Part shown: positions 1-64,000 of the stretch, piece by piece
Position numbering within the stretch: position 1 is the stretch's first letter
How the letters are laid out: every line of letters starts with the position of its first letter
From: an uncultured Acidobacteriota bacterium
Lineage (GTDB): Bacteria; Acidobacteriota; Vicinamibacteria; Vicinamibacterales; 2-12-FULL-66-21
Length of the DNA: 64,000 nt
Reading direction: 5' to 3'
NCBI GenBank assembly: GCA_963787175.1
Contig: CAWBCA010000017.1
Coordinates: forward strand, 120,515-184,514
Program-made: the position numbers and the translations under genes
The notes under the pieces: model-generated
What the model was told of the DNA's origin: nothing
Databases searched by the model: none
Seen by the model: the letters and a program-made list of their open reading frames with translations, nothing else

Positions 1-1940
1 CGACGGCTCCAGCCGTCGCTTGCCTGAAGGCGCCAGTGCAGGCGACCTTGCGGCCGCGATCTCGCCGCGTCTCGGCAAGGCCGCGCTCGCATCGGTCGTC
101 GACGGCCGCCTGGTCGACCTGTCCTGTCCCCTGCACGATGGCGCGCGCGTCCGGGTTGTCACGGGCGACAGCCCCGAAGCGCTCGGGCTCTACCGGCACA
201 GCACGGCACACCTGCTGGCGGCGGCGGTCACGCACCTGTTCCCCGGTGTCCAGTGCGGCATCGGTCCGGCGACAGAGGAGGGATTCTTCTACGACTTCGT
301 GGTCGAGCGGCCGTTCGTGCCGGAGGATCTCGCGGCGATCGAGAAGAAGATGAAGGAGCTCGCCACCCGCGACCTGCCGTACCGAACGGCACATGTGGCC
401 GCGCGACGAGGCCCTGCGGTTCTTCGGCGACCGGGGCGAGCGGCTCAAGGTGCAGCTGATCGAGGAGAAGACCGCCGGGCAGGCGGCCGTCTCCTGTTAC
501 ACGACCGGCGGGCCCGAGACATTTGCCGACTTCTGCGTAGGCCCGCACGTTCCCTCGTCCGGACGGTTGAAGGCGTTCAAGCTCCTCACGACCTCCAATG
601 CGTACTGGAAGGGGGACGCGCAGAACCAGCCGATGCAGCGCGTCTACGGCACGGCGTTCGCCAGCGACGGGGAGCTCAAGGCCCACCTGCTCCGGCTGGA
701 GGAGGCCAGGAAGCGCGACCACCGGAAGCTCGGGAAGGATCTCGGCCTCTTCATGTTCCACCAGTGGGCGCCCGGCGCGACGTTCTGGTTGAGCAAGGGC
801 ACGACGCTGTACAACCTCCTCGCCGGTTACATGCGGGAGGTCCTCTTCCCTGCCGGCTACGTGGAGATCAAGGCGCCGCTCATCTTCAACAAGGCGCTCT
901 GGGAAACGTCCGGCCATTGGCAGCACTATCGCCAGAACATGTTTCTGGTCGAGTCCGAAGGCGAACAGATGGGCATGAAGGCCATGAACTGCCCGGGCCA
1001 CATGCTCGTGTTCGCGAACGAGGTCCGCAGCTATCGCGACCTGCCGATCCGGCTGCACGAGCAGACACCGCTGCATCGCAACGAGGCATCAGGAGTGCTG
1101 TCGGGTCTGACACGCGTCCGGCAGTTCTCCCAGGACGACGCGCACTGCTTCGTCACGGAGGCGCAGATCGCCTCCGAGGTCGAGTCGCTGCTGAAGCTCG
1201 TGCAGCGCGTCTACGGCGACTTCGCGCTCCAGTACGAAGCGAAGCTCTCGACGCGTCCGGCGGAGTTCCTGGGCGAGGTCGCGACCTGGGATCAGGCCGA
1301 AGCGGGGCTGCGGAGTGCGCTGGATGCCGCGGGCCAGCCCTACACGCTGAACGAGGGGGACGGCGCGTTCTACGGTCCCAAGATCGACTTCGACATCACC
1401 GACGCGATCGGCCGCAAGTGGCAGTGCGCGACGATCCAGCTCGACTACCAGCTCCCGCAGCGCTTCGGGCTGAAGTACGTCGGCGCGGACAACGCCGAAC
1501 ACCAGCCGGTGGTGATCCACCGGGCGATCTTCGGCAGCTTCGAGCGGTTCATCGCCCTGCTGCATCGAGCACTACGCCGGAGCCTTCCCGCTCTGGCTCG
1601 CGCCGGTGCAGGCCGTCGTCCTGCCAATCGCGGACCGGCACTTCGAGTACGGCCGCGGTGTGCGGCCCGGCTCGCCGCGGCGGGGCTGCGGATCGAGAAC
1701 GACGAGCGCCAGGAAAAGATTGGATATAAGATCCGCGCGGCGCAGCTGCAGAAGATCCCCTACATGCTGGTGATTGGCGACCGTGAGGCCGCAGAGGGCA
1801 CCGTTGCCGTCAGGCATCGAACCGAGGGGGACCTCGGGTCGCGGCCGCTGGAAGAGTTCGTGCAGATCGCGGCAGACGAAGTGCGGGCCCGCCGCCGGGA
1901 CACCGGGGCGCGGTCCGAGCGGGAACAGGGAGCGGCTTGA
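1..1940 (+). CDS. thrS: threonine--tRNA ligase, 5' end just outside window, apparent frameshifts
   Basis: The TGS domain begins at the window edge ([21 protein letters not shown]). Class II core is in ORF 393..1940 ([58 protein letters not shown]). The frame changes near 385, 1565 and 1655; [26 protein letters not shown] lies in the third frame. Anticodon-binding end is [22 protein letters not shown]. Confidence 0.92.
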
Positions 1941-1944
1941 TGGG

Positions 1945-1965
1945 GCTGACAGCTGATCGCTGATG
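1945..1965 (+). repeat. three tandem heptads GCTGACA GCTGATC GCTGATG in the thrS-infC spacer
   Basis: Read directly. Each unit carries TGA, and the 7-nt spacing puts a stop in each of the three frames. It sits right after the thrS stop (1938-1940) and right before the infC Shine-Dalgarno. Confidence 0.7.
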
Positions 1966-1976
1966 AGGAGGTAGTT

Positions 1977-2615
1977 ATAGCATTCGACCGAAGCCCGCGG
2001 CGGGACGACCGCACCCGGGTCAACGAACGGATCAGGGTCCGCGAGGTGCGCGTCATCGACGACACCGGGACACAGCTGGGGATCATGGCGCCGCAACAGG
2101 CGCTGGTGATTGCCCGCCAGAAAGGGCTCGACCTGGTCGAGATCGCGGCCACCGCGGTTCCGCCGGTCTGCCGGATCATGGACTTCGGGCGCTATCAGTA
2201 CGCCGAGCAGAAGCGGGCACGGCAGGCCAAGAAGCACCAGAAGATCATCGAGGTCAAGGAGATCAAGTTCCGGCCCAAGGTCGACGAGCACGACTACCAG
2301 TTCAAGAAGAAGCACATCGAGCGCTTCCTGGCAGACGGCGACAAGGTCAAGGCGACGATCTTCTTCCGCGGCCGCGAGATGGCGCACCCGGAGATCGGCC
2401 GGCGCATCCTCGAGCGTCTGATCGAGGAACTGGGCGAAGTGGCCATCGCCGAGACGATGCCGCGGCAGGAAGGCAACCAGATGCACACGATCCTGTCGCA
2501 GCGGGCGGGCGCCAAGCGGACGGCACCGAAGCGGGAGCCGCCCGCCGAACGGATCACGGAGCCGGTGGCCGCGGAACGAACCCCGGAGCCCGTGCCCGAG
2601 CAGGAACCGCAATAG
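1977..2615 (+). CDS. infC: translation initiation factor IF-3 with probable non-canonical ATA start
   Basis: ORF 2046..2615 is IF-3 ([63 protein letters not shown]). The conserved N-terminus [11 protein letters not shown] continues upstream in frame. The frame is closed by TGA at 1947. ATA at 1977 lies 5 nt after GAGGAGG (1965-1971). Confidence 0.85.
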
Positions 2616-2657
2616 GACAGAAGACGCCAGACAGAAGACAGAATTCAGAAGACCAGC
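2616..2657 (+). repeat. six in-register heptads, consensus GACAGAA, in the infC-rpmI spacer
   Basis: Reads GACAGAA GACGCCA GACAGAA GACAGAA TTCAGAA GACCAGC, starting on the base after the infC TAG. The same word in reverse complement (CTTCTGT x2) occurs at 13134-13147. Confidence 0.75.
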
Positions 2658-2686
2658 CGGACGTCGGTGGGAAGCTACAAGTCACC

Positions 2687-2881
2687 ATGCCGAAACTGAA
2701 GACGCACCGAGGGGCCGCCAAGCGGTTCAAGAAGACCGCCACAGGAAAGTTCCTGCGCAGCAAGGCCTTCAAGCGCCACATCCTGACCAGCAAGAGCCGC
2801 GCGCGCAAGCGCACGCTGCGCGGCACGGTGCTGGTGTCGCCCGCCGACCAGGCGAAACTGAGGCTGATGCTGCCGGACTGA
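2687..2881 (+). CDS. rpmI: 50S ribosomal protein L35
   Basis: [36 protein letters not shown], a typical L35. Intact ORF. Confidence 0.95.
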
Positions 2882-2968
2882 TAACGCCGTGGGAATCGGG
2901 TGAGCGGTCCGACGGTGAGTCAGACAGGGATACGGATCCCGGATCGCGTCAGACAGGTCCAGAAGACA

Positions 2969-3355
2969 ATGCCGAGAGTCAAACGTGGGAACGTGCGGCG
3001 GGCAAAGCGGAAGAAACTGCTCGCCCGCGCCAAGGGCTTCTACCAGACCAAGAGCAAGCTGTATCGCTCGGCGAAGGAGTCGGTCGACACGGCGCTGAAA
3101 TATGCGTTCGTCGGCCGCCGCCGCAAGAAGCGTGACTTCCGGCGCCTGTGGGTCATGCGGATCAATGCCGCCGCGCGCGAGAACGGCTTGACCTACGGCC
3201 AGCTGATCGCCGGCCTGAAAGCGGCCGGCAATCCGATCGACCGGAAAATCCTGGCCGAGCTCGCCGTGACGCAGCCCGGCGGCATTCGCCGCGCTGGCGA
3301 AGGTCGCTGCCGAAGACGCACGGCCGTCCGCGCCGGCGCCCAGGCGGCCCAGTAG
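2969..3355 (+). CDS. rplT: 50S ribosomal protein L20 (3' end uncertain, probable indel)
   Basis: [37 protein letters not shown]...[22 protein letters not shown]. After ELAVTQPGG the L20-like tail [11 protein letters not shown] is in another frame. The ATG at 2969 is internal to ORF 2900..3355. Confidence 0.9.
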
Positions 3356-3421
3356 ACGTCCGTTCAGCCCGCTGCAGTCGTGAAGCGGCGGCCTCCTGCC
3401 CGGCACGGCCGCACGCAGCCC

Positions 3422-6554
<3,133 letters not shown>

Positions 6555-6589
6555 GCTCCAGCAAGCCGGTATCAAAGAGGAGATGGTCT

Positions 6590-6871
6590 TTGGCAAAAGG
6601 ACTTGCCACGCGATCGATCGACCTCGAACCGATCGACCGTCTGGAAGAGAAGCTCAAGCTGCTGGTGGGCGTGATCGAGCGGCTGCGCGGCGACAGCGCG
6701 CGCATGGCGGAAGAGAACACGCGCCTGGCGCGCGAGCTCGACTCGGCGCACGTCCGGCTCAACGAAGCGGAAGGCACCAGCGCCGAAATGGCGGCGCTGC
6801 GCGAGGAACGCGACCTGATCCGCGCGCGCGTCGACGAGATGCTGCAGCAGATCGAGTCGCTCAACCTCTGA
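6590..6871 (+). CDS. ZapB-like coiled-coil cell division protein (start uncertain)
   Basis: Coiled-coil peptide LEPIDRLEEKLKLLVGVIERLRGDSARMAEENTRLARELDSAHVRLNEAEG...LQQIESLNL lies at the tail of the 4643..6871 frame. TTG at 6590 is 7-8 nt after AAAGAGGAG. Position just upstream of zapA. Confidence 0.55.
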   Translation: MAKGLATRSIDLEPIDRLEEKLKLLVGVIERLRGDSARMAEENTRLARELDSAHVRLNEAEGTSAEMAALREERDLIRARVDEMLQQIESLNL

Positions 6872-6913
6872 CCGGACACCATCGGCACCACGACCAGCTG
6901 AACGACTGGGGAC

Positions 6914-7244
6914 ATGGAACAGGAACAGGAGTCCCGCGTCATCCACGTCGAGATTCACGGGCAGCGCTACCCGATTCGCAGCGCGCTCGACGCCCAGTAC
7001 GTGGCGGAGCTCGCGGCGTTCGTCGACGAGCGGATGCGGCTGGCGGCGCGCGAGTGTCCCGGCGGGCGACACGCTGAAGATTGCGGTGCTCGCCGCGCTC
7101 AACATCGCGGACGAGTACTTCAGGGCGTCCGACGCCGACCAGGATCGCCGGTCGAGTCTGAAGGACCGCGCCATCGAGCTCGAACGGATGGTGGATCTGG
7201 CCATCGGCCTTGCCGATCCGGACGACGGCCGAGGGGCAAACTAG
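6914..7244 (+). CDS. zapA: cell division protein ZapA, one apparent frameshift
   Basis: MEQEQESRVIHVEIHGQRYPIRSALDAQYVAELAAFVDERMR. After ~7060 the ZapA-like continuation GDTLKIAVLAALNIADEYFRA...RAIELERMVDLAIG is in another frame and ends at TAG 7242-7244. Confidence 0.85.
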
Positions 7245-7247
7245 CTC

Positions 7248-7276
7248 TCGACGCCCGCCTCGGGCTGAAGTAAGAT
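7248..7276 (+). promoter_or_regulatory. candidate sigma70-type promoter for 6S RNA (TCGACG-17 nt-TAAGAT)
   Basis: Hexamers read directly, with a 17-nt spacer. The predicted start at ~7283 sits just 5' of the 6S closing stem. Motif-only support. Confidence 0.3.
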
Positions 7277-7282
7277 CGATCC

Positions 7283-7478
7283 AGGAGTTTCAACGCTCCC
7301 TGCTTTGTTCGTGATGGCTCGGGGGCTCGTTTGAGCCAACGTTTCATCCCGAAGAGAATCGCGACGCCGCGTGGTGTGCATGCCTCTGTAAGAGGAAGCC
7401 TGAAGCGCAGCTTGTGCAGCGGTTCCACCTGCTTTACGCAGGTTCATTCGACCTCCCCACACGGCAAAGCGGGGCCTA
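7283..7478 (+). ncRNA. ssrS: 6S RNA
   Basis: Central region GAGCCAACGUUUCAUCCCGAAGAGAAUCGCGACGCCGCGUGGUGUGCAUGCCUCUGUAAGAGGAAGCCUGAAGCGCAG aligns by eye with E. coli 6S GAGCCGAUAUUUCAUACCACAAGAAUGUGGCGCUCCGCGGUUGGUGAGCAUGC...GAGAAGCCUUAAAACUGCG. Closing stem CCCUGCUUUG (7298-7307) pairs with CAAAGCGGGG (7465-7474). It lies immediately downstream of zapA, as in E. coli. Ends are approximate. Confidence 0.85.
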
Positions 7479-7725
7479 TCCGGTCGGTCCGGCGTGCGAC
7501 TACGGTCGGGGTCGCCTGCACTGACGCGTCCCGCACTTCACGCCGCGACCTCGCACACGAGCACGACAGGACAGCCGCCTCGCCGCACCGCGCCGAGGCA
7601 GGAGTTACAGGCCGCTGCTGCGAGGCCCGACGCGCGGAAGGCGCCGGCACACCGATGGCGCCCGGTGCAGCGATCCCGGCGGGATTCACGCGGGGGACCT
7701 CCCGCCTACTGCGACGGGGACACGC

Positions 7726-9311
7726 ATGGCTGTACCGGCGATTTATCCTCGCCAATGTCGCGATCACCGCGGCCATTGCCGGCGGGCGCCCTCGCCTACT
7801 GGCGGATCAGCGGCACCCGGCGCATGCCGCCTCCACCCTCGACCGCGCCCGCCGCGAGGCCGAGCAGGTCACCCGGCAGGCCGAGCGCGAAGCCGACAAC
7901 CTGCGCAAGGAAGCGGCGCTCGAAGCGCGCGAGCGGGCTCACGAGCTCGCCGCCGCCGCCGAGGTCGCCGGCGCGAACCCGCCAGCAGGAGATCACCGCG
8001 CCTCGAGCAGTCCCTCGCCGACAAGACCCGCGCGCTCGCCGACCGGATGGCCGCGACGCGACCAGCTGGAGACAGGAGCTGCGCGCCAGGGAGCAGGCGG
8101 CCGCGAGCGCGAGCAGGCGGCCGCCGCCGCCGTGGCCCGCGCCGAGCAGCTGCGTGCGCGAGCGCCAGCGCGAGCTGCAGCGCGTCGCCGGGCTGAGCGC
8201 CGACGAGGCGCGCGAGCTGCTGCTCCGTCAGCTCGAAGCCGACGCCCGCCGACAGCGCCGCCAACATGGTCAAGCGGCTCGAGACCGAAGCGCGCGAGAC
8301 CGGCGGCAGCGCGCGCGCAGGAGATCATCGCCGACGCCATCCAGCGCAGCGCCGCCGAGCACGCCATCGAGACGACCGTCTCGGTCGTCGATCTGCCGAG
8401 CGACGACATGAAGGGGCGGATCATCGGCCGCGAAGGGCGGAACATCCGGGCGCTCGAGACAGCTACCGGCGTCGAGCTGATCGTCGACGACACGCCCGGG
8501 GCGATCATCCTGTCCAGCTTCGACCCGTTCCGCCGCGAGGTCGCCCGCCAGGCCATCGAGCGACTGATCGCGGACGGCCGCATCCACCCCGCCCGCATCG
8601 AGGAGGTGGTCGAGAAGGTCAAGGGGGAGATGGACGACACCGTCCGGCGCGAGGGGGAAGCGGCCGCCTTCGAGCTCGGGCTCTACGACCTCCACCCCGA
8701 GGTGCTCCGGCTCATGGGCCGCTCGAAGTTCCGCACCAGCTACGGCCAGAACGTCCTCAACCACTCGAGGGAAGTGGCGTTCCTCGCCGGGATCATGGCG
8801 AGGGAGCTTGGACTGAACAGCCCGGTCGCGGTCCGCGCCGCGTTCCTGCACGACATCGGCAAGGCGATCGACCGCGACCTGCAGGGCACGCACCTCGAGC
8901 TCGGGCTCGACGTTCCTGCGCCAGCACGGCGAAAGCGAGCCCGTGCTGCAGGCGGTGGCCGCGCATCACATGGATATCGACTGGCCGTCGCTCGAAGCGA
9001 TGATGGTGCAGGCGGCCGACGCGATCTCGGCGGCCCGGCCCGGGGCGCGCCGCGAGATCCTCGAGTCCTACGTCAAGCGGCTCGAGAAGCTCGAAGGCAT
9101 CGCCGACTCGTTCCACGGCGTCTCGAAGGCCTTCGCGCTCCAGGCCGGCCGCGAGATCCGCATCGTCGTCGAGAGCGAGAAGGTCTCGGACGAGGAGACG
9201 GTGTGGCTGTCGAACGACATCGCCCGCCGCATCGAGAACGAGCTGGAATATCCCGGCCAAATCAAGGTCACGGTGATCAGGGAGACGCGGTGCTGTCGAC
9301 TACGCCCGGTA
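7726..9311 (+). CDS. rny: ribonuclease Y, many apparent frameshifts
   Basis: N-terminal hydrophobic segment [14 protein letters not shown], then coiled coil [27 protein letters not shown] domain [29 protein letters not shown] domain [17 protein letters not shown]...[10 protein letters not shown] and AVAAHHMD. C-terminus [14 protein letters not shown] plus AVDYAR-stop (TAG 9309-9311) in a shifted frame. At least six frame changes. Confidence 0.9.
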
Positions 9312-9328
9312 GCCGGCGGGCCTCCCTG

Positions 9329-10345
9329 ACGTCACCGGCTCGGAGAGCGCGCACTCATCGACCGCATCCGCCAGCGCTTCCCTGCACCCGCCCCTCCCCT
9401 TCATCGTCGGAATTGGCGACGATGCCGCGATCGTGCGGCCGGAGCGCGACGCGCTGCAGGTGCTGACGACCGACGCGCTGGTCGAGGGCGTTCACTTCGA
9501 CCGCCGCTACTGCTCGCTGGCGGACGTCGGCTATCGCGCGCTCGCCGTCAACGTCAGCGACATCGCCGCGATGGGCGCGGCGCCGCGCCTGGCGCTGCTG
9601 TCGCTTGATGCTTCCCGGACGGATCACCGCCGGGGATGTCGACGCGCTGGCGGACGGCGTCGGCGGCGATGGCGCGCGAGGCGGGCGTCGGCATGGCCGG
9701 CGGCAACCTGACACGTACGCCCGGGCCGCTGGTCGTCGACGTCACGGTCGATCGGGGACGGTCGGTCCGCGCAAGTTCCTGACGCGCGGCGGCGGCCGGC
9801 CGGCGACTGCTGTACGTGAGCGGCGCGCTCGGTGCGGCCGCCGCGGGTCTCGACTGGCTGCGAGCGCACCGAGCCGGGGCCCACGCGATAGTCCGGACGA
9901 CGAGGACGCTGGCCGGCTGCGTGGCGCGCTATCGCCGGCCCGCGCCCCGGGCCCGGCTCGGCGGCGCTCCTGGGCCGCACGCCGCGACGGCGCGGGCCTG
10001 CATGGACCTGAGCGACGGGCTGGCCGACGCCGCCCGCCAGGTCGCCGAGGCGGGCGGCACCGGCGTCGGGCATCGACGCCGCACGGCTGCCGATCGATCC
10101 GGCGCGCAGGCCTGGTTCACGCGCGCGGGATGCGACCCGGTCGCCGCCGCGCTCGAACGCGGGCGACGATTACGAGCTGCTCTTCGCCGTCCCGCCCAAG
10201 GGAGGCGGCCGGCGGCGCGGCGCCGTCCGGCTGGCCCGCGGGCTGCCCGTCACGCGCATCGGCGAGCTCACCGCCGAACCGGACGTCGTCCTGACTGCGC
10301 GACGGCCAGGCGGAGCCGCTGCCGTCCGGCTTCTCACACTTCTGA
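9329..10345 (+). CDS. thiL: thiamine-monophosphate kinase, many apparent frameshifts, start unresolved
   Basis: [128 protein letters not shown], spread over three frames. Stop TGA at 10343-10345. No clean start codon sits in frame with LGERALI. Confidence 0.85.
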
Positions 10346-10351
10346 CGCGCC

Positions 10352-10845
10352 ATGCTTCCCGCCCGGCTCAAACGCTGGCTCGAGCAGCTGCTGCACACCC
10401 ACGACACGCCGCGGCGCACCGCGGCGGCCTACGCGCTCGGGCGTGTTCTTCGGCTTCTCGCCGATGCTGGGGCTGCACACCGTGCTCGGGCCTCGCCGCG
10501 GCCTTCGTCTTCAACCTGAATCGGCTGGCCGTGGTCCTCGGCATCTACTCGAACCTGCCGTGGGTCGTGCCCGCCTACTACACCGTCGCCACGCTGTCGG
10601 GCGCTGCCATCCTGCGCGTGGAGGTGCCGCCCGGGCTGCTCAAGGAGCTGACCGACGCGCTGCAGGGAGCGTCGTGGGGCGAGTTCCGGCAGCTTGGCCC
10701 ATGCGTTGTGGCCGCTGGCGTGGGCCTTCGTGCTCGGCTCGACCCTCGGGGCGGTGATCCTGGCGGCGTTGCCTACCGCGGGTCGCTCGCGATGATCGCG
10801 GCGCACCGCCGCCGCCAGGCGCTCGAACGGGCCGTTCCGAAGTGA
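10352..10845 (+). CDS. DUF2062-family membrane protein, apparent frameshifts, 3' end uncertain
   Basis: [30 protein letters not shown] then [52 protein letters not shown]. Confidence 0.65.
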
Positions 10846-10963
10846 ACCGCCGGTGCACGCAGGCGCGTGCGCTCCACCCGACCGTGCGTCGCTCGTCCCA
10901 TCGACCGGGTGGCATGGGACCATGTGGGCCGTGCATGGCGATCGGCTCTGCCCTGCGCGCTAT

Positions 10964-12964
10964 GCCTCGTGACGGCGTCCCGGTCGCCGGCGATGACGCG
11001 CGGCTGTTCGACTCCTGATCCTTGTACTGGAGCTGATAGAGCTTGTAGTAAATCCCGCGTTGCGCCAGCAGCTCCTGGTGGCTGCCCGACTCCCGCAGCG
11101 CGCCGCGGTGCAGCACCAGGATGTTGTCCATGTCCTGGATCGTCGACAGCCGATGTGCGATGGCTATCGTCGTCCGGCCCGACATCAGCACGCGGAGCGC
11201 GTCGCGGATGAGCAGCTCGGTTTCGGTGTCGACGCTCGACGTCGCTTCGTCGAGGATCAGGACGCGCGGGATCGAAGGCGAGCGCGCGGGCGAACGACAG
11301 CAGCTGCTTCTGTCCGACCGACAGGGTGGCGCCCGCTCCGCGACCGGGCTGGCGTAGCCGAGCGGCAGCCGCTCGATGAACGCAGCTGGCGTGGACCGCG
11401 GCGGCCGCCTCCCTGACCTGCTCGTCGCGTGATCGACGTCGCGCCCCAGCCGGATGTTCGCGGCAATGGTGCCGGAGAACAGGTGGACGTCCTGCAGCAC
11501 CAGGCTGAAGATCCGAGCGCAGGTCGTCGAGCGGCACCTCGCGGACATCCACCCCGTCGACCAGGATGCGTCCCTTGCTGACGTCGTAGAAGCGCAGCAG
11601 CAGGTTGATCAGCGTGGACTTGCCGGCGCCCGTGGCGCCCGACCACCCCGACCCGCTCCCCGGCCGCACCTCGAACGAGACGTCCCGCAGCACGTAGTCC
11701 TCTCCGGAGTAGGCGAACCAGACGTGGTCGAAGAGGATGTGGCCGGGCAGGACGGGCGCCCGCGGCGCCGGGCGTTCGGCGCTCGGCGTTCGCAGCCGAC
11801 GCAATTGTCTGGACTCGTCCGCTCGGTTTACCGACGTGTCGTGACGCCTCAGGCAGCTGGGCTGCGGCCGGCTGCAGCCGGCTGGCCGAACGCGGTCCCG
11901 ATGCCCCGCCACAGCAGGTTCCGCCATTCCGAGCGCCGAGCGCCGGGCGCCGAGCCCCGAGCTGAATGGTCGCCTCGGTGTCCAGCAGCGTGAAGATGCG
12001 CTCGGACGAGGCCATGGCTGCCTGGAGCACGTTGAACTTCTCCGACATGTCGCTGATCGGGCGGAAGAAGCGCTGCGAGTACTGCAGGAATGCGACGAGC
12101 GACCCCAGCGTCAGCGTGCCCTCCATCGTCCAGCCGCCGCCGAACCAGATGATCAGCGCCGAGGCCAGCGCGCCGATCACTTCGATGGCCGGGTAGAACA
12201 CGGCGTAGTAGAAGATCGAGTCGACGTTGGCGTCGCGGTGCGCGCGGTTGATGGTCTCGAAGCGCTCGAAGCTGCGGCGCTCGCGCCGGAACAGCTGCAC
12301 CGTGCCCATGCCGGTGATGTGCTCCTGCAGGAAGGCGTTGATGCGGGCAATCCAGGTGCGGACGGTCCGGTACGAGTCGCGCACGTGCCGGCGGAACCAC
12401 TGCGTGACGAGGACGATCAGCGGCAGCACGGCAAAGGCGACCAGCGCCAGCCGCCAGTCCATGATCACCAGCACGATCATGATGCCGACCAGCGTGAACA
12501 CGTCGCCGAAGATCGACACCACGCCGGCGGTGAACATGTCGTTCAGCACGTCCACGTCGGTGGTGACCCGGGTCATCAGGCGCCCGACCGGGTTGCGGTC
12601 GAAGAACTGGAGGTCGAGCCGCTGCAGGTGACCATAGATCTGCATGCGCAGGTCGAACATGATGCGCTGCCCGGTCATCTGCAGCACCCACGTCTGGAGG
12701 TACTCGAGCAGGAACGAGGCGGCCAGGATCACCAGGAAGACCAGCGCGATCCGGTCGAGGCCCGGCAGGTCCCCGTTCGCGATGTACCTGTCGATCGCCA
12801 GCTTCATCAGGTAGGGCTGCGCCAGCTGCAGCACCGACGCGCAGATGATCGCGCGCAGCGCAATCGCCACGTAGCGCCTTGTACGGCCGCAGGTATCGCA
12901 GCAGCCGGCGCATCAGTCGGGCGTCGTATGCCTTGCCGAGTATCTCTTCGTCGTGGATGGACAT
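10964..12964 (-). CDS. ABC exporter half-transporter (TMD-NBD, MsbA-like), apparent frameshifts, 3' end uncertain, carries a repeat insertion in the TMD-NBD linker
   Basis: N-terminus [32 protein letters not shown] is in ORF 11257..12870. NBD motifs are spread over frames: [65 protein letters not shown]. No clean stop follows [12 protein letters not shown]. Confidence 0.85.
11774..11974. repeat. ~200-nt element with inverted heptad-repeat arms inside the ABC gene linker
   Basis: Left arm CGGCGCC GGGCGTT CGGCGCT CGGCGTT (11774-11801). Right arm CCGAGCG CCGAGCG CCGGGCG CCGAGCC CCGAGCT (11940-11974) is the reverse complement of the same heptad family. The 22-mer GGCGTTCGGCGCTCGGCGTTCG is also present at ~15004-15025. 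The central ~130 nt contains the palindrome CAGCCGGCTG. Confidence 0.7.
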
Positions 12965-12986
12965 GGGCAATTCGGGACGTCACACT

Positions 12987-13154
12987 GGGATCCGGGATCC
13001 GGGCTCCGGGCTCCGGGATCGCGGCGCTCGGCGCTCGGCGCTCGGGGCTCGGGGCTCGGCGCTCGTGTTTCGGAAGCCTCGAGGCCTTGCGTTTGGGCCT
13101 CTGGGGCTCTACCTCCTAGCTCCTAGCTCCTACCTTCTGTCTTCTGTCTTCACG
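12987..13154. repeat. intergenic spacer made of ~24 in-register heptads (archetype of the family)
   Basis: GGGATCC x2, GGGCTCC x2, GGGATCG, CGGCGCT x3, CGGGGCT x2, CGGCGCT. Then a degenerate stretch: CGTGTTT CGGAAGC CTCGAGG CCTTGCG TTTGGGC CTCTGGG GCTCTAC. Then CTCCTAG x2, CTCCTAC, CTTCTGT x2. 13113 minus 12987 is 126 = 18 x 7, so both arrays share one register. It fills the gap between the two ABC genes. Confidence 0.85.
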
Positions 13155-14919
13155 CCTCCGCCAGCTCCTCTTCCAGCTGCTGCTTCCGGAACAGCTCGCT
13201 GTAAATCCCCCCGGCGCGCACGAGCTCGTCGTGCCGCCCGCGCTCCGACGATGCTGCCGCGATCGAGCACGAAAATCTGGTCCGCGTCGCGCACCGTGGA
13301 GATGCGGTGCGAGACGATGATGGATGTCCGTTGATCGCATGACGCCGCGGAGCCGTCCGAGGATCTCCTCCTCCGTATAGGTGTCGACCGCCGACAGGGC
13401 ATCGTCCAGGACGAGGATCCGCGGGTCGACCATCACCGCCCGGGCGAGCGCGGTGCGCTGCTTCTGGCCGCCCGACAGCGTGATGCCACGCTCCCCGACG
13501 ACCGTGTCATACGCCTTGGGGAAGTACTCGAGGTCCTTGTCGAGCCGGGCCACGGCCGCCGCGGCCGACAGGCGCGAGGCCAGCGCTTCCGGGTCGTCCG
13601 GAACCTCCACGCCGAACGCCACGTTCTCCGCGATGCTGTCGGAAAACAGAAACGGCTCCTGCGGGACGAACGCCAATCGCGCTCCGGACGGTCGACAGCG
13701 GAATGTGGCGGACGTCCACGCCGTCGAGGAGCACCGTGCCCGGCGGCGGCTCGTGGAGCCTCGCGAGCAGGCTCAGGAGCGTCGACTTGCCGGAGCCCGT
13801 GGCCCCCACGAACGCGGCCGTCTGGCCCGCCGCGATCGCGAGTGACACGTGACGCAGGACCGGCCGCTCGGCGCCGGGATACGAGAATGTCAGGTCGCGG
13901 ATCTCCACTCGGCCCCGGATGGCCAGCGCACGTCCCTCCGCTGTCGCGCCGGCGTCGTCCACGCCCGGCACCGCATCGAGGACCTCCAGCATGCGCTTCC
14001 ACGAGGCCATGCCCCGCTGGAGGATGTTGGTGACCCAGCCGAACGCGATCATCGGCCACGACAGCATGACGAGATAGGCGTTGAAGGCGACGAAATCGCC
14101 GAGCGTGATGCGGCCCCTGATCACCTCGCGGCTGCCGAGCCACAGCACCAGCACCGATCCGAACCCCAGGAAGAGCGTCATGCTCGGATAGAACAGGCCC
14201 TGGAGGCGGATGAGCACGCGGTTGCGTCGGACGTACTCGGCGTTGGCCTCCCGGAAGCGCTCGATCTCGTGCGGTTCCTGGCCGTATGCGCGCACCACCC
14301 GGATCCCGGAGAGCGCCTCCTGCACCACCGCGCTGATGTCTGAGAGCTGCGCCTGAATCGCCTCGAACCGGGAGTGGATTGCGCTCCCGAAGTACTTCAC
14401 GCTGATCGAGACCAGGGGGAGCGGCAGCAGCGCCATGAGCGTGAGCCGGCCGTCTATCGAGCTCATGAGGATGATCGCCACGACGAAGACGAGCAGCGTG
14501 TTCGACGTGTACATGACCGCCGGACCGATCATCATCCGCACGGCGTTGAGATCGTTCGTGGCGCGCGACATCAGGTCACCCGTGCGCCGCGCCTGGTAGT
14601 AGGCGAGCGGCATCTGCTGCAGGCGGGCGAAGAAGTCGTTACGGATGTCGAGCTCGATGTCGCGCGACGCGCCGATGAGAATCCGGCGCATCAGGAACCG
14701 GAAGACGGCACCGAGCATGGCGACCGCCAGGAGGAGCCCGGCATACAGCGCGAGCTTCCCCCGCGTGACGCCGGCGGTGAGATCGTCGATCGCGTGCTTC
14801 AGGATCCAGGGCGACAGCAGCTGGATCGAAGTCGTGACGAGCACGCATGTCAGGCCGAGCAGGAACGCGCGACGATAACGGAGGACGTACGGCAGCAGAC
14901 GACGAAACGCGAAACCCAT
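13150..14919 (-). CDS. ABC exporter half-transporter (TMD-NBD), apparent frameshifts in the NBD
   Basis: Start [19 protein letters not shown] is internal to ORF 13507..15132. The TMD is intact. NBD motifs: [65 protein letters not shown]. End is [15 protein letters not shown]-stop (TCA at 13150-13152 on the plus strand). Confidence 0.9.
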
Positions 14920-14953
14920 CGGCCTTGAGTATAGCGGGTGGGGAATGGAGATC

Positions 14954-15051
14954 GAGGGGCTCGATCGGGGGAGGCTCGATGGGGATCCGGGATCCGGGGG
15001 CTCGGCGTTCGGCGCTCGGCGTTCGGGGTTCGATTCGGGCGACTCGGCAAG
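14954..15051. repeat. heptad-repeat array upstream of the second ABC gene
   Basis: GGGATCC x2 (14982-14995), then GGGGGCT CGGCGTT CGGCGCT CGGCGTT CGGGGTT CGATTCG. It is preceded by ATCGAGGGGCTCG / ATCGGGGGAGGCTCG. Shares words and word order with 12987-13063. Confidence 0.8.
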
Positions 15052-15149
15052 CGGGCTGCCGTTTGTTCGTGTTATCCTTGCGTGCCTTTCCCAGCAGGCT
15101 CCGCTGCCCTCTCCGGGCATGACTACAACCAATCGGGGCGAGAGACGTC

Positions 15150-15968
15150 ATGCGCATGACAGCTGCAGCGGGAGTTGTGTTTTCACTGGTAGTCTTTGCC
15201 TTTCCCTCGTCGGTTTCGGCTCAGTCCGACACACAGACCCCATCCGACCGGGCGACCGGCGAGACCTACCACGTGGAGATCGGCGGAATGTTCTGGCGGC
15301 CGGGGCCGGAGGTCACGATTACCAGTGAGTCGCTCGGGATCATCGGGTCGACGATCGACTTCGTCACCGACCTCGGCATCGAGAAGCAGTCGTTCAAACA
15401 GCTCAAGATCGTGCTGCGCCCCAGCACCAGGACGAAGTTCCGCTTCGAGTACACCCCGATCAGCTACACAACGGAGGCGATCCTCAGGCGTCCGCTGATC
15501 TTCAACGGCATCAGCTATCCGATTGCCCTGCCGGTCAACACCGAGCTCGAGTGGAAGGCGTACCGCTTCGGCTTCGAGTTCGACTTCGTGTACGGCAATC
15601 GCGGCTTCGTCGGAGTGCTGCTCGAGGCGAAGTACACCCATGTCGAGGCGACGCTCTCGAACGTGATCGACACCGAGTTCGTGCGCGCGCGGGCGCCGAT
15701 TCCCGCGATCGGATTCATCGGACGCGGCTACCCGGTCTCCAACATCTCGATCACCGGCGAGTTCAGCTTCTTCAAGCTGCCGGAGAGCATCAACGAAGAC
15801 TACCGCGCGAAGTACTACGACTTCGATCTGTATGGGACGCTCAACTTCACCGACAACTTCGGCGCGCAGTTCGGCTATCGCTCCTTCGACGTCTTCTATC
15901 ACGTCGATTCAGACGAGGGCGAACTGCAGCTGAAGGGGCTGTACTTCGGGGGCGTCGTCAGGTTCTAA
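15150..15968 (+). CDS. outer-membrane beta-barrel protein
   Basis: Signal peptide MRMTAAAGVVFSLVVFAFPSSVSAQ. Alternating-hydrophobic strands (KFRFEYTPISY, YRFGFEFDFVY, GVLLEAKYTHVEA). C-terminal YFGGVVRF. Intact ORF. Confidence 0.75.
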   Translation: MRMTAAAGVVFSLVVFAFPSSVSAQSDTQTPSDRATGETYHVEIGGMFWRPGPEVTITSESLGIIGSTIDFVTDLGIEKQSFKQLKIVLRPSTRTKFRFEYTPISYTTEAILRRPLIFNGISYPIALPVNTELEWKAYRFGFEFDFVYGNRGFVGVLLEAKYTHVEATLSNVIDTEFVRARAPIPAIGFIGRGYPVSNISITGEFSFFKLPESINEDYRAKYYDFDLYGTLNFTDNFGAQFGYRSFDVFYHVDSDEGELQLKGLYFGGVVRF

Positions 15969-15973
15969 GGACA

Positions 15974-16009
15974 CTTTGCGTCTCGGCTTTGGGCTTTGGC
16001 GCTTCCCCC
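15974..16009. repeat. heptad module CTTTGCG TCTCGGC TTTGGGC TTTGGCG CTTCCCC between convergent genes
   Basis: Read directly. It parallels CCTTGCG TTTGGGC CTCTGGG at 13085-13105 and CTCTGCC TTTGGGC TTTCGGC at 51529-51549. Confidence 0.6.
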
Positions 16010-18759
16010 CTACTCCACCCTCACCCACGCGCCCAAGAAGCGCGTGTCCCTGCTGGCCGCGTCAACGGCGCTCGGGCGGAACCCGGACGACACCTCGAAG
16101 GTCACGAGCATCGCCCCCCAGGCCGACCGCGGCGGGCCCGGGGGCAGCTCCACGCGACGCTCCTCGCCGGGCGTGAGGCGCAGCGTGTCGATCCACCCGC
16201 CGGCCCGGACCGTCACCACGTTGTCCACCGGCGCGTTCCTCAGCTCCAGCACAATCGACCCGCGCTCGTGTTCCGGCTGCAGCACGACGGCGGATTCGCG
16301 TCCACCTCCCAGCCAGAAGCCGCCTGGCTCCGGGAAGCTGCGATCGTCCATGAAGAAAGCCGTCGCCCGGCCATACCGCACCGCGCGCCTCGCCATTCCG
16401 CTCGATGCCTTCTGATCGCGCGAGCGGATCGACACCGGCCGCACGAACAACGCGCGCACCTGGGCGCGTGCGCCCTCGTCGCCCCGGACGATGAGGACGC
16501 GAAGGTCCACGGGAACACGAACCGGCACCCCGCGATCGAACGACTCCACCGGCTCGGTGACGAGCGCGAACTGGTCGCGGCCGACCCCGGCCCCCGCCAT
16601 CAACCAGCCGCTCCCGCCGGCACGCTCGGCCCGCAGCCGGTACTCGCCCGCGGGCACCTGGGGCAGCGTGAAGAGGGCGCGGTCCTCCCTCGGGAACGCG
16701 GCCGATCGCGGCGCCGGCGTGAGTCGAAGCTCCATGCGCGGCACGAGGTCGCCGGACTCCAGCCGCCGCCGTCCGGTCAAATCGACGGCGACGACGTGCT
16801 CGACGTCACCCAGGAGACGCAGCAGGTCCATCGCGGCCTGCGGAGGCGTACGTCCGTCCACCTGCTCGAGCCTCCAGACAACGCTGATCGCAGCCATCAG
16901 CGCGATCGCCATGACTGCGCCCGTCACGGTGGCGGCGGTCGCGATCGATCGGTTCGGGCCACGCCGGTCGATCGCGCGGACTACCACGCACGCGAGCCCG
17001 ACGACGACGATCCACACCGCGATCTCCGTGAAGAACAGCGGTCCCGGCTGCTGGCGCTGGAGGCGCGCGAAGAACGAGGGAAGCCCGTGCGCGAGGTCTG
17101 CCGTGCGGCTTGCCCACTCCGTCCAGAGCGCATGAACGTTTCCACGGTCGAAGTATGCAAGTCGACCACGCCCGACGACGACCACCAGCAGGAAAGGCAG
17201 GCGGTGAGTGCCAGCGCTCCTGACAGGGCGATGCGGAGGCTGCGCTCGCGGATCGCCGCCCACGTGACAGCGGCGGGAATGGCCAGCGCCGGCAGCAGCG
17301 GCACGAGGAATCGCGCCGGGGCGCTGAACCCTCCCCACCACATCGCGAAGTGCGTCACGGTCAGGACGTACGGCACGGCGATGAACACGAGTTGGGCCGC
17401 CAGCCGCCGTCCCGGCCCGGTATGCGCTGCCAGCAGAAGCACACCGATCGGCGCCGCCACCAGCACCGGAGCGTTGGTGAACAAGCCGTACATCTGGTCG
17501 AAGAACAGGCCGCCCAGCCCGCCGGCAATGTAGGAAGGGGATCCCAGGTCGGAGCCCCTGTAGGGAATCGACGGATCCGGAGCGCCGTAGACGGCCACGA
17601 AGAACCCGATCCACGCGAGCGCACTCGCGCTCGGCACCGCCAGGAACGCCGATGCCTTCGCGGCGGCGTTCCGGGTCCGGGCGAGATCCAGTACGACCAG
17701 CGCGCCCAGGCAGCCGGCCAGCAGGGCGAAGCGCGTGTGCAGCCATGGCAGGAGCGCCAGCGCGGCGCCGTGGAACAGCCACGGCCACGCGGACTCCGCC
17801 CCGCTGGCCTGCTCCTCGCGGGATCGGATGAGCGCCCACACGCCCGTGAGCACGAGGAGGCCGCCCGGGCCGTCGGGGTAGACGGTGAACGTGTTGACCA
17901 GCAGGGTCGGCGAGCAGACCACCGCCGCCCAGCCGAACCAGGCGGCGTCGGTCCGGCCCGTGACCCGTCGCGCGAGCTCCCACGCAAGACCCGCCGCGAC
18001 GGCCGAGAGGATCAGGAGCAGGACCAGCACGCCCCGGTATCCGGCGACCGCAAAGGCAGGCGCCACGAGCGCGGGCAGCCCCGGGGCATGAATCGAGTAG
18101 ATCGCGCCGTCCTGCCCACGCCGCAGGTAGTCGGGCTTCGACAGATCCCCTGGGTAGTACGATCGGTAGTCGCCCTGCGCGTGGTTGTTCTCGATCTTCA
18201 GGTCGCCATCGAGCAGCAGGCTCTGGGTGATGATCAGGTAGTGCGGCTCGTCGCCGCCCGGCCGCGACGGCGAGACCCCCCAGGCGGCTGCCGCGAATAT
18301 CGCGAGCGCCGCCAGGCCGGCCCGCAGCGCCGGCGGGTATGCCGGCACCACCCCGCGCGGCCGGCGCACCGTGGCCAGCATCGCGCCGGCAACCACGACC
18401 CACAGCCCGAGCACCAGCGGTCCCGACCAGAGCAGGAAGGCGGGCGGAACGGGACCCGGCAGCCAGGGAAGGAGCGTCAGCAGCAGCAGGAGCAGCGGCT
18501 GGCGAGCAGCGCCGAAGTGCAGGAGACCCGCCGCCGCCGCCGCGGCAACGCCCACCAGTGAGAGCGCCTCGAAGCTGACCGGCAGCAAGGCGAGCCGTGC
18601 CGCGCCGCCATCACCGTAGGCGATGGCGCCCTGCGAGAGCCACGCCGCCAGGGCCGTGAACAGAACCGCCAGTGCGGAGCCGAAGCCCCTGCTCGCGCGC
18701 CGCGCGGCGGGCTCGGCGCTGCGCGACCGGCCGATCGGCTGTGGTTGAATGACCGGCAT
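16010..18759 (-). CDS. large polytopic membrane protein, GT-C / PMT_2-ArnT-like glycosyltransferase candidate, one apparent frameshift
   Basis: Many TM helices in ORF 16981..18789. Periplasmic-loop motif SRPGGDEPHYLIITQSLLLDGDLKIENNHAQGDY. Soluble C-terminal part is in ORF 16010..18403. Frame change near 17150. The function call rests on motif and topology only. Confidence 0.55.
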
Positions 18760-18897
18760 TCTACATGCTGGGGGGGAAACCGCGTGCACACCGGGAGTCT
18801 CGCGCAGGTACGGGACACGCCCGCGCCCGCCGTCGACAACAACCGCGTGCTCCAGTCGCGAACATGCCGCGGCAGGACGGCCAGCCCCGGGAGCATG

Positions 18898-21182
18898 CTA
18901 GGAAGAGCGCGTTTTCCTGGGCGCAGGTGCCTTCTTCGTGGATCGGGGTTTCGCCGCGGGCCGCTTCGCGGAGGGCGTTTTCGAGGGTGCAGCCTTTGGA
19001 GCCGGGACCGCGGCGACGGTGGAACGCGGCGCCGGGCGTTCGGTTCCCCCGCCAACCGGAATGGCCCGGCCGCCCCCTTGCCGTACAGCATCCTGTAGTC
19101 CTCGGCGGTGCCCAGGATCCGCTTGACGTAGTTCTGGGTTTCCGGAAACGGGATGTCGTCGATGAACTCGTCCTGATCGAGGCCCGGCCGCTCCGCGCGC
19201 CATCGCACGACGCGGCTCTCGCCGGCGTTGTAGCTGGCGAGCGCGTAGTGAGTGCCACCGAACTGCTCGACCAGCCGCGAGAAGTACACCGTTCCGAGCC
19301 GGATGTTGGTCTCCGGGTTCGTGAGCATCGGCGTGGCGAACCGCCGGATGCCGAGCGAGCGGGCAAGGCGTCGTCCGGTGGCGGGAACCACCTGCATGAG
19401 GCCCCATGCGTTCGCGGGCGAGCGAATTTTCGGGTCGAAGGTGGACTCCTGGGCAATCAGGGCTGCGACCAGGTACGGGTCGATACCTCGCGCGCTCGAG
19501 TGCTTGCGGATCAAATCCCAGTACGTCAGCGGAAAGATGACCTGGAGGATCTCCGTGGGGAGTTCCTGTCCGACGGCCGTGAGATGCTGCGGATAGGCGC
19601 GCCGCATCAGGGTGATTGCCCGCCGCAGCTCACCCTTCCGGTGGTACACCCAGGCAACGGTGGCGTCCACCTGCGTCGACGGTCCCCACGCGCGCTGCGC
19701 GAACCGCAGCTCGTTCAGCGCGTCGTCGTACAGCCCCGCTGCGAGCAGGAGGCGAATCGACTGCGCCGTCGGAACGGACGGCGTCGTGCGCTGAAGGACA
19801 GGGCGATTCACGGGCACGGCGTCGGGACGCGCCGCGTCCCGCTGCGGCGAGAGCCGGACGCTGGCCAGGCGGCCGTAATACGAGTTGCCGTAGTCGGCCT
19901 GCACCAGGCGCAGGCGCTCGTGGGCCTGGGGTCCGTTGCCGATCCGGCCGTGCGCACGCGCGGCCCAGTAGAGGAAGGACGGGCGGTAGTCGGACCGGCT
20001 GAACGCGGCCGCAGCGGTCTCGAAGACCCCGACAGTGCCGGCGTAGTCGCCGTTCCGGTATTTGTGCCAGCCGTACTTCCACGCCGCACGCTCCGCCCGC
20101 GCGCCGGCCGGGAACTTCTCGTAGAGCTCCCGGAAGGACTCCGCCGCAAGGTCGTCCTCGTTGGTCAGGATGTAGTAGGTGCCAAGGTTGTTCAGCGCTT
20201 CCTCGGACCAGGAGCTCTCGGGGAACTCGTCCACCAGTGCGCGGGTCGCCGCGATGAACTCGGCGTCCTGCCCGAGCTCCCGCTGCGCGCTCAGCCCGAA
20301 GAATCGCGCTTCGGCCTTGCGTGAGGCGGTGTCCAGGTAGGGGCGCACGCCGTCCAGCGCCGCTGCGTACCGCTTGAGGAAAAAATCGCACTCGGCGATC
20401 CGCAGGTCGACCAGCTCGCGATCGTCGCCAGAGACCTGCCGCTGGATAGCGGCAAAGGCGGCGCGCGCCTCCGGATACCGCCGTGCGCCGTAGAGGATCT
20501 GTGCGCGACCGATGTCGGCCTTGTAGCTCACGCGCACGTATGTGTCGCGCAGCGCGTCGAGCTGCGTCTCCGCCGCGATCGCCGCCTCGGTCTGGGGAAA
20601 CTCGTAATAGACCCGCAAGTACGCTTCGGCTGCTTTCTTCCGGTCCTTCGCCGCCAGCGACGCGCGCGCCAGGCGTGAAAGGATGTCTTCGTTGATCGTC
20701 GCCTTGGAGCCGGCCAGGTCCTCGTAGATGGCGATCGCCGCGCCGTAATCGCCCATCGCTTCTGCGGCTTCCGCTTCACCAAGTGGCGTGCCGACCGACA
20801 GGTAGCCCTGCGGCTTTCGCTGCCGGAGGGCGTGAAACAGGGCGCGCGCCTCGGCCGAGCGCGACAGGCGCAGCTGGGAGGCCGCCGTGTAGTAGGCCGC
20901 GTAATCCTGCAAATCGGTCGCGGCAAGGGAAGGATGGCTGACGAGCGGCAGGGCGGCTCCGTAGTCGCCCGCCTCGAACGCCGCCGCGCCGTCGATGAGC
21001 GGCTTGACGACCTTCAGCGCGCGCGGGCTCACGTCGTCGGCGGTGGGTACCAGCCACAGCTCGCTGGCGCTGCCGGGAAGCGCCTGGTGCGCCGTTGGCG
21101 AGAGCTGTGCGGAGATCGGGCGCCCCGCCCCGCTCCACCCGAGGATGAGGGTGACCGTGGCGATCAGGACCGGCTTGCGCAT
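18898..21182 (-). CDS. soluble lytic murein transglycosylase (Slt-like, superhelical N-domain), one apparent frameshift near the 3' end
   Basis: Signal peptide MRKPVLIATVTLILGWSGAG. TPR-like N-terminal region. Catalytic domain YLVAALIAQESTFDPKIRSPANAWGLMQVVPATG and YALASYNAGESRV. Lys/Pro/Ala-rich tail ...AAKPRSTKKAPAPRKTRSS is in ORF 18898..19407. Confidence 0.85.
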
Positions 21183-21186
21183 GTCG

Positions 21187-22059
21187 TCAGGCCGGAACAC
21201 CGAGCGCGCCCGGGTCGCCTTCTGCGAGCGTCTGCACGAGCTCCTGCTGGAACAGCGTTGCGCGATTGTCCACCGAAGCCGGTACCCGTTCCTGGTACAC
21301 CCGGCGGGCGCGGTCAATCTCCGGACGGAGCCGCTCGAGGAGGTCCCGATGCTCGCGGCCAGCGCGGACGGCCAACTCGTGGTACAGCTCGATCTCCGAC
21401 ACCAGCAGCCGGGCGTAACGGCGCGCGCTCACATCGTGATCGCTATCCGGGGGAGGGGCCGGACGGGCGGAGCCCGTCGCCTCCAGCAGCCGCAACGCCG
21501 TCAGCCGCGACAGGCACGCCGAGGCGTGCGCGCCGAGGATGAGCATCGCTTCACGCAGGCTCGCCCCGCCCCTCTCGCCGGGACCCGGCTCCGCGTGGAG
21601 AACTGCCACGGCGCGGTCTCCCACGACGATGGGGATCGTCAGCGTGTCCGCGCCGGAGTGCGGTGCAGCCCGCGACCCTGGCAAGGCCCGCAGCCCTGGC
21701 AGAGCCGCCACCAGCGCCTCGGGTAGCCCCTTGGCCTCGCCTTCGGCGAAGCCGGCCGACCGCCAGCACTGCAGCGTGCCGCGCCCCGACGGCTGACCGT
21801 CGACCACGAGCAGAATCGCCGTGCGCGGCGTTTCCTCCGCCGCAGCGTCCGCCAGCGCGTCGAGCGCGGCGGTCAGCGACCGGGCGTCGCTCACCCTACG
21901 CAGCGATGCGGCCAGCCGATGGAGGACTGCATGGGCGGAGTCCACGCTCTCGCGCGCAGGACCGCTGTCGTTTTCTGCAGTCCCGAGCGAGGCGGTCTGG
22001 CTGTCGAGCGCGGCCCGGGTGCGCAGCGTGTCGGAGGCAACCTGCAGCTCGCTCGACAT
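21187..22059 (-). CDS. GAF-like domain protein, hypothetical
   Basis: Intact 290-aa ORF. Its stop lies 5 nt upstream of the slt start. C-terminal motif ARRYARLLVSEIELYHELAVRAGREHRDLLERLRPEIDRARRVYQERV. Confidence 0.6.
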   Translation of the reverse strand: MSSELQVASDTLRTRAALDSQTASLGTAENDSGPARESVDSAHAVLHRLAASLRRVSDARSLTAALDALADAAAEETPRTAILLVVDGQPSGRGTLQCWRSAGFAEGEAKGLPEALVAALPGLRALPGSRAAPHSGADTLTIPIVVGDRAVAVLHAEPGPGERGGASLREAMLILGAHASACLSRLTALRLLEATGSARPAPPPDSDHDVSARRYARLLVSEIELYHELAVRAGREHRDLLERLRPEIDRARRVYQERVPASVDNRATLFQQELVQTLAEGDPGALGVPA

Positions 22060-22199
22060 CTCTCGAATTATCGAGAGCGCCTCAGCCCAAAGTCAAGGCC
22101 GAACGGCCCGCAAGTGCCAGCGGGCCAAGTATTTGACCGATCACGTGCGATGAAGCAGTGCACAATCAGAGGATTGTCGGGCGGCCGAGCCGCCTGCAG

Positions 22200-22557
22200 G
22201 GGGGCGACCTAGATTCGACGGAGATATGGTTTCGCAGGATGCGTTGCCGAGGACCATCACCCTCGTAAATCAGATGGAAAAAAACATAACTGCGGACACG
22301 CAGCTCGCTCTCGCAGCCTAAACCCCTGTGAGCGTCCACCCCGGTCAGCCTGCGGGCCGGGATGTGGATGTCATTCCAGCAGGCTGGTTGTCGACGGCCG
22401 TCCCGGACGTTGACGACGAGACTTCTTCGGGGCTGGTTCCTGGCGGTTCTTCGCTGCTTCCTCACGTCAGGGGCGAGACTTTAGAAGCGGATACGCATCG
22501 TAGATTCCTGCGAGGATGTATGTTCGGACCCGGGTGCAAATCCCGGCGCCTCCACCA
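22200..22557 (+). ncRNA. ssrA: tmRNA
   Basis: 5' GGGGGCGACCUAGAUUCGACGG. The 3' end is GGACCCGGGUGCAAAUCCCGGCGCCUCCACCA. The acceptor stem GGGGGCG/CGCCUCC has a G3-U pair. Tag reading frame GCG GAC ACG CAG CTC GCT CTC GCA GCC TAA (22292-22321) encodes ADTQLALAA. Confidence 0.95.
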
Positions 22558-22674
22558 CCAAGTCACGGCGCCTGGCTCTCTCCCCCATTGCTCGCCAGAT
22601 CGCTACTCAGGAGTAGTCCGATTGTGGGGAGCGCATCGCCTGCCGTCGGTTCGATTCCTCTCCGGCTCACGAGT

Positions 22675-22691
22675 CCCCCCGCAGAGGGGGG
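22675..22691 (+). terminator. GC hairpin CCCCCC-GCAGA-GGGGGG downstream of tmRNA
   Basis: Perfect 6-bp stem read directly. There is no U-tract, so a terminator function is tentative. Confidence 0.25.
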
Positions 22692-23077
22692 CCCAACCGA
22701 GCTATTCTCTGTCCAATAACCATGCCCCGCGCGATCTGACGATCCGACAGCGCTGGAACACTCGGTGTCGGCTCCCGGAGACCTCACGGCATTGAGACGA
22801 GCGCGACTGCTGGCTCGGACAGCGGCAGCGGGCAGTCTCCCCGCTCCGCAACACTGAACGCGCCCGCACGTCGGAGCCACCCCAGGTTCCAACCCCCGAA
22901 CAATTGCGGCTAGCCACTGTTCCCGAACGCACTCGCAAATTCCAAAGCTGCATCGTCGTCGAGGCGATCGAGGGCCATGCGATTGGCGCCGGGACCAGGT
23001 GTCATGCGGCTCGGGTGTACGTTGCCGGACAGCGGACAGCGGACGGCGGTAGAATCCGTGCTCTGCAAGGAGATTCC

Positions 23078-24683
23078 ATGAGCGAGATCTCGAGACGCAC
23101 GTTCCTGACCACGACCGCCGCGGGAGCAGGCTTGACCATTCTGCCGCGGCATGTGCTCGGCCGCGGATTCCAGGCGCCGAGCGACACGGTCAACATCGCC
23201 ACCGTCGGATTCGGTGGCATGGGCGGCAGCAACACGCGTCGGCTCATGAGTCAGAACATCGTGGCGATCTGCGACGTCGACGACGCGCTCGTCGATGCGC
23301 AGCTCAAGCGCATGGCGGACGACGCGACGAGTGTGCCGGCCTCGCCGCAGCAACCGCAGCGGCAGCCCGCCATGTCGAAGGCGCAAGTGACGGCCAATGC
23401 CCGCAGGCCTCGAATCGACAACGCGGCTGCGCTGCGGCGCTTCACGAGCGAGCAGATCCCGCGGCTGAAGCGATACCGCGACTATCGCGAGATGCTCGAC
23501 AAGCAGAAGGACATCGATGCGATCGTGGTCGCGACACCGGATCACATGCATGCAGTCATCGCGCTCGCAGCCATGGATCTGAACAAGCACGTCTACGTGC
23601 AGAAGCCCCTCTGCTGGTCGGTCGAGGAGGCGCGTGCGCTGGCGAAGAAGGCGAAGGAGAAACCCAGCGTCGTCACGCAGATGGGCAACCAGGGACACTC
23701 GAGCGACGGCTCGCGCACCGGCTACGAATACATTCGCGGCGGCGCCATCGGCGACGTGCGTGAGGTCCACGTGTGGACGAATCGACCGCTCGGCTTCTGG
23801 CCGCAGGGGATTCCGCGTCCGGCGCCGCTCGGGGCCGGCACGAGCGCGCCGCGGCCGCTGCGTTTCCCCTCAGGACGCGTCACACCGCTGATGGCCGACG
23901 CGCTGTATCGCGAGGCGGCGGCCATCCCGTCGACGCTCTCGTGGGATCTGTTCCTCGGCGTTGCGCCCGACGTCGATTACCACCCGATCTATCATCCGCA
24001 TCACTGGCGCGGATGGGTGGACTGGGGCCAGGGTGCGCTCGGCGATATGGGCGCGCACCTGATCGATCATCCGTTCCAGGCGCTGAACCTCGGTCTGCCT
24101 ACCGTCATCGAAACATTGTCGACGCCGTTCAACGGCGTCTGCTTTCCGCACGCGACAACGACCTACTATCAGTTCCCGGCGCGCGGCGACATGCCGGCGG
24201 TGAAGCTGACGTGGTACGACGGCGGACTCACGCCGCCGCGGCCCGAGGAGCTCGGCGACGAAAAACTGAACGGCGAAGGGCGGCATCATCTATGTGGGCA
24301 GCAAGGGCAAGATGATGCAGCTGACCTACGGCCACGAACCGCGGCTGCTGCCAAAGTCGCTGCACGATCGGATCGGCGAGCCGAAGCCCCTGCTCCCGCG
24401 CGTCGCGCACGCGCAGGACGAGCACGAGATGAACTGGATCGAGGCGATTCAGGGCAAGGCGCGGATCTCCTGCCCCTTCGAGTACGCCGCGCCGCTGACG
24501 GAGGTCATGCTCCTCGGTATCGTGTCGCTGCGCGCCGGACAGAAGACGCCGGGGGACAGCAAGATCCACTACGACGGCGCCAGTATGCGCGTCACCAATA
24601 CGATCAAAGGATCGGGCGGGACAGTGACGGATCCGAACGAGTTCCTCCGGCGCGAATACCGCCAGCCATGGAAGCTGACCTAG
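23078..24683 (+). CDS. Gfo/Idh/MocA-family oxidoreductase with twin-arginine signal, one apparent frameshift
   Basis: [23 protein letters not shown] (TAT motif). Rossmann segment [47 protein letters not shown]. The C-terminal part ([12 protein letters not shown]...) continues in ORF 24294..24683. Confidence 0.85.
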
Positions 24684-24885
24684 CCGACTGTTCCTCTGCT
24701 TCAGCCCGGATGGCGTCGGCAGACAGACCGGAGCCCGGTTTTGCAGTCGCCGCCGCAGCCACGTGACGAATGCCCCGTCCACGCGAGCGGACCCCCGACC
24801 GCCCAAGCGACGGCCGTGGTCGCGCGCTCCTGATTCCGACGTCAGGCAACATTTCGACGTGCATCCACTTCCGTCAACCAGCCGG

Positions 24886-24903
24886 CCAGTTGGTTCCAAC
24901 TGG
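24886..24903. terminator. inverted repeat CCAGTTGG-TT-CCAACTGG between convergent genes
   Basis: Read directly. No U-tract. A role as bidirectional terminator is only a guess. Confidence 0.2.
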
Positions 24904-24986
24904 GAACATCTGGGCCACCAGACTCCGCTCGCTTTGGCGAGCTTCCTCCAGCTTCGCCACGAATAACTCAGACACGTGGAACACTG

Positions 24987-27415
24987 CTACTCCGACCGGA
25001 GCGTCTGCGCCGGGCTCACCTGCACGGCATGACGCAACGGCGCGAGACTGGCGAGCATCGCGGTCAGACCGATCGCGCCCATCACGGCGGCGATCGTCAA
25101 TGGATCGCCGGGCTCGACGCCGAACAGGATGCCCGACATCAACGAGCCGAGGCCGAGGCCGATCGCCGTGCCAATGCCGAGCCCCACACCCGCGAGCACG
25201 GCGACCCGGGCGAGCACCAGCGCGCCGACGTGGGTCCGCTGCGCCCCGAGCGCGAAGCGAATGCCGAACTCGCGCGTGCGCTGCGCGACAGCGTAACCGG
25301 TGACCCCGAAGATTCCGACGCCGGCGAGCAGCAGCGCCAGCGTGGAAAACGCGCTCACGAGACCCGTGGTGAATCGCGGCAGCGCGAGCGCTGCATCGTA
25401 GCGCGCGGCGACGGTCTCGGCGAAGTATATCGGGACTGACGGGTCGACGGCCGCGAGCGCAGCCCTCGCCGCCGGCACCAAGGTCTGCGGCGCACTCGTC
25501 GTTCTGATCACCGTGTACATTCCGCGCTGGTAGACCTGCGCCTGCGGCGCGTAGGCCATCGGCAACGAGGGTTTGCCGGGCTCAACATGACTCACATGGT
25601 CGCACGACGCCGACGATCGTCCGCGTTTCGGTGCGGGAGCCGGATCCGAATCGAACGCGCTGGCCGATTGCCGCAGATTCACTCGCCCACACACGACGCG
25701 CAAGCACGTCGTCCACGATCGCGACCGGCGGCGACGCCGGCCGATCGTCGGCGGAAAAGAGTCGCCCGCTGATCAGCGCTACGTCCATCGTCTCGAAGTA
25801 GCGTCCTCGAACGATCCCCCAACCGACGGCGATCTCGGAGGACGTGCTCGAACCGGCTGAATTCGCCGGGGCTGCGACGATCGACTGACCTTCACCGCTC
25901 AGCGGGAGGTATGACACGGCGCCGATCGACTCGGTGCCGGGCAGAGACTGCAAGCCTCCCGGTCAGCTGCTCGTAAAAGCGGTCGACGCGCGCCTGGTCC
26001 GGATACGCGGGCTCGGTGAGATTCGTCTTGAAACTGAAACGCCGCTCGGTCCCGAACCCGAGGTCCACGCCGACGAGCGCGTGCAGGCTACGCACGGTCA
26101 GGCCCGCACAGACCAGCAGCGACGCGGCGAGCGCGATTTCCATCACCGTCAATGCATCGCGAACGCGCGTTGTCGTTCGACTGTCAGAGGAGCGGCCGGT
26201 GGGAGAGGCTCCTTCGAAAGCATTCATGCGCAACGCCACCAGGGCGGGCGCGAGGCCCACCGTGAGCGCTACCAGCACGAGCGCCCCAGTCGCGACGAGC
26301 GCGGTGGGCATATCGATGCTGGCTTCCTGCAGGCGGGGAATGCCAGCCGGTGCAAAGGCCTTCACGATGTCGATTGCGCTCTGCGCGACTACAAGACCGG
26401 CGATTGCGCCGAGCGCAGACAGCACCGCCGCTTCGGTCATCAGCTGCCGAATCACGTCGCCGCGCGTCGCGCCGATGGCGAGCCTGATCGAGATTTCACG
26501 GCGGCGTGCGAGCGCGCGAAGCAGCGACATGATTGCGACGTTCACGCACGCGATCAGCAGGACCGCGGCCGCTGCTGCCATCAGAAGACCGAGCGGGAGC
26601 AGCATATGGCCGAACTGACTCTCGCGCAACGACTCGGCGCCGAGGCTCCACTTGGGATCTGCCGGATACGATGCTGGCGCATCCTGTTGCAGCTCGCGCG
26701 CCACTCGCTGCAGGTCGAGGCGCGCCATGTCGGCGCTCGTGCCAGCCGCACGGCGCCCTATCGCGGCGAGGTAATGGTCGCTTCGGTCGGAGGCGTCGCG
26801 GGGCCTCAGATCAATCGGTGTCCACGCGCCCATGTCCGGCTCGGGATACGCGAAGCCCGCAGGCATGACTCCCACGATCGCGTGCTCGACGCCGTTGAGG
26901 CGGACCGTGCGGGCGAGGATGTCCTCGGCGCTGCCGAAATGCGATCGCCACAGCTGGTCGCTGATGATCGCGATCGCGCCGGCCCCCTCGTCACCGGCGC
27001 GAATGCCGCGCCCACGCGCCGGAGACACGCCGAGAATCGGCAAGAGATTGGGGGTCACACGCGAGACCTTGACGCGCTCCGCGAGCGCGTTGCTTTCGCC
27101 CGTCGACGTCAGCGTCATGCGGCCCAGGTCGGACGCCGCAATGCCCTCGAAGGCGCGCTGACGCTCCTCGTAGTCGCGGAACTCCGCTCGCGAGAGCCGC
27201 CCACCGTTCGCGACTTCGCCCGCCGAAACGTTGTGGATGGTGACGAGTCGCTCGGCCGCAGGATAGGGAGGCTGCCGCAGGACCACCCCATAGAAGACGC
27301 TGAATAAGGCCGCGTTGGCGCCCATGCCCAACGCGAGGGTCAGCAGCGCCACCGCCGTGAACCCTGGCGATTTCAGGAGCTGCCGAAAGCCGTAGCGCAG
27401 GTTGAGCATGTCCAT
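24987..27415 (-). CDS. ADOP-family duplicated FtsX/MacB-type permease, two apparent frameshifts
   Basis: Characteristic N-terminus MDMLNLRYGFRQLLKSPGFTAVALLTLALGMGANAALFSVF. First FtsX module ends ...EISIRLAIGATRGDVIRQLMTEA. Second module is in ORF 24987..25703 (REFGIRFALGAQRTHVGALVLARV ... VSPAQTLRSE). Frame changes near 25940 and 25600. Confidence 0.85.
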
Positions 27416-27762
27416 ACGCGGAGCAGGTTTCGTGCCGCGCGGATCATTTTACGGGAGCCGGAAAACGGCATGATATGGCTCACTCGGCGCTGCCCATCAG
27501 CGAGCGACTGCCCGAACCTGCCACTGGCCGTCCCACAACCGGACGGTGGCGCTCTCACACTACGCGGCGCGTGACGATCTTCACGCACCGCTGATCGCTG
27601 ACGTCCGTTCCGCTGTCTTGTCCGGGGTAGGCGCGAAGCGGCTAAGGCGGCCTTAACGGTCGCCGCGAGCCCGCGGGGACGCGTAGGCGGATTCCAGGCA
27701 CTTCGCGGCCTACGGCCGACAGCCAGCCGAGGCTTGAGCAGCGAGGTCGGTCATCGTGGGGT

Positions 27763-30058
27763 CTACGGCTCGAAAGCCCTCCAGGCTCTCCGTACCCCTT
27801 CCATCAAGCGACCGAACCGCGGCTCACTCCGAAGACTCGCGAGAAACGGCTCGTACTGCCACAGCCATGGCGCGTTGATGAACCCGAATTCGACCGCGCG
27901 CTCGATGAAGTCAATCGCCGCATCAGCCTCATTCACCAGCGCGAAGCAATCGCCAGCCCACCAGGCGAAGATCTCATCCCATTCCGCCGCGGCGCGCAGC
28001 TCGGGCGTCATGATACGCAGCAGCTCGTCGCGCTCACCACGGAGCGCGCAGGCCATGGCCGGCGCCAACCTCGCCCATGCCATGGCGGATGTATCGCCTG
28101 CCACCGCATCGAGCATCGCCACGCCCTCTTCGCGACGCCCGTTCGCCGCCAGCATGAGCGCGTGCATCATACGTGGGGTGGGATTGGCCGGATCGATGTC
28201 GACCGAGCGTTGCGTCCACGTGAGCGCTTCGGGATAGTTGCCGTCGAACATCGCGACCATCCCGTACATCGTGAGGTTGATCGACGTCAGTGGATCCACC
28301 TGCTGCAGGCGATCCATGAGCGCACGCGCGAGGTCGGGTCGCCCGGACACGGCGTAGTGATAGCCAAGCCAGAGCAGCGCCTCCGGATCGTTGGGATCGA
28401 GTACCAGCGCCTTCTTGTAATCGCGAGCCGCTCCGTTCGGGTCGGCACGGTTGTGTCGGATCGCTCCGCGCAGACCGTGCCCTTTCGACGATTCCGGGTT
28501 GAGTGCGAACACCTTCGCGGCGCAGCCTTCCGCCTTCCGCAGGTACTCGTCGTACTGCGACACGGGGACGATGCCCACGTTGACATGCTGCCAGTAGATG
28601 AGCCCCTCGGCGACGAACAGCAGCTCGTTGTCACCGACAATGTCCTCCGCGCGCCGGACGAGCTGGAGCGCGTGGTCGAGCGATTGCGTATTGAAGCTCC
28701 AGATCTCCTGGCGCGCGAGCAGGTAGTACTCGGTACGCACGCAGATCCCCGATGGGACGCTGCGCCAGGCGCCGATCCTCGGTCGGCGTGAGTCTGAGCC
28801 GCAACGCGTCTACGATCTGGCGAGAGAGACGCTCCTGGATTTCGAAGACGTCCTCCAGCGCGCCGTGGAACTTGTCGGCCCAGAGCTGCGCGTCGGTCCT
28901 GGCGTCCACGAGCTGCGCCGTGATCCGGAGGCTGGAACCAGCGCGCCGGATGCTCCCGGTCAGCACGTAACGCGCGCCGAGCTCGCGCGCGATGGTACGC
29001 AGGTCCTTGTCGCTTCCCTTCAAGCGCATCGCTGATTGTCGCGAGATGACGCGCAGTGTCTTGATCATCGAGAGGTCGGTGATGACCTCGTCGGTCAGGC
29101 CATCGGCGAAGTGATCGGTCTCCTGCCCGGCCGTCACGACCACAAACGGGAGCACGGCGATCATCGGTACTTCCGTTTCGACCATCGACCCCGGGCCACG
29201 GGTATGCGCCGACACGAGGTTGTCGAGCACCTCGAGGATCTCACGCGCACTGGCTGGCCGATCGTCGGGGTCCTTCTGGAGACAACGTTCTACGAGCACG
29301 GCCAGGGCCTCGGGGACATCTGCTCGTTTTGTCACGATCGGCGGAGGCACGTCGACGATGTGGGCGCGAATCAGCGATGCGACCGAACCGGCAAAGGGCG
29401 GCTCCCCCGCGATCATCTCGTAGGCAACGCAGCCGAGCGCGTAGAGATCGACCCGGTGGTCGAGCCCTGCATCTGCGGCGGCTTGCTCGGGCGCCATGTA
29501 GAGCGGTGTTCCAATCACAATTCCCAGGTCGGTCCTCGGCGCCGAAACGGTCACTGCATGAGAAGCCAGCAGGGCCTTGGCGATTCCAAAATCCGAAACG
29601 GTGGCGGTATTGCCGGCGAGCAGGATGTTGTCTGGCTTGATGTCCCGGTGCACGACACCTTTGGCGTGCGCGAACTCCAGCGCGCGCGCGACGTCTCTGA
29701 GAATGCTGACCGCTCCGGCGATCGGCATGGCGCCCGCACGCATGAGATGCACCCGGAGCGACTCCCCTTCGACGAACGGCATCGTGTAGTAGGGCAGCCC
29801 TTGCGTCTCTCCGGTCGTGAACACCGGCAGGATGTGTGGGTGCTGCAGTTGGGCGGTGAGCAGTATCTCGTGCTTGAAACGCTCAAAATTCACGCCGGCC
29901 GCGAGATCGGGCGAAAGCACTTTCACCACGACACGACGACAGAGCGCGCGCTCCTCCGCCAGAAACACGCGACTCATTCCACCGCCGCCGAGTTCGCGTT
30001 CTACGCGATAGGCGCCGGTCAGCGTGGTTTGCAGCCGATCTCGAAAATCGGTCTCCAA
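27763..30058 (-). CDS. Ser/Thr protein kinase fused to a TolB-N-like module and TPR domain, one apparent frameshift
   Basis: LGGGGMSRVFLAEE, VVKVL, VVHRDIKPDNILL, VSDFGIAK, GTPLYMAPEQ. Then MIAVLPFVVVTAGQETDHFADGLTDEVITDLS...YVLTGSIRRAGSSLRITAQLVDA. TPR part is in ORF 27763..28740. Frame change near 28740. Confidence 0.88.
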
Positions 30059-30632
30059 GTCCTCAACCTTCGCTTTGAGCAGAGCCGAGAGGAAGGACGA
30101 TACGTCCGATCGACCCTAACCACGGCTGGCCGCGCGCTGCCGAGACGGGCCCACCCAGACGTCCCGACACGCGTTCACTGGCCAGCTGTACATTGGCGAC
30201 GCCGACCGAAGTCCCTAGGATGACACGCGCGCGGCCGAACTCGCGGCAATATCCCACTCCTGCTCAACGCCGTGGGTCGGAATGCCGGCACACGGCGCGC
30301 ATGAGTTCAGAGACGAAGCGTCACGGGCGGCGTGAGAAGCTGTCCCGCAGATGATTGGACGGGCTTCAACACCTGTGTGGCAGCACCCGGCTGCGAGCCG
30401 CCCTGCCAGCGTCGAGCGGTCGAGGCTGGTGCCCTACGCTGCCACGCGCCGTCGGTCGACGACGTAGGGGCGACGCCATCTGGTTCCAACTCACGAACGG
30501 TGGGGTCACAACCTTCGCTCTCGTTGCCTCGAGGGGTCGGGCAAGCGCCGGTATCGAATTTCGATCCGGCACTGGAGGCGAAGGCTGAGGCCGCGAGCTC
30601 CAAGGACACGTGAATCGCCTCATAATCACGCC

Positions 30633-32147
30633 ATGCGACCAACTCTCTTCCAGGTGGCCGTGAGCGTCTGCGCCACCCTCGCCGGTATATCGGCGCAATC
30701 GCCGGCACCCACGACGTACTGGCCGGGCGTGGAGTGGCGGACGGCGACTCCGGAATCGCAGGGTCTCGACTCACAGGCTCTGGCTTCAGCGATTGCGCAG
30801 GTCCGCGAGAAGCAGTGGGGCACCCACAGCCTGCTCGTCATCCGTCACGGATTCGTCGTCGCCGACGCGGACTTCTATCCGTACCGATCGACCGCGCCGC
30901 ACGACGTCGCGTCGGTGACGAAGACCATCACCTCGACGCTGACTGGTGTCGCGGTCGCTCATGGGATTCTTCGCCTCGACCAGTCCGTGCTGTCGTTCTT
31001 TCCGAAGGAGAGCCCGGGCGAGGCCGACGAGCGCAAGCGCGCGATCACGGTTGAGAATCTGCTGCGGATGGAGTCGGGACTGGACTGCGGGTTCCTGCCC
31101 GGCGAGCAGGAACTGGAGAGGATGAAGCGATCGGCCAATTGGGTGGCGTTCGCGCTGGCGCTGCCGATGAAGTACGAGCGCGGCACCAGGCCGTCTTACT
31201 GCAGTCCGGGCTACCACCTGCTCGGCTCCGTAATCGGGGCGGCGGCGAAGACCAGCGAACTCGACTTCGGCCGCAAGTACCTGTTCGATCCGCTCGAGAT
31301 CAAAGACGTCGTGTGGGGCGATGACCCGCAGGGCCGCAGCCACGGATGGGGCGACAGCCACTTCTATCCGCGGGACATCGCGAAGCTCGGATACCTGTAC
31401 CTGCACGGCGGCGAATGGAGAGGACATCAGATCGTGCCGCATGACTGGGTGACGATGTCGACTACGCCGGCGACGGGGCCGCGCTCCGAGCCGGGTGGAT
31501 TCGGCCTCGAGTGGAACGCGACGAACGGGCCGAACGGCCGGCAATACGGCGGCAGCGGTCGCGGCGGCCAGTCCCTGATCGTCTGGCCCGAACTCGACAT
31601 GATTGTCGTCAGCACCGCCGGTGGTAACGCGGGTCAACTGACGGCGTTGGTCAGGGCAGCGGTGAAAAGCGAGCAGCCCCTTCCTCCCAATGAGCCCGGA
31701 AACGCCCAGTTGCGCGACGCGATCGTCGCGGCCACCAGGCCGCCCTCGGCGAGTCCGGCGCCGGCTCTGCCGACAACAGCGGCCGCAATCTCGGGCCAGG
31801 TCTATCAGTTTCCGATCAATCCTTCGCGGATCGACTCGCTCGCGCTGACGTTCCCGAAGGACGGTACGTCGACGGTTGAACTCGCCTACTACGGCGATCC
31901 ACTGCGGATTCCGATCGGGCTGGACGGTGTCTATCGCATCGGTCCGCACGGCCCCTTTGGCCTGCCGGCAGGGGCCACTGGCGCGTGGCGCTCGCAGACG
32001 GAGTTCGTGCTCGACGTGAACTTCAACGCGAACATCAATCACTACACGCTCGCGATCACGTTCTTGCCCGATCGCACAATCGAGGTCAGCGCCGACGAGG
32101 CGTCAGGACTAATTCGCAACGCCAAGCTCGTCGGCACGCCGCGCTGA
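30633..32147 (+). CDS. serine hydrolase, beta-lactamase/transpeptidase-like family, secreted
   Basis: Signal peptide MRPTLFQVAVSVCATLAGISAQ. SxxK motif VASVTKTITSTLTG. Intact 504-aa ORF. Confidence 0.8.
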   Translation: MRPTLFQVAVSVCATLAGISAQSPAPTTYWPGVEWRTATPESQGLDSQALASAIAQVREKQWGTHSLLVIRHGFVVADADFYPYRSTAPHDVASVTKTITSTLTGVAVAHGILRLDQSVLSFFPKESPGEADERKRAITVENLLRMESGLDCGFLPGEQELERMKRSANWVAFALALPMKYERGTRPSYCSPGYHLLGSVIGAAAKTSELDFGRKYLFDPLEIKDVVWGDDPQGRSHGWGDSHFYPRDIAKLGYLYLHGGEWRGHQIVPHDWVTMSTTPATGPRSEPGGFGLEWNATNGPNGRQYGGSGRGGQSLIVWPELDMIVVSTAGGNAGQLTALVRAAVKSEQPLPPNEPGNAQLRDAIVAATRPPSASPAPALPTTAAAISGQVYQFPINPSRIDSLALTFPKDGTSTVELAYYGDPLRIPIGLDGVYRIGPHGPFGLPAGATGAWRSQTEFVLDVNFNANINHYTLAITFLPDRTIEVSADEASGLIRNAKLVGTPR

Positions 32148-32285
32148 AGGGGGCAGCTCGCCCGTTTCCCATTAGGCTGGAAATCCACGAGGTGCCCCGC
32201 CTCCTCGGAAGTGAAATCATCGTGCCGGGGATGGCGGCGACGCGATGGGAACTGGCGCAGCACGAGCGGCGTGCGCCGCCGTGAC

Positions 32286-32780
32286 CTATGGCCGTCGGTG
32301 CCAGTCGGTCAGGACTGTGAGCCGTGCCGGCTGCGGCGTGTGGCGCGACTTCAGGACGATGAGGAATTTGCTGCCATCCGGGCTCACATCTTTGGTGTGG
32401 AGGCCATCGACGATCTCGGCCTTGAACAGCTCGCGCGGTCGCTGCGCCTTGAGCTCCGGAGACATCGTCAGGGCCACCGCCATCAGGCTTGGCTGCGGCG
32501 CTCTCTGAATCAACTTCTGGTAGTAGATCTCGCGGCTGTCAAAACGCCACAGCGGCCCGCCGCCGCCATCGGAGACTTGCAGCCGTCTCCCGGTCAGCCC
32601 GATCGTGCCGTCGCCGCTGAAGGCCTGCACGTAGACCTCGATAGACTGTCCATTGAGCAGCGAGTGTAGGACAACCACTTGCTTGAGGTCGCGATGAACG
32701 ACGCCCTGCTCATGAGCGCCTCTACCGCCAGGTCCGCCCCGCCACAACCCGATGCGGCGGCCCCGAGAGAGGAGCGAACC
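32286..32780 (-). pseudogene. remnant of a Ser/Thr kinase - beta-propeller (TolB-like) gene
   Basis: ORF 32286..32747 joins a kinase catalytic-loop fragment AHEQGVVHRDLK directly to a propeller C-terminus. That terminus reads QVSDGGGGPLWRFDSREIYY...FKAEIVDGLHTKDVSPDGSKFLIVLK...LTVLTDWHRR. No N-lobe, activation segment or preceding blades are present. Confidence 0.55.
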
Positions 32781-32789
32781 ATCAGGCGA

Positions 32790-33546
32790 CTACGACGCAC
32801 GCCTCCAGTCCCCACGCAGGAACGACGTCGCTGTTTCGACAAAACGCGGCGCGGCTTCACCGAACACCGGACCATGGCCAGCGTTCGGAACCACCCATAG
32901 ATACGATCGCGGGATCGCCGCCTGCAACTCGAAGGCAAGCGAAACGGGGTACAGAGGGTCGCGATCACCGAAGACAATCAGTGTGTCAGCCGCGATCGTG
33001 GCGAGGTAGGGCGGGGTGAAGTTTACATCGTCGTAGCTATCGGCCAACCCGCGGCTGTGTGCAAAGAGTTGTTGAATCTGCGACGTCCCCATGTTGGTGG
33101 CGCTTCCGCATCAGAGTCCATCTCGACCTCGCTGAACATCGATTCGGACGTCTGCCGCTGGAGCGCCCGAGCCTGTGCGGGAAAGTAGGGCGGCGCGCTC
33201 ACGATGACCATCGAGCCGATGCAGGTGTTGACTGCTGTGGCCATGTGAAGCAAGGTAATAGCCACCGCCGCTGAGGCCAATGGCCTTGACCGTGTTCAGC
33301 CCGAGGTGAGGCAGCAACCCTTCGACATCACCCGCGGCTTGCCGAAATGAGAACCGGCCGGATCGATTGGTCGACGCGCCGTGGCCGCGTAGATCCGGCG
33401 CGATCAGCCGAAACCCCGCTGGGGGCTCCGTTGAAGATGTACTTCCAGTCCGCGCCAGCCCCCATGAACCCGTGCAGCCACAGGAGCGGTTCGCCGTCAC
33501 CAACGATTTCGTAGTTCAACTGAACTTCGTTTACCTCGATAACCAT
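32790..33546 (-). CDS. alpha/beta-fold hydrolase, about three apparent frameshifts
   Basis: MVIEVNEVQLNYEIVGDGEPLLWLHGFMGAGADW, FRLIAPDLRGHGAS, nucleophile elbow AIGLSGGG, C-terminal VPNAGHGPVFGEAAPRFVETATSFL. Pieces lie in ORFs 33328..33546, 33111..33503, 33023..33280 and 32790..33092. Confidence 0.8.
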
Positions 33547-33817
33547 TGCGCATCTCCTGCTGAGGAGTATGCGTTGCGTGCAGCTTCAAAAACCAGTCTG
33601 GTGCGATCGCTTGATATGATGGATAGGTCGTTGCAAGCTCGTGGCAAACGGCAAGTTTTCCCTGCTGTTCGGAGCCTCGTTCGCTTCGTTTTCGTTGCGC
33701 GCGATCGCTGTTCAACAATCCGTTGCGACTCGTCCCGAACATGAGCGGTTCCTTTGAAACGGCGTGGCTGTCTGATTTCGCGCGTTTCGGATCGGCGACG
33801 TCGCGCACACTCTCCGA

Positions 33818-34734
33818 TCACTGTACCGACCGCAACTTCATCCGCGCGAGACACTCGTTGAACCGGGGATCGGCGCGCATGCTGTCCCACTGAGGCGCGA
33901 CCAAGAGATGGACCAACGCCGGGTCGCGCACGTCGAGGGCGCCGTGGAGAAGCGTTTCAGCGGCCAGAGGTCGCTCAACAATTCCCGCGCCGACTGATAG
34001 CGACCCTCGGCAGACTTCTCGAGGCACTTGAACGTAATCCGTTCCAGCTCCGACGGCACGTCAGGGTTGAGTTCGGTCATGGATTCGGGAGCCGCGCGAA
34101 GGATGGCCTCCATCAACTCCTCGCGCGTCGATCCGGCGAACGGAAGGTGCCCGGTCGTCATTTGATAGATGACGACCCCAAGGCTGAAGACGTCGCTGCG
34201 CGGGTCAACGTCGCCGCCCGTGATTTGCTCCGGGCTCATGCACGGTCCCGAGCCGATCACGCGACCGACTGCAGTCCCGGACTCCAGGATCCACTCACCG
34301 CTTCGCGTTGACTCATCGCGGAGCTTCATTTTCGCAACGCCGAAGTCGAGCACCTTCAAATGCCCGCGCAAGGTCACCATCAGGTTGGCCGGTTTGATGT
34401 CGCGGTGCGTGATGCCTTTGGCATGCGCCACGTCCAACGCGTCGGCAGCCTGCACGGCTATGTCGACGACCGCCGCCGGCAAGAGCGACCGCCCCGCGAC
34501 TCTGGCGGCAACGGTTTCTCCCTCGACATGTTCCATGACGATGAAATGCAGACCGTCGCTCTCACCGACGTCGTAGATGGTTGCGACGTTCGGATGATTC
34601 AGCGCGGAGGCCGCGCGGGCTTCGCGCTCGAACCGCTGCATCCGTTCCGGGTCTCCCGCGAGGTCGCCAGGAAGAATCTTGATCGCGACGGCTCGATCAA
34701 GCCGCGGGTCCCGCGCGAGATACACCTCACCCAT
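33818..34734 (-). pseudogene. 5'-truncated, internally deleted Ser/Thr kinase paralog
   Basis: The ORF begins MGEVYLARD, in the middle of the Gly-rich loop, with an in-frame stop four codons upstream. HRDIKPANLMV, DFGVAK and SPEQ are present. The kinase domain is followed, after a frame change, directly by the family's C-terminal tail DPALVHLLVAPQWDSMRADPRFNECLARMKL. Confidence 0.7.
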
Positions 34735-35231
34735 GTACGGCGAGCTTCACCGGCTTGCGCGACGCTGCATGCGCCAGGAGCGACCGGATCATACGCTGCA
34801 GGCGACGGCCCTGGGTGAACGAGGCGTACCTGAGGCTGATTGACGTCAACCGCGTGGAATGGCGGAACCGGACGCACTTCCTGGCGCTGGCGGCGCAGAT
34901 GATGCGAAGGATCCTGATCGAGTCTGCCCGCAGCCGGCACCGGCAGAAACGCGGCGGCGGTGCGGTTCGCGTCAATGTCGATGACCTCGGAGAGTTGCCG
35001 GAGCCGCAAGAGCGCAACCTTGTCGCTCTCAGTGATGCACTCAGCGCGTTGGCGATGTTCGACGCCCGTATGAGCCAGGTCGTCGAGTTGAGGTTCTTTG
35101 GCGGCCTCAGCGTCGAAGAGACAGCGGACGTGTTGAACGTGTCGCCGGAGACCGTCAACCGGGACTGGAAAACGGCAAAGGCCTGGCTCCTCCGCGAGCT
35201 CAGGCAGCCGACGCCAACTGCTTCGAAATAG
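34733..35231 (+). pseudogene. 5'-truncated ECF sigma factor (TIGR02999-like), one apparent frameshift
   Basis: MYGELHRLARRCMRQERPDHTLQATAL, then VNEAYLRLIDVNRVEWRNRTHFLALAAQMMRRILIESAR, and region 4 VVELRFFGGLSVEETADVLNVSPETVNRDWKTAKAWL. The ~45 N-terminal residues expected for this family are missing. Confidence 0.7.
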
Positions 35232-35634
35232 CGCGGCGGACTCGTCGTCCCGTGCATGATCCGAGCGGCCCTCGGCGCTGTGATCGGATCGCGTCAGCGT
35301 GTAACTGAAGTCCGCGGCGCGGCCCGCCGCCGACGGAACACCGCGGCTCTCGACTCCATCGACGGTCCGCCTGCGGCCACGGTCAGAAGTAGCCGAGGAC
35401 ATCGATGATGCGCCCGGAGGGCGCAGGCCGGAAGGGCCCTCCGCACGACAGTGCCCGCAGCGCGACAAACGCTTGGCGTACTATTGCCAGGCGCTGGAAC
35501 CGGAGCGCGATGTCCGTCGAGACAGCACCTGCTGGTTCACGGTGGGCCCCGCACTGAACATCCTGATAGCGCGTGCTCCGGTGACGAAGCGCGCCGGGAC
35601 GTTGCGTCACGCTGGACCGGCAGGACACCAGACG

Positions 35635-36324
35635 ATGAAACCGACCAGGCTGGTGCTCGCCCTGGGATTGCTCGTGCCGTTCGGCTGTGGGACGATTCCT
35701 GGACAGGACGTTCGCTACCAGCCGACGCCGATGCCCGTCGTGCGCGCACTGCTGGAACTGGCTGACGTGGGCCCGCAGGACGTCGTCTACGATCTCGGGT
35801 CCGGGGACGGGCGCATCCCGATCACCGCGGCAAAGGAGTTTGGCGCGCGTGGCGTGGGGATTGAGATCGATCCCGCACTGGTGACTCAGGCGCAGGCGAA
35901 CGCGCGTGAAGCAGGTGTCGAGGACAGAGTGGAGTTCAGGCTCGCCGACATGTATGCTGCGGACGTCCGTCCCGCTACCGTCGTGACCCTCTTCCTGCAC
36001 CCGGGACCGAACCTGAAGCTGCGGGAGAAGCTGCGCTCCGACCTGCGGGCCGGTTCGCGGGTCGTTTCTTACGTCTGGGACATGGGCGGGTGGACGCCGG
36101 CGGACGTTCGCCGGATCAACGAGCATCGGATTTTTCTCTGGCGGATCCCGGCGCGTGCGGGCCTGATCAACGACGCAGCTGCCGCACGCTGGGCAGTTGC
36201 CGCTCAGCATCTTGCCGATCCGGATGATTGTCGACGCGGGCGACGCCGCCATGACGGTTTCCGGCCTCCGTCCGGTTTGACGCATTCGCTGTTGTACTGC
36301 CAAGGCAGGGGCGCACGCTTATGA
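35635..36324 (+). CDS. class I SAM-dependent methyltransferase, lipoprotein-type signal
   Basis: MKPTRLVLALGLLVPFGCG (lipobox). SAM motif VVYDLGSGDGRIPITAAKEFGARGVGIEIDP. The stop overlaps the next ATG (ATGA). Confidence 0.7.
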   Translation: MKPTRLVLALGLLVPFGCGTIPGQDVRYQPTPMPVVRALLELADVGPQDVVYDLGSGDGRIPITAAKEFGARGVGIEIDPALVTQAQANAREAGVEDRVEFRLADMYAADVRPATVVTLFLHPGPNLKLREKLRSDLRAGSRVVSYVWDMGGWTPADVRRINEHRIFLWRIPARAGLINDAAAARWAVAAQHLADPDDCRRGRRRHDGFRPPSGLTHSLLYCQGRGARL

Positions 36325-36807
36325 CGAAGACCGCTGTTCGGAACGGCTTGCTCGGGGCCCTCCTGACGCCGCTGTCGATCGCCTGTTCGGAGTCGATCCA
36401 GCCCACAGCGCCGACCGTGACGGCTGCGCCGGCCCCGGCCGCCGCCCCCGCGCCCCCGGCACCGCACGTGCCGGCGTTTCCGCCGATCTCGCGGGCCGGG
36501 AGGATTTACGGAGACGTTCAGTACCACGTACACCCCGATGCACGGATCGCTGCTGTCATCGCGCTATGTGCTTTACGATGACGGCACGTTCGCACTGCAG
36601 TACTCCAGTGCCAACTACCCGTTTTTCGAGTATCGCGGCACCTACTCGGCAGACAACACCAACATCATTTTTCACTGGGAAGGCTGGAGCGTCGCCGGCC
36701 CGTGGGGAGCTACCGGCACGCTCACCGAGGATTACCTTTCTGTAAGGTACAACCTCATCATGATCCATTCCGATTTCGAGGATGGCACGTACGTCCGCCA
36801 ACGGTGA
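36321..36807 (+). CDS. hypothetical lipoprotein, one apparent frameshift
   Basis: MTKTAVRNGLLGALLTPLSIACSE (lipobox). Pro/Ala linker. The C-terminal domain continues in ORF 36538..36807 (RYVLYDDGTFALQYSSANYPFFEYRGTY). Confidence 0.5.
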
Positions 36808-37337
36808 CCGACTCCACGGCGAGGATTCCACAACGGGCCCCTCAGCGCGGCGGCACCCGGGCGAGGACACCTGCCGCAGCTCGCGCGTCGACGGCCCGCC
36901 GATCCACACCGCGACACCCCCGCCGATCCCACTGGACACGAATCCAGGTTAGCGCCCCGCCGGCGCTGTGCCCGGGCTGAATGCACGCCATTGTCCTGAT
37001 GGTCGCCGTGAGCCCCACGCAGATGGCCGGAGAACACGCGCCTCAGGCCCACCGCTGCTCGCGCAGGGTGTTCTGCTCACGCCGGTAAGAACTCTCTCCC
37101 GTCCCAGCCAGAACTCTCGCCCCTCGGCGCCCGTTGCCATCGATTGGCGGGACTATCCGCTGGCGCGCCGCTTGCGACCCAGTCCTCGACATCGATTCCC
37201 GGCAGGATGCTCAAAACGCCTCCTGAATTGCAATTCTGGCCCGGCGCCAATGGAGAAATCGGCGGGTTGCCATCCGCCATTTTCGATTTCACGTCAGGCC
37301 GGCTTGTTCAGCGGCCTGGCTGAAGGGACACCCGTCC

Positions 37338-37799
37338 GTGCTGATGCTCACTGCCATTGTGGTCGCCCTCAGCTGTGCGCCGCAGGCCTCCGCGCCGATT
37401 GCCATTCACGTGTTCACCAGGGTGGAATCCTCGGGACTCACAGACGCGAATCAACGACAGCGGCTCCAGTCGGTGGTGGATCTGCGAAAGGGGCTCGCGA
37501 AGAAGAAGTCGGTGAAGGTCGTGGATGCGCCGGGACCCGGGGTGCTCCTGCTCGAGGTGCTGGAAAAAGGCCGCCCGGAGACCGACAGCTCCCAGGCTGC
37601 GGGCGCGGGCCAGGCGCCGGGCACGGCCGGGGCGGCCACCCCCAAACAGAAGTGGCCCGCCGTGCACGTGGCGTTGCGAATCGGGGACTACGCCGGCGAG
37701 ATCAAAGGCTCCGGCAAGCGCTGGAGGTGGGCGGCGGATGCGATCGCCGACGCCGTGGACCAGTGGGTGAAGGAGAACCGCGCGCTGCTGCCACGCTAG
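37338..37799 (+). CDS. hypothetical secreted protein
   Basis: Intact 153-aa ORF with N-terminal hydrophobic segment MLMLTAIVVALSCAPQASA. No recognisable family. Confidence 0.4.
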   Translation: MLMLTAIVVALSCAPQASAPIAIHVFTRVESSGLTDANQRQRLQSVVDLRKGLAKKKSVKVVDAPGPGVLLLEVLEKGRPETDSSQAAGAGQAPGTAGAATPKQKWPAVHVALRIGDYAGEIKGSGKRWRWAADAIADAVDQWVKENRALLPR

Positions 37800-37859
37800 G
37801 CGCGCACCCGATGAGTGCTCGCACTGGACGGCACACCGCGATGTCGGGCACGATCGTTC

Positions 37860-39125
37860 TTACGGCCCGTGCCCGCGGGCATCCTGCACGAAGACGCGCT
37901 CCGCGCCATTTTCTCCGGAATTACCGACGATCAAATCCAGATCTCCGTCCCCATCGATGTCGCCGAAGGCGGCATCGGTCGTCGGGTCCGACACCTCTGG
38001 AAAATGCCTGCGCGTCCGATCGCTGAACCCCGCCTTGCCGTTGTTCTCGTGATAGTGATCCGGGCCGCCGCCGAAGCCATGGCCGACGGCAAAGGCGCCG
38101 GCGTTTGGCACGTACACGTCCAGGTCGCCGTCCGCGTCGAGATCGACCAGCTCGAGGCCGGTATTGGTTTCGTTCGCGAGCGGACTCGCTCCGAAATCCC
38201 CGGCCCTGAACGCGCCGCGCCGGTTGATGTACAGGGCGATCGGTTCGTTGCGGCTGTTCGCGACCACGAGATCCAGATCGCCGTCATCGTCGAGGTCCGC
38301 CAGTCCGCCGCTCCGGCTGGTGTCGACCGTCACAGGAAAACGGGTGGACGTCTCGTCGGTGAAGAACCCGGCGCCGTCGTTGATCAGCACGAAGTCCTGC
38401 CCCCGGTTCAGCACGATCACGTCCAGGTCGCCGTCTCCGTCAATGTCGCCAGGGAGCATCGCGCCTGTCTGATCGCTGGCAACCGGCAGCCGTGCGACCG
38501 TTTCATCGGTGAAGAAGCCTGTCCCGTCGTTGATCAGCAGGCGATTCTGGCCGCCGCCGGTTGGACTGGGATCGAACGGGTTCTCGTTCGATAGAAGGAT
38601 GTCCAGATCGTCGTCGCCGTCCACATCGGCCAGCCGCGCGTCGGCGGTGATGTCTTGAAGGAATGAGGGCGGAGGGGGGAGCTGGCTGCTGCCATCCGTG
38701 AAGACACCCTGGCCGCCGTTGATGAGCAACTGCTCGGGGCCCAGGTTCGCCACGATCGCGTCCAGATCGCCGTCGCCATCGACGTCGCCAAAATCCGCCT
38801 TCGTGCTGTTGGCCAGCGCCGGGGGCAGATGGGTTGCGCTGAAGTCGCTGAACACGCCGGAGCCGTTATTGAACAGCAGCCGGTTGGGCCGGGGTGCGGG
38901 GCTGTCGGTGCCTTCCGCGACGAAGAGGTCCAGGTCGCCGTCGTCATCGACGTCGACAAGGTCGACGTCGGTTGAGGAGGTGCCGGGCAGCGTCGTGTCC
39001 GGCGGGAGCCTAAACGTTTCCTCGACGAAGAAGAAGTTCCGGCCGCGACCCTGCGCTGCTGTGATGTGTGCGGTGCACATCAGAACAGTGGCCAGCCCGA
39101 GCGCGAGCCTCATTGTGACGTTCAT
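37860..39125 (-). CDS. FG-GAP/VCBS repeat protein, secreted
   Basis: Signal peptide, then seven or more repeats of the type D(V/I)DGDGDLD...N (DVDDDGDLDLFVAEG, DVDGDGDLDAIVAN, DIDGDGDLDVIVLN, DLDADGDLDVYVPN). Intact ORF. Confidence 0.85.
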   Translation of the reverse strand: MNVTMRLALGLATVLMCTAHITAAQGRGRNFFFVEETFRLPPDTTLPGTSSTDVDLVDVDDDGDLDLFVAEGTDSPAPRPNRLLFNNGSGVFSDFSATHLPPALANSTKADFGDVDGDGDLDAIVANLGPEQLLINGGQGVFTDGSSQLPPPPSFLQDITADARLADVDGDDDLDILLSNENPFDPSPTGGGQNRLLINDGTGFFTDETVARLPVASDQTGAMLPGDIDGDGDLDVIVLNRGQDFVLINDGAGFFTDETSTRFPVTVDTSRSGGLADLDDDGDLDLVVANSRNEPIALYINRRGAFRAGDFGASPLANETNTGLELVDLDADGDLDVYVPNAGAFAVGHGFGGGPDHYHENNGKAGFSDRTRRHFPEVSDPTTDAAFGDIDGDGDLDLIVGNSGENGAERVFVQDARGHGP

Positions 39126-39466
39126 GTCCAGTCACCTCCCAACACGGACGGCAGGACGTCCTTGATGATTGCCGTCTTTCATTCGATGTGAGTCCGCTCC
39201 CAGATGCTCCTTGCCGGTCGCCCACCCGACCCCGCCGCGCCGGTGATCGCGGGGAGGACATTACTGAAGGTCTGGTTGTCGCGCAAGCGGAGGGCTCGCC
39301 CTGACGACCAGTGCGGAACGCAGCGGCGCTCCGCGCCGACTGACCGCCCCTCTCGATCGGCGTCCCCCGACCGCCGCCTGCCGAAGGTTCGCTTTGGGGC
39401 GGCGGCCCGGATGTAGTATTCGCAGAACAGATCACGCCGCGGCACCCGCTTCCGAGGACCACTTGA

Positions 39467-40793
39467 ATGAAAGCTGCTCTGCTCCCCTGCCTCGCGCTCG
39501 TCTTGTGCGCGTCGACGACGCGGGCGCAGGAACGCCCTCAGGCGTACACCGGCGCAACGATCATTCCCATCGCCGGCCCCATCGTGACCGACGGCGTGCT
39601 CGTCGTCCACCGCGGCAAGATCGTCGCCGTCGGTGCGAAGGGCTCGACGAAGATCCCTGCCGACGCGCAAGGCCATGACGCCTCCGGCAAGTTCCTGATG
39701 CCCGGCCTGATCGATACGCACAGTCATATCGGCGGTGGCGCGGGTGGCGATGCTTCGGCGCCGATTCAGCCGGACGTGCGGATTCTCGATTCCATCAACG
39801 TTCGCGATCCAGGTCTGCAGCGCGCGCAGGCCGGCGGCATCACGACCGTCAACGTGATGCCCGGCTCCGGTCATCTGCTGAGCGGGCAGACGCTCTACCT
39901 GAAAGTCAAAGACGGCCCGGTCGTCGACGACCTGCTCATCAAAGACGCGCAGGGGATCATCGCCGGCGGCATCAAGATGGCGAACGGCACCAACGCGCTC
40001 CGCCCCGCCGCCCCCGGTCCGTTTCCGGGGACGCGGGCCAAGTCCGCGGCGCTCGTGCGCGAACAGCTCGTGAAAGCCCAGGACTACCGCGAGAAAGTCC
40101 GCCGCGCCGGCACCGACGCGAGCAAACTGCCGCCGCGCGACCTCGCGATGGAGGCGCTGGTCGAAGCCCTCGAACGCCGCCGCGCCGTCCACTTTCACAC
40201 GCACCGCCATGACGATGTGTTGACGGCGCTGCGACTGGCCAAGGAATTCGGCCTCCGGGTCGTGCTCCAGCACGTCTCGGAAGCGTGGAAGGTGGCCGAC
40301 GAGATCGCCAGGGCGCAGGCTCCGGCGTCGATCATCATGATCGACAGTCCGGGCGGCAAGCTCGAGGCGACCGACATCAGTTTCACCAACGGCGCGGCGC
40401 TCGAAAGCGCCGGCGCGCTGGTCGGCTTTCACACTGACGACTACATCACCGACTCGCGTTTCTTCCTGCGCTCGGCAGGGCTCGCGGTGCGTGCCGGCAT
40501 GTCGCGCGACCGCGCTCTTTACGCGATGACGATGGCGGGCGCGACGATGCTCGACTTGCAGGCACGCGTCGGCACGCTCGAGGCCGGCAAGGACGCCGAC
40601 TTCATCGTGCTCTCGGGCGACCCGCTCAGCGTCTACACGCAAAGTGCTGGAGACCTATGTCGAGGGCGTCAAGGTCTTCGACCGCACTAATCCCCAGGAT
40701 CGGCTCTTTGCCGTCGGCGGCTACGGCGCAGGGCGCGACCAGCACGCCCACTTCGACTGCTTCGACGGCGACCACGCGGAGGGACAGCGATAA
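39467..40793 (+). CDS. secreted amidohydrolase-family metallo-hydrolase, one apparent frameshift near the 3' end
   Basis: Signal peptide MKAALLPCLALVLCASTTRAQ. GLIDTHSHIGG metal motif. VHFHTHRHDD. GTLEAGKDADFIVLSGDPL. The tail VLETYVEGVKVFDR...DHAEGQR-stop is in a shifted frame. Confidence 0.85.
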
Positions 40794-42052
40794 TGACGTC
40801 AATCCAGGTCTTCCGACTGATGACTTTCAGCCGGTGCCCTCTGCTGCTGTCGCTGCTGCTGGTGGTGGTGGGGAATCCGGCGCGGGCATTCGCGCAGGTC
40901 GCGGTGCGCGGCGAGACGGTGCACACGATGGCCGGTGCGCCGATTCGCGACGGGGTGGTGCTGATCAACGGCGGCAAGATTGAGCGCGTCGGCGCGGCGA
41001 GTGACGTCACCATTCCGGCACACTACAAGAGAATCACCGCCCGAGTCGTCACGCCGGGATTGGTCGACGCCCACTCGGTCATCGGACTCGCCGGTTACCT
41101 CAACCAGCCGCACGACCAGATGCAGCTCGAGCGCTCGGCCGCCGATGCAGCCGGAACTGCGCGCTATCGACGCCTACAACGCGCGCGAGACCTTGATCGA
41201 GTGACGTGCGGGGTTTCGGCGTGACCACGGTTCATACCGGACACGCGCCCCGGCGCGCTGGTCTCCGGCCAGACGATGATCGTCAAGACCGTCGGCGAAC
41301 AATGTGGACGAAGCGGCCATCCGCCCGGACGCCATGCTCGCCGTGACGCTCGGCGACGGCTCGCTCGGCCAGGCCGGAAAGCCGCCCGGGGACGCGCTCG
41401 AAGGCCGTCGCGATGCTGCGCGCCGAGTTGATCAAGGCGCGGGAGTACGAGACGCAAGGCAGCGACCGCGAAGGAGGATCAGAGGCCGTCGCGCGATTTG
41501 CGGATGGAGACGCTGGCGCGGGTCGTCGGCGCGAGATGCCGCTTCTGGTCAACGGCACAGCGCGCGCACGACATCGTGGCGGCGCTCCGGCTCGCGAACG
41601 AGTTCAACGTCAGAATCGTGCTTGACGGCGGCGCCGAGGCGTATCTGGTCGCGGATCAGATCAAGGCGGCGGGCGTGCCCGTCATCGTCCACGCGACGAT
41701 GTACCGGGCCGCCGGCGAGACGGAGAACCTGAGCATGGAGACGGCGGCGACGTTGCGGAAGGCCGGCATCCCCGTCGCGCTGCAGAGCGGCTACGAAGGC
41801 TACGTGCCGAAGACCCGCGTCGTCCTGTTCGAGGCGGCGGTCGCGGCAGCCAACGGCCTGACGTTCGACGAGGCGCTGGCGGCGGTGACGATCGACGCGG
41901 CCCGCATCATCGGCGTCGTCGAGCGCGTCGGCTCGCTCGAAGCAGGCAAGGACGCCGACCTCGCGCTGTTCGACGGCGACCCGTTCGAGTACACCACGCA
42001 CGTCACCGGCGTCATCATCAACGGGCAGGTGGTCAGCGAGACGGCACGTTAG
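40793..42052 (+). CDS. second secreted amidohydrolase-family protein, several apparent frameshifts
   Basis: The ATG overlaps the upstream TAA (TAATG). Signal peptide MTSIQVFRLMTFSRCPLLLSLLLVVVG. VVTPGLVDAHSVIGL. C-terminal part is in ORF 41498..42052 (GSLEAGKDADLALFDGDPFEYTTHV). Confidence 0.8.
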
Positions 42053-42256
42053 CAGGGCCGCTGAAGAAGGCCGGCCTGACGTGACGTCGAACGTGGCAGC
42101 TGCAAACTCCATTTGCGCTGTGCCAATGCAGGAGGCGTTTTCCAGGATCCTGTGAGGCGCCTGCTGACGAGACCGTCAGCGTCCGGCTTGACCGATCACC
42201 GAACGCGCACCACGGCCACGCGCTGTTTGGCATTCCATCTATCCAGCCGCTGCTCG

Positions 42257-43754
42257 TCATTTCGTGACTGGCACGATTCGCAGTTGAACGTCTTGAGTTC
42301 GGCCGGCGGAGATCGTTGTCTCGGCGCTGCCGTTCCCGCCACTGTGCGCCGCGGTCACGAAGTAGCGTCCCATCGGGAGCGGGAACCGTGGGGGACCTGA
42401 GGAATCATCGCTCCGGGTGACACGCTTCCGGTTGCCTTCGGCGTCCCGCGCGGCTGTATAGACCTCATAGGCCACGCCGCGCGCGGGTTGTTCGCCACCG
42501 CCGGCGAGAACGGCGGTCAACCGGAGGATGCCCGCGCGAAGGTTGACGACCTGCTGGGTCGTTCCGGCCGGCGTGACCTCGACCTCCACGTTTGCGGATG
42601 CGCTCCCGTACGCGGCCGTTACGAAGTAGCGACCGGCCGGCAGCAGAAACCGTGCGGAAGCTTCGTACTGATGGTCGCTCCCGGTGACGCGCTTCCGGTT
42701 GCCTTCGGCGTCCCTTGCGTCGTCATAGACCTGATATGCCACGCCCGACAGCGCTTCGGCACCGTCGGCCAGGACAGCGGTCAATCGGAGGATGCCCGCC
42801 CGAAGGTTCAGGATCTGGTGAGTGGGCCCGGCCGGCGTGACCTCGACCTCCACGTTCGCAGACGCGCTTCCGTACGCGGCCGTTACGAAGTAACGTCCGG
42901 CCGGGAGCGGGAACCATGCGGAGGCGGTACTGATGACTACTCCCGGTGATGTGCTTCCGGTGGCCTTCGGCGTTCCGCTCAGCTGTATAGACGTCAAAGG
43001 TGACTCCCCGCGACAGCGGTTCGCCACCGTCGGCCAGGACCGCCGTCAGCCGGAGGCCAGTTGTCGCGGTGGGCGCAGGGGCCCCAGGAGGCTCGGCGCG
43101 ATCCCCGCCAGTCTGTCCCGTCCGATAGACGACCATCGCAAGCAGAAATGCGGCAACCAATGCGAGAGCCGAGGTCAGCCTCACCCAACGTTCGCGGGAT
43201 GAGTTGGGTGGGACGGCGCCGATATCGGGCCCCGGAATGACCGGCTGTAGAGCACCCGGCGGATGGACGGGCGGCAGCGGCGGCACGGTTTCTGACGCCG
43301 GGGTCCGGCTGGGTGGCGCGCCGATGAGGCGGGCGAGGTCGGCCGTCAGTTTCTGGAACGCCTCCGCCTGCGGGGCGCCATCCCACTCAATCATCGGCGC
43401 GGCCTGAATGCGGCCAAAACCGAGCGGAGGGCTGACCTCATCGATGACCACAGGGATCAGCACGCCGCGCTTCAAGCCGACGTCGGCCTCTTCGCGCACC
43501 CAACTCGAGGCGACCGAGTCCCGAGACCACACGACCACCACGCACCGCGCGTCCGCGAGCGCCTCGGCGATCACCTGGTCGAACGTCCTGCCAGCCGGGA
43601 TCTGTGGATCCCACCACACGGACCAGCCGTGACCGGACAGAGCGTCGGCCAGCAACCGGACTCGGGAGAGATCCTGGCGAGCGTAGCTGATGAAGATGTC
43701 GCTCACAGGTGGGCGGGGCCGAAGTCCAGGGCCTTCACGGCGCCAACGCCGCAA
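42257..43754 (-). CDS. TIR domain - TM helix - three tandem ~88-aa repeat domains, one apparent frameshift
   Basis: TIR segment SDIFISYARQDLSRVRLLADALSGHGWSVWWD...CVVVVWSRDSVASSWVREEADVG. TM segment WVRLTSALALVAAFLLAMVVY. Repeats are of the type LRLTAVLADG.E.L.GVAY.VY..ARDAEGNRKRVT....LPAGRYFVTAAYGSASANVEVEVTPAG. An alternative GTG start is at 43706. Confidence 0.8.
42290..43080 (-). repeat. three tandem ~264-nt coding repeats inside the TIR gene
   Basis: GCCGGCGTGACCTCGACCTCCACGTT occurs at 42567 and 42831 (period 264 nt), with a more diverged copy at ~42302. Long near-identical stretches include CCGTACGCGGCCGTTACGAAGTA. Confidence 0.8.
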
Positions 43755-43921
43755 CTCTCGAGGATCTGGTACGGGCCGAGGCGGGCGCCGATGGTGAGGG
43801 ACAAGAGCGTTGCGTGGGATTATACGGTCCGGCGTTGCCAGCCTGGACGGGATTCATCACGTGTGACGCCCGCGGCGTGAAGTAGACTTGCGCCCTCTCG
43901 CCAACGAGGATTGGGGGACCA

Positions 43922-44955
43922 ATGCCCGAGACAACGTCCACGACAGCGGCCGTGCCGCCTCACGTGCAGCTCATCGAGATGACCACGGCCGCCTGGGCGG
44001 CAGTGCTGCTCCACGCCGCCGCCAAGTTCGGCCTGGCAGACCATCTCGCCGACGGGCCCAAGAGCGCCCAGGAGCTGGCCGGGCCGACCAGGACCCACGC
44101 GCCATCGCTCCACCGGCTGATGCGAACGCTCGCCAGCCTCGGGGTGCTGACCGAAGACGCCCAGCACCGCTTCCGGCTGACGCCGCTCGGCGAAGCGCTC
44201 AAGACGGGCGCCCCCGGCTCGGCGCGTGCGACCCTGCTGACGCTCGGCGGCGATGTCTTCTGGCGCGCGCTCGAATACTTTCCCTATTCGGTCGAAACCG
44301 GCAAGACGGGCTTCGAAAAGGCCATGGGCCAGCCTATCTTCGACTGGCTGGGGCAGCACCCCGAGAAGGCCTCTGCGTTCAGCGAAACAATGGTCGGCTT
44401 TCACGGCCGCGAACCGGCGGCCGTAGCCGAGGCCTACGATTTTGCCGGCGTCAAGGTCCTGGTGGATGTCGGCGGCGCCACGGGGAACATGATGACGACC
44501 GTTCTCGCCCGCCATCCCGACATGCGCGGAGTGCTGTTCGACCTCCCGCACGTCGAAAACGACGCGCGGGAACTTCATCCGATCGCGCGGCCTGACGGAC
44601 CGCATCACGCTCCAGGCGGGCAGTTTCTTCGACACCGCTCCGGCAGGCGGTGATGCGTATCTGCTGTCTCACATCATCCACGACTGGAGCGAGGACCAGT
44701 GCATCACGATCCTGTCCAATTGCAGGAAGGCCATGAAGCCGGACGGCCGCTTACTGATCGTCGAGATGGTGCTGCCCTCTGGCGACACGCCCGCACCCGG
44801 GCAAGATGCTGGACATGATCATGCTCGCCATCCCGGGGGGCCAGGAGCGCACCGAGGAGGAGTACCGCGTGCTGCTGAGCAAGGCCGGCTTCCGGCTCAC
44901 TCGTGTCGTGCCGACCGCCTCGGCCGTGAGCGTCGTCGAGGCGGTGGCAGCTTGA
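43922..44955 (+). CDS. O-methyltransferase (Methyltransf_2 / COMT-like family), apparent frameshifts
   Basis: Dimerisation-domain N-terminus LIEMTTAAWAAVLLHAAAKFGLADHLADGPKSAQELA. SAM motif KVLVDVGGATGNMM. LLSHIIHDWSEDQCITILSNCRKAMKPDGRLLIVE. Frame changes near 44560 and 44800. Confidence 0.8.
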
Positions 44956-44973
44956 TCGACACGGTTCTGCGAC

Positions 44974-45945
44974 ATGAGGCCCAGAGCCGCCCAACGGATT
45001 CTCGCGTGCTTGAAGGCACTCGCGATCGGCGATGCCATCGGGAAACAGACGGAGACGCTGTCCCCCGCCGCCATCGACCGGTGGTACCCGGGCGGGGTGC
45101 ACGGGTTCGAGGGCCCGCCGGGAACGCCCATCCCGCGATATGTGGGCAATGCCAAGCACGAGTGGCGCATCGGCGAGACAACCGACGACACCGAGCGGAC
45201 GATCGCTGTGGCGCGCGCGATTCTTCGCGACGCCGGGGTGCATCACGCGAGCGTGGGTCGTGAGCTGCTGGAGTGCACCAAGTGCGTCCACCCCGGTATC
45301 AGGTCGCTATGGGAATTTCATCAGGCGGGCGATCCCTCACGGGTCACCGGCATCCACGATGGATGCGGTGCTGCCGTTCGCGTCGCGCCCGTGGGCATCC
45401 TGTATCACTCCAACCGGCTGGACGAACTCGTTGAGGGGGCTCGAGAAGCTTCGGTCTCGACGCATGGAGGCGCCCTGGCCCTCGCGGCCGCCGCGGCGAC
45501 GGCGGCTGCGGTGTCCGCTGCGGTCGATGGAGCGGCGCCACCAGCAATCATCGAGCTCGCACAGCGTGCGGCGCGGCAGGCGGAGACAGCAAGAGCTGGT
45601 GCGCCCTCGGCCACCTTCGCGAATGCGATTGCGGTCATCTATCAGGACCTCGGCCGCAGGGCGTTGCGGCACGCGGAGATTGCCGCCAGCTACTTTCCCA
45701 GCAGTCCGCTGACCATTGTGCCGCTGGCCCTCGCTCTCGGAGCGGTGGCTGGCTCGGTCCAGGAAGGCGTGTTGCTGGCCACGAATGTCGGTGGCGACAG
45801 TGATTCTGTCGCCTCCATCGCAGGTGCCATACTCGGGGCACGGCGACCCGAGACAGTGATCGATCACTGGTACGAAACCGTGGAGATCGTCAACCGGCAC
45901 GATCTCCCCTCAATCGCTCGGGCCCTGAGCAAGCTGCGCGGCTAA
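44974..45945 (+). CDS. ADP-ribosylglycohydrolase family protein
   Basis: CLKALAIGDAIGKQTE, GETTDDTERT, NVGGDSDSVASIAGAILGA. Intact 323-aa ORF. Confidence 0.8.
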   Translation: MRPRAAQRILACLKALAIGDAIGKQTETLSPAAIDRWYPGGVHGFEGPPGTPIPRYVGNAKHEWRIGETTDDTERTIAVARAILRDAGVHHASVGRELLECTKCVHPGIRSLWEFHQAGDPSRVTGIHDGCGAAVRVAPVGILYHSNRLDELVEGAREASVSTHGGALALAAAAATAAAVSAAVDGAAPPAIIELAQRAARQAETARAGAPSATFANAIAVIYQDLGRRALRHAEIAASYFPSSPLTIVPLALALGAVAGSVQEGVLLATNVGGDSDSVASIAGAILGARRPETVIDHWYETVEIVNRHDLPSIARALSKLRG

Positions 45946-46093
45946 CGGGGCCAAGTGCCGCGGGATCCCCGGGCGATCTTCAGCTCACGTCCAGATGGAA
46001 GCTACGGGCCATCTGCAATTCAGGATGCGTAGTTCAAACCTGGTCGAGCCCATCGTCCTGACGCCGGCGCCACTCCGTTATGCTGTGGTGTCC

Positions 46094-47872
46094 ATGAGAT
46101 ACGCCGCCCCGCTCGTCGCACTGCTGTTCGTCGCCGGAGGCACTGCGCCCAGGCCACAGCCGGCGGCGCCCGGACCCTCGTTCGACGTGTTCGAGGCCAG
46201 CATCGGCGAGCTGCAGGCGGCGATGACGGCCGGCCACACGACCTCGCACCAGATCGTGCAGCAGTACCTCACCCGCATCGCGACCTACGAAGACCTGCTC
46301 CACGCGGCGATCACGGTCAACCCCGGCGCCCTTGCCGACGCCGGCGCGCTCGACCGCGAGCGCGCGCGGGGGCGCGTTCGCGGGCCGCTCCACGGTATTC
46401 CGATCGCGCTCAAGGACAACATCCACACGACGACGATGCCGACGACGGGCGGTGCGCTGGTGTTCGTGGGCATGGTGCCGCCCTACGAGGCGACGCTGAC
46501 GAGGAATCTGCGCGACGCCGGCGCGGTGATCATCGCGAAAACCGGCATGACGGAGCTCGCCAACTACGTCGCGGTGGGCATGCCCACGAACTACAACGCG
46601 GTGCACGGGTACGGCTTCAACCCCTACGATCCGCGGCGCGACCCGCGGACGATCGCGGACGGGCGTCCAGTGATGGCGCCCGGGGGATCGAGCTCCGGGA
46701 TCGGCACCGCGGCGAACTTCTGGGCGGGCAACGTCGGCAGCGAAACCTCCGGATCGATCCTGAGCCCGTCGAACCAGAACATGCTCGCGGCAATCAAGCC
46801 GACGGTCGGCCGCATCAGCCGCTACGGCGTCATCCCGATCACGGCCGATCAGGATACCGCCGGTCCGATGGCGAAATACGTGATGGACGTGGCGACCATG
46901 TTCGGCGCGCTCGAGAGCGCGTCGCCCGATCCGAACGATCCAGCGACCAGAAGGTGCACGCCGCCGCCGGGTCGCGACTACACCAGGCTGCTGAGCGCCG
47001 ACGGCCTCACGGGGGCGCGCATCGGCATCCCGCGGGCCAACTACTACGAGCCGATCACGCTGCCGGGGTCCGATCGGGAGCGGGGCGGCTTGAATCCCGA
47101 CCAGAAAAAAGTGATGGCCGAGGCGATCGCCGCGCTGAAGGCGCAGGGCGCGATCCTCGTCGACGTCGACATCCCCAGCATCGTCTCTGCCGATCCGAAG
47201 GACAACCTGCTGCTCGCCGGGCAGTCGAGCGTCTTGAACTACGGGATGAAGCGCGACTTCAACAAGTGGCTGGCATCGCTCGGACCGGTGGCGCCGGTGA
47301 AGACGCTGACCGAGCTGCGCGAGTGGAACACCGCGAACGAGCGGAGGGGGACGATCAAGTACGGACAGTCGCAGCTCGACGCGTCGGACAGGATCGACCT
47401 CGAGAAGGATCGCGTGAAGTACGAGGAGGATCGCGCGCGCGACATCCGGCTCGGCGCCACGACCGGGATCGATGCCGGCCTGAAGGCGGACAACCTCCAC
47501 GCCCTGCTCTTCCCGGGGGCCTCGAGCGCCGGCATCGCGTCGAAGCCCGGCTATCCGACCGTCCTCGTGCCGTTCGGGATGATTCCCAACACCCCCGGCA
47601 GTTTGAGCGGGGGCGGAAGCCGCGGTCGGGGCAATGCGCCTCCTGCAGCGGCCGCCACCGCTCCGGTCGGGGAGGCCCCCTCCGCCACGCCCGCCGGATC
47701 GGGCCCCGACGCGACGCCGCCCGCCCCATTTCCGCCAGGATTCGAGCCGAAGCCTCAGCCCTACGGCGTCGCCTTCACAGGCACCGCGTGCAGCGAGCCA
47801 ACCCTCCTGCGCCTCGCTTATGCGTTCGAGCAGGCAACGAGGAGGCGGACCCCGCCTCCAGGCCTGCGCTGA
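46094..47872 (+). CDS. amidase-signature enzyme, secreted
   Basis: Start MRYAAPLVALLFVAGG is internal to ORF 45995..47872. PLHGIPIALKDNI. GGSSSGIGTAANFWAGNVGSETSGSILSPS. Intact, with a Pro/Ala/Gly-rich insert near the C-terminus. Confidence 0.85.
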   Translation: MRYAAPLVALLFVAGGTAPRPQPAAPGPSFDVFEASIGELQAAMTAGHTTSHQIVQQYLTRIATYEDLLHAAITVNPGALADAGALDRERARGRVRGPLHGIPIALKDNIHTTTMPTTGGALVFVGMVPPYEATLTRNLRDAGAVIIAKTGMTELANYVAVGMPTNYNAVHGYGFNPYDPRRDPRTIADGRPVMAPGGSSSGIGTAANFWAGNVGSETSGSILSPSNQNMLAAIKPTVGRISRYGVIPITADQDTAGPMAKYVMDVATMFGALESASPDPNDPATRRCTPPPGRDYTRLLSADGLTGARIGIPRANYYEPITLPGSDRERGGLNPDQKKVMAEAIAALKAQGAILVDVDIPSIVSADPKDNLLLAGQSSVLNYGMKRDFNKWLASLGPVAPVKTLTELREWNTANERRGTIKYGQSQLDASDRIDLEKDRVKYEEDRARDIRLGATTGIDAGLKADNLHALLFPGASSAGIASKPGYPTVLVPFGMIPNTPGSLSGGGSRGRGNAPPAAAATAPVGEAPSATPAGSGPDATPPAPFPPGFEPKPQPYGVAFTGTACSEPTLLRLAYAFEQATRRRTPPPGLR

Positions 47873-47885
47873 GCGATCGCACGGG

Positions 47886-48800
47886 CTACTGCTGCGCGGC
47901 GCAATACGCGTCTCTGGATGCCGTGCTGCTCAGCGGTGGCGCGTACAAGGCCGACGCTTTGAGCGTCAGGGCAATTGCTGCCGCGGATTGCTCGATCTCC
48001 TCCGCCACGAGCTGCCGGAAAAAAGGGGTCGGAGCCGTTACCAGGCGTACCGCGTTGTACCAGGCGCGCTCGCGCCAGCTGACGACGAGCAGAAGGAACG
48101 CGTCTGCGTCCAGTGTGGTGCCAGGCACGTCGGAATTCCTGATGGACGGGTCGAAACGCTGAGCCGCCTCGTCGAGTGCGGGACCGTGTGCTACCCGGTA
48201 CAGGATCTGGTTCACCTTGTCGTGATCAGGCTTGCGACTGGAGCCGTCCGGGTGCCTGAGTCCCAGTCGCTCGAGGACGAAGGGCAAGTCGCGGTTGATG
48301 TGGGCACTCATCCCGAGGAGCGTGTTTCCGCTTCCGGCGACTTCCCGGCGCTCGGCCGCCTCGAACGCAATGGCCCACGCCGGCGGGACTGGCCCGGAGC
48401 TGGCGTGCCACGCATCATAGGCGGTGAAGTAGTCGTCTGCGAACAACGCGTCCTCGCGGTTGACGTAGGGCGTGTCGGCGAAGAATGTCGGATCCGTGGC
48501 GACTGTGCGTCGGTACTCCTCAGTGGTTCGGAGGTACAGCAGCGCAAATACCGCGTCGTGATCGCAGCTCTGGGCCAGGTCGCGGAGCCGGTTGGTCATG
48601 TCGGTTACCACACCGTCCACGCATTGGAGGGTGCCCTTTACGCAGGGGGTGCGGGACGACCACAGCGGATCGGCAGCGCTCTGGGCCGTGTACACCGTGG
48701 AGTCCGCCCTGATGACGACCGGCGCCATGCAGATTGATGCCACGAGAACGGACGCGATTGGCGCCATCCGCCACGACCGGTGTGTCGCACATGTCATCAT
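47886..48800 (-). CDS. DUF5995-like hypothetical protein
   Basis: Intact ORF. LLGMSAHINRDLPFVL motif. The start overlaps the stop of the upstream GGDEF-EAL gene by 4 nt. Confidence 0.55.
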   Translation of the reverse strand: MMTCATHRSWRMAPIASVLVASICMAPVVIRADSTVYTAQSAADPLWSSRTPCVKGTLQCVDGVVTDMTNRLRDLAQSCDHDAVFALLYLRTTEEYRRTVATDPTFFADTPYVNREDALFADDYFTAYDAWHASSGPVPPAWAIAFEAAERREVAGSGNTLLGMSAHINRDLPFVLERLGLRHPDGSSRKPDHDKVNQILYRVAHGPALDEAAQRFDPSIRNSDVPGTTLDADAFLLLVVSWRERAWYNAVRLVTAPTPFFRQLVAEEIEQSAAAIALTLKASALYAPPLSSTASRDAYCAAQQ

Positions 48801-51008
48801 GTTGTCCTCCTCCCCGAGCCGCCTGGATCAGGCGCTCCATCGTGGTTCCGGCTCTCCCGCCGGCCGTGCCATGCGAGAAAGCCGGCACTGGACATCGGCT
48901 TCGCGAAATGAAAGCCCTGCGCCTGGTCGCACTCGAGATTTGTCAGCAACTCGCTGATCAGCTGACTTTCAACCCCTTCCGCCACGATGTCCAGGCTGAA
49001 GTTGTGCCCGAGCTCGATCGCCGCACGCACGATGGTGGCATCCCGTCCGTCGGTCGCCATGTCGCGGACGAACGACCGGTCGATCTTGATCGCCTGGACC
49101 TGCAGATTCTTGAGATACGCGAGGGAGGAGTAGCCTGTGCCGAAATCGTCGAGTGAGAACGCGATGCCAAGGCCATGCAGGAGGCCGATCGTCGTCATCG
49201 CACCCTCCGGGTCCTGCATGACGGCGCTCTCGGTGATTTCGAGCTCGAGCTGGCGCTCGTGAGTGCCGGACGCACGCAACGCCTGATCGATTACGTGGGG
49301 CAACTCGGCGTCGTGCAGCAGCGGCGCCGAGAGATTGACCGCCACCGGGATCTTCAGCCCCTGCGCCTGCCACGAACGGGAATCCTCGAGGGCGTGGCGG
49401 ATGACCCACGATGTGAGGGGCTTCACCAGGCCGGTGCTCTCGGCGACCGGGATGAACTTGCTTGGCGGAATGAGGCCGCGACTCGGGTGTTGCCAGCGCA
49501 CGAGACACTCGGCTCCCAGCGTGTCGCCGGTTCGCAGGCTGACCCGTGGCTGATAGTGCAGCACCAACTCGTCGGAGTGGATGGCGCGCTGCAATTCGGC
49601 GATGAACGTCAGAGACTCCAGCTGCTCCTGATCCATTGCTGGGTCGTACACGGCGATGCGGCCACCGAACCGTTTCGCGCGATACATCGCGATATCGGCT
49701 CTCCGCAGCAGGCTGGCCGGATCCGATCCGTGGTTGGGATGAACGGCAATCCCGACGCTGGCATTCAGCTTCAGCGGTACATGGTCGACCCGCAGCTCGT
49801 CCGCGAGCGTGGCCAGTGCCTTCCTGGTGATCTGCTCAGCCTCATCCACGTCCTTGAGGCCTGGCATGAGCAGCGCAAACTCGTCGCCGCCCAGCCGGGC
49901 GAGCGTGTCGCTCTCGCGGATCGAGGACCCAATCTGCGCCGCGACGTGACGCAGGACGCGGTCCCCTACCTCGTGCCCCAAGGTGTCGTTGACGTCCTTG
50001 AAACGGTCGAGGTCGAACAGCACAACGCCGACGAGATAGCCGTAACGGCGGGCGCCGGCCAGTGCCTGCTCGAACCTGTCCCACAACAGCGCGCGATTCG
50101 GCAGGCCGGTGAGTGGATCTTCCAGTGCCTGCCGCCGGATCCTGTCCTCGGTGTGTGCGCGGGTGATGGCGATGCTGGCGAGTCTGATACACCGTTCGAT
50201 GATCTTCGGCACGCGCGTGCCGAGCGGGAAAGACTCGTCCCTGGACAGCACGAACCAGCCCAGGTCGCTGTCGGTCAGGTTCGATCGAATCGGATGCTCG
50301 AGTTGCGTGAGATTCCGCGAACCGGCGTGCCGCTGCGGCGCGGACAACTGGTCCAGCGTCGGCGACAGGGTGTGCTCGACGGTGCCGTCGGGATTCGCGT
50401 GCACCAGCATCCAGGATGCGCGGAAGTCCTGCCCGGCCGCGAGATGGTCCGCTCCACCACGGCCGACCCTCCCGGTGCTGCTCGAGTCCGGCCGGAGTGG
50501 CAGACGCCACGACTCGCGCCGGGGCGCCGCTGTGGCGGGCCAGCAACCCGGCGATCGAGCCGAGGATGTGCGGCAGGGGTGCAGCCTGTGCGATGAGCTC
50601 GAGGATTGCCGTTTGCTCGGCGAGCAGTTCCTGGGCTTCGCGACGCGCGGTGACGTCGAACATCGTGCCGGCGTTTCCGACCATCTGACCGGACTCGGCG
50701 TAGCGAACACTCGCGCGGAGTTCGAGCCAACAGAACCCTCCATCAGCCATCCGATAGCGGCCTTCGTGATGGCAATAGGTCGCGCGGCCCGATACGACGG
50801 CGGTGAAGAGGTCGATGGTTCGCTGTCGTTCGTCTGGATGCACGTACTCCATGAAATTCCTGCCGAGGCTGTCCTTCACGGGAAAGCCGGTCACCCGTGT
50901 CCATGCCTGGTTGAGGTAGGTCCAGTTACCCTCGGGATCCGTCTGGAAGACAATCTCGTTCAGGCTGTCCAGCAGGTCGGCGGGATGGAGCGGCAGGTTG
51001 GTCTGCAT
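48797..51008 (-). CDS. PAS - GAF-like - GGDEF - EAL signalling protein, one apparent frameshift
   Basis: PAS segment NEIVFQTDPEGNWTYLNQAWTRVTGF. GGDEF segment DPLTGLPNRALL...RLGGDEFALLMPG. EAL segment LHYQPRV, EITESAVM, DDFGTGYSSLAYL, KIDRSFV, AEGVES. Frame change near 50480. Confidence 0.88.
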
Positions 51009-51519
51009 GATGATGAAGAAAGAGCCCCGTCGACATCAGCCACAGGACGCGCAGGCAGCCAACAGCAAACGGATAACCAACAGAAAGCGCCCACAGAATC
51101 GGCCGGTCAGGGCGGGCGGCGGAATGTCTGCGGCTCATGTCGTCGAATGACAGAGCGGGATTATGGCTCAGATGACAGAATGCTTCAGTCATCGCTCAGA
51201 CCAATCACTTCAAATCACTTGCGATGGCTCAGGAATGCCGGGATTCATGGGGCGGAACCGTGACTCCCTCTGCTGCAGCATCGAGAGATCGCGACAGGAA
51301 AAAGACCGCTCCTACCGACCGCCCGCAACGGTTGGAGGTTCATAAGAGCGTCTTGCCTGAAAGCAATTGATGAATCGCTCGACCAGTCGGCGGGTTCGAG
51401 GTCGTGTATTGGATCGAATCGCACCGTGTCAGGTTCGACCCGGATGCCGGCCAACCAGCCCGGTGGCTGGACTGATTCCTCGACTAGCCCCACAGCGGAC
51501 CGCGGACGCCTGATCCGCT

Positions 51520-51591
51520 GATCCCGGTCTCTGCCTTTGGGCTTTCGGCGGGATCCCGGCCGCAGATCACCACACATCCCGGATCCCGAAA
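51520..51591. repeat. heptad-family module in a long intergenic region
   Basis: CTCTGCC TTTGGGC TTTCGGC GGGATCC CGGCCGC ... CCCGGAT CCCGAAA. Shares TTTGGGC and GGGATCC words with the loci at 13.0, 15.0 and 16.0 kb. Confidence 0.55.
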
Positions 51592-51763
51592 CAGTGCGCG
51601 CTTTCGTCACACGACAACTTATCCCTGCGTTCACTTGTGTTGATGTAGGGCGGGGGCTTCCGCCTCCGCCTCCGCTACGGCGGACCACCGTAGCCTTGGC
51701 GAAGGTGGTTAGACCCCTCGCTCACGTTGCGCGGCTGCACCCGTGTAGAATCGCCTGGCCACT

Positions 51764-53992
51764 ATGCTTGCCACGATCGGCCACTACCGCTTGCTGTCGA
51801 AGCTCGGCGAAGGAGGAATGGGGGTGGTCTATGCCGCCGCCGATGAGCGACTGCACCGCCAGGTCGCCATCAAGACGGTGCGCGAGACCAGCCGGGATCC
51901 GCAGTCGCGGGAGCGCCTCTGGCGCGAGGCGCGGGCGGCCGCCAGCGTGTCTCACCCGAACGTCTGCCAGCTGTACGACGTCGGCGAGGAAAACGGGGAG
52001 CTCTTCATCGCGATGGAGCTGCTCGAGGGCGAGTCGCTCGGCACGCGGCTCGCCCGCGGGCCCATTCCGCTGGCCGAGAGCGGCGACATCACGCTCTCGA
52101 TGCTCTCCGCACTCGATGCGATCCACGCGCGCGGGCTCGTGCACCGCGACTTGAAACCGTCGAACATCTTTCTTACCGCGCACGGCGTGAAGCTGCTCGA
52201 CTTCGGCCTGGCCCGCGCCGTCGAGGAGGCCGGCGACCAGACTGGCGCCGGCATCACGATGGCCGGAACCGTCATGGGAACCCCACACTACATGTCGCCC
52301 GAGCAGATCACCGGCGATCCGCTGGACGGGCGATCCGATCTCTTCGCGGTCGGGGGCATCCTCTTCGAGGTCCTGGTAGGCGATCCGCCGTTCCCGGGGA
52401 AAACGACCGCTCAGGTCGTCCACGGCGTGATCTACGAGCAGCTCCCATCGCTGGGCGGCTCGCCTGCTCTGGCGGCCATCGATCGGGTCATTCATCGGGC
52501 CACGGCCAAGAGCCGGCCGACCGTTATCACGAGGCCGCCGCGATGGCACAGGACATTCGTGCGGCGCTGCGGCTGGCAGACTCCGGCGAAACCCCCACGG
52601 CCCGCAAGATGATGCGGCTCGTCGTGCTGCCGTTCCGGATGCTCCGGCCGGACCCCGAGGTCGACTTCCTCTCGTTCAGTCTCTCTGACGCGATCACCGC
52701 CTCGCTCGGCAGCCTCGAGTCGCTGGTGGTGTGCTCGAGCCTCGCCGCCGCCCGGTTCAACGCCGGTGCGCCCGACCTCAGTGCCCTCGCCACCGAGCTG
52801 GACGTCGATGCGGCGGTCACCGGCACCTTGCTCCGTGCGGGCCCGCAGGTGCGCGTGGCCGCGCAGCTCGTCGAGACGCGAGGCGGCCGGCTGCTCTGGT
52901 CCCAGACGGCGCAAGTGACCCTCAACGACGTCTTTCAGCTGCAGGACGATCTCACCCGGCAGATCGTCGAGTCGCTCTCGCTGCCGCTCTCCGCCCGCGA
53001 GCAGCGCCTGCTCTCGCATGACGCGCCGGCGAACGCCCGGTCCTACGAGTATTACCTGCGCGCGAACGAGCTGCGCCTCGGACCCGACGAGCTGGACGAT
53101 CGCGCGCGATCTCTACCAGCAGGCGGTCCAGCAGGATCCGACGTATGCGCCCGCGTGGGCGCGGCTCGCGCAGCTGCACCGCCGGATCGGCAAGCTTGGC
53201 GGGGGCGGCAGCGAGGACCTGGTGCGCGCCGAAGCCGCGCTGCAGCGCGCCCTCGAGTTGAATCCGGACCTGCCGCTGGCTCACAACCTGGCTGCGCAGA
53301 TGGACATCGATCGCGGACGCGCCCGCGATGCCATGACCAGGCTTCTCCGACAGGCAAGCCGCCGGAGCACCGATCCGGAGGTGTTCGCCGGACTCGTCTA
53401 CACCTGCCGATACTGCGGCCTGCTCGGCCCGTCTCTACGGGCAGATGCGCGGGCGCGCCGACTCGACCCCGCCGTCAAGACATCGGTCGTCCATACGTTG
53501 TGGATGTTGCGCGACTACGAGGAGGTGGTGTCGGGACGGCATGAGGGAGCGATTGTCGTGGCCTCCTCCCTGGTGGCGCTCGGCCGGGTGCCGGCAGCCC
53601 TGGAGTTCCTCGCCGGGGCGGAACAGAAAGTGCCCCCGATGGTTCGGCGAATCGTCGGCGCCGTGCGGGCACTGCTGGAAGACCGGCCGGCCGACGCAAT
53701 CGCCGCGATTCAGGCCATCGTGTCATCCGGTTTCCGCGATGCCGAAGGCCTTTACTATCTCGCACGGCAACTGGCCTATGCCGGGGCCCCCGAGGAGTGC
53801 GTCGCGGTCCTGAAGCGTGCCACAGGTGCGGGCTTCTTCTGCTATCCGGTGCTCGCGTCCGACGAGTGGCTCGATTCGGCACGCCACCTCCCGGAGTTCA
53901 CCGCCGTGCTCGAGGGTGCGAAGCAGGAGCACGATCTCGCGGTGGCGGCCTTTGCTGCGGCAGGCGGCGAACAGGTCCTTGGCATCGATTGA
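51764..53992 (+). CDS. Ser/Thr protein kinase - TolB-N-like - TPR (paralog of 27763..30058), two apparent frameshifts
   Basis: LGEGGMGVVYAA, VAIKTV, LVHRDLKPSNIFL, LLDFGLAR, GTPHYMSPEQ. Then MRLVVLPFRMLRPDPEVDFLSFSLSDAITASL...AVTGTLLRAGPQVRVAAQLVE. TPR part is in ORF 53018..53992. Confidence 0.88.
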
Positions 53993-54013
53993 GTCGCTCG
54001 CCGATCCATCCCA

Positions 54014-54629
54014 TCAAGCCCCGTCTTCGAGGACTCTCTGCACTGCCCTGACGAATACCCCGAACCGCCGGGTCGGGTGCCGCCGCCCGGTCCTGGTCAG
54101 CGACTCGAACATCGTCTGGCGGACGGCGCGTGACAGTTCGAGTTGGACCCCAGCCTTCGTCGTGCCTCGATTGCACAGGTTGGTTGGCTCGAGCCCCTGC
54201 AGTTTCCTGCTGGGGTGCTTTCGCACGTCGAAACCGTGTCGAGCCAGTTCGCCCCGGATCGCGGTGCCGACGATCGCTGTCGAGGCCACCTATGAACACG
54301 CCTTCGCCGTCTTCCGTGGAGTGTTCCCCGTGAAGAGTTACGACGACGTCGGTCTGACCGATCAGCGTAAGACACATCGGCTCGTCGAAGCGAGTGCTGG
54401 TGATATGCAAGCCGCCGTTGCCTGATGATTTCAGCCCTTCGAGCGTGTAGAAGGAGAACGCTCCCGCCCCGATCGCATCGGCAATCTCGGAGGTTCCCGG
54501 TACTATGCCGCCGCCATGAGGCGCGATCAGCGCGAAGTCGCGTCTTGCCCGCCGCACTGATATTGCATAGTCGACGCCGGCCTGCTCGTTGCGCGCGAGG
54601 GCGGCGAAGTTCGGATACTTGTCGGCCAT
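54014..54629 (-). CDS. DUF867 / poly-gamma-glutamate hydrolase-like protein, one apparent frameshift
   Basis: MADKYPNFAALARNEQAGVDYAISVR...ALIAPHGGGIVPGTSEIA...VVVTLHGEH. The C-terminal part is in ORF 54014..54289. Confidence 0.65.
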
Positions 54630-54636
54630 ACTGCGA

Positions 54637-56872
54637 TCAGCACGTCCACCGTGCGAGAATGCGGTCGAGATCGGAACGATTCAGCGGCTTGGTCATGTAG
54701 TCGCTCATGCCGGCGTCCAGGCACCGCTCGCGGTCGCCGGCCATCGCGTGGGCCGTCATCGCCACGATGTAGCAGGGCGGCAGATGGTGCTCGACTTCGA
54801 GCTGTCGAATCGCCCTCGTCGCCTCGAAGCCGTCCATGCCCGGCATCTGCACGTCCATGAAGATCAGTTCCAGCGCGCGGCTGAGGGCGGCGGCTGCGTA
54901 GGCGTCCACGGCCAGCTTGCCGTTGCCGACGGCAACAGGCCGCAGGCCGTGCTTGTGAAGCAGCCGCACCATGATCGTCGCATTCACGATGTTGTCTTCG
55001 GCGATCAACACCGGAGGTCCGGCGGCAGGTCCAGCGTGGGCCGAACAACCACGCTCGGCCCACGGAGCCGGGGCTGGTCGACGGGCCGGTGCCTCACCGG
55101 GATCGTGAACGAGAACGTCGTGCCGCGGCCCACCACTGACGTCACCTGCAGCGTGCCGCCCATCAGCTCGACGAGCGCGCGCGAGACGGTCAGGCCGAGG
55201 CCGGTTCCGCCGAAAGCGCGTGGTGGACGTATCGGCCTGCGAGAACGGCTGGAAGATGGCGTCCAGCTTGCCCGCGGCGATGCCGATGCCGGAGTCGGTC
55301 ACGACGCAGTAGAGCGCTGTCCGCGCGCCGGCCTCGCCGGCGTTCTCGGAAGGTCACCGTGATCCGCCCGCGCTGCGGCGTGAACTTCACGGCGTTGCCA
55401 ATGATGTTGAGCAGGACCTGGCCCCAGCCTGGTCTCGTCCGCAACAATCCGGCCGGACAGCCGCTCGTCCAATCATGCAGACATAGATCAGGTCTTTCTC
55501 GGCGATCTTCGGTGGAGGAGCTTGCCGAGGCGCCGGGTGAAGTCGCAGGAACTCGAAGGCACGCGGGTCGAGCACGACCCGGCCCGCCTCGATCTTCGAG
55601 AAATCCAGGATGTCGTTGATGACGACGAGCAGGCTCCGGCCGGACTGGATGATCGTTTCCAGGTCTTCGCGCTGCTCCGTCGTCAGGGCGGTCTCGCTCA
55701 TCAGGTCTGCCGTGGCGATGATGCCGTTCATCGGCGTCCGGATCTCATGGCTCATGTTGGCCAGGAACTCGCCCTTGATCCGGGCGGCGGCCTCCACTTC
55801 GAGAGCCCGCTGCTCCGCCAGTTCTTCAGCCCTCTTGCGCTGGCTGATGTCCGTCCGAATCGCGATGAACTGCGACGGCGTGCCGTCGTCCCCGAGAAAC
55901 GGCACGATCGTCGTGGCCACCCAGTAGATGCTCCCGTCCTTGGCGCGGTTGCGCAGCTCGCCCGACCAGATCGCTCCACCTCCGATCGTCGTCCAGAGGT
56001 CCCTCATGAAGGCCTTCGAGTGGTAGCCCGAGTTGAGGATGCGGTGATCCTGCCCGAGGAGCTCCTCCCGGGAGTATTTTGAAATGGCGCAGAACTTGTC
56101 GTTGGTGTAAGTGATCCTGCCCCGCGGATCGGTAACCGCGACGATGCTGTGCGAATCGAGTGCGAGCTGCCTGTCGGCGAGGTCCTTGAGTGCGCCGCGC
56201 AGCGCCGCCTCAGTGGCACGGCGTGCCTGAATCTCATCGCGCAGGGACGTGTTGGCCCTGATCAGATCCGTGGAGCGCTCCTCGACCAGCCGCTCGAGCT
56301 CGTCCTTCGACCGGAGCAGCACCGCCTCGGCCTGCTTCGCGTCGGTGATGTCGTACCCCAGCCCCTGCAGGAACACCGGATGCCCGGCATCGTCGCGGAC
56401 CAGCGTGATCTCGCCGCGAATCCAGACCACGTTCCCGGCCTTCGCGAGGAAGCGGTACTCGCCCTTGAAGTAGTCCCCGGTCGATACCGTGCGCGCGAAC
56501 TCATGGTTCCAGCGACGCTGATCCTCGGGATGGAGGCGCTGGTACCAGAGGATGGGATCCTCCACCCACTCCTTCGCGGTGTAGCCCAGCACGCGCTCGA
56601 TATGCGGGTTGACGTAGATCTCACTGCGGTCGCTCCCGAGCGAGGCAAGAAACGTGATCACCGGCAGTTTCTCGACCAGCGTCTGGTAGCGGAGCTCCGC
56701 CGCCCGCATGCGGTCCTGCACCGTGGCGGCTCGTCGCGGGGCGCCGGATCGACGGGATCCGGCGGCGCCGGTGGCGGGCAAGCCGGGCAGCGTAGGCCTG
56801 CGCCAGGAGGAGGAGCGAATCGAACGCCGGCAGCTGTGCGGGCAGGAGCTCGTCAGCCGCGTCGGCGCTCAT
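54637..56872 (-). CDS. hybrid sensor histidine kinase (PAS-PAS-HisKA-HATPase-REC), many apparent frameshifts
   Basis: PAS modules [13 protein letters not shown]... and [25 protein letters not shown]-box [17 protein letters not shown]-box [14 protein letters not shown]-box DSGIGI. Receiver [11 protein letters not shown]...[14 protein letters not shown]...TAHAMAGD...MSDYMTKP. A candidate ATG at 56872 overlaps the hhyL stop (ATGA). Confidence 0.85.
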
Positions 56873-58721
56873 GGCAGGTTCCGCGCCGCTTCCTCGAGCT
56901 CGGCCTCACGGGGCCTCCGGCTGCGGCTGGGCCCCGAACGATCGGCGAGTGGCGGATCGTCGATCACCTTGCCGTCGCCCAGGTACATGTGGACGCCGCA
57001 CGGCAGGCAGGGATCGAAGCTGCGCACCGTGCGCATGATGTCGATGCCCTTGAACGTGTCGGGGCCGTTCTCCTCGAAGATGGGCGTGTTCTGACCGCGT
57101 CCTCGTAGGGCCCGGGCACGCCGAACGAGTCCCGCGGGCTGGCGTTCCAGGGCGTCGGCGGATAGGGATGGTAGTTGGCGATCTTGCCGCCGCGAATCAC
57201 GACGTGATGCGACAGCACGCCGCGCACCGCCTCGTGGAAGCCGCAGCCGATGGCCTCGTCCGGCACCTTGAACTGGTGCCATGTCGTCAGGCGGCCGGCG
57301 TGCACCTCGGCCATCGCCTGCTCGAGGAAGTACAGCGCCGCGGCCGCCGCATAGGCCTGGAAGTAGGTGCGGGCGCGGTCGCGCTCGAGCGTGTTGCTCC
57401 AGTCGCGGGATCTTCCACTCGAACTCCGTCTCGCCGTGGTTGGCGGTCTTCGGCAGGCGGATCTTGACGCTCGTGCCCGGTCGCCTTGACGTAGCCGCCG
57501 AGGTTCACCGATCCCGGCCAGCGCCGTCACCCAGAACCGGGCGAGCGGGCCGCCGCCGGTGTCGAGCGCGAGATGCTGGCCGCTGCGCGTGTCGAACCAG
57601 CGCGGCGACATGACCCAGGTGTATTTGTCCGCGAAGTCGCGCTTCTGCGGCTTCGGCAGCGTCGTCTGGTTCCACGGATGCCGCTGATCGACCGGGTTGC
57701 CGAGCGGGTCGGCCTTGACGAACATCTCGCTGCGCCTGCCAGTCGTCGTAGAACGAGCTGCCGAGCAGGATGCGGATGCCCAGGTTGATCTCGATCAGGT
57801 CGGTGGTGATCAGTTCGCCGTCCACCACGATGCCGGGCGTGACGTACATCGCGCGGCCCCACTCGGGCATCGACTCGTAGCTGAAATCGCAGACATCGGG
57901 GTTCTTGAACGAGCCCCAGCAGCCGAGCAGCACCCGCCGCCGGCCGACTTCCTCGTAGCCGGGCAGCGCCTCGTAGAAGAAGTCGAACAGATCGTCGTGC
58001 AGCGGCACGCATCGCTTCATGAAGTCGATGTACTTCAGCAGCCGCACGAGGTAGTCGTTGAAGAGCTGCACGCTCGGCGACGGTGCCGACGCCGCCCGGG
58101 TAGAGCGTCGAGGGGTGCACGTGCCGGCCTTCCATCAGGCAGAACATCTCGCGCGCCAGCCGGCTCATCTGCAGCGCTTCGAGATAGAAGGTGCCCGGTG
58201 AACGGGTTCAGCGCCCGCATGATGTCGGCGATGGTGCGGTAGCCGTGCAGCTGCCGCGTGCGGCGCCTCGGTCGTTTCGGCCTTCGCCAGCACGCCCGGG
58301 TTCGTCTCCCGCACCATCTGCTCGCAGAAGTCGACGCCGACCAGGTTGTCCTGGAACAGGTTGTGGTCGAACATGTACTCGGCGGCCTCGCCGAGGTTGA
58401 TGATCCACTCGGCCAGGGGCGGCGGCTTGACGCCGAAGGCCATGTTCTGCGCGTAGACGGCGCAGGTCGCGTGGTTGTCGCCGCAGATGCCGCAGATCCG
58501 GCTGGTGATGAAGTGCGCGTCGCGCGGGTCCTTGCCCTGCATGAACACGCTGTAGCCGCGGAAGATCGACGACGTGCTGTGGCACTCGACCACGCGCCGG
58601 TTCGCGAAGTCGATCTTGGTGTGAATGCCGAGGCTGCCGACGATCCGGGTGATCGGATCCCACGACATCTCGACGAGTTGCGGGCTCGGGGCGCCATCGC
58701 GTCCGACGCTGCGCGGGTCAT
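56869..58721 (-). CDS. hhyL: [NiFe]-hydrogenase large subunit, group 1h (group 5, high-affinity type), many apparent frameshifts
   Basis: LVEMSWDPITRIVGSLGIHTKIDF. STSSIFRGYSVFMQGKDPRDAHFITSRICGICGDNHATCAVYAQN (L1 motif). RSFDPCLPCGVHMY (L2 motif). The pieces are spread over ORFs 58165..59106, 58208..58663, 57505..58071, 56964..57725 and 56869..57282. Confidence 0.88.
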
Positions 58722-58733
58722 GGCTGGCTGGGC

Positions 58734-59724
58734 TTACCTCGCTCCGGCGCGCGCAGGCTCCTTGTTCATCGAAGCCTGGGTGAAGGACCGCAGCGACCGG
58801 ATCGTGCTGCCATAGATCTGGATCGCGTGCGTCGAAGGTTCGCCCCCGGCGGCTCGTCCAGGAACGGCATGAACTTGTCGGGGAAGCCGGGCATCGTGCA
58901 GCCGATGCAGACGCCGCCGACATTCGGGCAGCCGCCGATGCCGCCCATCCAGCCGCGCTTCCCGACGTTGCACTGCACGACCGGCCCCCAGCAGCCCAGC
59001 TTGCACGATGCACTCGCTGCTGCCCGTAGCGCGGTCGCGAAGTCGGCCTGCTCGTAGTGGCCGCCGCGGTCGCAGCCTTCGTGCACAGTGTGCGGCGAAG
59101 AGCCACGTCGGCCGCCCAGCTCGTCCAGAGGGATCATCGGCGCGGTGCCGGCCGCCTGACGCAGGAGGTAGAGCAGCACTTCCATGAAGTTGTCGGGCTG
59201 CACCGGGCAGCCGGGCACGTTGACGATCGGCACCCGCTGCCAGCGACTTCCAGTCCAGCCCCAGGTAGTCCGCCAGCCCCATGCAGCCGGTCGGATTGCC
59301 CGCCATGGCGTGGATGCCGCCGTAGGCTGCGCAGGTCCCGGCGGCCACCACGGCCCACGCCTTCGGGGCCAGGCGGTCGATCCAGTCGCAGGTCGTGATC
59401 GGCTGCCCGGTGGCCGGGTCGATGCCGAACGCCGCCCAGAACCCCTCGCTTTGTTCTCTCGTTGGGGATCGATCCCTCCACGACCAGGATGAACGGATCG
59501 AGGCGGCCCGCCGCGGCGTCATGGCAGTAGCGCATGAACGCCTCGCCGTTCTCGTTCGCGAGCACCGGGTTGTGAAAGTGGACCGTCGGGATGCCCGGGA
59601 TGATGCCCCGAACGAGGTCCTCGATGCTGGGTTGCGTGGCGGCGGTGATGGCGATCGTGTCGCCGTCGCAGCCGAGCCCGGCCGTGATCCAGAGGATGTG
59701 GACTTCCGCGAAGGGGGTCTCCAT
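58734..59724 (-). CDS. hhyS: [NiFe]-hydrogenase small subunit, group 1h type, no TAT signal, apparent frameshifts
   Basis: [38 protein letters not shown], with no RRxF signal. [91 protein letters not shown]. Confidence 0.85.
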
Positions 59725-60200
59725 CAGCAGCTCCTCGGTAATGTTTCACAATGTCCGAGAGCGGCGCGGTCAGCCGGACCGTATTCCATCCCGGTCAGGA
59801 CACCGCGGGTCGGATTGTGGAAGAAGCCGTCGGGCTGCGTGAGGGAGTGGGTACGAGTGTGGGTCCGCCGCCGGTACGAGCCCATGGTAAGCGAGCAGGC
59901 GCCGTTTGGTGCGGAAACGGGTCACATGTGACGCCGCGAGAGCGCACCTCGCGATTGATCCGCCGCACCGGCGTATTGTCCGTCGTTGCCCCTCGCCAGC
60001 GCAAGGGGAGCCGCAATCCCGCGAATGAGCCTGGCATCCTTCCTGACCGCGGTCTCGAGCGGCCGTTCGAATCGATACGATCCCGGCCGTGACCGGACAG
60101 GCTCCGGCCCCCCAGCCCGCATCCACACCTGTGCGGCGACGACGTGCAGTCGGCCCGATCGGAGTAGTATGTCGACTGATCGCCGTCCGGAAGCACTGCG

Positions 60201-61711
60201 ATGGACGCCTTCATCAGTTACGCCTCAGCGAACGCCAGCCGCGCCGCGCGCGTCGAGCGCGCGCTTGTCGCGGCCGGGCGCACTGTCTGGCGCGATCGCT
60301 CGAAGATCCGCCTGGGTGTCCTCCTGCGGCGGCAGCTCCAGGAAGCCATTTCCGGCTCCCGCGCGCTCGTGCTCCTGTGGTCCAGGCAGGCGGCGCAATC
60401 CCGATGGGTCGCCGCCGAGATCCTCACGGCCTTTCATGTCAGGAGGTTCATCGTCCCGTGCGCGCTCGATGACACGCCGCTGCCACAGTTCCTGTCGGCG
60501 ACCGTTCATCTGAATCTTTCCCGTGCCACGAGTGGCGCGCTGGATGCCTTGCAGCGAGCGCTGGTCGACGCGCCAGCCGGTGCGAACGCCATCCCGCCCG
60601 CCGAGAGCAGCCGCAGCGCGGAGCAGCGTCGCGCCATCGATGCCATCAATCGCCTTCAGCACGCGGAGCTCGACCACCTGCAGCGCCGTGCCCTCCAGGC
60701 TGCGCGGCGCGCCCACGCCAGGACCGACCGCGAGATGCGGCGCGCCCGGAGGAAGTGGCGGCTGGATCCCATCGTCCTGAACCTTGCCGGGTACCATTGC
60801 AAGAACGCATACATGCTGAAGCACTGGGAGGCGTTGCAGGCCGGGCGCGGACCCGTGGATCAGACTGCTCGGAAGGGCCGAACGCCTGTTCTTCGAGACC
60901 CTCTTCGTGGATCCGACGGACCCGTACGGGCTGGATGGCCTGGGCAGCGTGCTGAGACTCGAGCGCGAGTTCGACGCGGCGGAGTTCTTCTTTCTCGAGG
61001 CGATCGAGCAGGCCGACAGGAGGGGTATCGTCTACCTGGAGCCGCGGCAGAATCTCGAAAGCGTCCGGCGCGCTCGAGGCGAGGCGCCACGGGAGGGCCC
61101 ACCGGCAGCCAGCCGCGCAACGCCGCCCCGCGACGCCGCCCCCCGTCAGCCGGGCCTCCCGCTCGACACGATAGCGGACGACCTCCGAACCGGCGAAAGG
61201 GCCCTCCGGTCGGGCAAGTGGCAAGGCGCGCTCGCCGTGTTCGATCGCGTGCTCCAGACTGCGCCCTCTTCAGGCGATGGCGCACGGGTTTCGAGCCGAG
61301 GCGTTGCTTCGGCTGGGCCGGTTCGACGACGCCCTCGAGGCGTACGACGACACTCTGGCGATCCAGCCGGGAAACGTCGCGGCGCGATCTGCCCGGGGCG
61401 CCATCCTGGTGGGTCTCGGTCGGACCGACGAAGGACTTCAGGACATCGACAGCGTGGTTGCCGCGCACCCCAGGCATCCTGAAGCTCTCTACAACAAGGC
61501 CTGCGCGCATAGCATCAAGCAGGAGGGGGGCGCAGCGCTGGTCGCCCTGGGAGAAGCCATCGCAGCCCATCCGCCACATCGCGCGACCGCGGCCTCGGAT
61601 CCGCATCTCGGATACGTGCGGGACCATCCGGCGCACGGACGGGCATTTCGCGCCCTGATGAAGCGCGGAAAGGCCTCCGCCGGCAAACCCGGGCCAGTCG
61701 CACGTCCCTGA
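60201..61711 (+). CDS. TIR domain - TPR repeat protein, apparent frameshifts
   Basis: MDAFISYASANASRAARVERALVAAGRTVWRD...ALVLLWSRQAAQSRWVAAEILTA (TIR, conserved Glu present). TPR-like C-terminal part is in ORFs 60907..61482 and 61277..61711 (AEALLRLGRFDDALEAYDDTLAIQPGNVAA...EALYNKACAH). Confidence 0.78.
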
Positions 61712-61720
61712 TACAGCCGG

Positions 61721-63317
61721 TTATCCAGCGATCGCAACGTCGAGCTCCACGGCGGAGACCGAGGCGGCCGGGAACTCCCACACGCCGCTCGCGCCGAACG
61801 GTTTCTCCACCGTCTGCATCACGGCACCACTATTCAGATACGAGAGCTCCACCGCCGGGTCCGCGGTGATCTCGAACACGCGTCCGCCCCGGATACCAGA
61901 GCCCGCGATCCGGATCGTGGCGGTCACGGATCGCGTGCGGCGGGTGTTCACGACATGGAGGTACGCAGTATCGCCGCGGCGGCTCGCCACGACATCGAGG
62001 CCGTCCGGCACGCCGCCTACCTGGACCGCATGACTCCCGATGTGACGGCGGTACAGCTGCATCACCCGTGCGACGGGCTGAAGATACGCGCGGTTATTGC
62101 CCCTCGGCGTCGGGATGATCACCGCGTTGTTCTGCCACCGGGTCCCGCAGAAGTCGGCGGCCGTGGCAATCTTCAAGACATCACCGTGCCGCTGATGGTT
62201 GTTGAGGATGCGCGCGTAGGATACACCGGCCGCCCACGACGCCAGCACGTCGCCGCGGTCGCGGCCGGGCAAGGCGAAATGACACTCCGTCATCGCGAGC
62301 GGAATCTTCGGCGCACCCAGGTTCTCGCGAACGCCGCGAATCTTGGCGTCGTTGGGTTGCCACGCCTTCATCAACTGTTCCCATGCCGCTTCCGGATCGC
62401 GCCGGTATGCCTCGCCGCGGAGCACCGGCTGGAGCTGGGAATCAGGGTCGAACATGTGGTGGAACGCGAGGTACTGCACATGCTCCCCGGCCACTTCCGC
62501 CATGCGCGCCGCCCAGCCGCTGTCGCCCCACGCGATCAACTCGAATCGCGGGGTCGGCCGCGCGCATGCTTCGGGCGAACTCGACCGTCTTGCGCGCCGC
62601 CGTCTCGAGGTCGAACCCATTCTTGTCGTAGGAGGTCTCGTTGCCGATCTGCCAGTGCCGGACACCCAGCGGCGCCCGGTTCCCGTGACCCGCCCGGTCG
62701 CTGTTTTCCGGATCGTTGCAATACGCCACCCAGGCGGCAGCTTCCGCGGCGTCAGCCGTGCGCACGCTGCCTTTGGCCTGCATGTACTGCTTGCGGCCGT
62801 CCGACTCGAAGTTGACGCAGATCAGCGGATCCGCGCCCGCCCGCCGGCACAAGTCGACGAATTCGCCGGTGCCGACCTGGTTCGATTCGATCCCGCCCCA
62901 CAGCAGGTTGAGCATCGGCGGGCGGGCCGCGCGCGGCCCGACGCCTTCGCGCCATCGATAGAAATCGGCGAAGATCCCGCCCCACCGCATCATGGGCGGC
63001 CCGAGCTGGCGGGTGATCTCCACCACATCTTCGCGCCACTCTTCGCGCAGGTGGTCCCAGGCCGCTTCAACCGAACCATCGGTGGCGCCCAACGGTTCCA
63101 TGAACTGCATGTAGAGATAGGGTGACAGCTCGAACAGCGGCTTCAACTCAACCTGGATGGCGCCGCCGTCCTGTACACCGGGTTCACCCTGCGCGGGCGC
63201 GTCGGCGCGCAGCATTCCACCGGCGCCGAGAGCCGCCGCCGCCATGGTCGATTCCTTGAGGAACGTTCGTCGTTTCACTGTGGAATCCCGTCCGTCAGCC
63301 AGCCCCGGCCTCCCCAC
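61721..63317 (-). CDS. GH51-like alpha-L-arabinofuranosidase with TAT signal, one apparent frameshift
   Basis: VKRRTFLKESTMAAAALGAGG. MRWGGIFADFYRW. WQIGNETSYD (acid/base Glu context). LAMTECHFAL (nucleophile context). Frame change near 62560. The start could instead be GTG at 63278. Confidence 0.75.
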
Positions 63318-63481
63318 GCGGACGCTCCTCCGGCATCACGCGTCCGGGAGGGACCACAGCGCCTCCATGCCACCTTGCCCTGGCCCCCAGCTGGCGCCGG
63401 CGGAGCCCGGTGTCCGCCGCGCGCCGGGTCGCCCACAGGCCGCGGCGCCGGCCAGTGGCGCCGAGCAGGCCTCTCAACGAC

Positions 63482-64000
63482 TCACCGTGCCGCGGCGCCC
63501 GGATCCGGTTTCACGTTCTGGTTGACCCGGAAGAAGTTGGTCGGGTCGTACTTGGTCTTCACCTCGACCAGCCGCGCGTAGTTCGAGCCAAAGGAGGCCC
63601 TGATGGTGTCCTCAGTCTCGTCGCCGAGAAAGTTCAGAAGGTAGTCGCCGCTGCGGAACGGCGCCATCGCATCGGCGAAGCCGCGGGTCCACTCGATGTG
63701 CCGCGCGGATTCGGCCGGGTCCGCCCACTGCGTGAGAATGCCCAGATCGTAGTCGCCATGGCGCTGCGCGAACGCCGTGTCGCCCTTCCCCACCCGGCTC
63801 GCGGCGCCGCCGTACTGCTCGACCAGCACCGCCGTCATCGGGGAAGTGGCCAGGTTCGCGTGGCTGACGATCACATCGATCGCATCATCGCTCGAGCTCG
63901 CGCAGGAAGGTGGACTTCCAGTAGTTCTGGTTGCCGTCCGGCACGGCCGCGTCGAGCAGCGTCTGCATCACTGGAAACGGCATCGGCTGGATCGCGTCCA
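63482..64000 (-). CDS. FAD-linked oxidase with BBE-type C-terminal domain, 5' end outside window, one apparent frameshift
   Basis: C-terminus GDYLLNFLGDETEDTIRASFGSNYARLVEVKTKYDPTNFFRVNQNV. Upstream MPFPVMQTLLDAAVPDGNQNYWKSTFL is in another frame near 63890. Confidence 0.7.

Follow-up and report, generated by a model that had tools for sequence, protein, structure and literature searches.

How does the DNA between two co-directional genes come to be written largely in units of 7 nucleotides, and do those units have a function of their own? The question is raised by the spacer that separates two ABC exporter genes of the heterodimer type, ABC1 and ABC2, both on the minus strand of a 64,000-nt stretch of DNA (67% GC; here called the window, meaning the whole stretch that was analyzed) from an uncultured soil acidobacterium of the order Vicinamibacterales. 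A sequence-only reading of this DNA had regarded the spacer as written throughout in a single heptad register and as belonging to a dispersed, noncoding repeat family that might be mobile or generated by recombination, and the evidence set out below supports some parts of that description and contradicts others. The coordinates of the genes, the spacer, and the related repeat sites are collected in the table.

The setting of the two genes is conserved. At the protein level, the reconstructed ABC1 shares 95% identity with P0001, a metagenomic protein with the Pfam domains ABC_membrane and ABC_tran, the relatives of ABC1 are named as Vicinamibacterales of the phylum Acidobacteriota, and the gene order thrS-infC-rpmI-rplT-pheST-zapBA-rny-...-ABC2-ABC1 is common to the window and its relatives. 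ABC1 opens with an ATG at positions 14917 to 14919 and closes, after the C-terminal residues EELAEA, with a TGA at 13150 to 13152 (TCA on the plus strand); the ABC2 start codon occupies 12962 to 12964. Elsewhere in the window, a 984-codon ORF is intact. Set against the orthologous genes of locus L001, the two ABC genes of the window carry about 12 extra single bases and lack 2, so that a 1-nt indel occurs roughly every 300 nt. In a tblastn comparison with the proteins of locus L003, the reading frame was also seen to shift within pheT, rny, zapA, and an AIRS-family gene. The indel-bearing genes are nonetheless 88 to 95% identical to intact orthologs despite some 13 indels, which is unlike pseudogene decay, and we therefore read the indels, from sequence comparison, as probable consensus error extending over at least 4.4 to 15 kb. 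Because of these errors, exact unit counts in the window need to be treated with caution.

Features of the ABC1-ABC2 region and of related heptad sites in the window
Feature	Position	Strand	Description
ABC1	13150..14919	-	Fused membrane-domain and ATPase-domain ABC exporter gene; at least 3 frameshifts in the assembly
ABC2	10985..12964	-	Partner ABC exporter gene; many 1-nt indels; 3' end uncertain (~10985)
ABC1-ABC2 spacer	12965..13149	-	185 nt, from ABC1 stop to ABC2 start codon
GGGATCC x2, GGGCTCC x2, GGGATCG array	12987..13021	+	mRNA strand GGATCCC/GGAGCCC
CGGCGCT x3, CGGGGCT x2, CGGCGCT array	13022..13065	+	mRNA strand GAGCGCC/GAGCCCC
Nonperiodic center	13066..13112		Small hairpin at ~13075-13108 in folds
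CTCCTAG x2 + CTCCTAC array	13113..13133	+	mRNA strand AGCTAGG/AGGTAGG
CTTCTGT x2.6 array	13134..13151	+	mRNA strand GAAGACA; begins within the ABC1 TGA stop
Left arm of inverted heptad pair, CGGCGYT units	11763..11792	+	ABC2 linker
Right arm of inverted heptad pair, CCGAGCG units	11929..11962	+	ABC2 linker
GGGATCC x2.4, then TCGGCGT x4.4	14982..15032	+	Upstream of ABC1
GACAGAA array	2616..2653	+	infC-rpmI spacer, sense strand
Two CGGATCN units	2934..2947	+	rpmI-rplT spacer

The 168 nt (12987 to 13154) previously taken as the spacer extend across the stop codon of ABC1 into two bases of its coding sequence; the spacer proper begins closer to ABC2, and 118 of its 185 nt are heptadic. Within it, the order of heptads had been parsed accurately, and Tandem Repeats Finder recovered four period-7 arrays, at 12987 to 13020 (4.9 copies, 92% matches), 13022 to 13065 (6.3 copies, 94% matches), 13109 to 13132 (3.4 copies), and 13134 to 13151 (2.6 copies, 100% matches); the run counted as three CTCCTAG units consists of two such units and the variant CTCCTAC. 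The view that the entire spacer is heptadic holds for two blocks, 12987 to 13065 and 13113 to 13151, each with a lag-7 identity of 0.88, but not for the center between them, where lag-7 identity is 0.25, the background value, and lag 8 gives 0.49. It had also been argued from the distance of exactly 18 heptads between the clean arrays that the register never slips. The arithmetic is correct (126 = 18 x 7), but the agreement is uninformative, since nothing fixes the mutual phase of arrays built from unrelated words, a tandem array may be divided into units from any starting base, and agreement would arise by chance once in seven cases, and the argument is weakened further by the rate of 1-nt indels in the adjoining genes. 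What remains are head-to-tail units of 7 nt, present in about 2.5 copies or more at high identity, and the arrays of the spacer are in this respect heptanucleotide simple sequence repeats (SSRs, or microsatellites).

Words of the spacer had been said to recur elsewhere in the window, and for three of them this is so at frequencies above chance: GGGATCC has 9 matches against 1.45 expected from shuffled sequence (including 2934, 14982, and 51574), CGGCGCT has 18 against 8.3 (including 11770 to 11790, 11932 to 11959, and 15003 to 15023), and GACAGAA has 3 against 0.17 (including 2630), whereas CTCCTAG does not occur in the window outside the spacer. Among periods 4 to 12, period 7 was the sole period with window arrays scoring 12 or more, 5 being observed and none being produced by Markov simulations. 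The block upstream of ABC1 repeats two words of the 3' half of the spacer in unchanged order, and it is missing from locus L087, which thus presents an empty site. Immediately 3' of the arrays at this position is a conserved CCACCCGCTATACTC box, some 8 to 12 nt from the ATG, and the length of the arrays could affect promoter geometry.

The orthologous spacers of relatives reveal how such sequences change. L085, a k141 contig assembled from Illumina reads of a different sample, has an ABC1 that is 92.6% identical to that of the window in nucleotides and an ABC protein that is 95% identical. It has the same order of blocks, namely, AGCYAGG units after the stop codon, a nonrepetitive center, GAGCGCC-type units, GGATCCC units, and 20 conserved nt before the ATG. 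The unit numbers are different: about 8 to 9 AGCYAGG units in L085 versus 3 to 4 in the window, 4 GAGCGCC-type units versus 6, and about 7 GGATCCC-type units versus 4, with at least 3 in L001. Orthologous arrays of close relatives therefore differ in copy number, as SSRs do (the window versus L085, L001, and L087), and the identity of blocks combined with the difference in counts supports an origin through slippage or through recombination, the latter having been suggested earlier. Loci L001, L087, and L003, with protein identities of 95%, 87%, and 88%, respectively, are otherwise divergent in the spacer but carry post-stop units that are related by single changes and hold YAG in a fixed phase (NNCAGAA, GGTAGAA, ATCAGCT, and GTCAGCT); the GACAGAA-type array after the stop codon has 3 units in L087, with related NNCAGAA units in L003, and the YAG phase is kept across five related spacers. 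Over the whole set, the ABC1-ABC2 junction measures 0 nt in about 20 genomes and 20 to 340 nt in the others, with a range of 118 to 342 nt in the closest clade (L001-L005, L085, and L087), and the spacers that exist are mostly heptad arrays of other words, such as GGCAAAG, CTGGAAG (14 units), GGTAACT, and GAAGTCT. To judge from these sequences, the simplest history would be one of repeated independent growth and fast array turnover at a length-tolerant junction.

The preference for seven extends well beyond this junction. A species-representative genome collection scanned with the ABC1 protein yielded 80 Vicinamibacterales loci, and the survey comprised 1.57 Mb, that is, the window and 83 loci, with one syntenic neighborhood per genome and a crude gene call. 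It contained 115 arrays of period 7, compared with 22 of period 8, 15 of period 3, 10 of period 14, 8 of period 9, and 5 of period 6, other periods being near zero, and a second-order Markov simulation generated no period-7 array. The crude gene call labels 22% of the sequence as noncoding, and this fraction holds 80 of the 115 arrays; the period-3 arrays are nearly all coding. A dispersed and mostly noncoding period-7 class is thus supported, and the comparison with other periods, on which the sequence-only reading had staked it, comes out in its favor; a single repeat family is not what was found, given 75 different canonical words in 99 locus-word combinations, most of them without GGG. The tetramers enriched in these words are CAGT/ACTG (5.8-fold, the highest value), AGCT (4.2-fold), and CTGA/TCAG (3.3-fold). 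Sixteen of 59 arrays lie no more than 5 nt from a stop codon, against 5.4 +/- 1.9 expected under random placement, and this adjacency fits growth of the spacer outward from a zero-length junction.

Nor is the class strictly noncoding, as had been supposed, since arrays also lie in frame within the linker that joins the membrane and ATPase domains of ABC2. This linker measures 247 nt in the window and 63 to 72 nt in distant relatives, and the added sequence is made up of heptad arrays, often inverted pairs, that translate to 7-residue repeats (PGPSSRV/PSPGSRV in L032 and EPRAPSA in L003). In the window, the arm segments 11763 to 11786 and 11929 to 11952 are 92% complementary and 142 nt apart. 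Heptad tracts can become protein linker, presumably only where the net change in length is a multiple of three.

Arrays are also related to one another in ways that go beyond their period. An identical word is shared by 15.2% of array pairs from the same locus that lie more than 400 nt apart, compared with 1.0% of pairs between loci, and of 28 neighboring array pairs no more than 300 nt apart, 11 are inverted copies of one word, allowing 1 mismatch, compared with a single direct pair. In line with such frequent inverted pairs, a folding score of z < -2 was obtained for 18 of 32 orthologous spacers, although the focal spacer does not contain a pair of this kind.

We assign a probability of about 65% to the reading that the focal spacer is a patchwork of heptanucleotide SSRs, most likely driven by slippage with occasional inverted copying. 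Under this reading, the arrays would have grown in place, in length-tolerant DNA between co-transcribed ABC genes that abutted in the ancestor. Units would be gained and lost via slipped-strand mispairing or unequal exchange; point-mutated units would be amplified anew to give series of similar words (for example, GACAGAA, GGTAGAA, AGCTAGG, and AGCCAGG); a small set of words would be reused by each genome; and an array would often be copied nearby in inverted orientation, most simply by template switching, to give pairs capable of forming hairpins. Slippage and template switching are the molecular processes that we infer. The consequences of the arrays would likely be generic, comprising the uncoupling of ABC2 translation from that of ABC1, a potential for hairpins or G-quadruplexes, and a length-mutable tract beside a promoter and within a protein linker, and the array sequence as such is probably read by no specific factor. 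Slippage alone does not explain the occurrence of the same word at unlinked sites of one genome (the 15.2% versus 1.0% above), the 11 of 28 neighboring pairs that are inverted, or the favoring of 7 nt over 5, 8, 10, or 11 nt. These three features, which the published cases share, leave a small chance of a mechanism beyond ordinary slippage.

That the arrays are selected cis-acting elements appears rather unlikely to us. Such elements might act as an RNA hairpin or processing site that sets the ABC1:ABC2 ratio, as a G-quadruplex on the template strand, as periodic sites for a single-strand-binding protein, or as a phase-variation-like length switch at the ABC1 promoter or within ABC2. The retention of a long spacer throughout the closest clade and the constancy of the YAG phase in five related spacers speak for selection, but sequence conservation among orthologs does not extend beyond the closest relatives, the two genes adjoin directly in about 20 genomes, and common descent of the units suffices to account for the YAG phase. 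All examined window sites of the GGATCCC and GACAGAA words have them on the sense strand, an orientation that is not general, since 45 arrays in co-directional spacers display no overall strand bias with respect to transcription (G/C, P = 0.06; A/T, P = 0.19; purine, P = 0.06). Selection at the level of RNA through G-U pairs was considered and rejected on the folding of 32 orthologous spacers, in which sense and antisense strands were equivalent (19 versus 13; P = 0.44). The focal spacer is likewise unstructured as sense-strand RNA (z = -1.33), and its candidacy as a hairpin was dropped; plus-strand RNA gives z = -2.95 only via G-U pairing of the two left arrays, there being no evidence of plus-strand transcription at the spacer, and folding as DNA gives z = -1.94. 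A role for the arrays as three-frame stop signals was discarded when stop triplets proved to be without sense bias in the units of 30 stop-adjacent arrays (10 sense versus 7 antisense), as was a HutP-like (UAG-N4)n reading of the AGCUAGG repeats, because other words lack the YAG phase. Scans of the spacer returned no sites resembling promoters, the single terminator-like match was on the antisense strand, with none on the sense strand, and nothing in the spacer reached the gathering score of an Rfam family; the only Rfam match was a subthreshold one to CRISPR-DR29 (24 bits versus a gathering score of 39) at 11762 to 11796.

The one concrete structural candidate for a cis-acting role is the G3N4 motif at 12987 to 13017 on the template strand, in which five G3 tracts are separated by the loops ATCC and CTCC in the geometry of the Xanthomonas GGGAATC repeats that form quadruplexes in vitro (PMC4692102). 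It is one of only two plus-strand G4 motifs in the 64-kb window, and the Xanthomonas-type combination of at least four G3 tracts and 4-nt loops holds for this one array only. A length switch would draw support from the position of arrays directly upstream of the conserved TATACT box near the ABC1 start codon and from the fact that the gain or loss of a 7-nt unit within ABC2 would shift the frame. Yet the ABC2 linkers of 60 of 63 relatives are in frame, and the exceptions, which are out-of-frame linkers in the window, L006, and L008 and an in-frame stop in L026, all come from long-read or error-prone assemblies, so that no sign of on/off switching is evident.

We think it unlikely that Vicinamibacterales possess, in place of ordinary slippage, a process that generates heptads regardless of the word, for instance, fold-back copying combined with a polymerase, a primase, or a repair enzyme that advances in steps of 7 nt. 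If true, this process would create intergenic spacers de novo where genes had once overlapped, place complementary arrays so that they form hairpins, use the words specific to each genome again at unlinked sites, and extend protein linkers in steps of 21 nt (7 residues); the CAGT/CTGA-rich vocabulary shared with the heptamers of cyanobacteria, Beggiatoaceae, and Geobacter would then suggest one mechanism operating across distant phyla.

Mobility, which the sequence-only reading had entertained, fares worse, and we judge it quite unlikely that the arrays are small nonautonomous elements, MITE-like or REP/BIME-like with heptad arms, that insert at gene ends and occasionally into coding linkers. 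Such elements would account for the recurrence of words within a genome, for the inverted pairs and the stable folds of the orthologous spacers, and for presence or absence at orthologous sites, of which the insertion of about 125 nt in the window relative to the empty site of L087 upstream of ABC1 is an example. In L002, moreover, a block of two arrays with a 12-nt linker is duplicated on either side of an esterase gene, and a metagenome search for the same strain returned only the nonorthologous locus L084, which bears a (CTCCTAG)n array with an identical end variant; the two cases together hint at some copying between sites. Against insertion of defined elements stand the lack of shared termini or of a common interior and the flanks of same-word arrays within a genome, which are unrelated (at background score) in 15 of 17 pairs, L002 being the clear exception. 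The boundary between the window and L087 sequences, a single case, has no target-site duplication, a vocabulary of 75 words is not expected to be recognized by any single transposase, many arrays are unpaired, and the differences in unit number between orthologous arrays point to slippage in place. With REP/BIME sequences and MITEs, the arrays have in common that they are extragenic inverted repeats capable of forming hairpins whose presence varies among relatives; they differ in the lack of conserved sequence, shared ends, and target-site duplication, in arms that are internally periodic, and in that the same ends and interior do not recur at many loci of one genome.

An artifact of assembly or polishing of an error-prone long-read contig, to which the indels of the ABC genes and the frameshifts of pheT, rny, zapA, and the AIRS-family gene might be thought to point, is extremely improbable, since single-base consensus errors cannot make phased 7-nt repeats, orthologous arrays of the same words are present in the independent Illumina assemblies L085 and L001, and array density is the same whether contigs are long-read-style (6.7 per 100 kb) or from other assemblies (7.7 per 100 kb), so that they are not tied to one assembly technology.

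Taken as an SSR patchwork, the focal spacer represents a new host lineage for a class known since at least 2007, and what is distinctive here is the concatenation of several unrelated words in one spacer, the very large vocabulary, and the growth of a protein linker in frame. For annotation, long operon gaps and odd low-complexity protein inserts in Vicinamibacterales, such as that of the ABC2 linker, may be read as heptad-repeat tracts, without recourse to novel RNAs, mobile elements, or errors of assembly. The focal locus leaves unanswered the question of why seven, which has stood since 2007, and indicates no specific function. The clade nevertheless offers an unusually clean comparative series for a single junction, which spans 0 to 340 nt and has been filled independently dozens of times, by single as well as inverted arrays. 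A second series is provided by a coding linker that has lengthened from 63 to 247 nt, and both could be brought to bear on that question and on the spread of words within a genome.

Among known systems, the STRR heptamers are found in Calothrix and Anabaena, and STRR1 and STRR3 contain a CAGT/ACTG core. The arrays described here resemble them in being short tandem heptamers of which a genome has several words, in their placement between genes and inside operons, and the core corresponds to the most enriched tetramer of our survey (5.8-fold); the phylum, GC content, and words are different, and STRR sequences are absent here as a family, which places the arrays outside that class. STRR, the one well-known bacterial analogue named in the sequence-only reading, is not the only case on record, and GC-rich hosts are among the others. 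Besides three tandemly repeated heptanucleotides in Calothrix PCC7601 (PMC4692102), heptamer repeats have been published for Xanthomonas and Nostoc, the latter with GGGGA(T/C)T (Rehm et al. 2015, PMC4692102), for Geobacter (PMC2700814), and for Beggiatoaceae (PMC4679880), and heptamers are overrepresented among the SSRs of many bacterial genomes (PMC4692102, PMC4679880). A 2007 survey, as cited in those last two papers, ranked heptamers as the top long-SSR class in most prokaryotic genomes, and the only published proposal for the length of 7 nt to which they refer is that it matches the DNA contacted by the polymerase. As that survey is summarized there, its long-SSR class resembles the present arrays in that 7-nt units outnumber other lengths and are enriched outside genes, in that units with a multiple of three are those found in coding sequence, and in that slippage is the proposed origin. 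The papers that we consulted contain no mention of heptamer repeats in Acidobacteriota, Vicinamibacterales, or Vicinamibacter.

The closest parallel in geometry comes from Xanthomonas, in which 186 intergenic GGGAATC arrays of 2 to 26 units are known, 70 cases being convergent inverted pairs; where the gene context is conserved between two species, the arrays vary in both length and sequence (PMC4692102). A GC-rich host, an intergenic location, variation in length and sequence at the same gene context, inverted pairs, and the G3N4 geometry of GGGATCC/GGGCTCC at 12987 to 13017 are all shared. In Xanthomonas, however, one word dominates, whereas here no word does: unrelated words are concatenated within one spacer, the relatives together use 75 words, most of which lack a G tract, and arrays have also grown in frame within a protein linker. 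In Geobacter metallireducens, GGGACCG/GGACCGG repeats occupy 49 sites, some intergenic and some intragenic, and MTYCTGA x5 repeats occupy 15 (PMC2700814). Its GC-rich word is near GGATCCC/GGACCCG, its repeats lie both between and within genes, and CTGA-containing words are present in both systems; copy number there is fixed at four or five within one BLAST family, while units and words vary freely in our loci. In marine Beggiatoaceae, TAACTGA direct repeats have been described, with no known mechanism (MacGregor 2015, PMC4679880). These consist of a single word that lies mostly directly upstream of start codons in one orientation, in contrast to the many words, the lack of orientation bias, and the preference for the stop-codon side seen here. 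The Beggiatoaceae repeats, in 2 to 6 copies, resemble ours in being intergenic direct heptamer repeats with a scattered phylogenetic distribution, and words related to TAACTGA occur among our loci, as GGTAACT in L015 and as GAACTGA in L049 and L063.

One 7-nt word of the window's spacer between the two ABC exporter genes (ABC1 and ABC2) recurs outside the orthologous position, and another heptad word is common to several related genomes. A CTCCTAG array on the metagenome contig L084, a locus that is not orthologous to that spacer, carries end variants identical to the window's, CTCTAC... at one end and ...CTCCTAC at the other. In three genomes, inverted GGGTAAT/ATTACCC pairs lie 5' of a paralogous ABC gene and adjoin a small divergent gene; both the word and the hairpin layout are conserved between these genomes. 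In the related locus L002, composite blocks flank an esterase gene (526 residues, Pfam GCE_fung) that is missing from other relatives at that position; the presence of the block on both sides of a gene absent from relatives suggests that the gene was inserted or duplicated through the heptad arrays.

Arrays of this kind also occur within coding sequence and next to a putative promoter. Inverted heptad arrays lie within a 247-nt insert in ABC2, in the linker that joins the membrane domain to the ATPase domain; the corresponding stretch measures 63 to 231 nt in relatives, and the linker is in frame in 60 of 63, giving 7-residue peptide repeats. Upstream of ABC1, the box CCACCCGCTATACTC is common to the window, L001, the Illumina contig L085, and L087, a relative without the array block, and may be a -10 element, in which case the ABC1 leader would be very short or absent; the position expected for a -35 element is occupied by heptad arrays.

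Coordinates of repeats, RNA genes, and other features in the window and related loci
Feature	Locus	Position	Remarks
6S RNA gene	window	7294-7479	77 bits
tmRNA gene	window	22200-22557	154 bits; tag peptide ADTQLALAA
Frame changes	window	4400-15000	
ABC2 linker insert	window	11740-11985	
CCACCCGCTATACTC box	window	14927-14941	minus strand; 8-12 nt 5' of ABC1 ATG
(CGGACAG)x3	window	23026-23044	5' of plus-strand ATG at ~23078
264-nt tandem repeat	window	42407-43056	2.5 copies; 80% matches; coding on minus strand
Cluster of very short repeats	window	51480-51600	one intergenic region
(CTCCTAG)x4-5	L084	1300-1370	after FKBP-like gene; unrelated 1.8-kb metagenome contig
Inverted GGGTAAT/ATTACCC pairs	L049	~15040-15095	
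	L063	~15530-15590	
	L065	~15810-15870	
(GCTTCCN)n - GCTAAGGTTCCT - (GAGCGCC)n	L002	8040-8150; 9785-9940	composite block
GGGGGTGGGGCCCC-type-core hairpins	L002	11885-11915	
	L003	2005-2090	
	L004	11870-12100	
	L086	1853-1875	
Period-8 arrays	L037	11790-11830	example
	L023	2680-2790	example

In several relatives, hairpins with a GGGGGTGGGGCCCC-type core immediately precede the ABC2 start codon; they are a second, non-heptad type of repeat, and L004 carries such a hairpin within a ~100-nt unit present in three tandem copies. Period-8 arrays form the second commonest array class across all loci, with 22 examples, 19 of them in non-coding sequence; they share the kinds of spacer in which heptad arrays are found, and some form inverted pairs.

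Reading frames change repeatedly across one segment of the window, both in the two ABC genes and in essential genes (pheT, rny, zapA, and one of the AIRS family). Compared with L001, the ABC genes carry approximately twelve 1-nt insertions and two deletions, most of them outside homopolymer runs, and the segment looks like a local consensus error of long-read assembly and not a set of pseudogenes.

The intergenic cluster of very short repeats comprises GCGGACC x2, CTGATCC at a period of 8 nt, CTTTGGG/CTTTCGG, and a palindrome, GGGATCCC, that occurs twice. The 264-nt tandem repeat encodes an 88-residue repeated domain, and the N-terminal region of the same protein (DIFISYARQD...) looks like a TIR domain.

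Follow-up and report, generated by a model that had tools for sequence, protein, structure and literature searches.

The characterised bacterial TIR systems (Thoeris, TIR-STING, TIR-SAVED, SpbK and TIR-I to TIR-IX of E. coli) sense intracellular events, and TIR enzymes, among them SARM1, AbTIR, the plant TIRs, TIR-STING and TIR-SAVED, build their active site only upon self-association. In E. coli, TIR systems that consist of one protein and have an essential NADase residue were found by experiment to act against phages (PMC11350192), and, according to a recent survey, the combination of a transmembrane (TM) segment and an ectodomain that is typical of Toll-like receptors (TLRs) seems to be absent from bacterial TIR systems (PMC11350192). 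In the literature on membrane-anchored bacterial TIR receptors, we found no description of the architecture reported here.

The locus lies in a 64,000-nucleotide stretch of acidobacterial DNA, which we refer to as the window, and its source is a soil bacterium. Once a single-base frame break is repaired, the predicted features collected in Table 1 show that its product crosses the inner membrane once, in type II orientation, and combines a TIR_2 domain, a disordered linker of about 50 residues, one TM helix and an extracytoplasmic stalk of three repeats. From this architecture we infer that the protein may be a self-contained, single-gene, outside-in TIR switch, a mechanism to which we give an even chance. 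A sequence-only reading of the same DNA had recognized the domains and the repeat period, both of which hold, but had taken the locus for a single intact gene with near-identical repeat DNA, neither of which does.

Table 1. Features of the locus, in window coordinates, in the order of the encoded protein
Feature	Position	Strand	Basis or detail
Reconstructed whole gene	42257..43706	-	GTG start 43706, stop 42257-42259, 482 aa once repaired
Cytoplasmic TIR_2 domain, aa 4-120 (predicted)	43347..43697	-	Pfam PF13676, E=2.5e-23
Glu73 codon, putative catalytic glutamate of SSWVRE-E	43488..43490	-	Alignment to the Glu of AbTIR 'WTNYE'
Pro-rich linker, poorly conserved, predicted disordered, aa 126-174	43185..43331	-	Homologue model pLDDT
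Single TM helix (predicted), aa 175-193, VRLTSALALVAAFLLAMVV	43128..43184	-	Kyte-Doolittle 2.29
Repeat 1, predicted transthyretin-like β-sandwich, split by the frameshift	42794..43055	-	HMM positions 2-45 in 43055-42924, 45-88 in 42925-42794
1-nt insertion site	42926..42927	-	Surplus C in 'tac-c-gcc'; gene split into two ORFs
Repeat 2, 88 aa	42530..42793	-	HMM E=7e-37
Repeat 3, divergent, positionally conserved terminal unit, with short C-terminal tail	42260..42529	-	HMM E=5e-35

The N-terminal domain scores 83.3 bits with Pfam TIR_2 (PF13676; cut-off 28) and spans profile positions 1-121 of 122, and the family TIR HMM matches 43703-43320 with E=1e-65. Within it, the SSWVREE stretch that had been singled out from the sequence for its conserved glutamate has the signature of NADase-type TIRs, as Glu73, numbered from the GTG start, aligns with the glutamate of the AbTIR WTNYE motif (WVRE-E here, WTNY-E in AbTIR), which we take to be the catalytic residue E208 of AbTIR, equivalent to E642 of SARM1. 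Of the 91 TIRs of the family, 90 have this glutamate, and it does not vary in an alignment of 68 proteins across phyla. The nearest solved relatives are the AbTIR and SARM1 TIR NADases, the domain is under purifying selection (dN/dS ~0.25), and we predict it to be an NAD-cleaving enzyme.

The AF2 model of P0008, an intact homologue, has pLDDT <50 over residues 134-181, the region of the linker, and a helix at 175-196; the single TM helix, already noticed from the sequence, and the domain layout both agree with it. Linker and helix together have a dN/dS of 0.71-0.87. Lysine and arginine are richer on the N-terminal flank of the helix in 68 of 73 family members, with the reverse never seen (p=5e-13), and Sec signal peptides precede the same repeat in vWA and caspase proteins and in a stand-alone protein of S. 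meliloti. These positive-inside statistics and signal-peptide relatives place the TIR domain inside and the repeats outside, and the topology and receptor-like reading proposed earlier are thereby supported, as they are by the interchangeable PDZ, FGE-sulfatase and WD40 C termini of related proteins.

That three units of about 88 aa follow the helix with a period of 264 nt is borne out by TRF (period 264, 2.5 copies, 80% matches) and by the repeat HMM, which finds three units with domain E-values of ~1e-15 to 1e-37. The AF2 model of repeat 2 (pLDDT 89.7) has seven strands, and in a Foldseek search with it the top matches were transthyretins, with a probability of 1.0 and a TM-score of only ~0.6. 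A seven-stranded β-sandwich that superposes on transthyretin-like structures is what defines the transthyretin/prealbumin-like fold, and on the strength of the model we confidently assign the repeat, at fold level, to a transthyretin/prealbumin-like β-sandwich close to CarboxypepD_reg (PF13620). It shares the seven-stranded prealbumin-like sandwich of that transthyretin-like clan, but remains below the Pfam gathering threshold of 32.3 bits, as the whole protein scores 27.9 bits and a single unit 14.1, and has conserved motifs of its own, DAEGNRKR and PPRFPLPAGRYxVTA. No other named Pfam family matches it at its gathering threshold either, so that the earlier remark that the repeat could not be given a family name still applies, although its fold can now be stated.

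Most of the family comes from Vicinamibacterales and other Acidobacteriota, with some members in Gemmatimonadota; the version with transthyretin-like repeats makes up 4 of 308 species-representative loci and is essentially acidobacterial. A TIR domain followed by one TM helix and a variable C terminus occurs in 62 of the 80 TIR-subfamily loci listed, from many phyla, and scanning 68 of the listed loci identified PDZ (13), FGE-sulfatase (12) and WD40 (4) domains at the C terminus. These sister architectures (TIR-TM-PDZ, TIR-(TM)-FGE-sulfatase and TIR-TM-WD40) have an N-terminal TIR domain that shares 40-60% identity and its invariant residues with that of our protein, and a TM helix usually 150-200 aa from the N terminus, but they carry another C-terminal domain and are spread across many phyla. 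The locus is one of a populous and unstudied class of proteins, with a conserved, Glu-retaining TIR domain predicted inside, a single TM helix and a swappable, binding-type domain outside.

The repeat itself ranges far more widely, with 2693 representative clusters at E<=1e-3 and 2-21 units per protein. It also occurs C-terminal to vWA, caspase, kinase and ECF-sigma domains and to a second TIR subfamily, its commonest N-terminal partner by far being a vWA domain with a signal peptide. The vWA-, caspase-, kinase- and ECF-sigma-linked proteins carry the same repeats, always C-terminal and extracytoplasmic, but differ in their N-terminal domain, and all are uncharacterised; the stand-alone periplasmic protein of S. 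meliloti adjoins thrS. What emerges is a large family of periplasmic repeats, as yet without a name and of ~2,700 representative clusters, that is common to proteins of the vWA, caspase, kinase, sigma-factor and TIR kinds.

In the outside-in switch that we propose, an envelope-side cue (for instance a component of a phage or of a cell surface, damage to the envelope, or a ligand that is a polymer) would bind or cluster the periplasmic repeats, and clustering of the ectodomains would bring the cytoplasmic TIR domains together. The assembled TIRs would then cleave NAD+, resulting in its depletion, and hence growth arrest or abortive infection, or in an ADPR-derived signal, and the number of repeats, which is 3-5 in the family, may determine how far the ectodomain reaches or how avidly it binds. 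The alignment and conservation of Glu73, the NADase TIR relatives, the topology statistics, the swappable C termini and purifying selection all speak for such a switch; the lack of a defence-island context, of phage copies and of full-length plasmid copies, and the frameshift, should it be real, count against it.

Indeed, the genomic surroundings offer no link to defence. PADLOC left nine of ten neighbours in the window without a match, the single match, at a distance of 8 kb, being a Ser/Thr kinase of a generic type, and neither defence genes nor a conserved partner gene were found in six homologue contexts, all of them metabolic or housekeeping. A small upstream gene in two of these (L002 and L006) was discarded as a candidate partner, as the two proteins are unrelated, and the lack of a conserved partner fits a single-gene system. 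Recurrent co-location with defence genes or mobile elements, the mark of a defence island, was therefore not seen in the window and these six contexts, which are a small sample. The gene alone aligns with its relatives (~80% nucleotide identity), with no synteny around it; searches for carriage by phages gave no matches, and those for plasmids gave only partial ones (TIR-only or repeat-only) and no full-length copies. The sequence-only reading had offered to give up a receptor role if the repeat matched a common housekeeping family and homologues showed no association with defence loci or NADase activity, and half of this has come about, as no defence-locus association was found.

These surroundings suit an alternative that we regard as unlikely overall, namely a structural or regulatory envelope protein, in which the repeats are merely a stalk in the periplasm or an anchor (for instance to peptidoglycan, EPS or the outer membrane) and the TIR domain, uninvolved in conflict, is a protein-interaction scaffold or an NAD-linked regulator of the housekeeping kind. 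The transthyretin-like/CarboxypepD_reg fold is a generic one, and the repeat is found mostly on secreted vWA proteins, as well as on its own beside thrS in S. meliloti; with a secreted vWA as its commonest partner, it could, instead of sensing, simply anchor or space proteins in the envelope in a generic way. Selection on the repeats is purifying, given a dN/dS of 0.27 within the gene and of 0.35-0.39 (~0.37) between orthologues, which would be expected of a structural stalk, or where the ligand is conserved, more than of a sensor caught in an arms race. Yet a pure scaffold would not need the NADase-motif glutamate, which is near-invariant in a domain whose nearest relatives are NADase TIRs. 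Furthermore, the TIR-TM module exchanges several binding domains, and caspase, kinase and TIR effectors are found joined to the repeat; predicted conflict systems draw on this vocabulary of domains (PMC7159879). In one homologue context, L004, TIR paralogues are clustered beside IS and integrase genes, the sole such case among the six. Should the repeats merely serve as a stalk or anchor, the protein is one more uncharacterised membrane protein of an ordinary kind; should the ectodomain control the TIR domain, bacteria would have receptor-type transmembrane TIR signalling, and surface sensing of phages or of the envelope would be directly testable.

The outside-in switch is described here for the repaired gene, and the state of the gene as sequenced needs to be considered. 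The reverse-strand span 42257-43754, presented in the sequence-only reading as one protein-coding span, is 1498 nt long, which leaves a remainder of 1 on division by codons, and comprises two overlapping ORFs in differing frames (42723..43754 and 42257..43027), a frameshift that had gone unnoticed. The repeat HMM changes frame at 42924/42925. Across the break point, relatives that are intact there have SSHPY-ASAWFPL (P0060) or HPYPAAWF, and the former points to one surplus C at 42926/42927 ('taCCgcc'). Judging by the homologues, which begin with the same MSDIFISYA, the true start is likely to be the GTG at 43706 rather than the TTG at 43754.

The surplus C is probably a sequencing or assembly indel, an origin that we favour because similar breaks affect the genes around it: at least seven disrupt the reading frames of the amidohydrolase and methyltransferase genes on its flanks, with about six within 400 nt of one amidohydrolase, and at such a density a technical origin is the likelier one. 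The flanking breaks lie at about 40640, 41150-41500, 44490 and 44800. A programmed frameshift was ruled out, as the site (cagtaccgcc) contains no slippery heptamer, the breaks of relatives lie elsewhere and the flanking genes are broken too. A genuine pseudogene, with a real +1 frameshift and a truncated TIR-TM-half-repeat product ending in a 68-aa out-of-frame tail, appears quite improbable to us. It would account for the two ORFs in different frames, and the several broken neighbours could mean regional decay; nor did public metagenomes yield an intact near-identical allele, those of JGI containing no exact DNA match across the break and, as best protein-level relative, one of 66% identity. 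The inserted base is, however, the sole lesion seen, the repaired ORF being free of internal stops, and low dN/dS is maintained on either side of the break (0.24-0.45). Some related copies from MAGs (P0040 and P0060) are likewise broken, but at other, non-conserved positions; the close relatives originate from ENA and 'MFD...' MAG assemblies.

Far less probable still is a rapidly diversifying surface receptor, whose repeats would have expanded recently under diversifying selection as they tracked a changing ligand. This follows the earlier suggestion of three recently duplicated repeats, near-identical in DNA over long stretches and under diversifying pressure, which the present comparison contradicts. 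Repeats 1 and 2 (R1 and R2) are ~80% identical in DNA, with a longest exact run of 29 nt, so that near-identity was an overstatement, and their dS of 0.53 is as large as that to orthologues in other genomes (~0.42). At the protein level, identity is 76% for R1-R2, 56% for R2-R3 and 49% for R1-R3, and R3 is 77% identical to the third repeat of P0008 but only 49-56% identical to R1 and R2 of its own gene, which makes it, by these comparisons, an old, positionally conserved terminal repeat. As each of the three units is nearer to its positional orthologues in other genomes than to its paralogues within the gene, the repeats of this gene are, by the same measure, old rather than newly duplicated, and the dN/dS values given above likewise run against diversifying pressure. 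Elsewhere in the family, the picture is more favourable to recent change: copy number ranges from 3 to 5 and varies among close relatives, internal units are 93-100% identical in some relatives (P0046, P0006 and P0017), and two near-identical proteins, P0022 and P0262, differ by exactly one unit. Short-read assemblies can, however, collapse repeats and create artefactual differences in copy number. A recent expansion is not found here, and for this copy we consider the diversifying-receptor interpretation largely refuted.

It is scarcely credible that the protein belongs to one of the known TIR systems of several genes, such as Thoeris (as ThsB), CBASS, Pycsar or a retron, and needs a nearby partner effector. 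Models of ThsB, TIR-SAVED and the type III Thoeris protein ThcB4 match it only weakly, below threshold and within the TIR domain alone (35.6 bits for NCBIfam ThcB4, with a cut-off of 220; E of at least 1e-3 for PADLOC ThsB). Thoeris would further call for an adjacent ThsA gene (SIR2/SLOG or Macro/TM), and no ThsA, SIR2, SLOG, cyclase or SAVED neighbour turned up in the window or the six homologue contexts. Moreover, although the window also has a second TIR_2 gene at 60201 and an ADP-ribosylglycohydrolase gene at 44974-45945, the latter is missing from all six contexts and its proximity is a coincidence.

Returning to the single-gene outside-in switch, a broader proposition, which we put forward only tentatively, is that the family and its PDZ, FGE-sulfatase and WD40 sisters form a repertoire of outside-in innate-immune receptors, with swappable periplasmic ectodomains and a TIR NADase activated by clustering. 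That such a repertoire would respond to cues outside the cell or at its envelope, for example an adsorbing phage, a breached envelope or a foreign cell in contact, and that it would be a reversed-polarity prokaryotic counterpart, in function, of IL-1R/TLR signalling, with an enzymatic TIR domain, is possible but just as doubtful.

Among known systems, AbTIR, PdTIR, TcpB/BtpA-type proteins and the SARM1 TIR domain share the TIR fold and are the best sequence matches of solved structure (E ~1e-4). The bacterial NADase TIRs and SARM1 differ in being soluble, with an identity of only ~30%, and in having no TM helix followed by extracytoplasmic repeats; the bacterial enzymes have a coiled-coil N terminus, and SARM1 is regulated through ARM/SAM domains. 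Thoeris ThsB, E. coli TIR-V, VI and IX and a TIR+TM system resemble what we propose here in that a TIR domain whose NADase residue is essential works by itself or with a small number of partners; some of the E. coli systems are single genes (PMC11350192). Unlike Thoeris, our protein has no ThsA partner and matches the ThsB model weakly, in the TIR domain only, and the E. coli single-protein systems have no periplasmic repeat ectodomain.

With the IL-1R/TLR receptors, the protein shares the linkage of a TIR domain in the cytoplasm to an ectodomain through one TM helix, and the three β-sandwich (Ig) domains of the IL-1R ectodomain have their parallel in three β-sandwich repeats; activation by clustering may be a further one. 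The polarity, however, is reversed (type II, with an N-terminal TIR domain), the ectodomain is predicted to be transthyretin-like rather than Ig or LRR, and the TIR domain, with its glutamate retained, looks enzymatic rather than like a pure adaptor. Members of the TLR/IL-1R family are type I proteins with N-terminal LRR or Ig domains, a TM helix and a C-terminal TIR domain with Box 2 and Box 3, a layout that this protein does not have, so that the resemblance is one of analogy only; in prokaryotic TIRs, Box 3 is absent and Box 2 typically so (PMC7075850). As there is no sign of homology past the TIR fold, the likeness to IL-1R/TLR is a convergent one.

The sequence-only reading placed one TIR gene at 42257-43754, a span of 1,498 nt that is no multiple of three and that holds two overlapping reverse-strand ORFs in differing frames instead of a single one (see table). 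The frame changes inside the first repeat, R1: with a family-derived HMM of the repeat unit, positions 2-45 fall in 43055-42924 and positions 45-88 in 42925-42794. Across the break point, intact relatives read SSHPY-ASAWFPLPAGRYF (homologue P0060) and HPYPAAWFPL (homologue P0008), and the window therefore carries one surplus C, 'tac-c-gcc', at 42926/42927. Deleting it gives a clean ORF of 482 aa with a GTG start at 43706 (MSDIFISYA), as in homologues.

Coordinates of the ORFs, neighbouring genes and related features in the window
Feature	Position	Strand	Observation
Hanks-type Ser/Thr kinase	33838-34734	-	generic; 8 kb from TIR gene; PADLOC PD-T4-6 kinase models, E=9e-82
Amidohydrolase	at 39467		frame change near 40640
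Next amidohydrolase	40793-42052		about six frame changes in roughly 400 nt (41150-41500)
ORF B	42257-43027	-	second half of R1, then R2 and R3
ORF A	42723-43754	-	TIR, TM helix and first half of R1, then Arg/Pro-rich out-of-frame stretch
O-methyltransferase	43922 onward		two frame changes (about 44490 and about 44800)
ADP-ribosylglycohydrolase	44974-45945	+	PF03747, E=3e-44; 1.2 kb from TIR gene, opposite strand
Second TIR_2 gene	60201-61658	+	E=2.6e-17, related subfamily; Glu retained (SRWVAAE); no TM helix or repeats; C-terminal half seems out of frame

The frameshift is probably a sequencing or assembly indel of no biological origin, because the genes around the TIR gene are likewise frame-broken in a GC3 frame plot and in three-frame translations. 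The frame breaks in 39467-45000 suggest that the assembly is rich in indels or the consensus locally poor; well-conserved genes there are pervasively broken, with protein similarity running on from frame to frame. ORF-based readings of the window need to allow for this. That the frameshift is genuine and the window copy a real pseudogene is improbable. No slippery site is present at the frameshift. Our search found no intact, near-identical allele that could settle its origin. ENA and 'MFD...' MAG assemblies are the source of the closest relatives, and the copies in homologues P0040 and P0060 are broken elsewhere in the gene.

In the repaired protein, aa 4-120 match Pfam TIR_2 (E=2.5e-23), scoring 83 bits where the cut-off is 28, and the nearest solved relatives, AbTIR and SARM1, each bear the PDB label NAD(+) hydrolase. 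Because its 'WVRE-E' aligns with 'WTNY-E' of AbTIR, Glu73 sits at the putative catalytic-glutamate position, which we take to be that of NADase TIRs; it is kept in 90 of 91 TIRs of the TIR-TM-repeat family and is invariant in an alignment of the wider subfamily, which carries the same TIR with other C-termini (n=68 proteins). Judged by these alignments, the protein is a genuine member of TIR_2, and its Glu is of apparently enzymatic type. Public annotation calls family members solely 'TIR domain-containing protein', and literature searches found no published description of the TIR-TM-repeat architecture.

The sole hydrophobic helix spans aa 175-193. In an AF2 model of P0008 (intact, three repeats, 71% identical), residues 1-128 fold as the TIR, 134-181 are a disordered linker (pLDDT below 50) and 175-196 form the TM helix, while three β-sandwich domains are modelled with confidence. 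Among 73 family members, K+R in the 15 residues flanking the helix average 4.1 on the N-terminal and 1.8 on the C-terminal side, with N exceeding C in 68 and the reverse in none (Wilcoxon p=5e-13). This charge bias, the lack of an N-terminal signal peptide in TIR-TM-repeat proteins and the occurrence of the repeat on Sec-exported proteins elsewhere together support the topology proposed from sequence, with the TIR cytoplasmic and the repeats outside.

The three repeats also held up, with units of 88, 88 and 90 aa after the TM helix and a TRF period of 264 nt (2.5 copies, 80% matches). Pfam gave only sub-threshold matches to them (CarboxypepD_reg, 27.9 bits against 32.3; also Big_3, Wzt_C and NOMO transthyretin-like). 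A confident AF2 model of R2 from a 60-unit alignment has seven strands (pLDDT 89.7), and its best matches in the PDB are without exception transthyretins or HIUases (probability 1.0, TM about 0.6, E about 2e-4), for which reason the unit is classed as a transthyretin/prealbumin-like β-sandwich of CarboxypepD_reg type. In sequence it constitutes a separate, unnamed family, whose conserved motifs are DAEGNRKR and PPRFPLPAGRYxVTA.

When 1.84 billion representative proteins were searched by profile, the repeat turned up in 2,693 clusters at E<=1e-3 (1,199 at E<=1e-10), each protein bearing 2-21 units. Of 141 new proteins among the top matches, just 2 have a TIR of the window type; the majority are laid out as signal peptide, vWA and repeats, and rarer partners are a caspase (with signal peptide), a Ser/Thr kinase, an ECF sigma-70 factor and a different TIR_2 subfamily. 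In P0149, P0169, P0182 and P0248, ECF sigma-70 regions 2 and 4, a long region and terminal extracytoplasmic repeats form one polypeptide; by domain order, such fusions look like a sigma/anti-sigma-type transmembrane signalling architecture with the repeat as outer module. Sinorhizobium meliloti pSymB encodes a stand-alone 331-aa 'hypothetical' protein with a signal peptide and three degenerate units (LZK74_23925, L087 3785-4780, adjoining thrS), a tractable handle on repeat function in a cultured model organism.

The repeats had been read as recently duplicated, with DNA near-identical over long stretches, and as hinting at diversifying pressure; for the window gene, neither reading finds support. 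R1 and R2 share 76% protein identity, R2 and R3 56%, and R1 and R3 49%, with a longest exact R1/R2 DNA run of 29 nt. R1 and R2 are nearer to their positional orthologues in P0060 (90% and 94%) than to each other, and R3, the positionally conserved terminal repeat, is 77% identical to that of P0008. The R1-R2 dS of 0.53 is no lower than the repeat-region dS to orthologues in other genomes (0.41-0.43). dN/dS is 0.27 for R1-R2. Orthologue comparisons give 0.35-0.39 across the repeats, 0.24-0.26 across the TIR and 0.71-0.87 across linker and TM, values that point to purifying selection on both functional modules. Frameshifted and lacking support for recent expansion, the individual locus is ordinary.

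Across the whole family, repeat number is dynamic. It ranges from 3 to 5 units in intact members (mode 4), and internal units are 93-100% identical in some (P0046, P0006, P0017). Exactly one added internal unit (89 aa) separates P0262 (702 aa) from P0022 (613 aa), which are otherwise all but identical and fall within one 90%-identity cluster; as repeats may collapse in short-read assemblies, such differences may reflect genuine copy-number polymorphism or collapsed assemblies. P0127 and P0271/P0273, likewise within one such cluster, are about three units (258 aa) apart and otherwise near-identical.

A species-representative genome scan placed 308 loci in the TIR subfamily, only four with repeats, all from Vicinamibacterales or uncultured Acidobacteriota. 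One TM helix lies downstream of the TIR in 62 of 80 listed loci, mostly about 150-200 aa in, and a variable C-terminus follows: PDZ (13), FGE-sulfatase (12) or WD40 propellers (4) among the 68 Pfam-scanned, many having no Pfam domain. In several genomes, two or more such paralogues coexist (for example, L013, L046 and L080; L008 and L071). A constant cytoplasmic TIR with swappable binding-type C-terminal domains reads, at the level of domain composition, as a putative receptor-family syntax.

The gene behaves as a stand-alone unit scattered over chromosomes: between genomes it alone aligns (about 80% nt identity), six homologue contexts, mostly metabolic, share no neighbours with one another or with the window, and we found neither phage copies nor full-length plasmid copies. 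A PADLOC search, proposed as a check for a defence link, gave no matches among the window neighbours (an FG-GAP protein, two amidohydrolases, an O-methyltransferase, an ADP-ribosylglycohydrolase, an amidase, a DUF5995 protein and a GGDEF-EAL protein); the sole match near the gene is the kinase, probably through generic kinase-domain similarity. The ADP-ribosylglycohydrolase, considered as an ADPR-linked partner, is missing from all six homologue contexts and, since these share no neighbours, is probably coincidental. Hints of mobility or of paralogues expanding locally appear in one context only: on the P0002 contig (L004 2975-9704), three TIR_2 paralogues lie within 7 kb, two of them TIR-plus-repeat (P0031, P0002), adjoining an IS91-type transposase, a phage-type integrase and a PDDEXK gene.

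TIR enzymes such as SARM1, AbTIR, plant TIRs, TIR-STING and TIR-SAVED are active only on self-association, and for this reason the most economical model is outside-in clustering: binding or clustering of the ectodomain on the periplasmic side would drive cytoplasmic TIR-TIR assembly, and the assembled TIRs would cleave NAD+, leading to growth arrest or a signal. A serious rival is that the repeats serve as a structural stalk or anchor. A classical arms-race sensor is disfavoured, both by purifying selection on the repeats and because no defence-island context was seen, and identity with Thoeris ThsB is rejected, the protein having no ThsA neighbour and scoring below threshold.

Single-protein TIR systems of E. 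coli have antiphage activity dependent on the NADase residue (PMC11350192), and predicted conflict systems include TIR, caspase, vWA, kinase and FGS/C-type-lectin sensor domains (PMC7159879, PMC10907252; comparative genomics). TLR-like TM and ectodomain features seem to be missing in bacterial TIR systems, according to a survey remark (PMC11350192). With TLR/IL-1R the window protein has the TIR fold alone in common and, because its polarity is reversed and its ectodomain fold different, it is no homologue beyond that fold; by analogy only, its predicted three β-sandwich ectodomains, one TM helix and cytoplasmic TIR recall an IL-1R-type receptor.

Follow-up and report, generated by a model that had tools for sequence, protein, structure and literature searches.

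Within the global H2 cycle the main sink is the oxidation of atmospheric H2 by group 1h [NiFe]-hydrogenases, a process that also supports the survival of dominant soil phyla. [quoted passage not shown] Described members of the group are Hhy from Mycobacterium smegmatis and Streptomyces and the 'actinobacterial-type' hydrogenase (AH) HofK/HofG from Cupriavidus necator (PDB 5AA5). H2 sensing is known from group 2b, namely from HoxB–HoxC with the kinase HoxJ in C. necator and from HupU–HupV with HupT in Rhodobacter. In HydDB a linkage with a histidine kinase is the mark of sensory hydrogenases, i.e. of group 2b and of [FeFe] group C1, and no kinase-linked subgroup is listed there for 1h (PMC5037454). 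In the literature searched we found no description of the hydrogenase-coupled kinase system presented here.

The window, i.e. the whole 64-kb stretch of DNA that was analysed, carries the same-strand gene string hhyS–hhyL–kinase with receiver–DUF867 on its minus strand (Table 1), exactly as it had been proposed in a sequence-only reading. On balance we favour the interpretation that this locus is one member of a conserved module, in which a 1h hydrogenase from the separate subclades named here S' and L' is coupled as a sensor to a cytoplasmic PAS kinase, analogous to HoxBC–HoxJ. Conserved in the input part of this kinase are a short amphipathic helix at the N-terminus, followed by a flexible linker and a single PAS_3 domain.

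Table 1. Features of the hydrogenase–kinase locus in the window (gene models after frameshift correction).
Feature	Coordinates	Strand	Basis	Remarks
hhyS', group 1h-like [NiFe]-hydrogenase small subunit, kinase-linked S' subclade	58734..59724	-	frame stitching	~8 indels
hhyL', large subunit	~56906..58721	-	Pfam NiFeSe_Hases on fragments, stitching	~10 single-base indels; corrected stop TGA 56908-56906
hhyL'–kinase intergenic spacer, corrected	56873..56905	-	C-terminus correction	33 nt, GGCCGAGCTCGAGGAAGCGGCGCGGAACCTGCC
Soluble hybrid histidine kinase (N-terminal helix motif, flexible linker, PAS_3, PAS_9, HisKA, HATPase_c, REC)	54637..56872	-	Pfam on fragments, three-frame reading	>=11 indels
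N-terminal helix motif, family signature ..L..LA..F	56792..56833	-	family alignment	
PAS1 (PAS_3), conserved sensor domain of the family	56275..56700	-	Pfam PAS_3 E=6.7e-36, alignments	
PAS2 (PAS_9), widespread S-box PAS	55839..56142	-	Pfam	in some family members only
HisKA with H-box	55582..55776	-	Pfam HisKA E=3e-22	
HATPase_c	55100..55450	-	Pfam	indels split domain across three reading frames
Receiver (REC)	54661..55011	-	Pfam Response_reg E=4.7e-22	conserved Asp in FMDVQMP, conserved Lys in TKPL
DUF867 / Gamma_PGA_hydro gene	54014..54629	-	Pfam	one frameshift; 7 nt past kinase stop

All gene models of the window rest on frameshift correction by frame stitching and three-frame reading. None of the four open reading frames (hhyS, hhyL, kinase and DUF867) is intact, since all are broken by single-base indels. 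Comparison with the 84%-identical locus L081 reveals about 28 of them in 5.2 kb, mostly 1-nt insertions outside homopolymer runs, and no in-frame stop codons despite the frameshifts. The kinase is split over at least four frames: its ATG at 56872 opens an open reading frame of 83 amino acids only, and a different frame encodes the PAS region. These indels are assembly errors, since frameshifts also affect the essential genes thrS and pheT at other places in the window. A frame HMM based on GC3, which is too crude for counts, also detects frame switches elsewhere in the window. Against L081 the small subunit, the large subunit and the kinase show dN/dS values of 0.16–0.28, i.e. purifying selection on all three. 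Decay of the locus into pseudogenes was rejected in view of these low values and of the frameshifts in thrS, pheT and rny.

The gap of 7 nt between kinase (TGA 54639-54637) and DUF867 gene (ATG 54629-54627) was correctly predicted, but position 54014, taken before for the end of the kinase, is the end of DUF867 and the kinase ends at 54637. This DUF867 gene is lineage-specific and stands outside the conserved module; it was discarded as a component because it is absent from every related locus screened (L001–L111). As part of the favoured interpretation it probably forms one operon with hhyS', hhyL' and the kinase gene. Scans of the cluster yielded neither a sigma-70-like promoter nor a terminator-like site on the minus strand, with counts equal to the shuffled expectation in both cases, and Rfam and repeat scans across the locus gave nothing relevant. 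Genes for tmRNA and 6S RNA are located elsewhere in the window.

The junction between hhyL' and the kinase gene had been read as an ATGA overlap with apparent translational coupling. The letters ccATGAgc are indeed present (ATG 56872-56870, TGA 56871-56869) and this ATG is the true, orthologous kinase start, as shown by its agreement with the N-terminus of the 80%-identical orthologue P0001. The overlap, however, is an indel artefact. Two surplus C's close to the 3' end of hhyL, at 56959 and 56940, are the only reason why its raw frame reaches the TGA within ATGA. With both removed the conserved end ...HSPMFGAQPQPEAP* is restored at the stop codon listed in Table 1, and the corrected C-terminus CGVHMYLGDGKVIEIRHSPMFGAQPQPEAP matches those of the relatives (...HSPMFGAPVE*, ...HSPMFGAQEK* and ...HSPMFGAQVR*). 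The corrected spacer, with a weak GGAA at -10 to -7, is too short for a terminator. Thus, translational coupling has to be abandoned for this window. Genuine ATGA overlaps between hhyL and a family kinase exist in L087, L091 and L093. In other loci the spacing varies from 14 to about 145 nt, hence the overlap is not conserved.

Both subunits belong to group 1h, as their signatures had suggested: measured against HofG (5AA5_C), HhyL' of the close orthologue L081 obtains 1089 bits, its identity with pHG1 HofG is 77%, and the orthologue of HhyS' reaches 533 bits against HofK (5AA5_A). By their sequences S' and L' are separate subclades within this group. The hhyS' gene starts with ATG at 59724, 6 nt behind a GAGGAG ribosome-binding site, and in its stitched product all ten of ten conserved Cys motifs are readable. 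The N-terminus is short and has no twin-arginine motif, i.e. no Tat signal. HhyS' from the window groups with all S' copies, at 82.5% identity within and 72.6% between clades, and the split from canonical small subunits obtained a neighbour-joining bootstrap of 73/100. Typical for S' is the lack of two segments common to canonical HhyS and the crystallised HofK, namely the VPYGRKTQ N-terminus and the KWRH..LTTGY tail; LTTGY is absent from the S' tails listed (48 clade members) and present in the canonical tails listed. S' is always kinase-linked.

Both metal-binding motifs, L1 (RICGICGDNH) and L2 (DPCLPCGVH), are present in the stitched large subunit, which is 89% identical to HhyL of L081 and falls in the L' clade with a neighbour-joining bootstrap of 100/100. 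Two of its properties count against a sensory role. L' differs from catalytic HhyL at 12 positions only, all of them conservative, and it keeps the cleavable C-terminal extension that is missing in the sensor subunit HoxC. After ..CGVH there are about 21 residues in the corrected HhyL' of the window and about 22 in its relatives; the chain of crystallised HofG ends at CGVH. Within the 64-kb window no hyp or hup genes were found, and tblastn with L036 proteins as queries detected none of the 1h accessory genes (NifU-like, DUF5947, DUF6084, HP443-like, endopeptidase, hyp). They could be located elsewhere on the 1.18-Mb source contig.

The kinase has all elements of a hybrid histidine kinase, i.e. 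the HisKA His, HATPase_c and a C-terminal REC with Asp and Lys, in the fragments of the window as well as in the intact orthologue P0001 (742 amino acids, full domain architecture). We define the hydrogenase-linked PAS kinase family by the ..L..LA..F helix motif, a flexible linker and PAS_3 in a protein encoded directly downstream of hhyS' or hhyL, and by motif, PAS_3 and position the window kinase is a member. In P0001 numbering, L18, L21 and A22 show no or almost no variation across 36 family members, and the motif is found also in Acidobacteriota-type kinases. AlphaFold2 predicts an isolated helix at residues 13–25 followed by a disordered linker (26–48) and models the PAS1 core at pLDDT >90. 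This input module is conserved while the transmitter varies between HisKA, HisKA+REC, HisKA+REC+REC+Hpt and HisKA_3 with a separate regulator. Family alignments reveal no conserved His or Cys in PAS1 and Foldseek searches of its model against PDB return generic PAS/LOV folds only (19–24% identity), so no cofactor can be assigned. No curated kinase model of NCBIfam reached its cutoff. Proteins P0054, P0058, P0063, P0066, P0076 and P0120 were set aside as kinase homologues that match via PAS2 and the kinase core only and possess neither PAS1 nor the motif. Next to the window kinase, which is flanked by DUF867 and TPR genes, there is no gene for a response regulator or Hpt protein. Its relatives have a NarL-type regulator (L036), a fused Hpt (L088) or a REC–Hpt protein (Paludisphaera) as partners.

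Evidence against a coincidence comes from the recurrence of the adjacency in many lineages. An independent contig of 114 kb whose flanking genes differ shows the order hhyS–hhyL–kinase as well. In L081 the gap before the kinase is 20 nt, and L082 and L095 are deletion remnants of the same locus. A metagenome scan with the kinase N-terminus and PAS1 retrieved 28 contigs, of which at least 14 have hhyL or hhyS directly upstream of the kinase gene, in the same orientation. The kinases of these contigs have diverged to 44–60% identity and share the N-terminal helix motif and PAS1. Among 80 species genomes sampled as carriers of related hhyL, mostly Acidobacteriota, 44 exhibit the rearranged order hhyS'–kinase–regulator–hhyS–hhyL; in L036 a NarL-type regulator gene follows that of the kinase. 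Elsewhere in the sample the kinase is found upstream (two genomes, no hhyS' seen), downstream of the cluster (two) or on the other strand (one). Five of six kinase-family proteins looked up in independent assemblies are encoded beside or near hhyS' or hhyL, and the sixth has neither the N-terminal motif nor a hydrogenase linkage. Among the five are the orphan hhyS'–kinase pairs of L114 and L118, where no hhyL occurs within 6–8 kb. In the cultured planctomycete Paludisphaera mucosa the kinase gene is the last one of a hyp–hhy operon and is neighboured by REC–GGDEF and REC–Hpt genes. Here and in L029/L050 it accompanies the canonical small subunit, hence S' is not an obligatory partner of the kinase. 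Acidobacteriota, Planctomycetota and Myxococcota are among the carriers, as is the window's own lineage.

This means that a coincidental adjacency, which would have been indicated by its restriction to this contig, is excluded. Two options had been considered originally, namely mere coincidence or a 1h enzyme coupled in a hitherto undescribed way to two-component signalling; the latter is retained and we are inclined to accept it.

If so, the N-terminal helix and PAS1 may serve to dock the kinase on the hydrogenase. The likeliest docking partner would be S', which is devoid of the extensions that catalytic HhyS/HofK has at its N- and C-terminus. In such a complex the kinase could read out H2 oxidation, for example via the redox state of the iron–sulfur clusters of S', and this readout would modulate autophosphorylation and then the downstream phosphorelay. 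In the window the output would run from the kinase's own receiver domain to a partner protein and in Acidobacteriota to the adjacent NarL-type regulator, encoded directly upstream of the catalytic hhyS–hhyL. The whole system would represent a functional analogue of the H2 sensors HoxBC–HoxJ and HupUV–HupT built independently from 1h parts. Besides the two properties of L', several observations count against this interpretation: PAS1 has no conserved His or Cys, S' is not obligatory as kinase partner, the window kinase has no neighbouring response regulator or Hpt gene, hyp and hup genes are absent from the 64 kb, and all gene models of the window depend on frameshift correction.

Other explanations have to be evaluated. 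The kinase might be an ordinary local regulator whose PAS domains sense a cytoplasmic cue (redox, energy status or O2) unrelated to the hydrogenase protein, with the adjacency reflecting control or shared expression and S'L' acting as a catalytic isoenzyme. Regulators are commonly encoded beside their targets and the kinase–NarL pair of Acidobacteriota is placed directly upstream of hhyS–hhyL. Moreover, S' keeps all cluster ligands, L' is nearly identical to catalytic HhyL and in Paludisphaera the kinase gene comes after a canonical cluster. S'L' is accompanied by the maturation genes hupD and hypFCDE in L086, L089, L099 and L113, and some contigs have hupD together with a 1h-specific accessory gene inserted between hhyL' and the kinase, therefore S'L' may be a plain catalytic isoenzyme. 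Nevertheless, we regard local regulation as rather unlikely. It leaves unexplained why the 44 genomes that already possess hhyS–hhyL keep a further, distinct small subunit directly upstream of the kinase, why orphan hhyS'–kinase pairs exist without a nearby hhyL, why both terminal extensions of S' were lost and why the tethered N-terminal helix is conserved despite changing output domains.

The orphan pairs lead to another proposal, namely that S' and the kinase form an iron–sulfur redox or O2 sensor that requires neither large subunit nor H2, with the hhyL link in the window being secondary. The minimal conserved unit is in fact hhyS'–kinase, as in L114 and L118, and Acidobacteriota have no hhyL'. 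We consider this proposal improbable: over its whole length S' shares about 73% identity with catalytic HhyS, so the surface for pairing with a large subunit is probably retained, most carriers encode hhyL within a few kb and in the window-type order hhyL' is located between S' and the kinase. Finally, the many frameshifts in all four genes as given could point to a chance juxtaposition or to a decaying, functionless pseudogene cluster in this organism. Such a reading is highly improbable in view of mostly 1-nt insertions, the lack of in-frame stops and the dN/dS values, of the essential thrS and pheT, plus rny, being split in the same way, and of an adjacency conserved across many lineages.

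The favoured sensor interpretation has several implications. More than half of the 80 sampled hhyL-carrying genomes, mostly Acidobacteriota, possess a conserved, dedicated two-component kinase together with a paralogous small subunit, so that the genes of S' and of the kinase are concrete candidates for a sensor and a regulator of atmospheric H2 oxidation, and with Paludisphaera mucosa a cultured carrier is known. More tentatively, S', paired with L' or with a borrowed catalytic HhyL, and the PAS kinase might constitute a second, independently evolved class of H2-sensing regulatory hydrogenases that arose from the high-affinity 1h lineage. S' would then be a small subunit specialised for sensing, with the tethered helix of the kinase functionally replacing the absent terminal extensions, and abundant soil bacteria could detect trace H2 and switch on the scavenging of atmospheric H2 or other responses. 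This suggests a second evolutionary origin of hydrogenase-based H2 sensing, and by the kinase-linkage criterion of HydDB the system would add a subgroup to the classification of hydrogenases.

In comparison with Hhy and HofK/HofG the window locus has the same group 1h affiliation with the L1/L2 Cys motifs, a small subunit without Tat signal and a large subunit with a cleavable C-terminal extension past ...CGVH. It differs from them by the assignment of its subunits to own subclades, by the absence of both terminal segments in S' and by the lack of NifU, DUF5947, DUF6084, protease and hyp genes in the 64-kb window. In addition, the AH cluster of C. necator has no PAS kinase whereas the window locus has one. 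With HoxB–HoxC–HoxJ and HupU–HupV–HupT it shares the arrangement of small subunit, large subunit and soluble PAS kinase on one strand. In pHG1 hoxB, hoxC and hoxJ indeed follow each other in the order given beforehand for Ralstonia, with a gap of 156 nt before hoxJ. HoxJ and the kinases of the window family are both cytoplasmic, and the Acidobacteriota system, like group 2b, adjoins catalytic hydrogenase genes that are possibly under its control. Thus, the comparison with HoxBC/HoxJ stands as an analogy in gene order but not as homology. A BLASTP alignment of HoxJ with P0001 and the L093 kinase covers HATPase_c only (28% identity), which ruled out that the kinase is a HoxJ homologue; HoxB is 32% identical to S' and the best solved relatives of the window subunits are 1h enzymes, not those of group 2b. 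Further differences from group 2b are the retained C-terminal extension of the window-type large subunit and the output, which proceeds via a hybrid kinase or NarL-type regulator here and via the NtrC-type regulator HoxA in the Hox system. A comparable line of reasoning exists for the putative [NiFe] group 2c, linked with diguanylate cyclases, and the putative [FeFe] group C1, linked with histidine kinases, since their sensory role was likewise inferred from a conserved signalling linkage (PMC5037454). Those groups belong to other hydrogenase lineages, whereas the kinase-linked system described here is a member of group 1h.

The hydrogenase–kinase cluster consists of four co-oriented minus-strand genes at 54.0-59.7 kb of the window, so the same-strand order hhyS-hhyL-kinase-DUF867 read from the sequence alone is borne out, together with the 7 nt between the kinase stop codon and the ATG of the DUF867 gene. 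A GAGGAG ribosome-binding site stands ahead of the hhyS ATG, the minus strand of the cluster showed no terminator-like sites, and co-transcription of the cluster is likely. The TPR gene that follows the cluster and the TIR-domain gene that precedes it are oppositely oriented; the latter, divergent from hhyS', is frameshifted (60201-61658, +). An apparently intact GGDEF-EAL gene is located about 4 kb past the cluster (48797-50743, -), and hyp, hup and 1h accessory genes were not found within the 64-kb window. Since DUF867, a poly-gamma-glutamate-hydrolase-like gene, had no copy in any related locus screened (L001-L111), it is regarded as a lineage-specific passenger in the operon. The window also contains tmRNA (154 bits; 22200-22557, +) and 6S RNA (77 bits; 7294-7479, +), the second just upstream of and overlapping the start of the called rny ORF.

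Genes of the hydrogenase–kinase cluster in the window
Feature	Position	Strand	Remarks
[NiFe]-hydrogenase small subunit (hhyS')	58734..59724	-	
Hydrogenase large subunit (hhyL')	about 56906..58721	-	
Soluble hybrid histidine kinase	54637..56872	-	stop 54639-54637
DUF867/Gamma_PGA_hydro gene	54014..54629	-	ATG 54629-54627; one frameshift

The sequence-only reading implied intact reading frames; none of the four genes has one. Aligned to L081, an independent metagenome contig of 84% identity, the window has about 28 single-base indels in its 5.2 kb of coding sequence here; most of them are insertions of 1 nt outside homopolymer runs. Decay of the locus was rejected and the defects are ascribed to assembly errors, because essential genes elsewhere are likewise split by single-base frameshifts (region 20-6871 with thrS, pheS and pheT, rny at 7331-9466, also 13507-15132), no in-frame stop codons were seen in the cluster genes and dN/dS versus L081 is 0.16-0.28. 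The pheT gene has its B3_4 domain broken at profile position 63, with the halves in overlapping ORFs, thrS has its TGS domain out of frame with the remainder of the gene, and rny and an ABC transporter gene give partial Pfam domain matches only. Such frameshifts in essential genes imply that an error-prone assembly, probably of long reads, underlies the whole window; the presence of its 440-aa ORF (P0015) on a 1.18-Mb NCBI/ENA contig is consistent with a long-read MAG.

These errors also bear on the ATGA overlap from which translational coupling of kinase and large subunit had been proposed. Its letters exist (ATG 56872-56870, TGA 56871-56869), and this ATG is the true kinase start, since it opens an ORF of 83 aa that aligns with the beginning of P0001, an intact orthologue of 742 aa and 80% identity; the ORF is connected to the PAS frame by a frameshift near 56730-56750. 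Two extra C's (56959, 56940) alone carry the hydrogenase frame to TGA 56871-56869; after removal of both, the large subunit ends with CGVHMYLGDGKVIEIRHSPMFGAQPQPEAP at a stop codon 56908-56906, leaving a spacer of 33 nt. The overlap is therefore an artefact, as the corrected ending agrees with those of relatives (...HSPMFGAPVE in L081, ...HSPMFGAQEK in L087, ...HSPMFGAQVR in L091 and L093). Genuine ATGA overlaps occur in L087, L091 and L093, and spacers of 14 nt (L088), 20 nt (L081), 44 nt (L094), 76 nt (L092) and 115-145 nt (L084, L085) are found in other relatives. Translational coupling is a non-conserved property with this variable spacing, and in the window it is unsupported.

At the hhyL 3' ends of L084-L099, (A/G/T)TGA nearly always contains the stop codon of hhyL', overlapping a potential start of the next gene, either the kinase (L087, L091, L093) or an HP443-like gene (L086, L089, L099); some loci have the ATGA but a later kinase start, as in L094, where it lies 44 nt further on. 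In P0249 (933 aa, 3.9-kb JGI contig) the large-subunit sequence passes at ...CGVHMYV into an HP443-like 1h accessory protein and skips the C-terminal extension; this is either a genuine fusion or the product of a frameshift error.

A conserved genomic module associates group 1h hydrogenases with this family of PAS kinases, in most cases via a dedicated small-subunit paralogue. Of the two options originally raised, an undescribed coupling of a 1h enzyme to a kinase or a coincidental juxtaposition, the first is partly supported: the conserved coupling is real, apart from its translational aspect in the window. A metagenome scan with the kinase N-terminus and first PAS domain yielded 28 contigs, about 18 of which encode N-terminus-containing relatives at 44-60% identity; at least 14 of the scanned kinase-family contigs have hhyL or hhyS directly upstream on the same strand. 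Among the closest relatives, L081 keeps the order hhyS-hhyL-kinase amid quite different flanking genes, and just one 1h accessory gene and hupD separate hydrogenase gene and kinase in L086, L089 and L099. Remnants of such a locus are L082, where hhyS codons 1-67 are fused straight to residue ~94 of an 84% identical kinase, and L095 with a similar deletion. In these two independent variants (L082 7906-10040; L095 426-1187, the same protein as P0122) the first 37-67 hhyS' codons run directly into the kinase, which has the start of hhyS' and survives the loss of the hydrogenase; natural alleles that lost the hydrogenase, or joins made in assembly, could explain both.

Among 80 species-genome loci recovered through HhyL, hhyS'-kinase lies upstream of hhyS-hhyL in 44; the kinase is upstream with hhyS' undetected in two, downstream of the cluster in two, on the opposite strand in one and absent from 31. 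Many Acidobacteriota (these 44 loci of L001-L080, and L120) possess an extra orphan hhyS' followed by a PAS kinase and a NarL-type regulator directly before canonical hhyS-hhyL, as in L036 (4922-11737) with the order hhyS', kinase (PAS_3-PAS_9-HisKA_3-HATPase_c), NarL-type regulator, hhyS, hhyL, accessory genes; no second large subunit was found within 20 kb of the orphan hhyS'.

Six kinase-family proteins were traced to loci in other assemblies (L112, L113, L114, L118, L119, L120). L113 shows hypFCDE-hhyS'-hhyL'-kinase, and L120, on a contig of 5.36 Mb, has the gene order typical of Acidobacteriota. L114 (6945-9895) and L118 (4927-7309) each carry an orphan pair of hhyS' and kinase, in unrelated surroundings and with hhyL not found within 6-8 kb; these pairs suggest that small subunit plus kinase is the minimal conserved unit. 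L119 contains a kinase-regulator pair (6001-8297) and, 3 kb apart, an hhyS'-kinase pair (10118-12220); of these two paralogous family kinases the one with the NarL-type regulator has no hhyS' upstream and the other is directly behind hhyS'. The PAS1 homologue encoded in L112 is devoid of the N-terminal motif, and no hydrogenase lies close to it. In the cultured planctomycete Paludisphaera mucosa the 996-aa homologue P0097 ends the order hypFCDE-hhyS-hhyL-nifU-DUF5947-DUF6084-x-hycI-hypA-hypB; its annotated start seems too far downstream, as an EAEAILRAL motif precedes it. This full hyp-hhy operon (JARRAG010000002.1, 1820433-1843423) is adjoined on the opposite strand by REC-GGDEF and REC-Hpt genes, which hint at c-di-GMP output.

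The conserved part of the kinases comprises an N-terminal motif ..L..LA..F, a variable linker of 25-40 residues and one PAS_3 domain. L18, L21 and A22 (P0001 numbering) vary little or not at all among 36 sequences, and for the motif AlphaFold2 predicts, at low confidence, an isolated helix spanning residues 13-25, followed by a disordered linker and a confident PAS core. After PAS1 the window kinase and P0001 continue with PAS_9-HisKA-HATPase-REC. HisKA-HATPase is the output in L089, L091 and L093, with added REC in L087 and REC-REC-Hpt in L088 and Paludisphaera; Acidobacteriota have HisKA_3-HATPase and a separate NarL-type regulator. Conservation of the input while outputs interchange implies that the input module holds the family-specific function. 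No NCBIfam model names the family, Foldseek returned generic PAS/LOV folds only, and no conserved His or Cys suggesting a cofactor was found.

By sequence similarity the subunits clearly belong to group 1h, as their signatures had indicated: HhyL of the orthologous locus L081 matches HofG of Cupriavidus necator (PDB 5AA5_C) with 1089 bits and 77% identity, and the small subunit matches HofK with 533 bits. Small subunits from 120 loci fall in two clades (identity 82.5% and 84.7% within, 72.6% between; NJ bootstrap 73/100). Clade S' includes the window, L081, L085, L086, L088, L093 and L101 as well as all additional copies from Acidobacteriota, the other clade all copies immediately upstream of canonical hhyL. 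S' has the complete set of cluster cysteines but is devoid of two segments common to canonical HhyS and crystallised HofK, VPYGRKTQ at the N-terminus and the tail KWRH..LTTGY at the C-terminus. Window-type large subunits constitute clade L' (bootstrap 100/100), which differs from canonical HhyL at just 12 positions, all conservatively, and retains the cleavable C-terminal extension.

We propose that the kinase docks on S' or the S'L heterodimer via its tethered helix and PAS1, where it would report H2-dependent reduction of the iron-sulfur relay; in Acidobacteriota it may drive the adjacent NarL-type regulator and thereby the catalytic hhySL genes. The link could instead be mere co-regulation, neither physical nor sensory, in keeping with the near identity of L' to catalytic enzymes, the maturation genes accompanying some modules, and the planctomycete and myxobacterial cases with the kinase behind a canonical cluster. 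A physical or sensory link is favoured most strongly by three facts: a second small subunit is retained beside the kinase, orphan S'-kinase pairs exist, and S' has lost its terminal extensions.

In the full-text literature searched, with most subscription journals outside its coverage, no description of a 1h hydrogenase–kinase linkage was found. A comparison of 1h clusters from acidobacteria names no genes besides hhyS, hhyL, hhyE, hupD, hyp genes and hypothetical ones (PMC5900883), HydDB confines sensory classes with kinase linkage to [NiFe] group 2b and [FeFe] group C1 (PMC5037454), and according to a publication of 2026 it is unknown which sensors control atmospheric H2 consumption (PMC13098282). 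The finding points to a kinase-linked group 1h subclade for which no description was found, though an earlier one may exist, and candidates for direct testing are now at hand. The window 1h locus has a kinase, in contrast with the AH cluster of Cupriavidus necator, which has none. The comparison with HoxJ made in the sequence-only reading holds as an analogy, its relatedness to the kinase family being limited to the ATPase domain, and the proposed sensing by S' and kinase would resemble that of HoxBC-HoxJ in this analogous sense.

Follow-up and report, generated by a model that had tools for sequence, protein, structure and literature searches.

The window, by which we mean the whole stretch of 64,000 nucleotides that was analysed, carries on its minus strand three consecutive genes: hhyS and hhyL, for the small and large subunits of a [NiFe]-hydrogenase, and a gene for a hybrid histidine kinase (Table 1). 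All three are interrupted by one-base insertions or deletions, nine in hhyS, 11 in hhyL (nine located by alignment and one near each end by reading the three frames) and 10 in the kinase gene, which amounts to about 30 in 5.1 kb. Once these were corrected, hhyS encoded a product of approximately 329 residues, ending at the TAA at 58734-58736, and hhyL one of approximately 601 residues, running from the ATG at 58721 to the TGA at 56906-56908. The first-pass annotation had placed the end of hhyL at 56869, which proved to be the end of an out-of-frame ORF, and had overlooked the kinase gene, whose start lies 33 nt past the hhyL stop. A GAGGAG sequence is found 7-12 nt ahead of the hhyS ATG, and a scan of the region between hhyS and the divergent upstream gene for consensus promoters found nothing. 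That neighbour is, as had been described, of the TIR-TPR type: the gene at 60201 contains a TIR_2 domain according to Pfam, and its TPR part, read by eye, lies in a separate frame (ORF 61277-61711).

Table 1. Features of the hydrogenase–kinase locus, with positions in the window.
Feature	Position	Strand	Basis
hhyS, group 1h [NiFe]-hydrogenase small subunit, kinase-linked lineage	58734-59724	minus	alignment, Pfam, tree
GLGCDGDT, proximal-cluster position of hhyS	59656-59679	minus	sequence read
hhyL, large subunit	56906-58721	minus	5AA5_C match, P0002 alignment, three-frame reading of ends
L1 signature TSRICGICGDNH, N-terminal Ni-Fe ligands of hhyL	58471-58506	minus	sequence read
L2 signature SFDPCLPCGVH, C-terminal Ni-Fe ligands of hhyL	56989-57021	minus	sequence read
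Hybrid histidine kinase	54637-56872	minus	Pfam on corrected protein, alignment to L001 kinase
PAS_3 domain of the kinase, common to all hydrogenase-associated kinases	56360-56620 (approximate)	minus	domain comparison
Region between the divergent hhyS and TIR genes, 476 nt, presumed promoter region	59725-60200		sequence read

On the basis of their sequences, we confirmed the assignment of the hhyS–hhyL pair to the group 1h [NiFe]-hydrogenases, formerly group 5, to which a large share of atmospheric H2 uptake by soils is due. The large subunit bears both of the signatures that had been read in it, L1 and L2; the L1 sequence, TSRICGICGDNH, is the same in the clade of the window and in the canonical consensus, and is of the [ST]SRICGICGDNH type expected of group 1h. 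The stitched HhyL matched 5AA5_C (HofG of the R. eutropha actinobacterial-type hydrogenase) with 1106 bits and approximately 80% identity over its whole length, compared with 149 bits for the next-best hydrogenase and 111 bits for the group 2a enzyme Huc. It shares 524 of 595 residues with P0002, its best database relatives (89-90% identical) are annotated as hydrogenase large subunits, and it nests among 204 HhyL sequences of the 1h type. Compared with canonical HhyL, it shows conservative substitutions only, and it retains 26 residues beyond CGVH (MYLGDGKVIDIRHSPMFGAQPQPEAP, in which the M after HSP is a repaired frameshift codon, the raw frame reading IRHSPIVRG), so that C-terminal processing would still be needed. 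The small subunit contains the Oxidored_q6 and NiFe_hyd_SSU_C domains of Pfam and the motifs for three iron-sulfur clusters, and a frameshift-aware alignment showed it to be identical to HhyS of the closest relative, locus L001, at 276 of 332 positions. The absence of a TAT signal was borne out: the N-terminus is encoded at 59689-59724, and no twin-arginine leader precedes GLGCDGDT. A Tat-less small subunit with an Asp in the proximal motif (GCDGD) is characteristic of group 1h; this Asp is taken to be a cluster ligand, as in the 5AA5 structure.

The interruptions raise the question of whether the genes are decaying pseudogenes, the frameshifts being real and both the hydrogenase and the kinase being lost, which would fit the absence of maturation genes from the 64 kb (see below). 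The density of indels points in this direction: it is 5.9 per kb in the hydrogenase–kinase segment, against 1.5 per kb in thrS. So does the intact state of some long ORFs in the window, such as 18480-21428. However, thrS itself, an essential single-copy gene, has three indels (the source gene call is 515 residues long, against about 654 in relatives), and pheS, pheT and rny, also essential and single-copy, are likewise split across frames; an ABC transporter ATPase domain elsewhere in the window is truncated. Because these essential genes are broken too, we ascribe the frameshifts to errors in a poorly polished long-read metagenome-assembled genome (MAG), rather than to decay. All of the lesions are single-base and insertion-biased, and the repaired frames are free of nonsense codons, larger deletions and the inactivating damage to metal-binding motifs that would have told against an active enzyme. 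In addition, the divergence from L001 is mostly synonymous (dN/dS of 0.16-0.27), and maturation genes are also missing locally from most of the intact relatives. We therefore consider decay very improbable. It is highly likely that the frameshifts are artefacts and that the locus is a working 1h module linked to a kinase, although a real lesion may be concealed among the assembly errors.

The first-pass annotation had found no hyp, hupD-like or hha-type genes within about 5 kb, and this holds over the whole window. Using HypA-F, HupD, the NifU-like HhyE, DUF5947, DUF6084 and two conserved ORFs from two reference clusters as tblastn queries, we obtained no match better than E = 0.025 in the 64 kb and hence no maturation or accessory homologue; the search covered 56.9 kb on one side of the hydrogenase genes and just 4.3 kb beyond their other end. 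HhyE, which was absent by the same search, is normally encoded directly after hhyL, and Hhy of M. smegmatis requires it for activity (PMC6883350). Embedding in a larger cluster is indeed the usual arrangement, as had been stated: among the 67 canonical loci with enough flanking sequence, hupD occurs in 63, at least one hyp gene in 58 and three or more of five accessory genes in 64. Canonical 1h systems (Hhy of M. smegmatis, HofK/HofG of R. eutropha, 5AA5, and those of Streptomyces and Acidobacteria) share with the window the L1 and L2 signatures, the Tat-less small subunit with GCDGD, the three iron-sulfur motifs and the HhyL extension. The window differs in lacking hhyE, DUF5947, DUF6084, the conserved ORFs, hupD and hypA-F, a cluster that is typical of, rather than strictly defining for, group 1h and is present in 63-64 of the 67 canonical loci, in having a PAS_3 hybrid kinase gene after hhyL, and in that its small subunit and its HhyL belong to separate lineages from the canonical ones.

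The kinase comprises the Pfam domains PAS_3 (residues 85-170), PAS (240-345), HisKA (366-430), HATPase_c (478-591) and REC (620-736), and is identical at 587 of 742 residues to the kinase encoded after hhyL in L001. Orthologues lie directly after hhyL in four further loci (L083, L084, L085 and L088) and one to four genes downstream of it in two others (L086 and L089). The association extends well beyond this arrangement, since in 60 of 89 loci a PAS_3 domain 39-76% identical to that of the window adjoins hydrogenase genes, and, for 62 of the 67 closest metagenomic relatives of the domain, the gene immediately upstream on the same strand is hypB, hhyS, hhyL, hupD or hypE. Judged from gene order, the association of this PAS_3 histidine kinase with 1h gene clusters is close to obligate. 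Apart from the generic PAS_3 pattern, neither a conserved Cys nor another cofactor ligand was obvious in the domain, and no separate response-regulator gene was seen among the 13 neighbouring ORFs scanned in the window.

Trees and residue patterns place the window pair in a group 1h lineage that is linked to the kinase. Neighbour-joining separated the kinase-linked small subunits, including that of the window, from the canonical ones with a bootstrap of 60/60, and grouped the window HhyS with those of five hhyS-hhyL-kinase loci (51/60); the residues T23, A25, I45, F50, I79, N91 and S318 are diagnostic of the kinase-linked HhyS. This lineage was present in 48 of 52 loci with the kinase and in none of 27 without it (Fisher P = 3e-17), and in the window, too, the hydrogenase-associated PAS_3 gene lies in the same operon. 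HhyL falls into a 28-member clade apart from the canonical sequences (bootstrap 41/50), and all 10 loci of this clade that were examined contain the PAS_3 kinase gene, often in a 4-bp overlap with the hhyL stop; the flanking genes are unrelated. Seven of these 10 lack any maturation or accessory gene in the nearest 8-10 kb, which is the reverse of the picture given by hupD in the canonical loci. In the kinase-linked lineage, the kinase gene occupies the place of HhyE and of the accessory and maturation genes. The hhyS–hhyL pair is, then, no stray orphan but a member of a distinct, kinase-followed lineage, and the usual lack of local maturation genes in that lineage accounts for its missing neighbours.

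We also considered an assembly chimera, in which the hhyS-hhyL-kinase segment would come from another organism and the lack of neighbours would be artefactual. Its attraction is that L001 and the window have only these three genes in common, that the module occurs in several phyla, namely Acidobacteriota (the window), Verrucomicrobiota/Chthoniobacterales (L083 and L084) and Chloroflexota (L068), and that the assembly is of poor quality. Nevertheless, the G+C content between 54 and 60 kb (0.65-0.68) is within the range of the rest of the window (0.62-0.73), with no break in composition at the module edges, and the compact module without maturation genes recurs on many independent contigs, including some of 321 and 678 kb, so that we regard a chimera as the remotest of the explanations considered.

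A reduced form of the kinase-linked unit is found in Acidobacteria, where an extra hhyS without an hhyL of its own is followed by a PAS_3 kinase gene and one for a REC-GerE regulator, the canonical hhySL lying immediately downstream; it was noted as a putative sensory system of the two-component type in the supplement of Giguere et al. (2021; PMC8027828, SI-2). The extra hhyS is of the same small-subunit lineage as the window HhyS, with the same diagnostic residues, and the next gene opens with a PAS_3 domain 39-44% identical to that of the window. The two forms differ in that the window unit has its own hhyL, in that its kinase combines HisKA with a fused REC domain, whereas the acidobacterial kinase has HisKA_3 and is followed by the separate REC-GerE regulator, and in that neither that regulator nor a canonical hhy cluster adjoins the window unit. 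Cultured carriers of the reduced form are KBS 83, E. aggregans and P. methylaliphatogenes; in E. aggregans, the extra copy is reported not to be expressed.

There is a parallel in outline with the group 2b hydrogen sensors (HoxBC-HoxJ of R. eutropha and HupUV-HupT), in which, as in the window, the gene for a soluble histidine kinase with a PAS domain is linked to those for a cytoplasmic [NiFe]-hydrogenase that has no Tat leader. Membership of group 2b was rejected for the window hydrogenase, the signatures and nearest solved structure of which are those of group 1h. The C-terminal extension of the large subunit has been lost in the known group 2b sensors, whereas it is kept in the window, where the kinase is, moreover, a hybrid with REC. 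Group 2b sensors share their maturation genes with other hydrogenases (PMC12319191, PMC13098282).

We propose that in the living organism, probably an acidobacterium of the Vicinamibacterales, hhyS and hhyL are intact and form a three-gene operon with the PAS_3-PAS-HisKA-HATPase-REC hybrid kinase gene, and that the hydrogenase would be matured in trans, by HypA-F and a HupD endopeptidase presumably encoded elsewhere in the genome, and would oxidise H2. Through its N-terminal PAS_3 domain, the kinase would read the redox state of the three iron-sulfur clusters in the special small subunit, and the availability or turnover of H2 would be converted into a phosphorelay signal through the REC domain and then through Hpt and response-regulator partners encoded elsewhere. 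The working principle would resemble that of the HoxBC-HoxJ sensor, but with a high-affinity-type hydrogenase as its material. Taken as a whole, a working, trans-matured 1h hydrogenase coupled directly to a phosphorelay is in our view the most likely of the explanations considered, at about even odds; the step of direct signalling from hydrogenase to kinase, a reading of gene linkage, is plausible but falls a little short of an even chance. Against the proposal stand the absence from the PAS_3 domain of an obvious cofactor ligand, the extension kept by HhyL, the reported lack of expression of the extra hhyS in E. aggregans, and the loci in which the kinase gene follows hypB or hupD. That the hhyS-hhyL-PAS_3 kinase unit, together with the reduced acidobacterial form, is a dedicated H2 sensor derived from a group 1h hydrogenase is put forward tentatively.

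Much of the evidence is also consistent with an ordinary, energy-conserving uptake hydrogenase, in which HhySL would pass electrons to the respiratory chain, with hhyE, hyp and hupD elsewhere, and the kinase would be only a regulator, sensing O2, redox or energy state and controlling expression without physical contact. O2 or redox state is a common stimulus of PAS domains, every iron-sulfur cluster ligand motif is conserved, and HhyL is as conserved as the canonical enzymes, with its protease-dependent extension. Furthermore, 35 of the 67 metagenome loci have the kinase gene behind hypB or hupD, at the end of a cluster that is canonical in other respects, and in at least one locus (L023) only a canonical small subunit is in view with it, so that the kinase is not confined to loci with the special small subunit; the regulator that follows the acidobacterial kinase, just upstream of hhySL, is of a DNA-binding type. 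However, such an enzyme leaves unexplained why there should be a separate small-subunit lineage that is never found without the kinase, why Acidobacteria should keep an extra hhyS beside the kinase with no partner hhyL, and why the kinase should be translationally coupled to hhyL in the usual position of hhyE. We regard this explanation as a serious possibility, though somewhat doubtful.

The control of 1h expression outside mycobacteria and the sensing of trace H2 were framed as unresolved in a 2026 paper on mycobacterial regulation. The kinase-linked lineage has been little noticed, and its gene content hints at hydrogen-linked signalling; it turns the supplementary remark on the acidobacterial genes into a defined, testable system, which in one HhyL clade, that of the window, has been cut down to a portable three-gene unit in three phyla. 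Surveys of atmospheric H2 oxidation that use hhyL as a marker include this clade, which may serve in signalling and not in energy gain, and in frameshift-ridden long-read MAGs such as this one the genes will be undercounted or mis-called. If the unit is a dedicated sensor of the kind suggested, trace or atmospheric H2 would be sensed by soil bacteria belonging to several phyla and the signal fed into a phosphorelay, and hydrogenase-based H2 sensing would have a second, independent origin beside that of the group 2b system HoxBC-HoxJ.

The minus strand from 59724 to 54637 carries three tightly packed genes, each split in the record into many short ORFs in varying frames, and a full-length protein was recovered for each by aligning the window DNA to the orthologous proteins of L001, the closest long contig, with a frameshift-aware aligner. 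The first two genes, hhyS and hhyL, encode the small and large subunits of a [NiFe] hydrogenase and are separated by 12 nt; the third, which follows after 33 nt and was missed in the first-pass annotation, encodes a hybrid histidine kinase in which Pfam recognizes, after correction, PAS_3, PAS, HisKA, HATPase_c and REC domains in that order. The earlier assignment of the hydrogenase to group 1h is sound, because the stitched HhyL aligns over its full length with the large subunit of the actinobacterial-type group 1h enzyme of Ralstonia eutropha (5AA5_C) at 1106 bits, compared with at most 149 bits for the remaining solved [NiFe] hydrogenases (111 bits for the group 2a enzyme Huc), because its best matches among 5.8 billion database proteins are hydrogenase large subunits that are 89–90% identical to it, and because Pfam recognizes both small-subunit domains in HhyS. 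The motifs reported for the large subunit, TSRICGICGDNH and SFDPCLPCGVH, and for the small subunit, GLGCDGDT, are all present, and the N-terminus of HhyS, said to lack a Tat signal, indeed shows no twin-arginine leader. The hydrogenase itself is of an already known kind. Neither the kinase nor either hydrogenase subunit has an equivalog in NCBIfam, every score being under the cut-off, and a promoter and terminator scan of 53.5–60.4 kb gave nothing exceeding shuffled expectation.

Features of the hydrogenase–kinase module, its surroundings and the split essential genes (window positions)
Feature	Position	Strand	Basis or remark
hhyS	58734-59724	minus	frameshift-aware alignment to L001 ortholog
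hhyL	56906-58721	minus	frameshift-aware alignment to L001 ortholog
hybrid histidine kinase, 743 aa	54637-56872	minus	frameshift-aware alignment to L001 ortholog
HhyS motif GLGCDGDT	59656-59679		
HhyS Cys113 (TTCDWIDRL)	about 59386-59388		
HhyL motif TSRICGICGDNH	58471-58506		
HhyL motif SFDPCLPCGVH	56989-57021		
TIR_2-domain gene	60201-61711	plus	divergent from hhyS
poly-gamma-glutamate hydrolase family gene	53898-54629	minus	begins 7 nt past kinase stop
PAS-GGDEF-EAL / Ser/Thr kinase / TPR neighbourhood	48797-51008 and 51764-53992	minus and plus, respectively	
thrS	2-1937		3 one-base indels
pheS	about 3860-4477		split across frames
pheT	about 4261-6871		Pfam domain parts in different ORFs
rny	about 7331-9466		Pfam domain parts in different ORFs

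Repair meant correcting one-base indels, 9 of them in hhyS, 11 in hhyL (nine by alignment and one near each end, read from three frames) and 10 in the kinase gene, with insertions and deletions in a ratio of about 2:1. None lies in a long homopolymer, and no k-mer was significantly enriched around them; the methylation-type motif GCAGC (6 observed, 2.85 expected, p = 0.06 uncorrected) was dropped. Lesions in the metal-binding motifs, which the first-pass annotation had named as evidence that would overturn it, are not seen after repair, nor are in-frame stops, and divergence from L001 is chiefly synonymous across the module (dN/dS 0.16–0.27). What decides for assembly error, rather than true pseudogenization, as the cause of the frameshifts is the condition of essential genes elsewhere in the window, which show the same kind of breakage. 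By Pfam, successive parts of the B3_4 and tRNA_synthFbeta domains of pheT, and likewise of the N-terminal RNase Y domain of rny, fall in different overlapping ORFs, the scanned pheS ORF matches profile positions 55–246 only, and the match to an ABC transporter ATPase domain ends at position 67 of 137. The threonyl-tRNA synthetase called by the source (present at 100% identity in a public protein collection, on a 1,183,673-bp contig) has 515 residues compared with approximately 654 in relatives, the named ones being Vicinamibacterales (Acidobacteriota) at 76–82% identity. Accuracy is low over the whole assembled window, with the result that gene calls taken from the record are truncated throughout, and we infer that the source is a patchily polished long-read metagenome-assembled genome. 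A hidden Markov model of GC3 phase, tried as a reference-free frameshift counter, gave 3.1 switches per kb for the window, 2.1 for L001, 1.2 for a further comparison contig (L023) and 2.8–4.2 for intact controls of lower G+C; it was too noisy and was abandoned, and homology and Pfam evidence were therefore used instead. Indel density is uneven, the hydrogenase region (54640–59724) having 5.9 per kb and thrS 1.5 per kb, and there are indel-free stretches, namely a 983-aa ORF at 18480–21428 (2.9 kb) and 1.24 kb inside the kinase gene (55549–56787). Patchy polishing is our guess at the cause, and because of this unevenness we leave a small residual probability for true pseudogenization of the module genes, which we consider very unlikely.

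The statement that no maturation genes neighbour the structural genes holds for the whole window, in which tblastn gave nothing better than E = 0.025 with HypA–F, HupD, the NifU-like HhyE, DUF5947, DUF6084 and two conserved ORFs as queries, drawn from the canonical Singulisphaera cluster (L082) and the corresponding proteins of L086; Pfam on 33 further window ORFs found unrelated functions only. It is also correct that a larger structural and maturation cluster is the norm among canonical loci. In the 67 such loci with sufficient flank in GTDB species genomes, hupD is present in 63, at least one hyp gene in 58 and three or more of the five accessory genes in 64. The gene content of the canonical cluster was described by Eichorst et al. 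(2018), and M. smegmatis requires HhyE, whose gene follows those of the hydrogenase subunits, for its Hhy to be active (Islam et al. 2019, PMC6883350).

The window HhyL falls, in a neighbour-joining tree of 204 sequences, in a clade of 20 members (bootstrap 41/50) nested in a group of 28, and a PAS_3 kinase is present in all ten clade loci whose context was examined. It lies directly behind hhyL in six of these (the window, L001, L083, L084, L085 and L088), its start overlapping the hhyL stop by 4 bp in the last four, one to four genes further downstream in L086, L089 and L068, and 3.4 kb away in L087. Flanking genes vary between the ten loci, and in seven the nearest 8–10 kb are free of maturation and accessory genes. 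On these counts of kinase and maturation genes, the seemingly orphaned pair belongs to a distinct three-gene unit, mobile or ancient, for which such isolation is normal. L001 has the same gene order as the window (HhyL 89%, HhyS 85% and kinase 79% identical) and no hyp gene within 10 kb of the module. The unit occurs in several phyla, the window being from Acidobacteriota by its threonyl-tRNA synthetase, L083 and L084 from Chthoniobacterales (Verrucomicrobiota) by GyrB, and L068 a Chloroflexota metagenome-assembled genome. Horizontal transfer of the unit is suggested by these comparisons, because L001 shares the module alone with the window (none of its 14 other proteins matches the 64 kb) and because the module also occurs in Chthoniobacterales. 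One clade member, P0010 (933 aa, on a 3858-bp JGI contig), was considered as a hydrogenase–kinase fusion and rejected; it is HhyL read, from after CGVHMY, into a conserved 359-aa accessory ORF, with no kinase, and the read-through may be a genuine fusion or may stem from a frameshift or an error of gene calling.

The surroundings of the window module are rich in signalling genes. Within a few kb downstream lie a PAS-GGDEF-EAL protein, the PAS region of which is only weakly similar (25%) to the hydrogenase-linked kinase, and after it a Ser/Thr protein kinase and a TPR protein, in that order. On the other side is the TIR_2-domain gene, its TPR region carrying on in another frame; TIR-TPR proteins are often tied to defence or signalling, and the relatives, with their different flanks, showed no link between such a gene and the hydrogenase. 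The poly-gamma-glutamate hydrolase gene directly behind the kinase, on the same strand, could share a transcript with the module; its place beside the module is not conserved in relatives, and the gene is probably frameshifted too, because its Pfam match ends at profile position 134 of 191.

The association was also found from the side of the kinase. An alignment of the PAS_3 domain served as the query against metagenome contigs; the 80 closest relatives were kept, and 62 of the 67 with at least 700 nt upstream have a hydrogenase-related gene directly upstream on the same strand (hypB in 25, hhyS in 15, hhyL in 10, hupD in 10 and hypE in 2), which identifies the kinase family as a dedicated companion of group 1h clusters. 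Only three of the PAS_3 relatives had no hydrogenase-related gene whatever.

An extra hhyS without its own hhyL is present in 45 of 80 GTDB loci, mostly of Acidobacteriota, approximately 2.7 kb upstream of the canonical hhyS, and is directly followed by a PAS kinase. In the comparison locus L002 (4933–8538) the order is extra hhyS, a PAS_3-PAS-HisKA_3-HATPase kinase, a REC-GerE (NarL-type) regulator and canonical hhySL, and a corresponding set lies at about the same position in 44 other GTDB loci. The acidobacterial kinase and REC-GerE protein would make up a whole two-component system, sited where it could regulate the hydrogenase operon. Giguere et al. (2021, PMC8027828) reported an additional hhyS approximately 3.6 kb upstream in KBS 83, E. 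aggregans and P. methylaliphatogenes, expressed in KBS 83 but not in E. aggregans. In the HhyS tree all kinase-linked copies, namely those of the window, the other hhyS-hhyL-kinase loci and the extra acidobacterial genes, split from canonical HhyS (bootstrap 60/60). Both kinds share residues that differ from canonical HhyS, such as Cys at position 113, where the canonical protein mostly has Asn, and all iron-sulfur ligand motifs are retained. This lineage is present in 48 of 52 GTDB loci with a PAS_3 kinase, compared with none of 27 without (Fisher p = 3 × 10^−17). A separate arrangement is seen in L003 (Gemmataceae metagenome-assembled genome; 3747–20068), where one locus has two copies each of hhyL and hhyS: a hhyS-kinase pair lies on one strand and, on the other, a lone hhyL, 83% identical to that of the window, followed by hypFCDE and a canonical hhySL cluster. 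Several genes at this locus are likewise split, a sign that it too may come from a long-read assembly.

We propose that HhySL would be matured in trans, an endopeptidase being required because the C-terminal extension is kept, that the redox state of the small subunit, itself dependent on H2, may be coupled to the PAS_3 domain of the kinase, and that the kinase would hand its output, by way of the fused REC domain, to partners whose genes lie elsewhere. Such direct coupling of hydrogenase to kinase is a tentative proposal that we put at somewhat under an even chance. It is favoured over mere regulation of an otherwise plain uptake enzyme by the existence of the extra small subunit without a large one, by its strict co-occurrence with the kinase, by the translational coupling of the kinase to hhyL and by the position of the kinase in the place of hhyE. 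The plain regulated enzyme nevertheless has a real, if lesser, probability, since HhyL is not visibly specialized, the kinase also ends canonical clusters, sometimes with only the canonical small subunit in view, and the PAS_3 domain has no cofactor signature, the generic PAS_3 pattern alone being conserved and no Cys.

In the incomplete collection of literature consulted, only group 2b sensors and the supplement of Giguere et al. were found, and neither a kinase-linked group 1h hydrogenase, nor a complete hhyS-hhyL pair in an operon with a PAS_3 kinase, nor a near-obligate tie between this kinase family and 1h clusters was found described. The original observation is confirmed as a whole and its interpretation supported, and the kinase-linked three-gene form is new, having previously been hinted at only in supplementary text. 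The window copy lies in a low-quality assembly, yet it led to a well-supported comparative pattern that is testable in cultured relatives.
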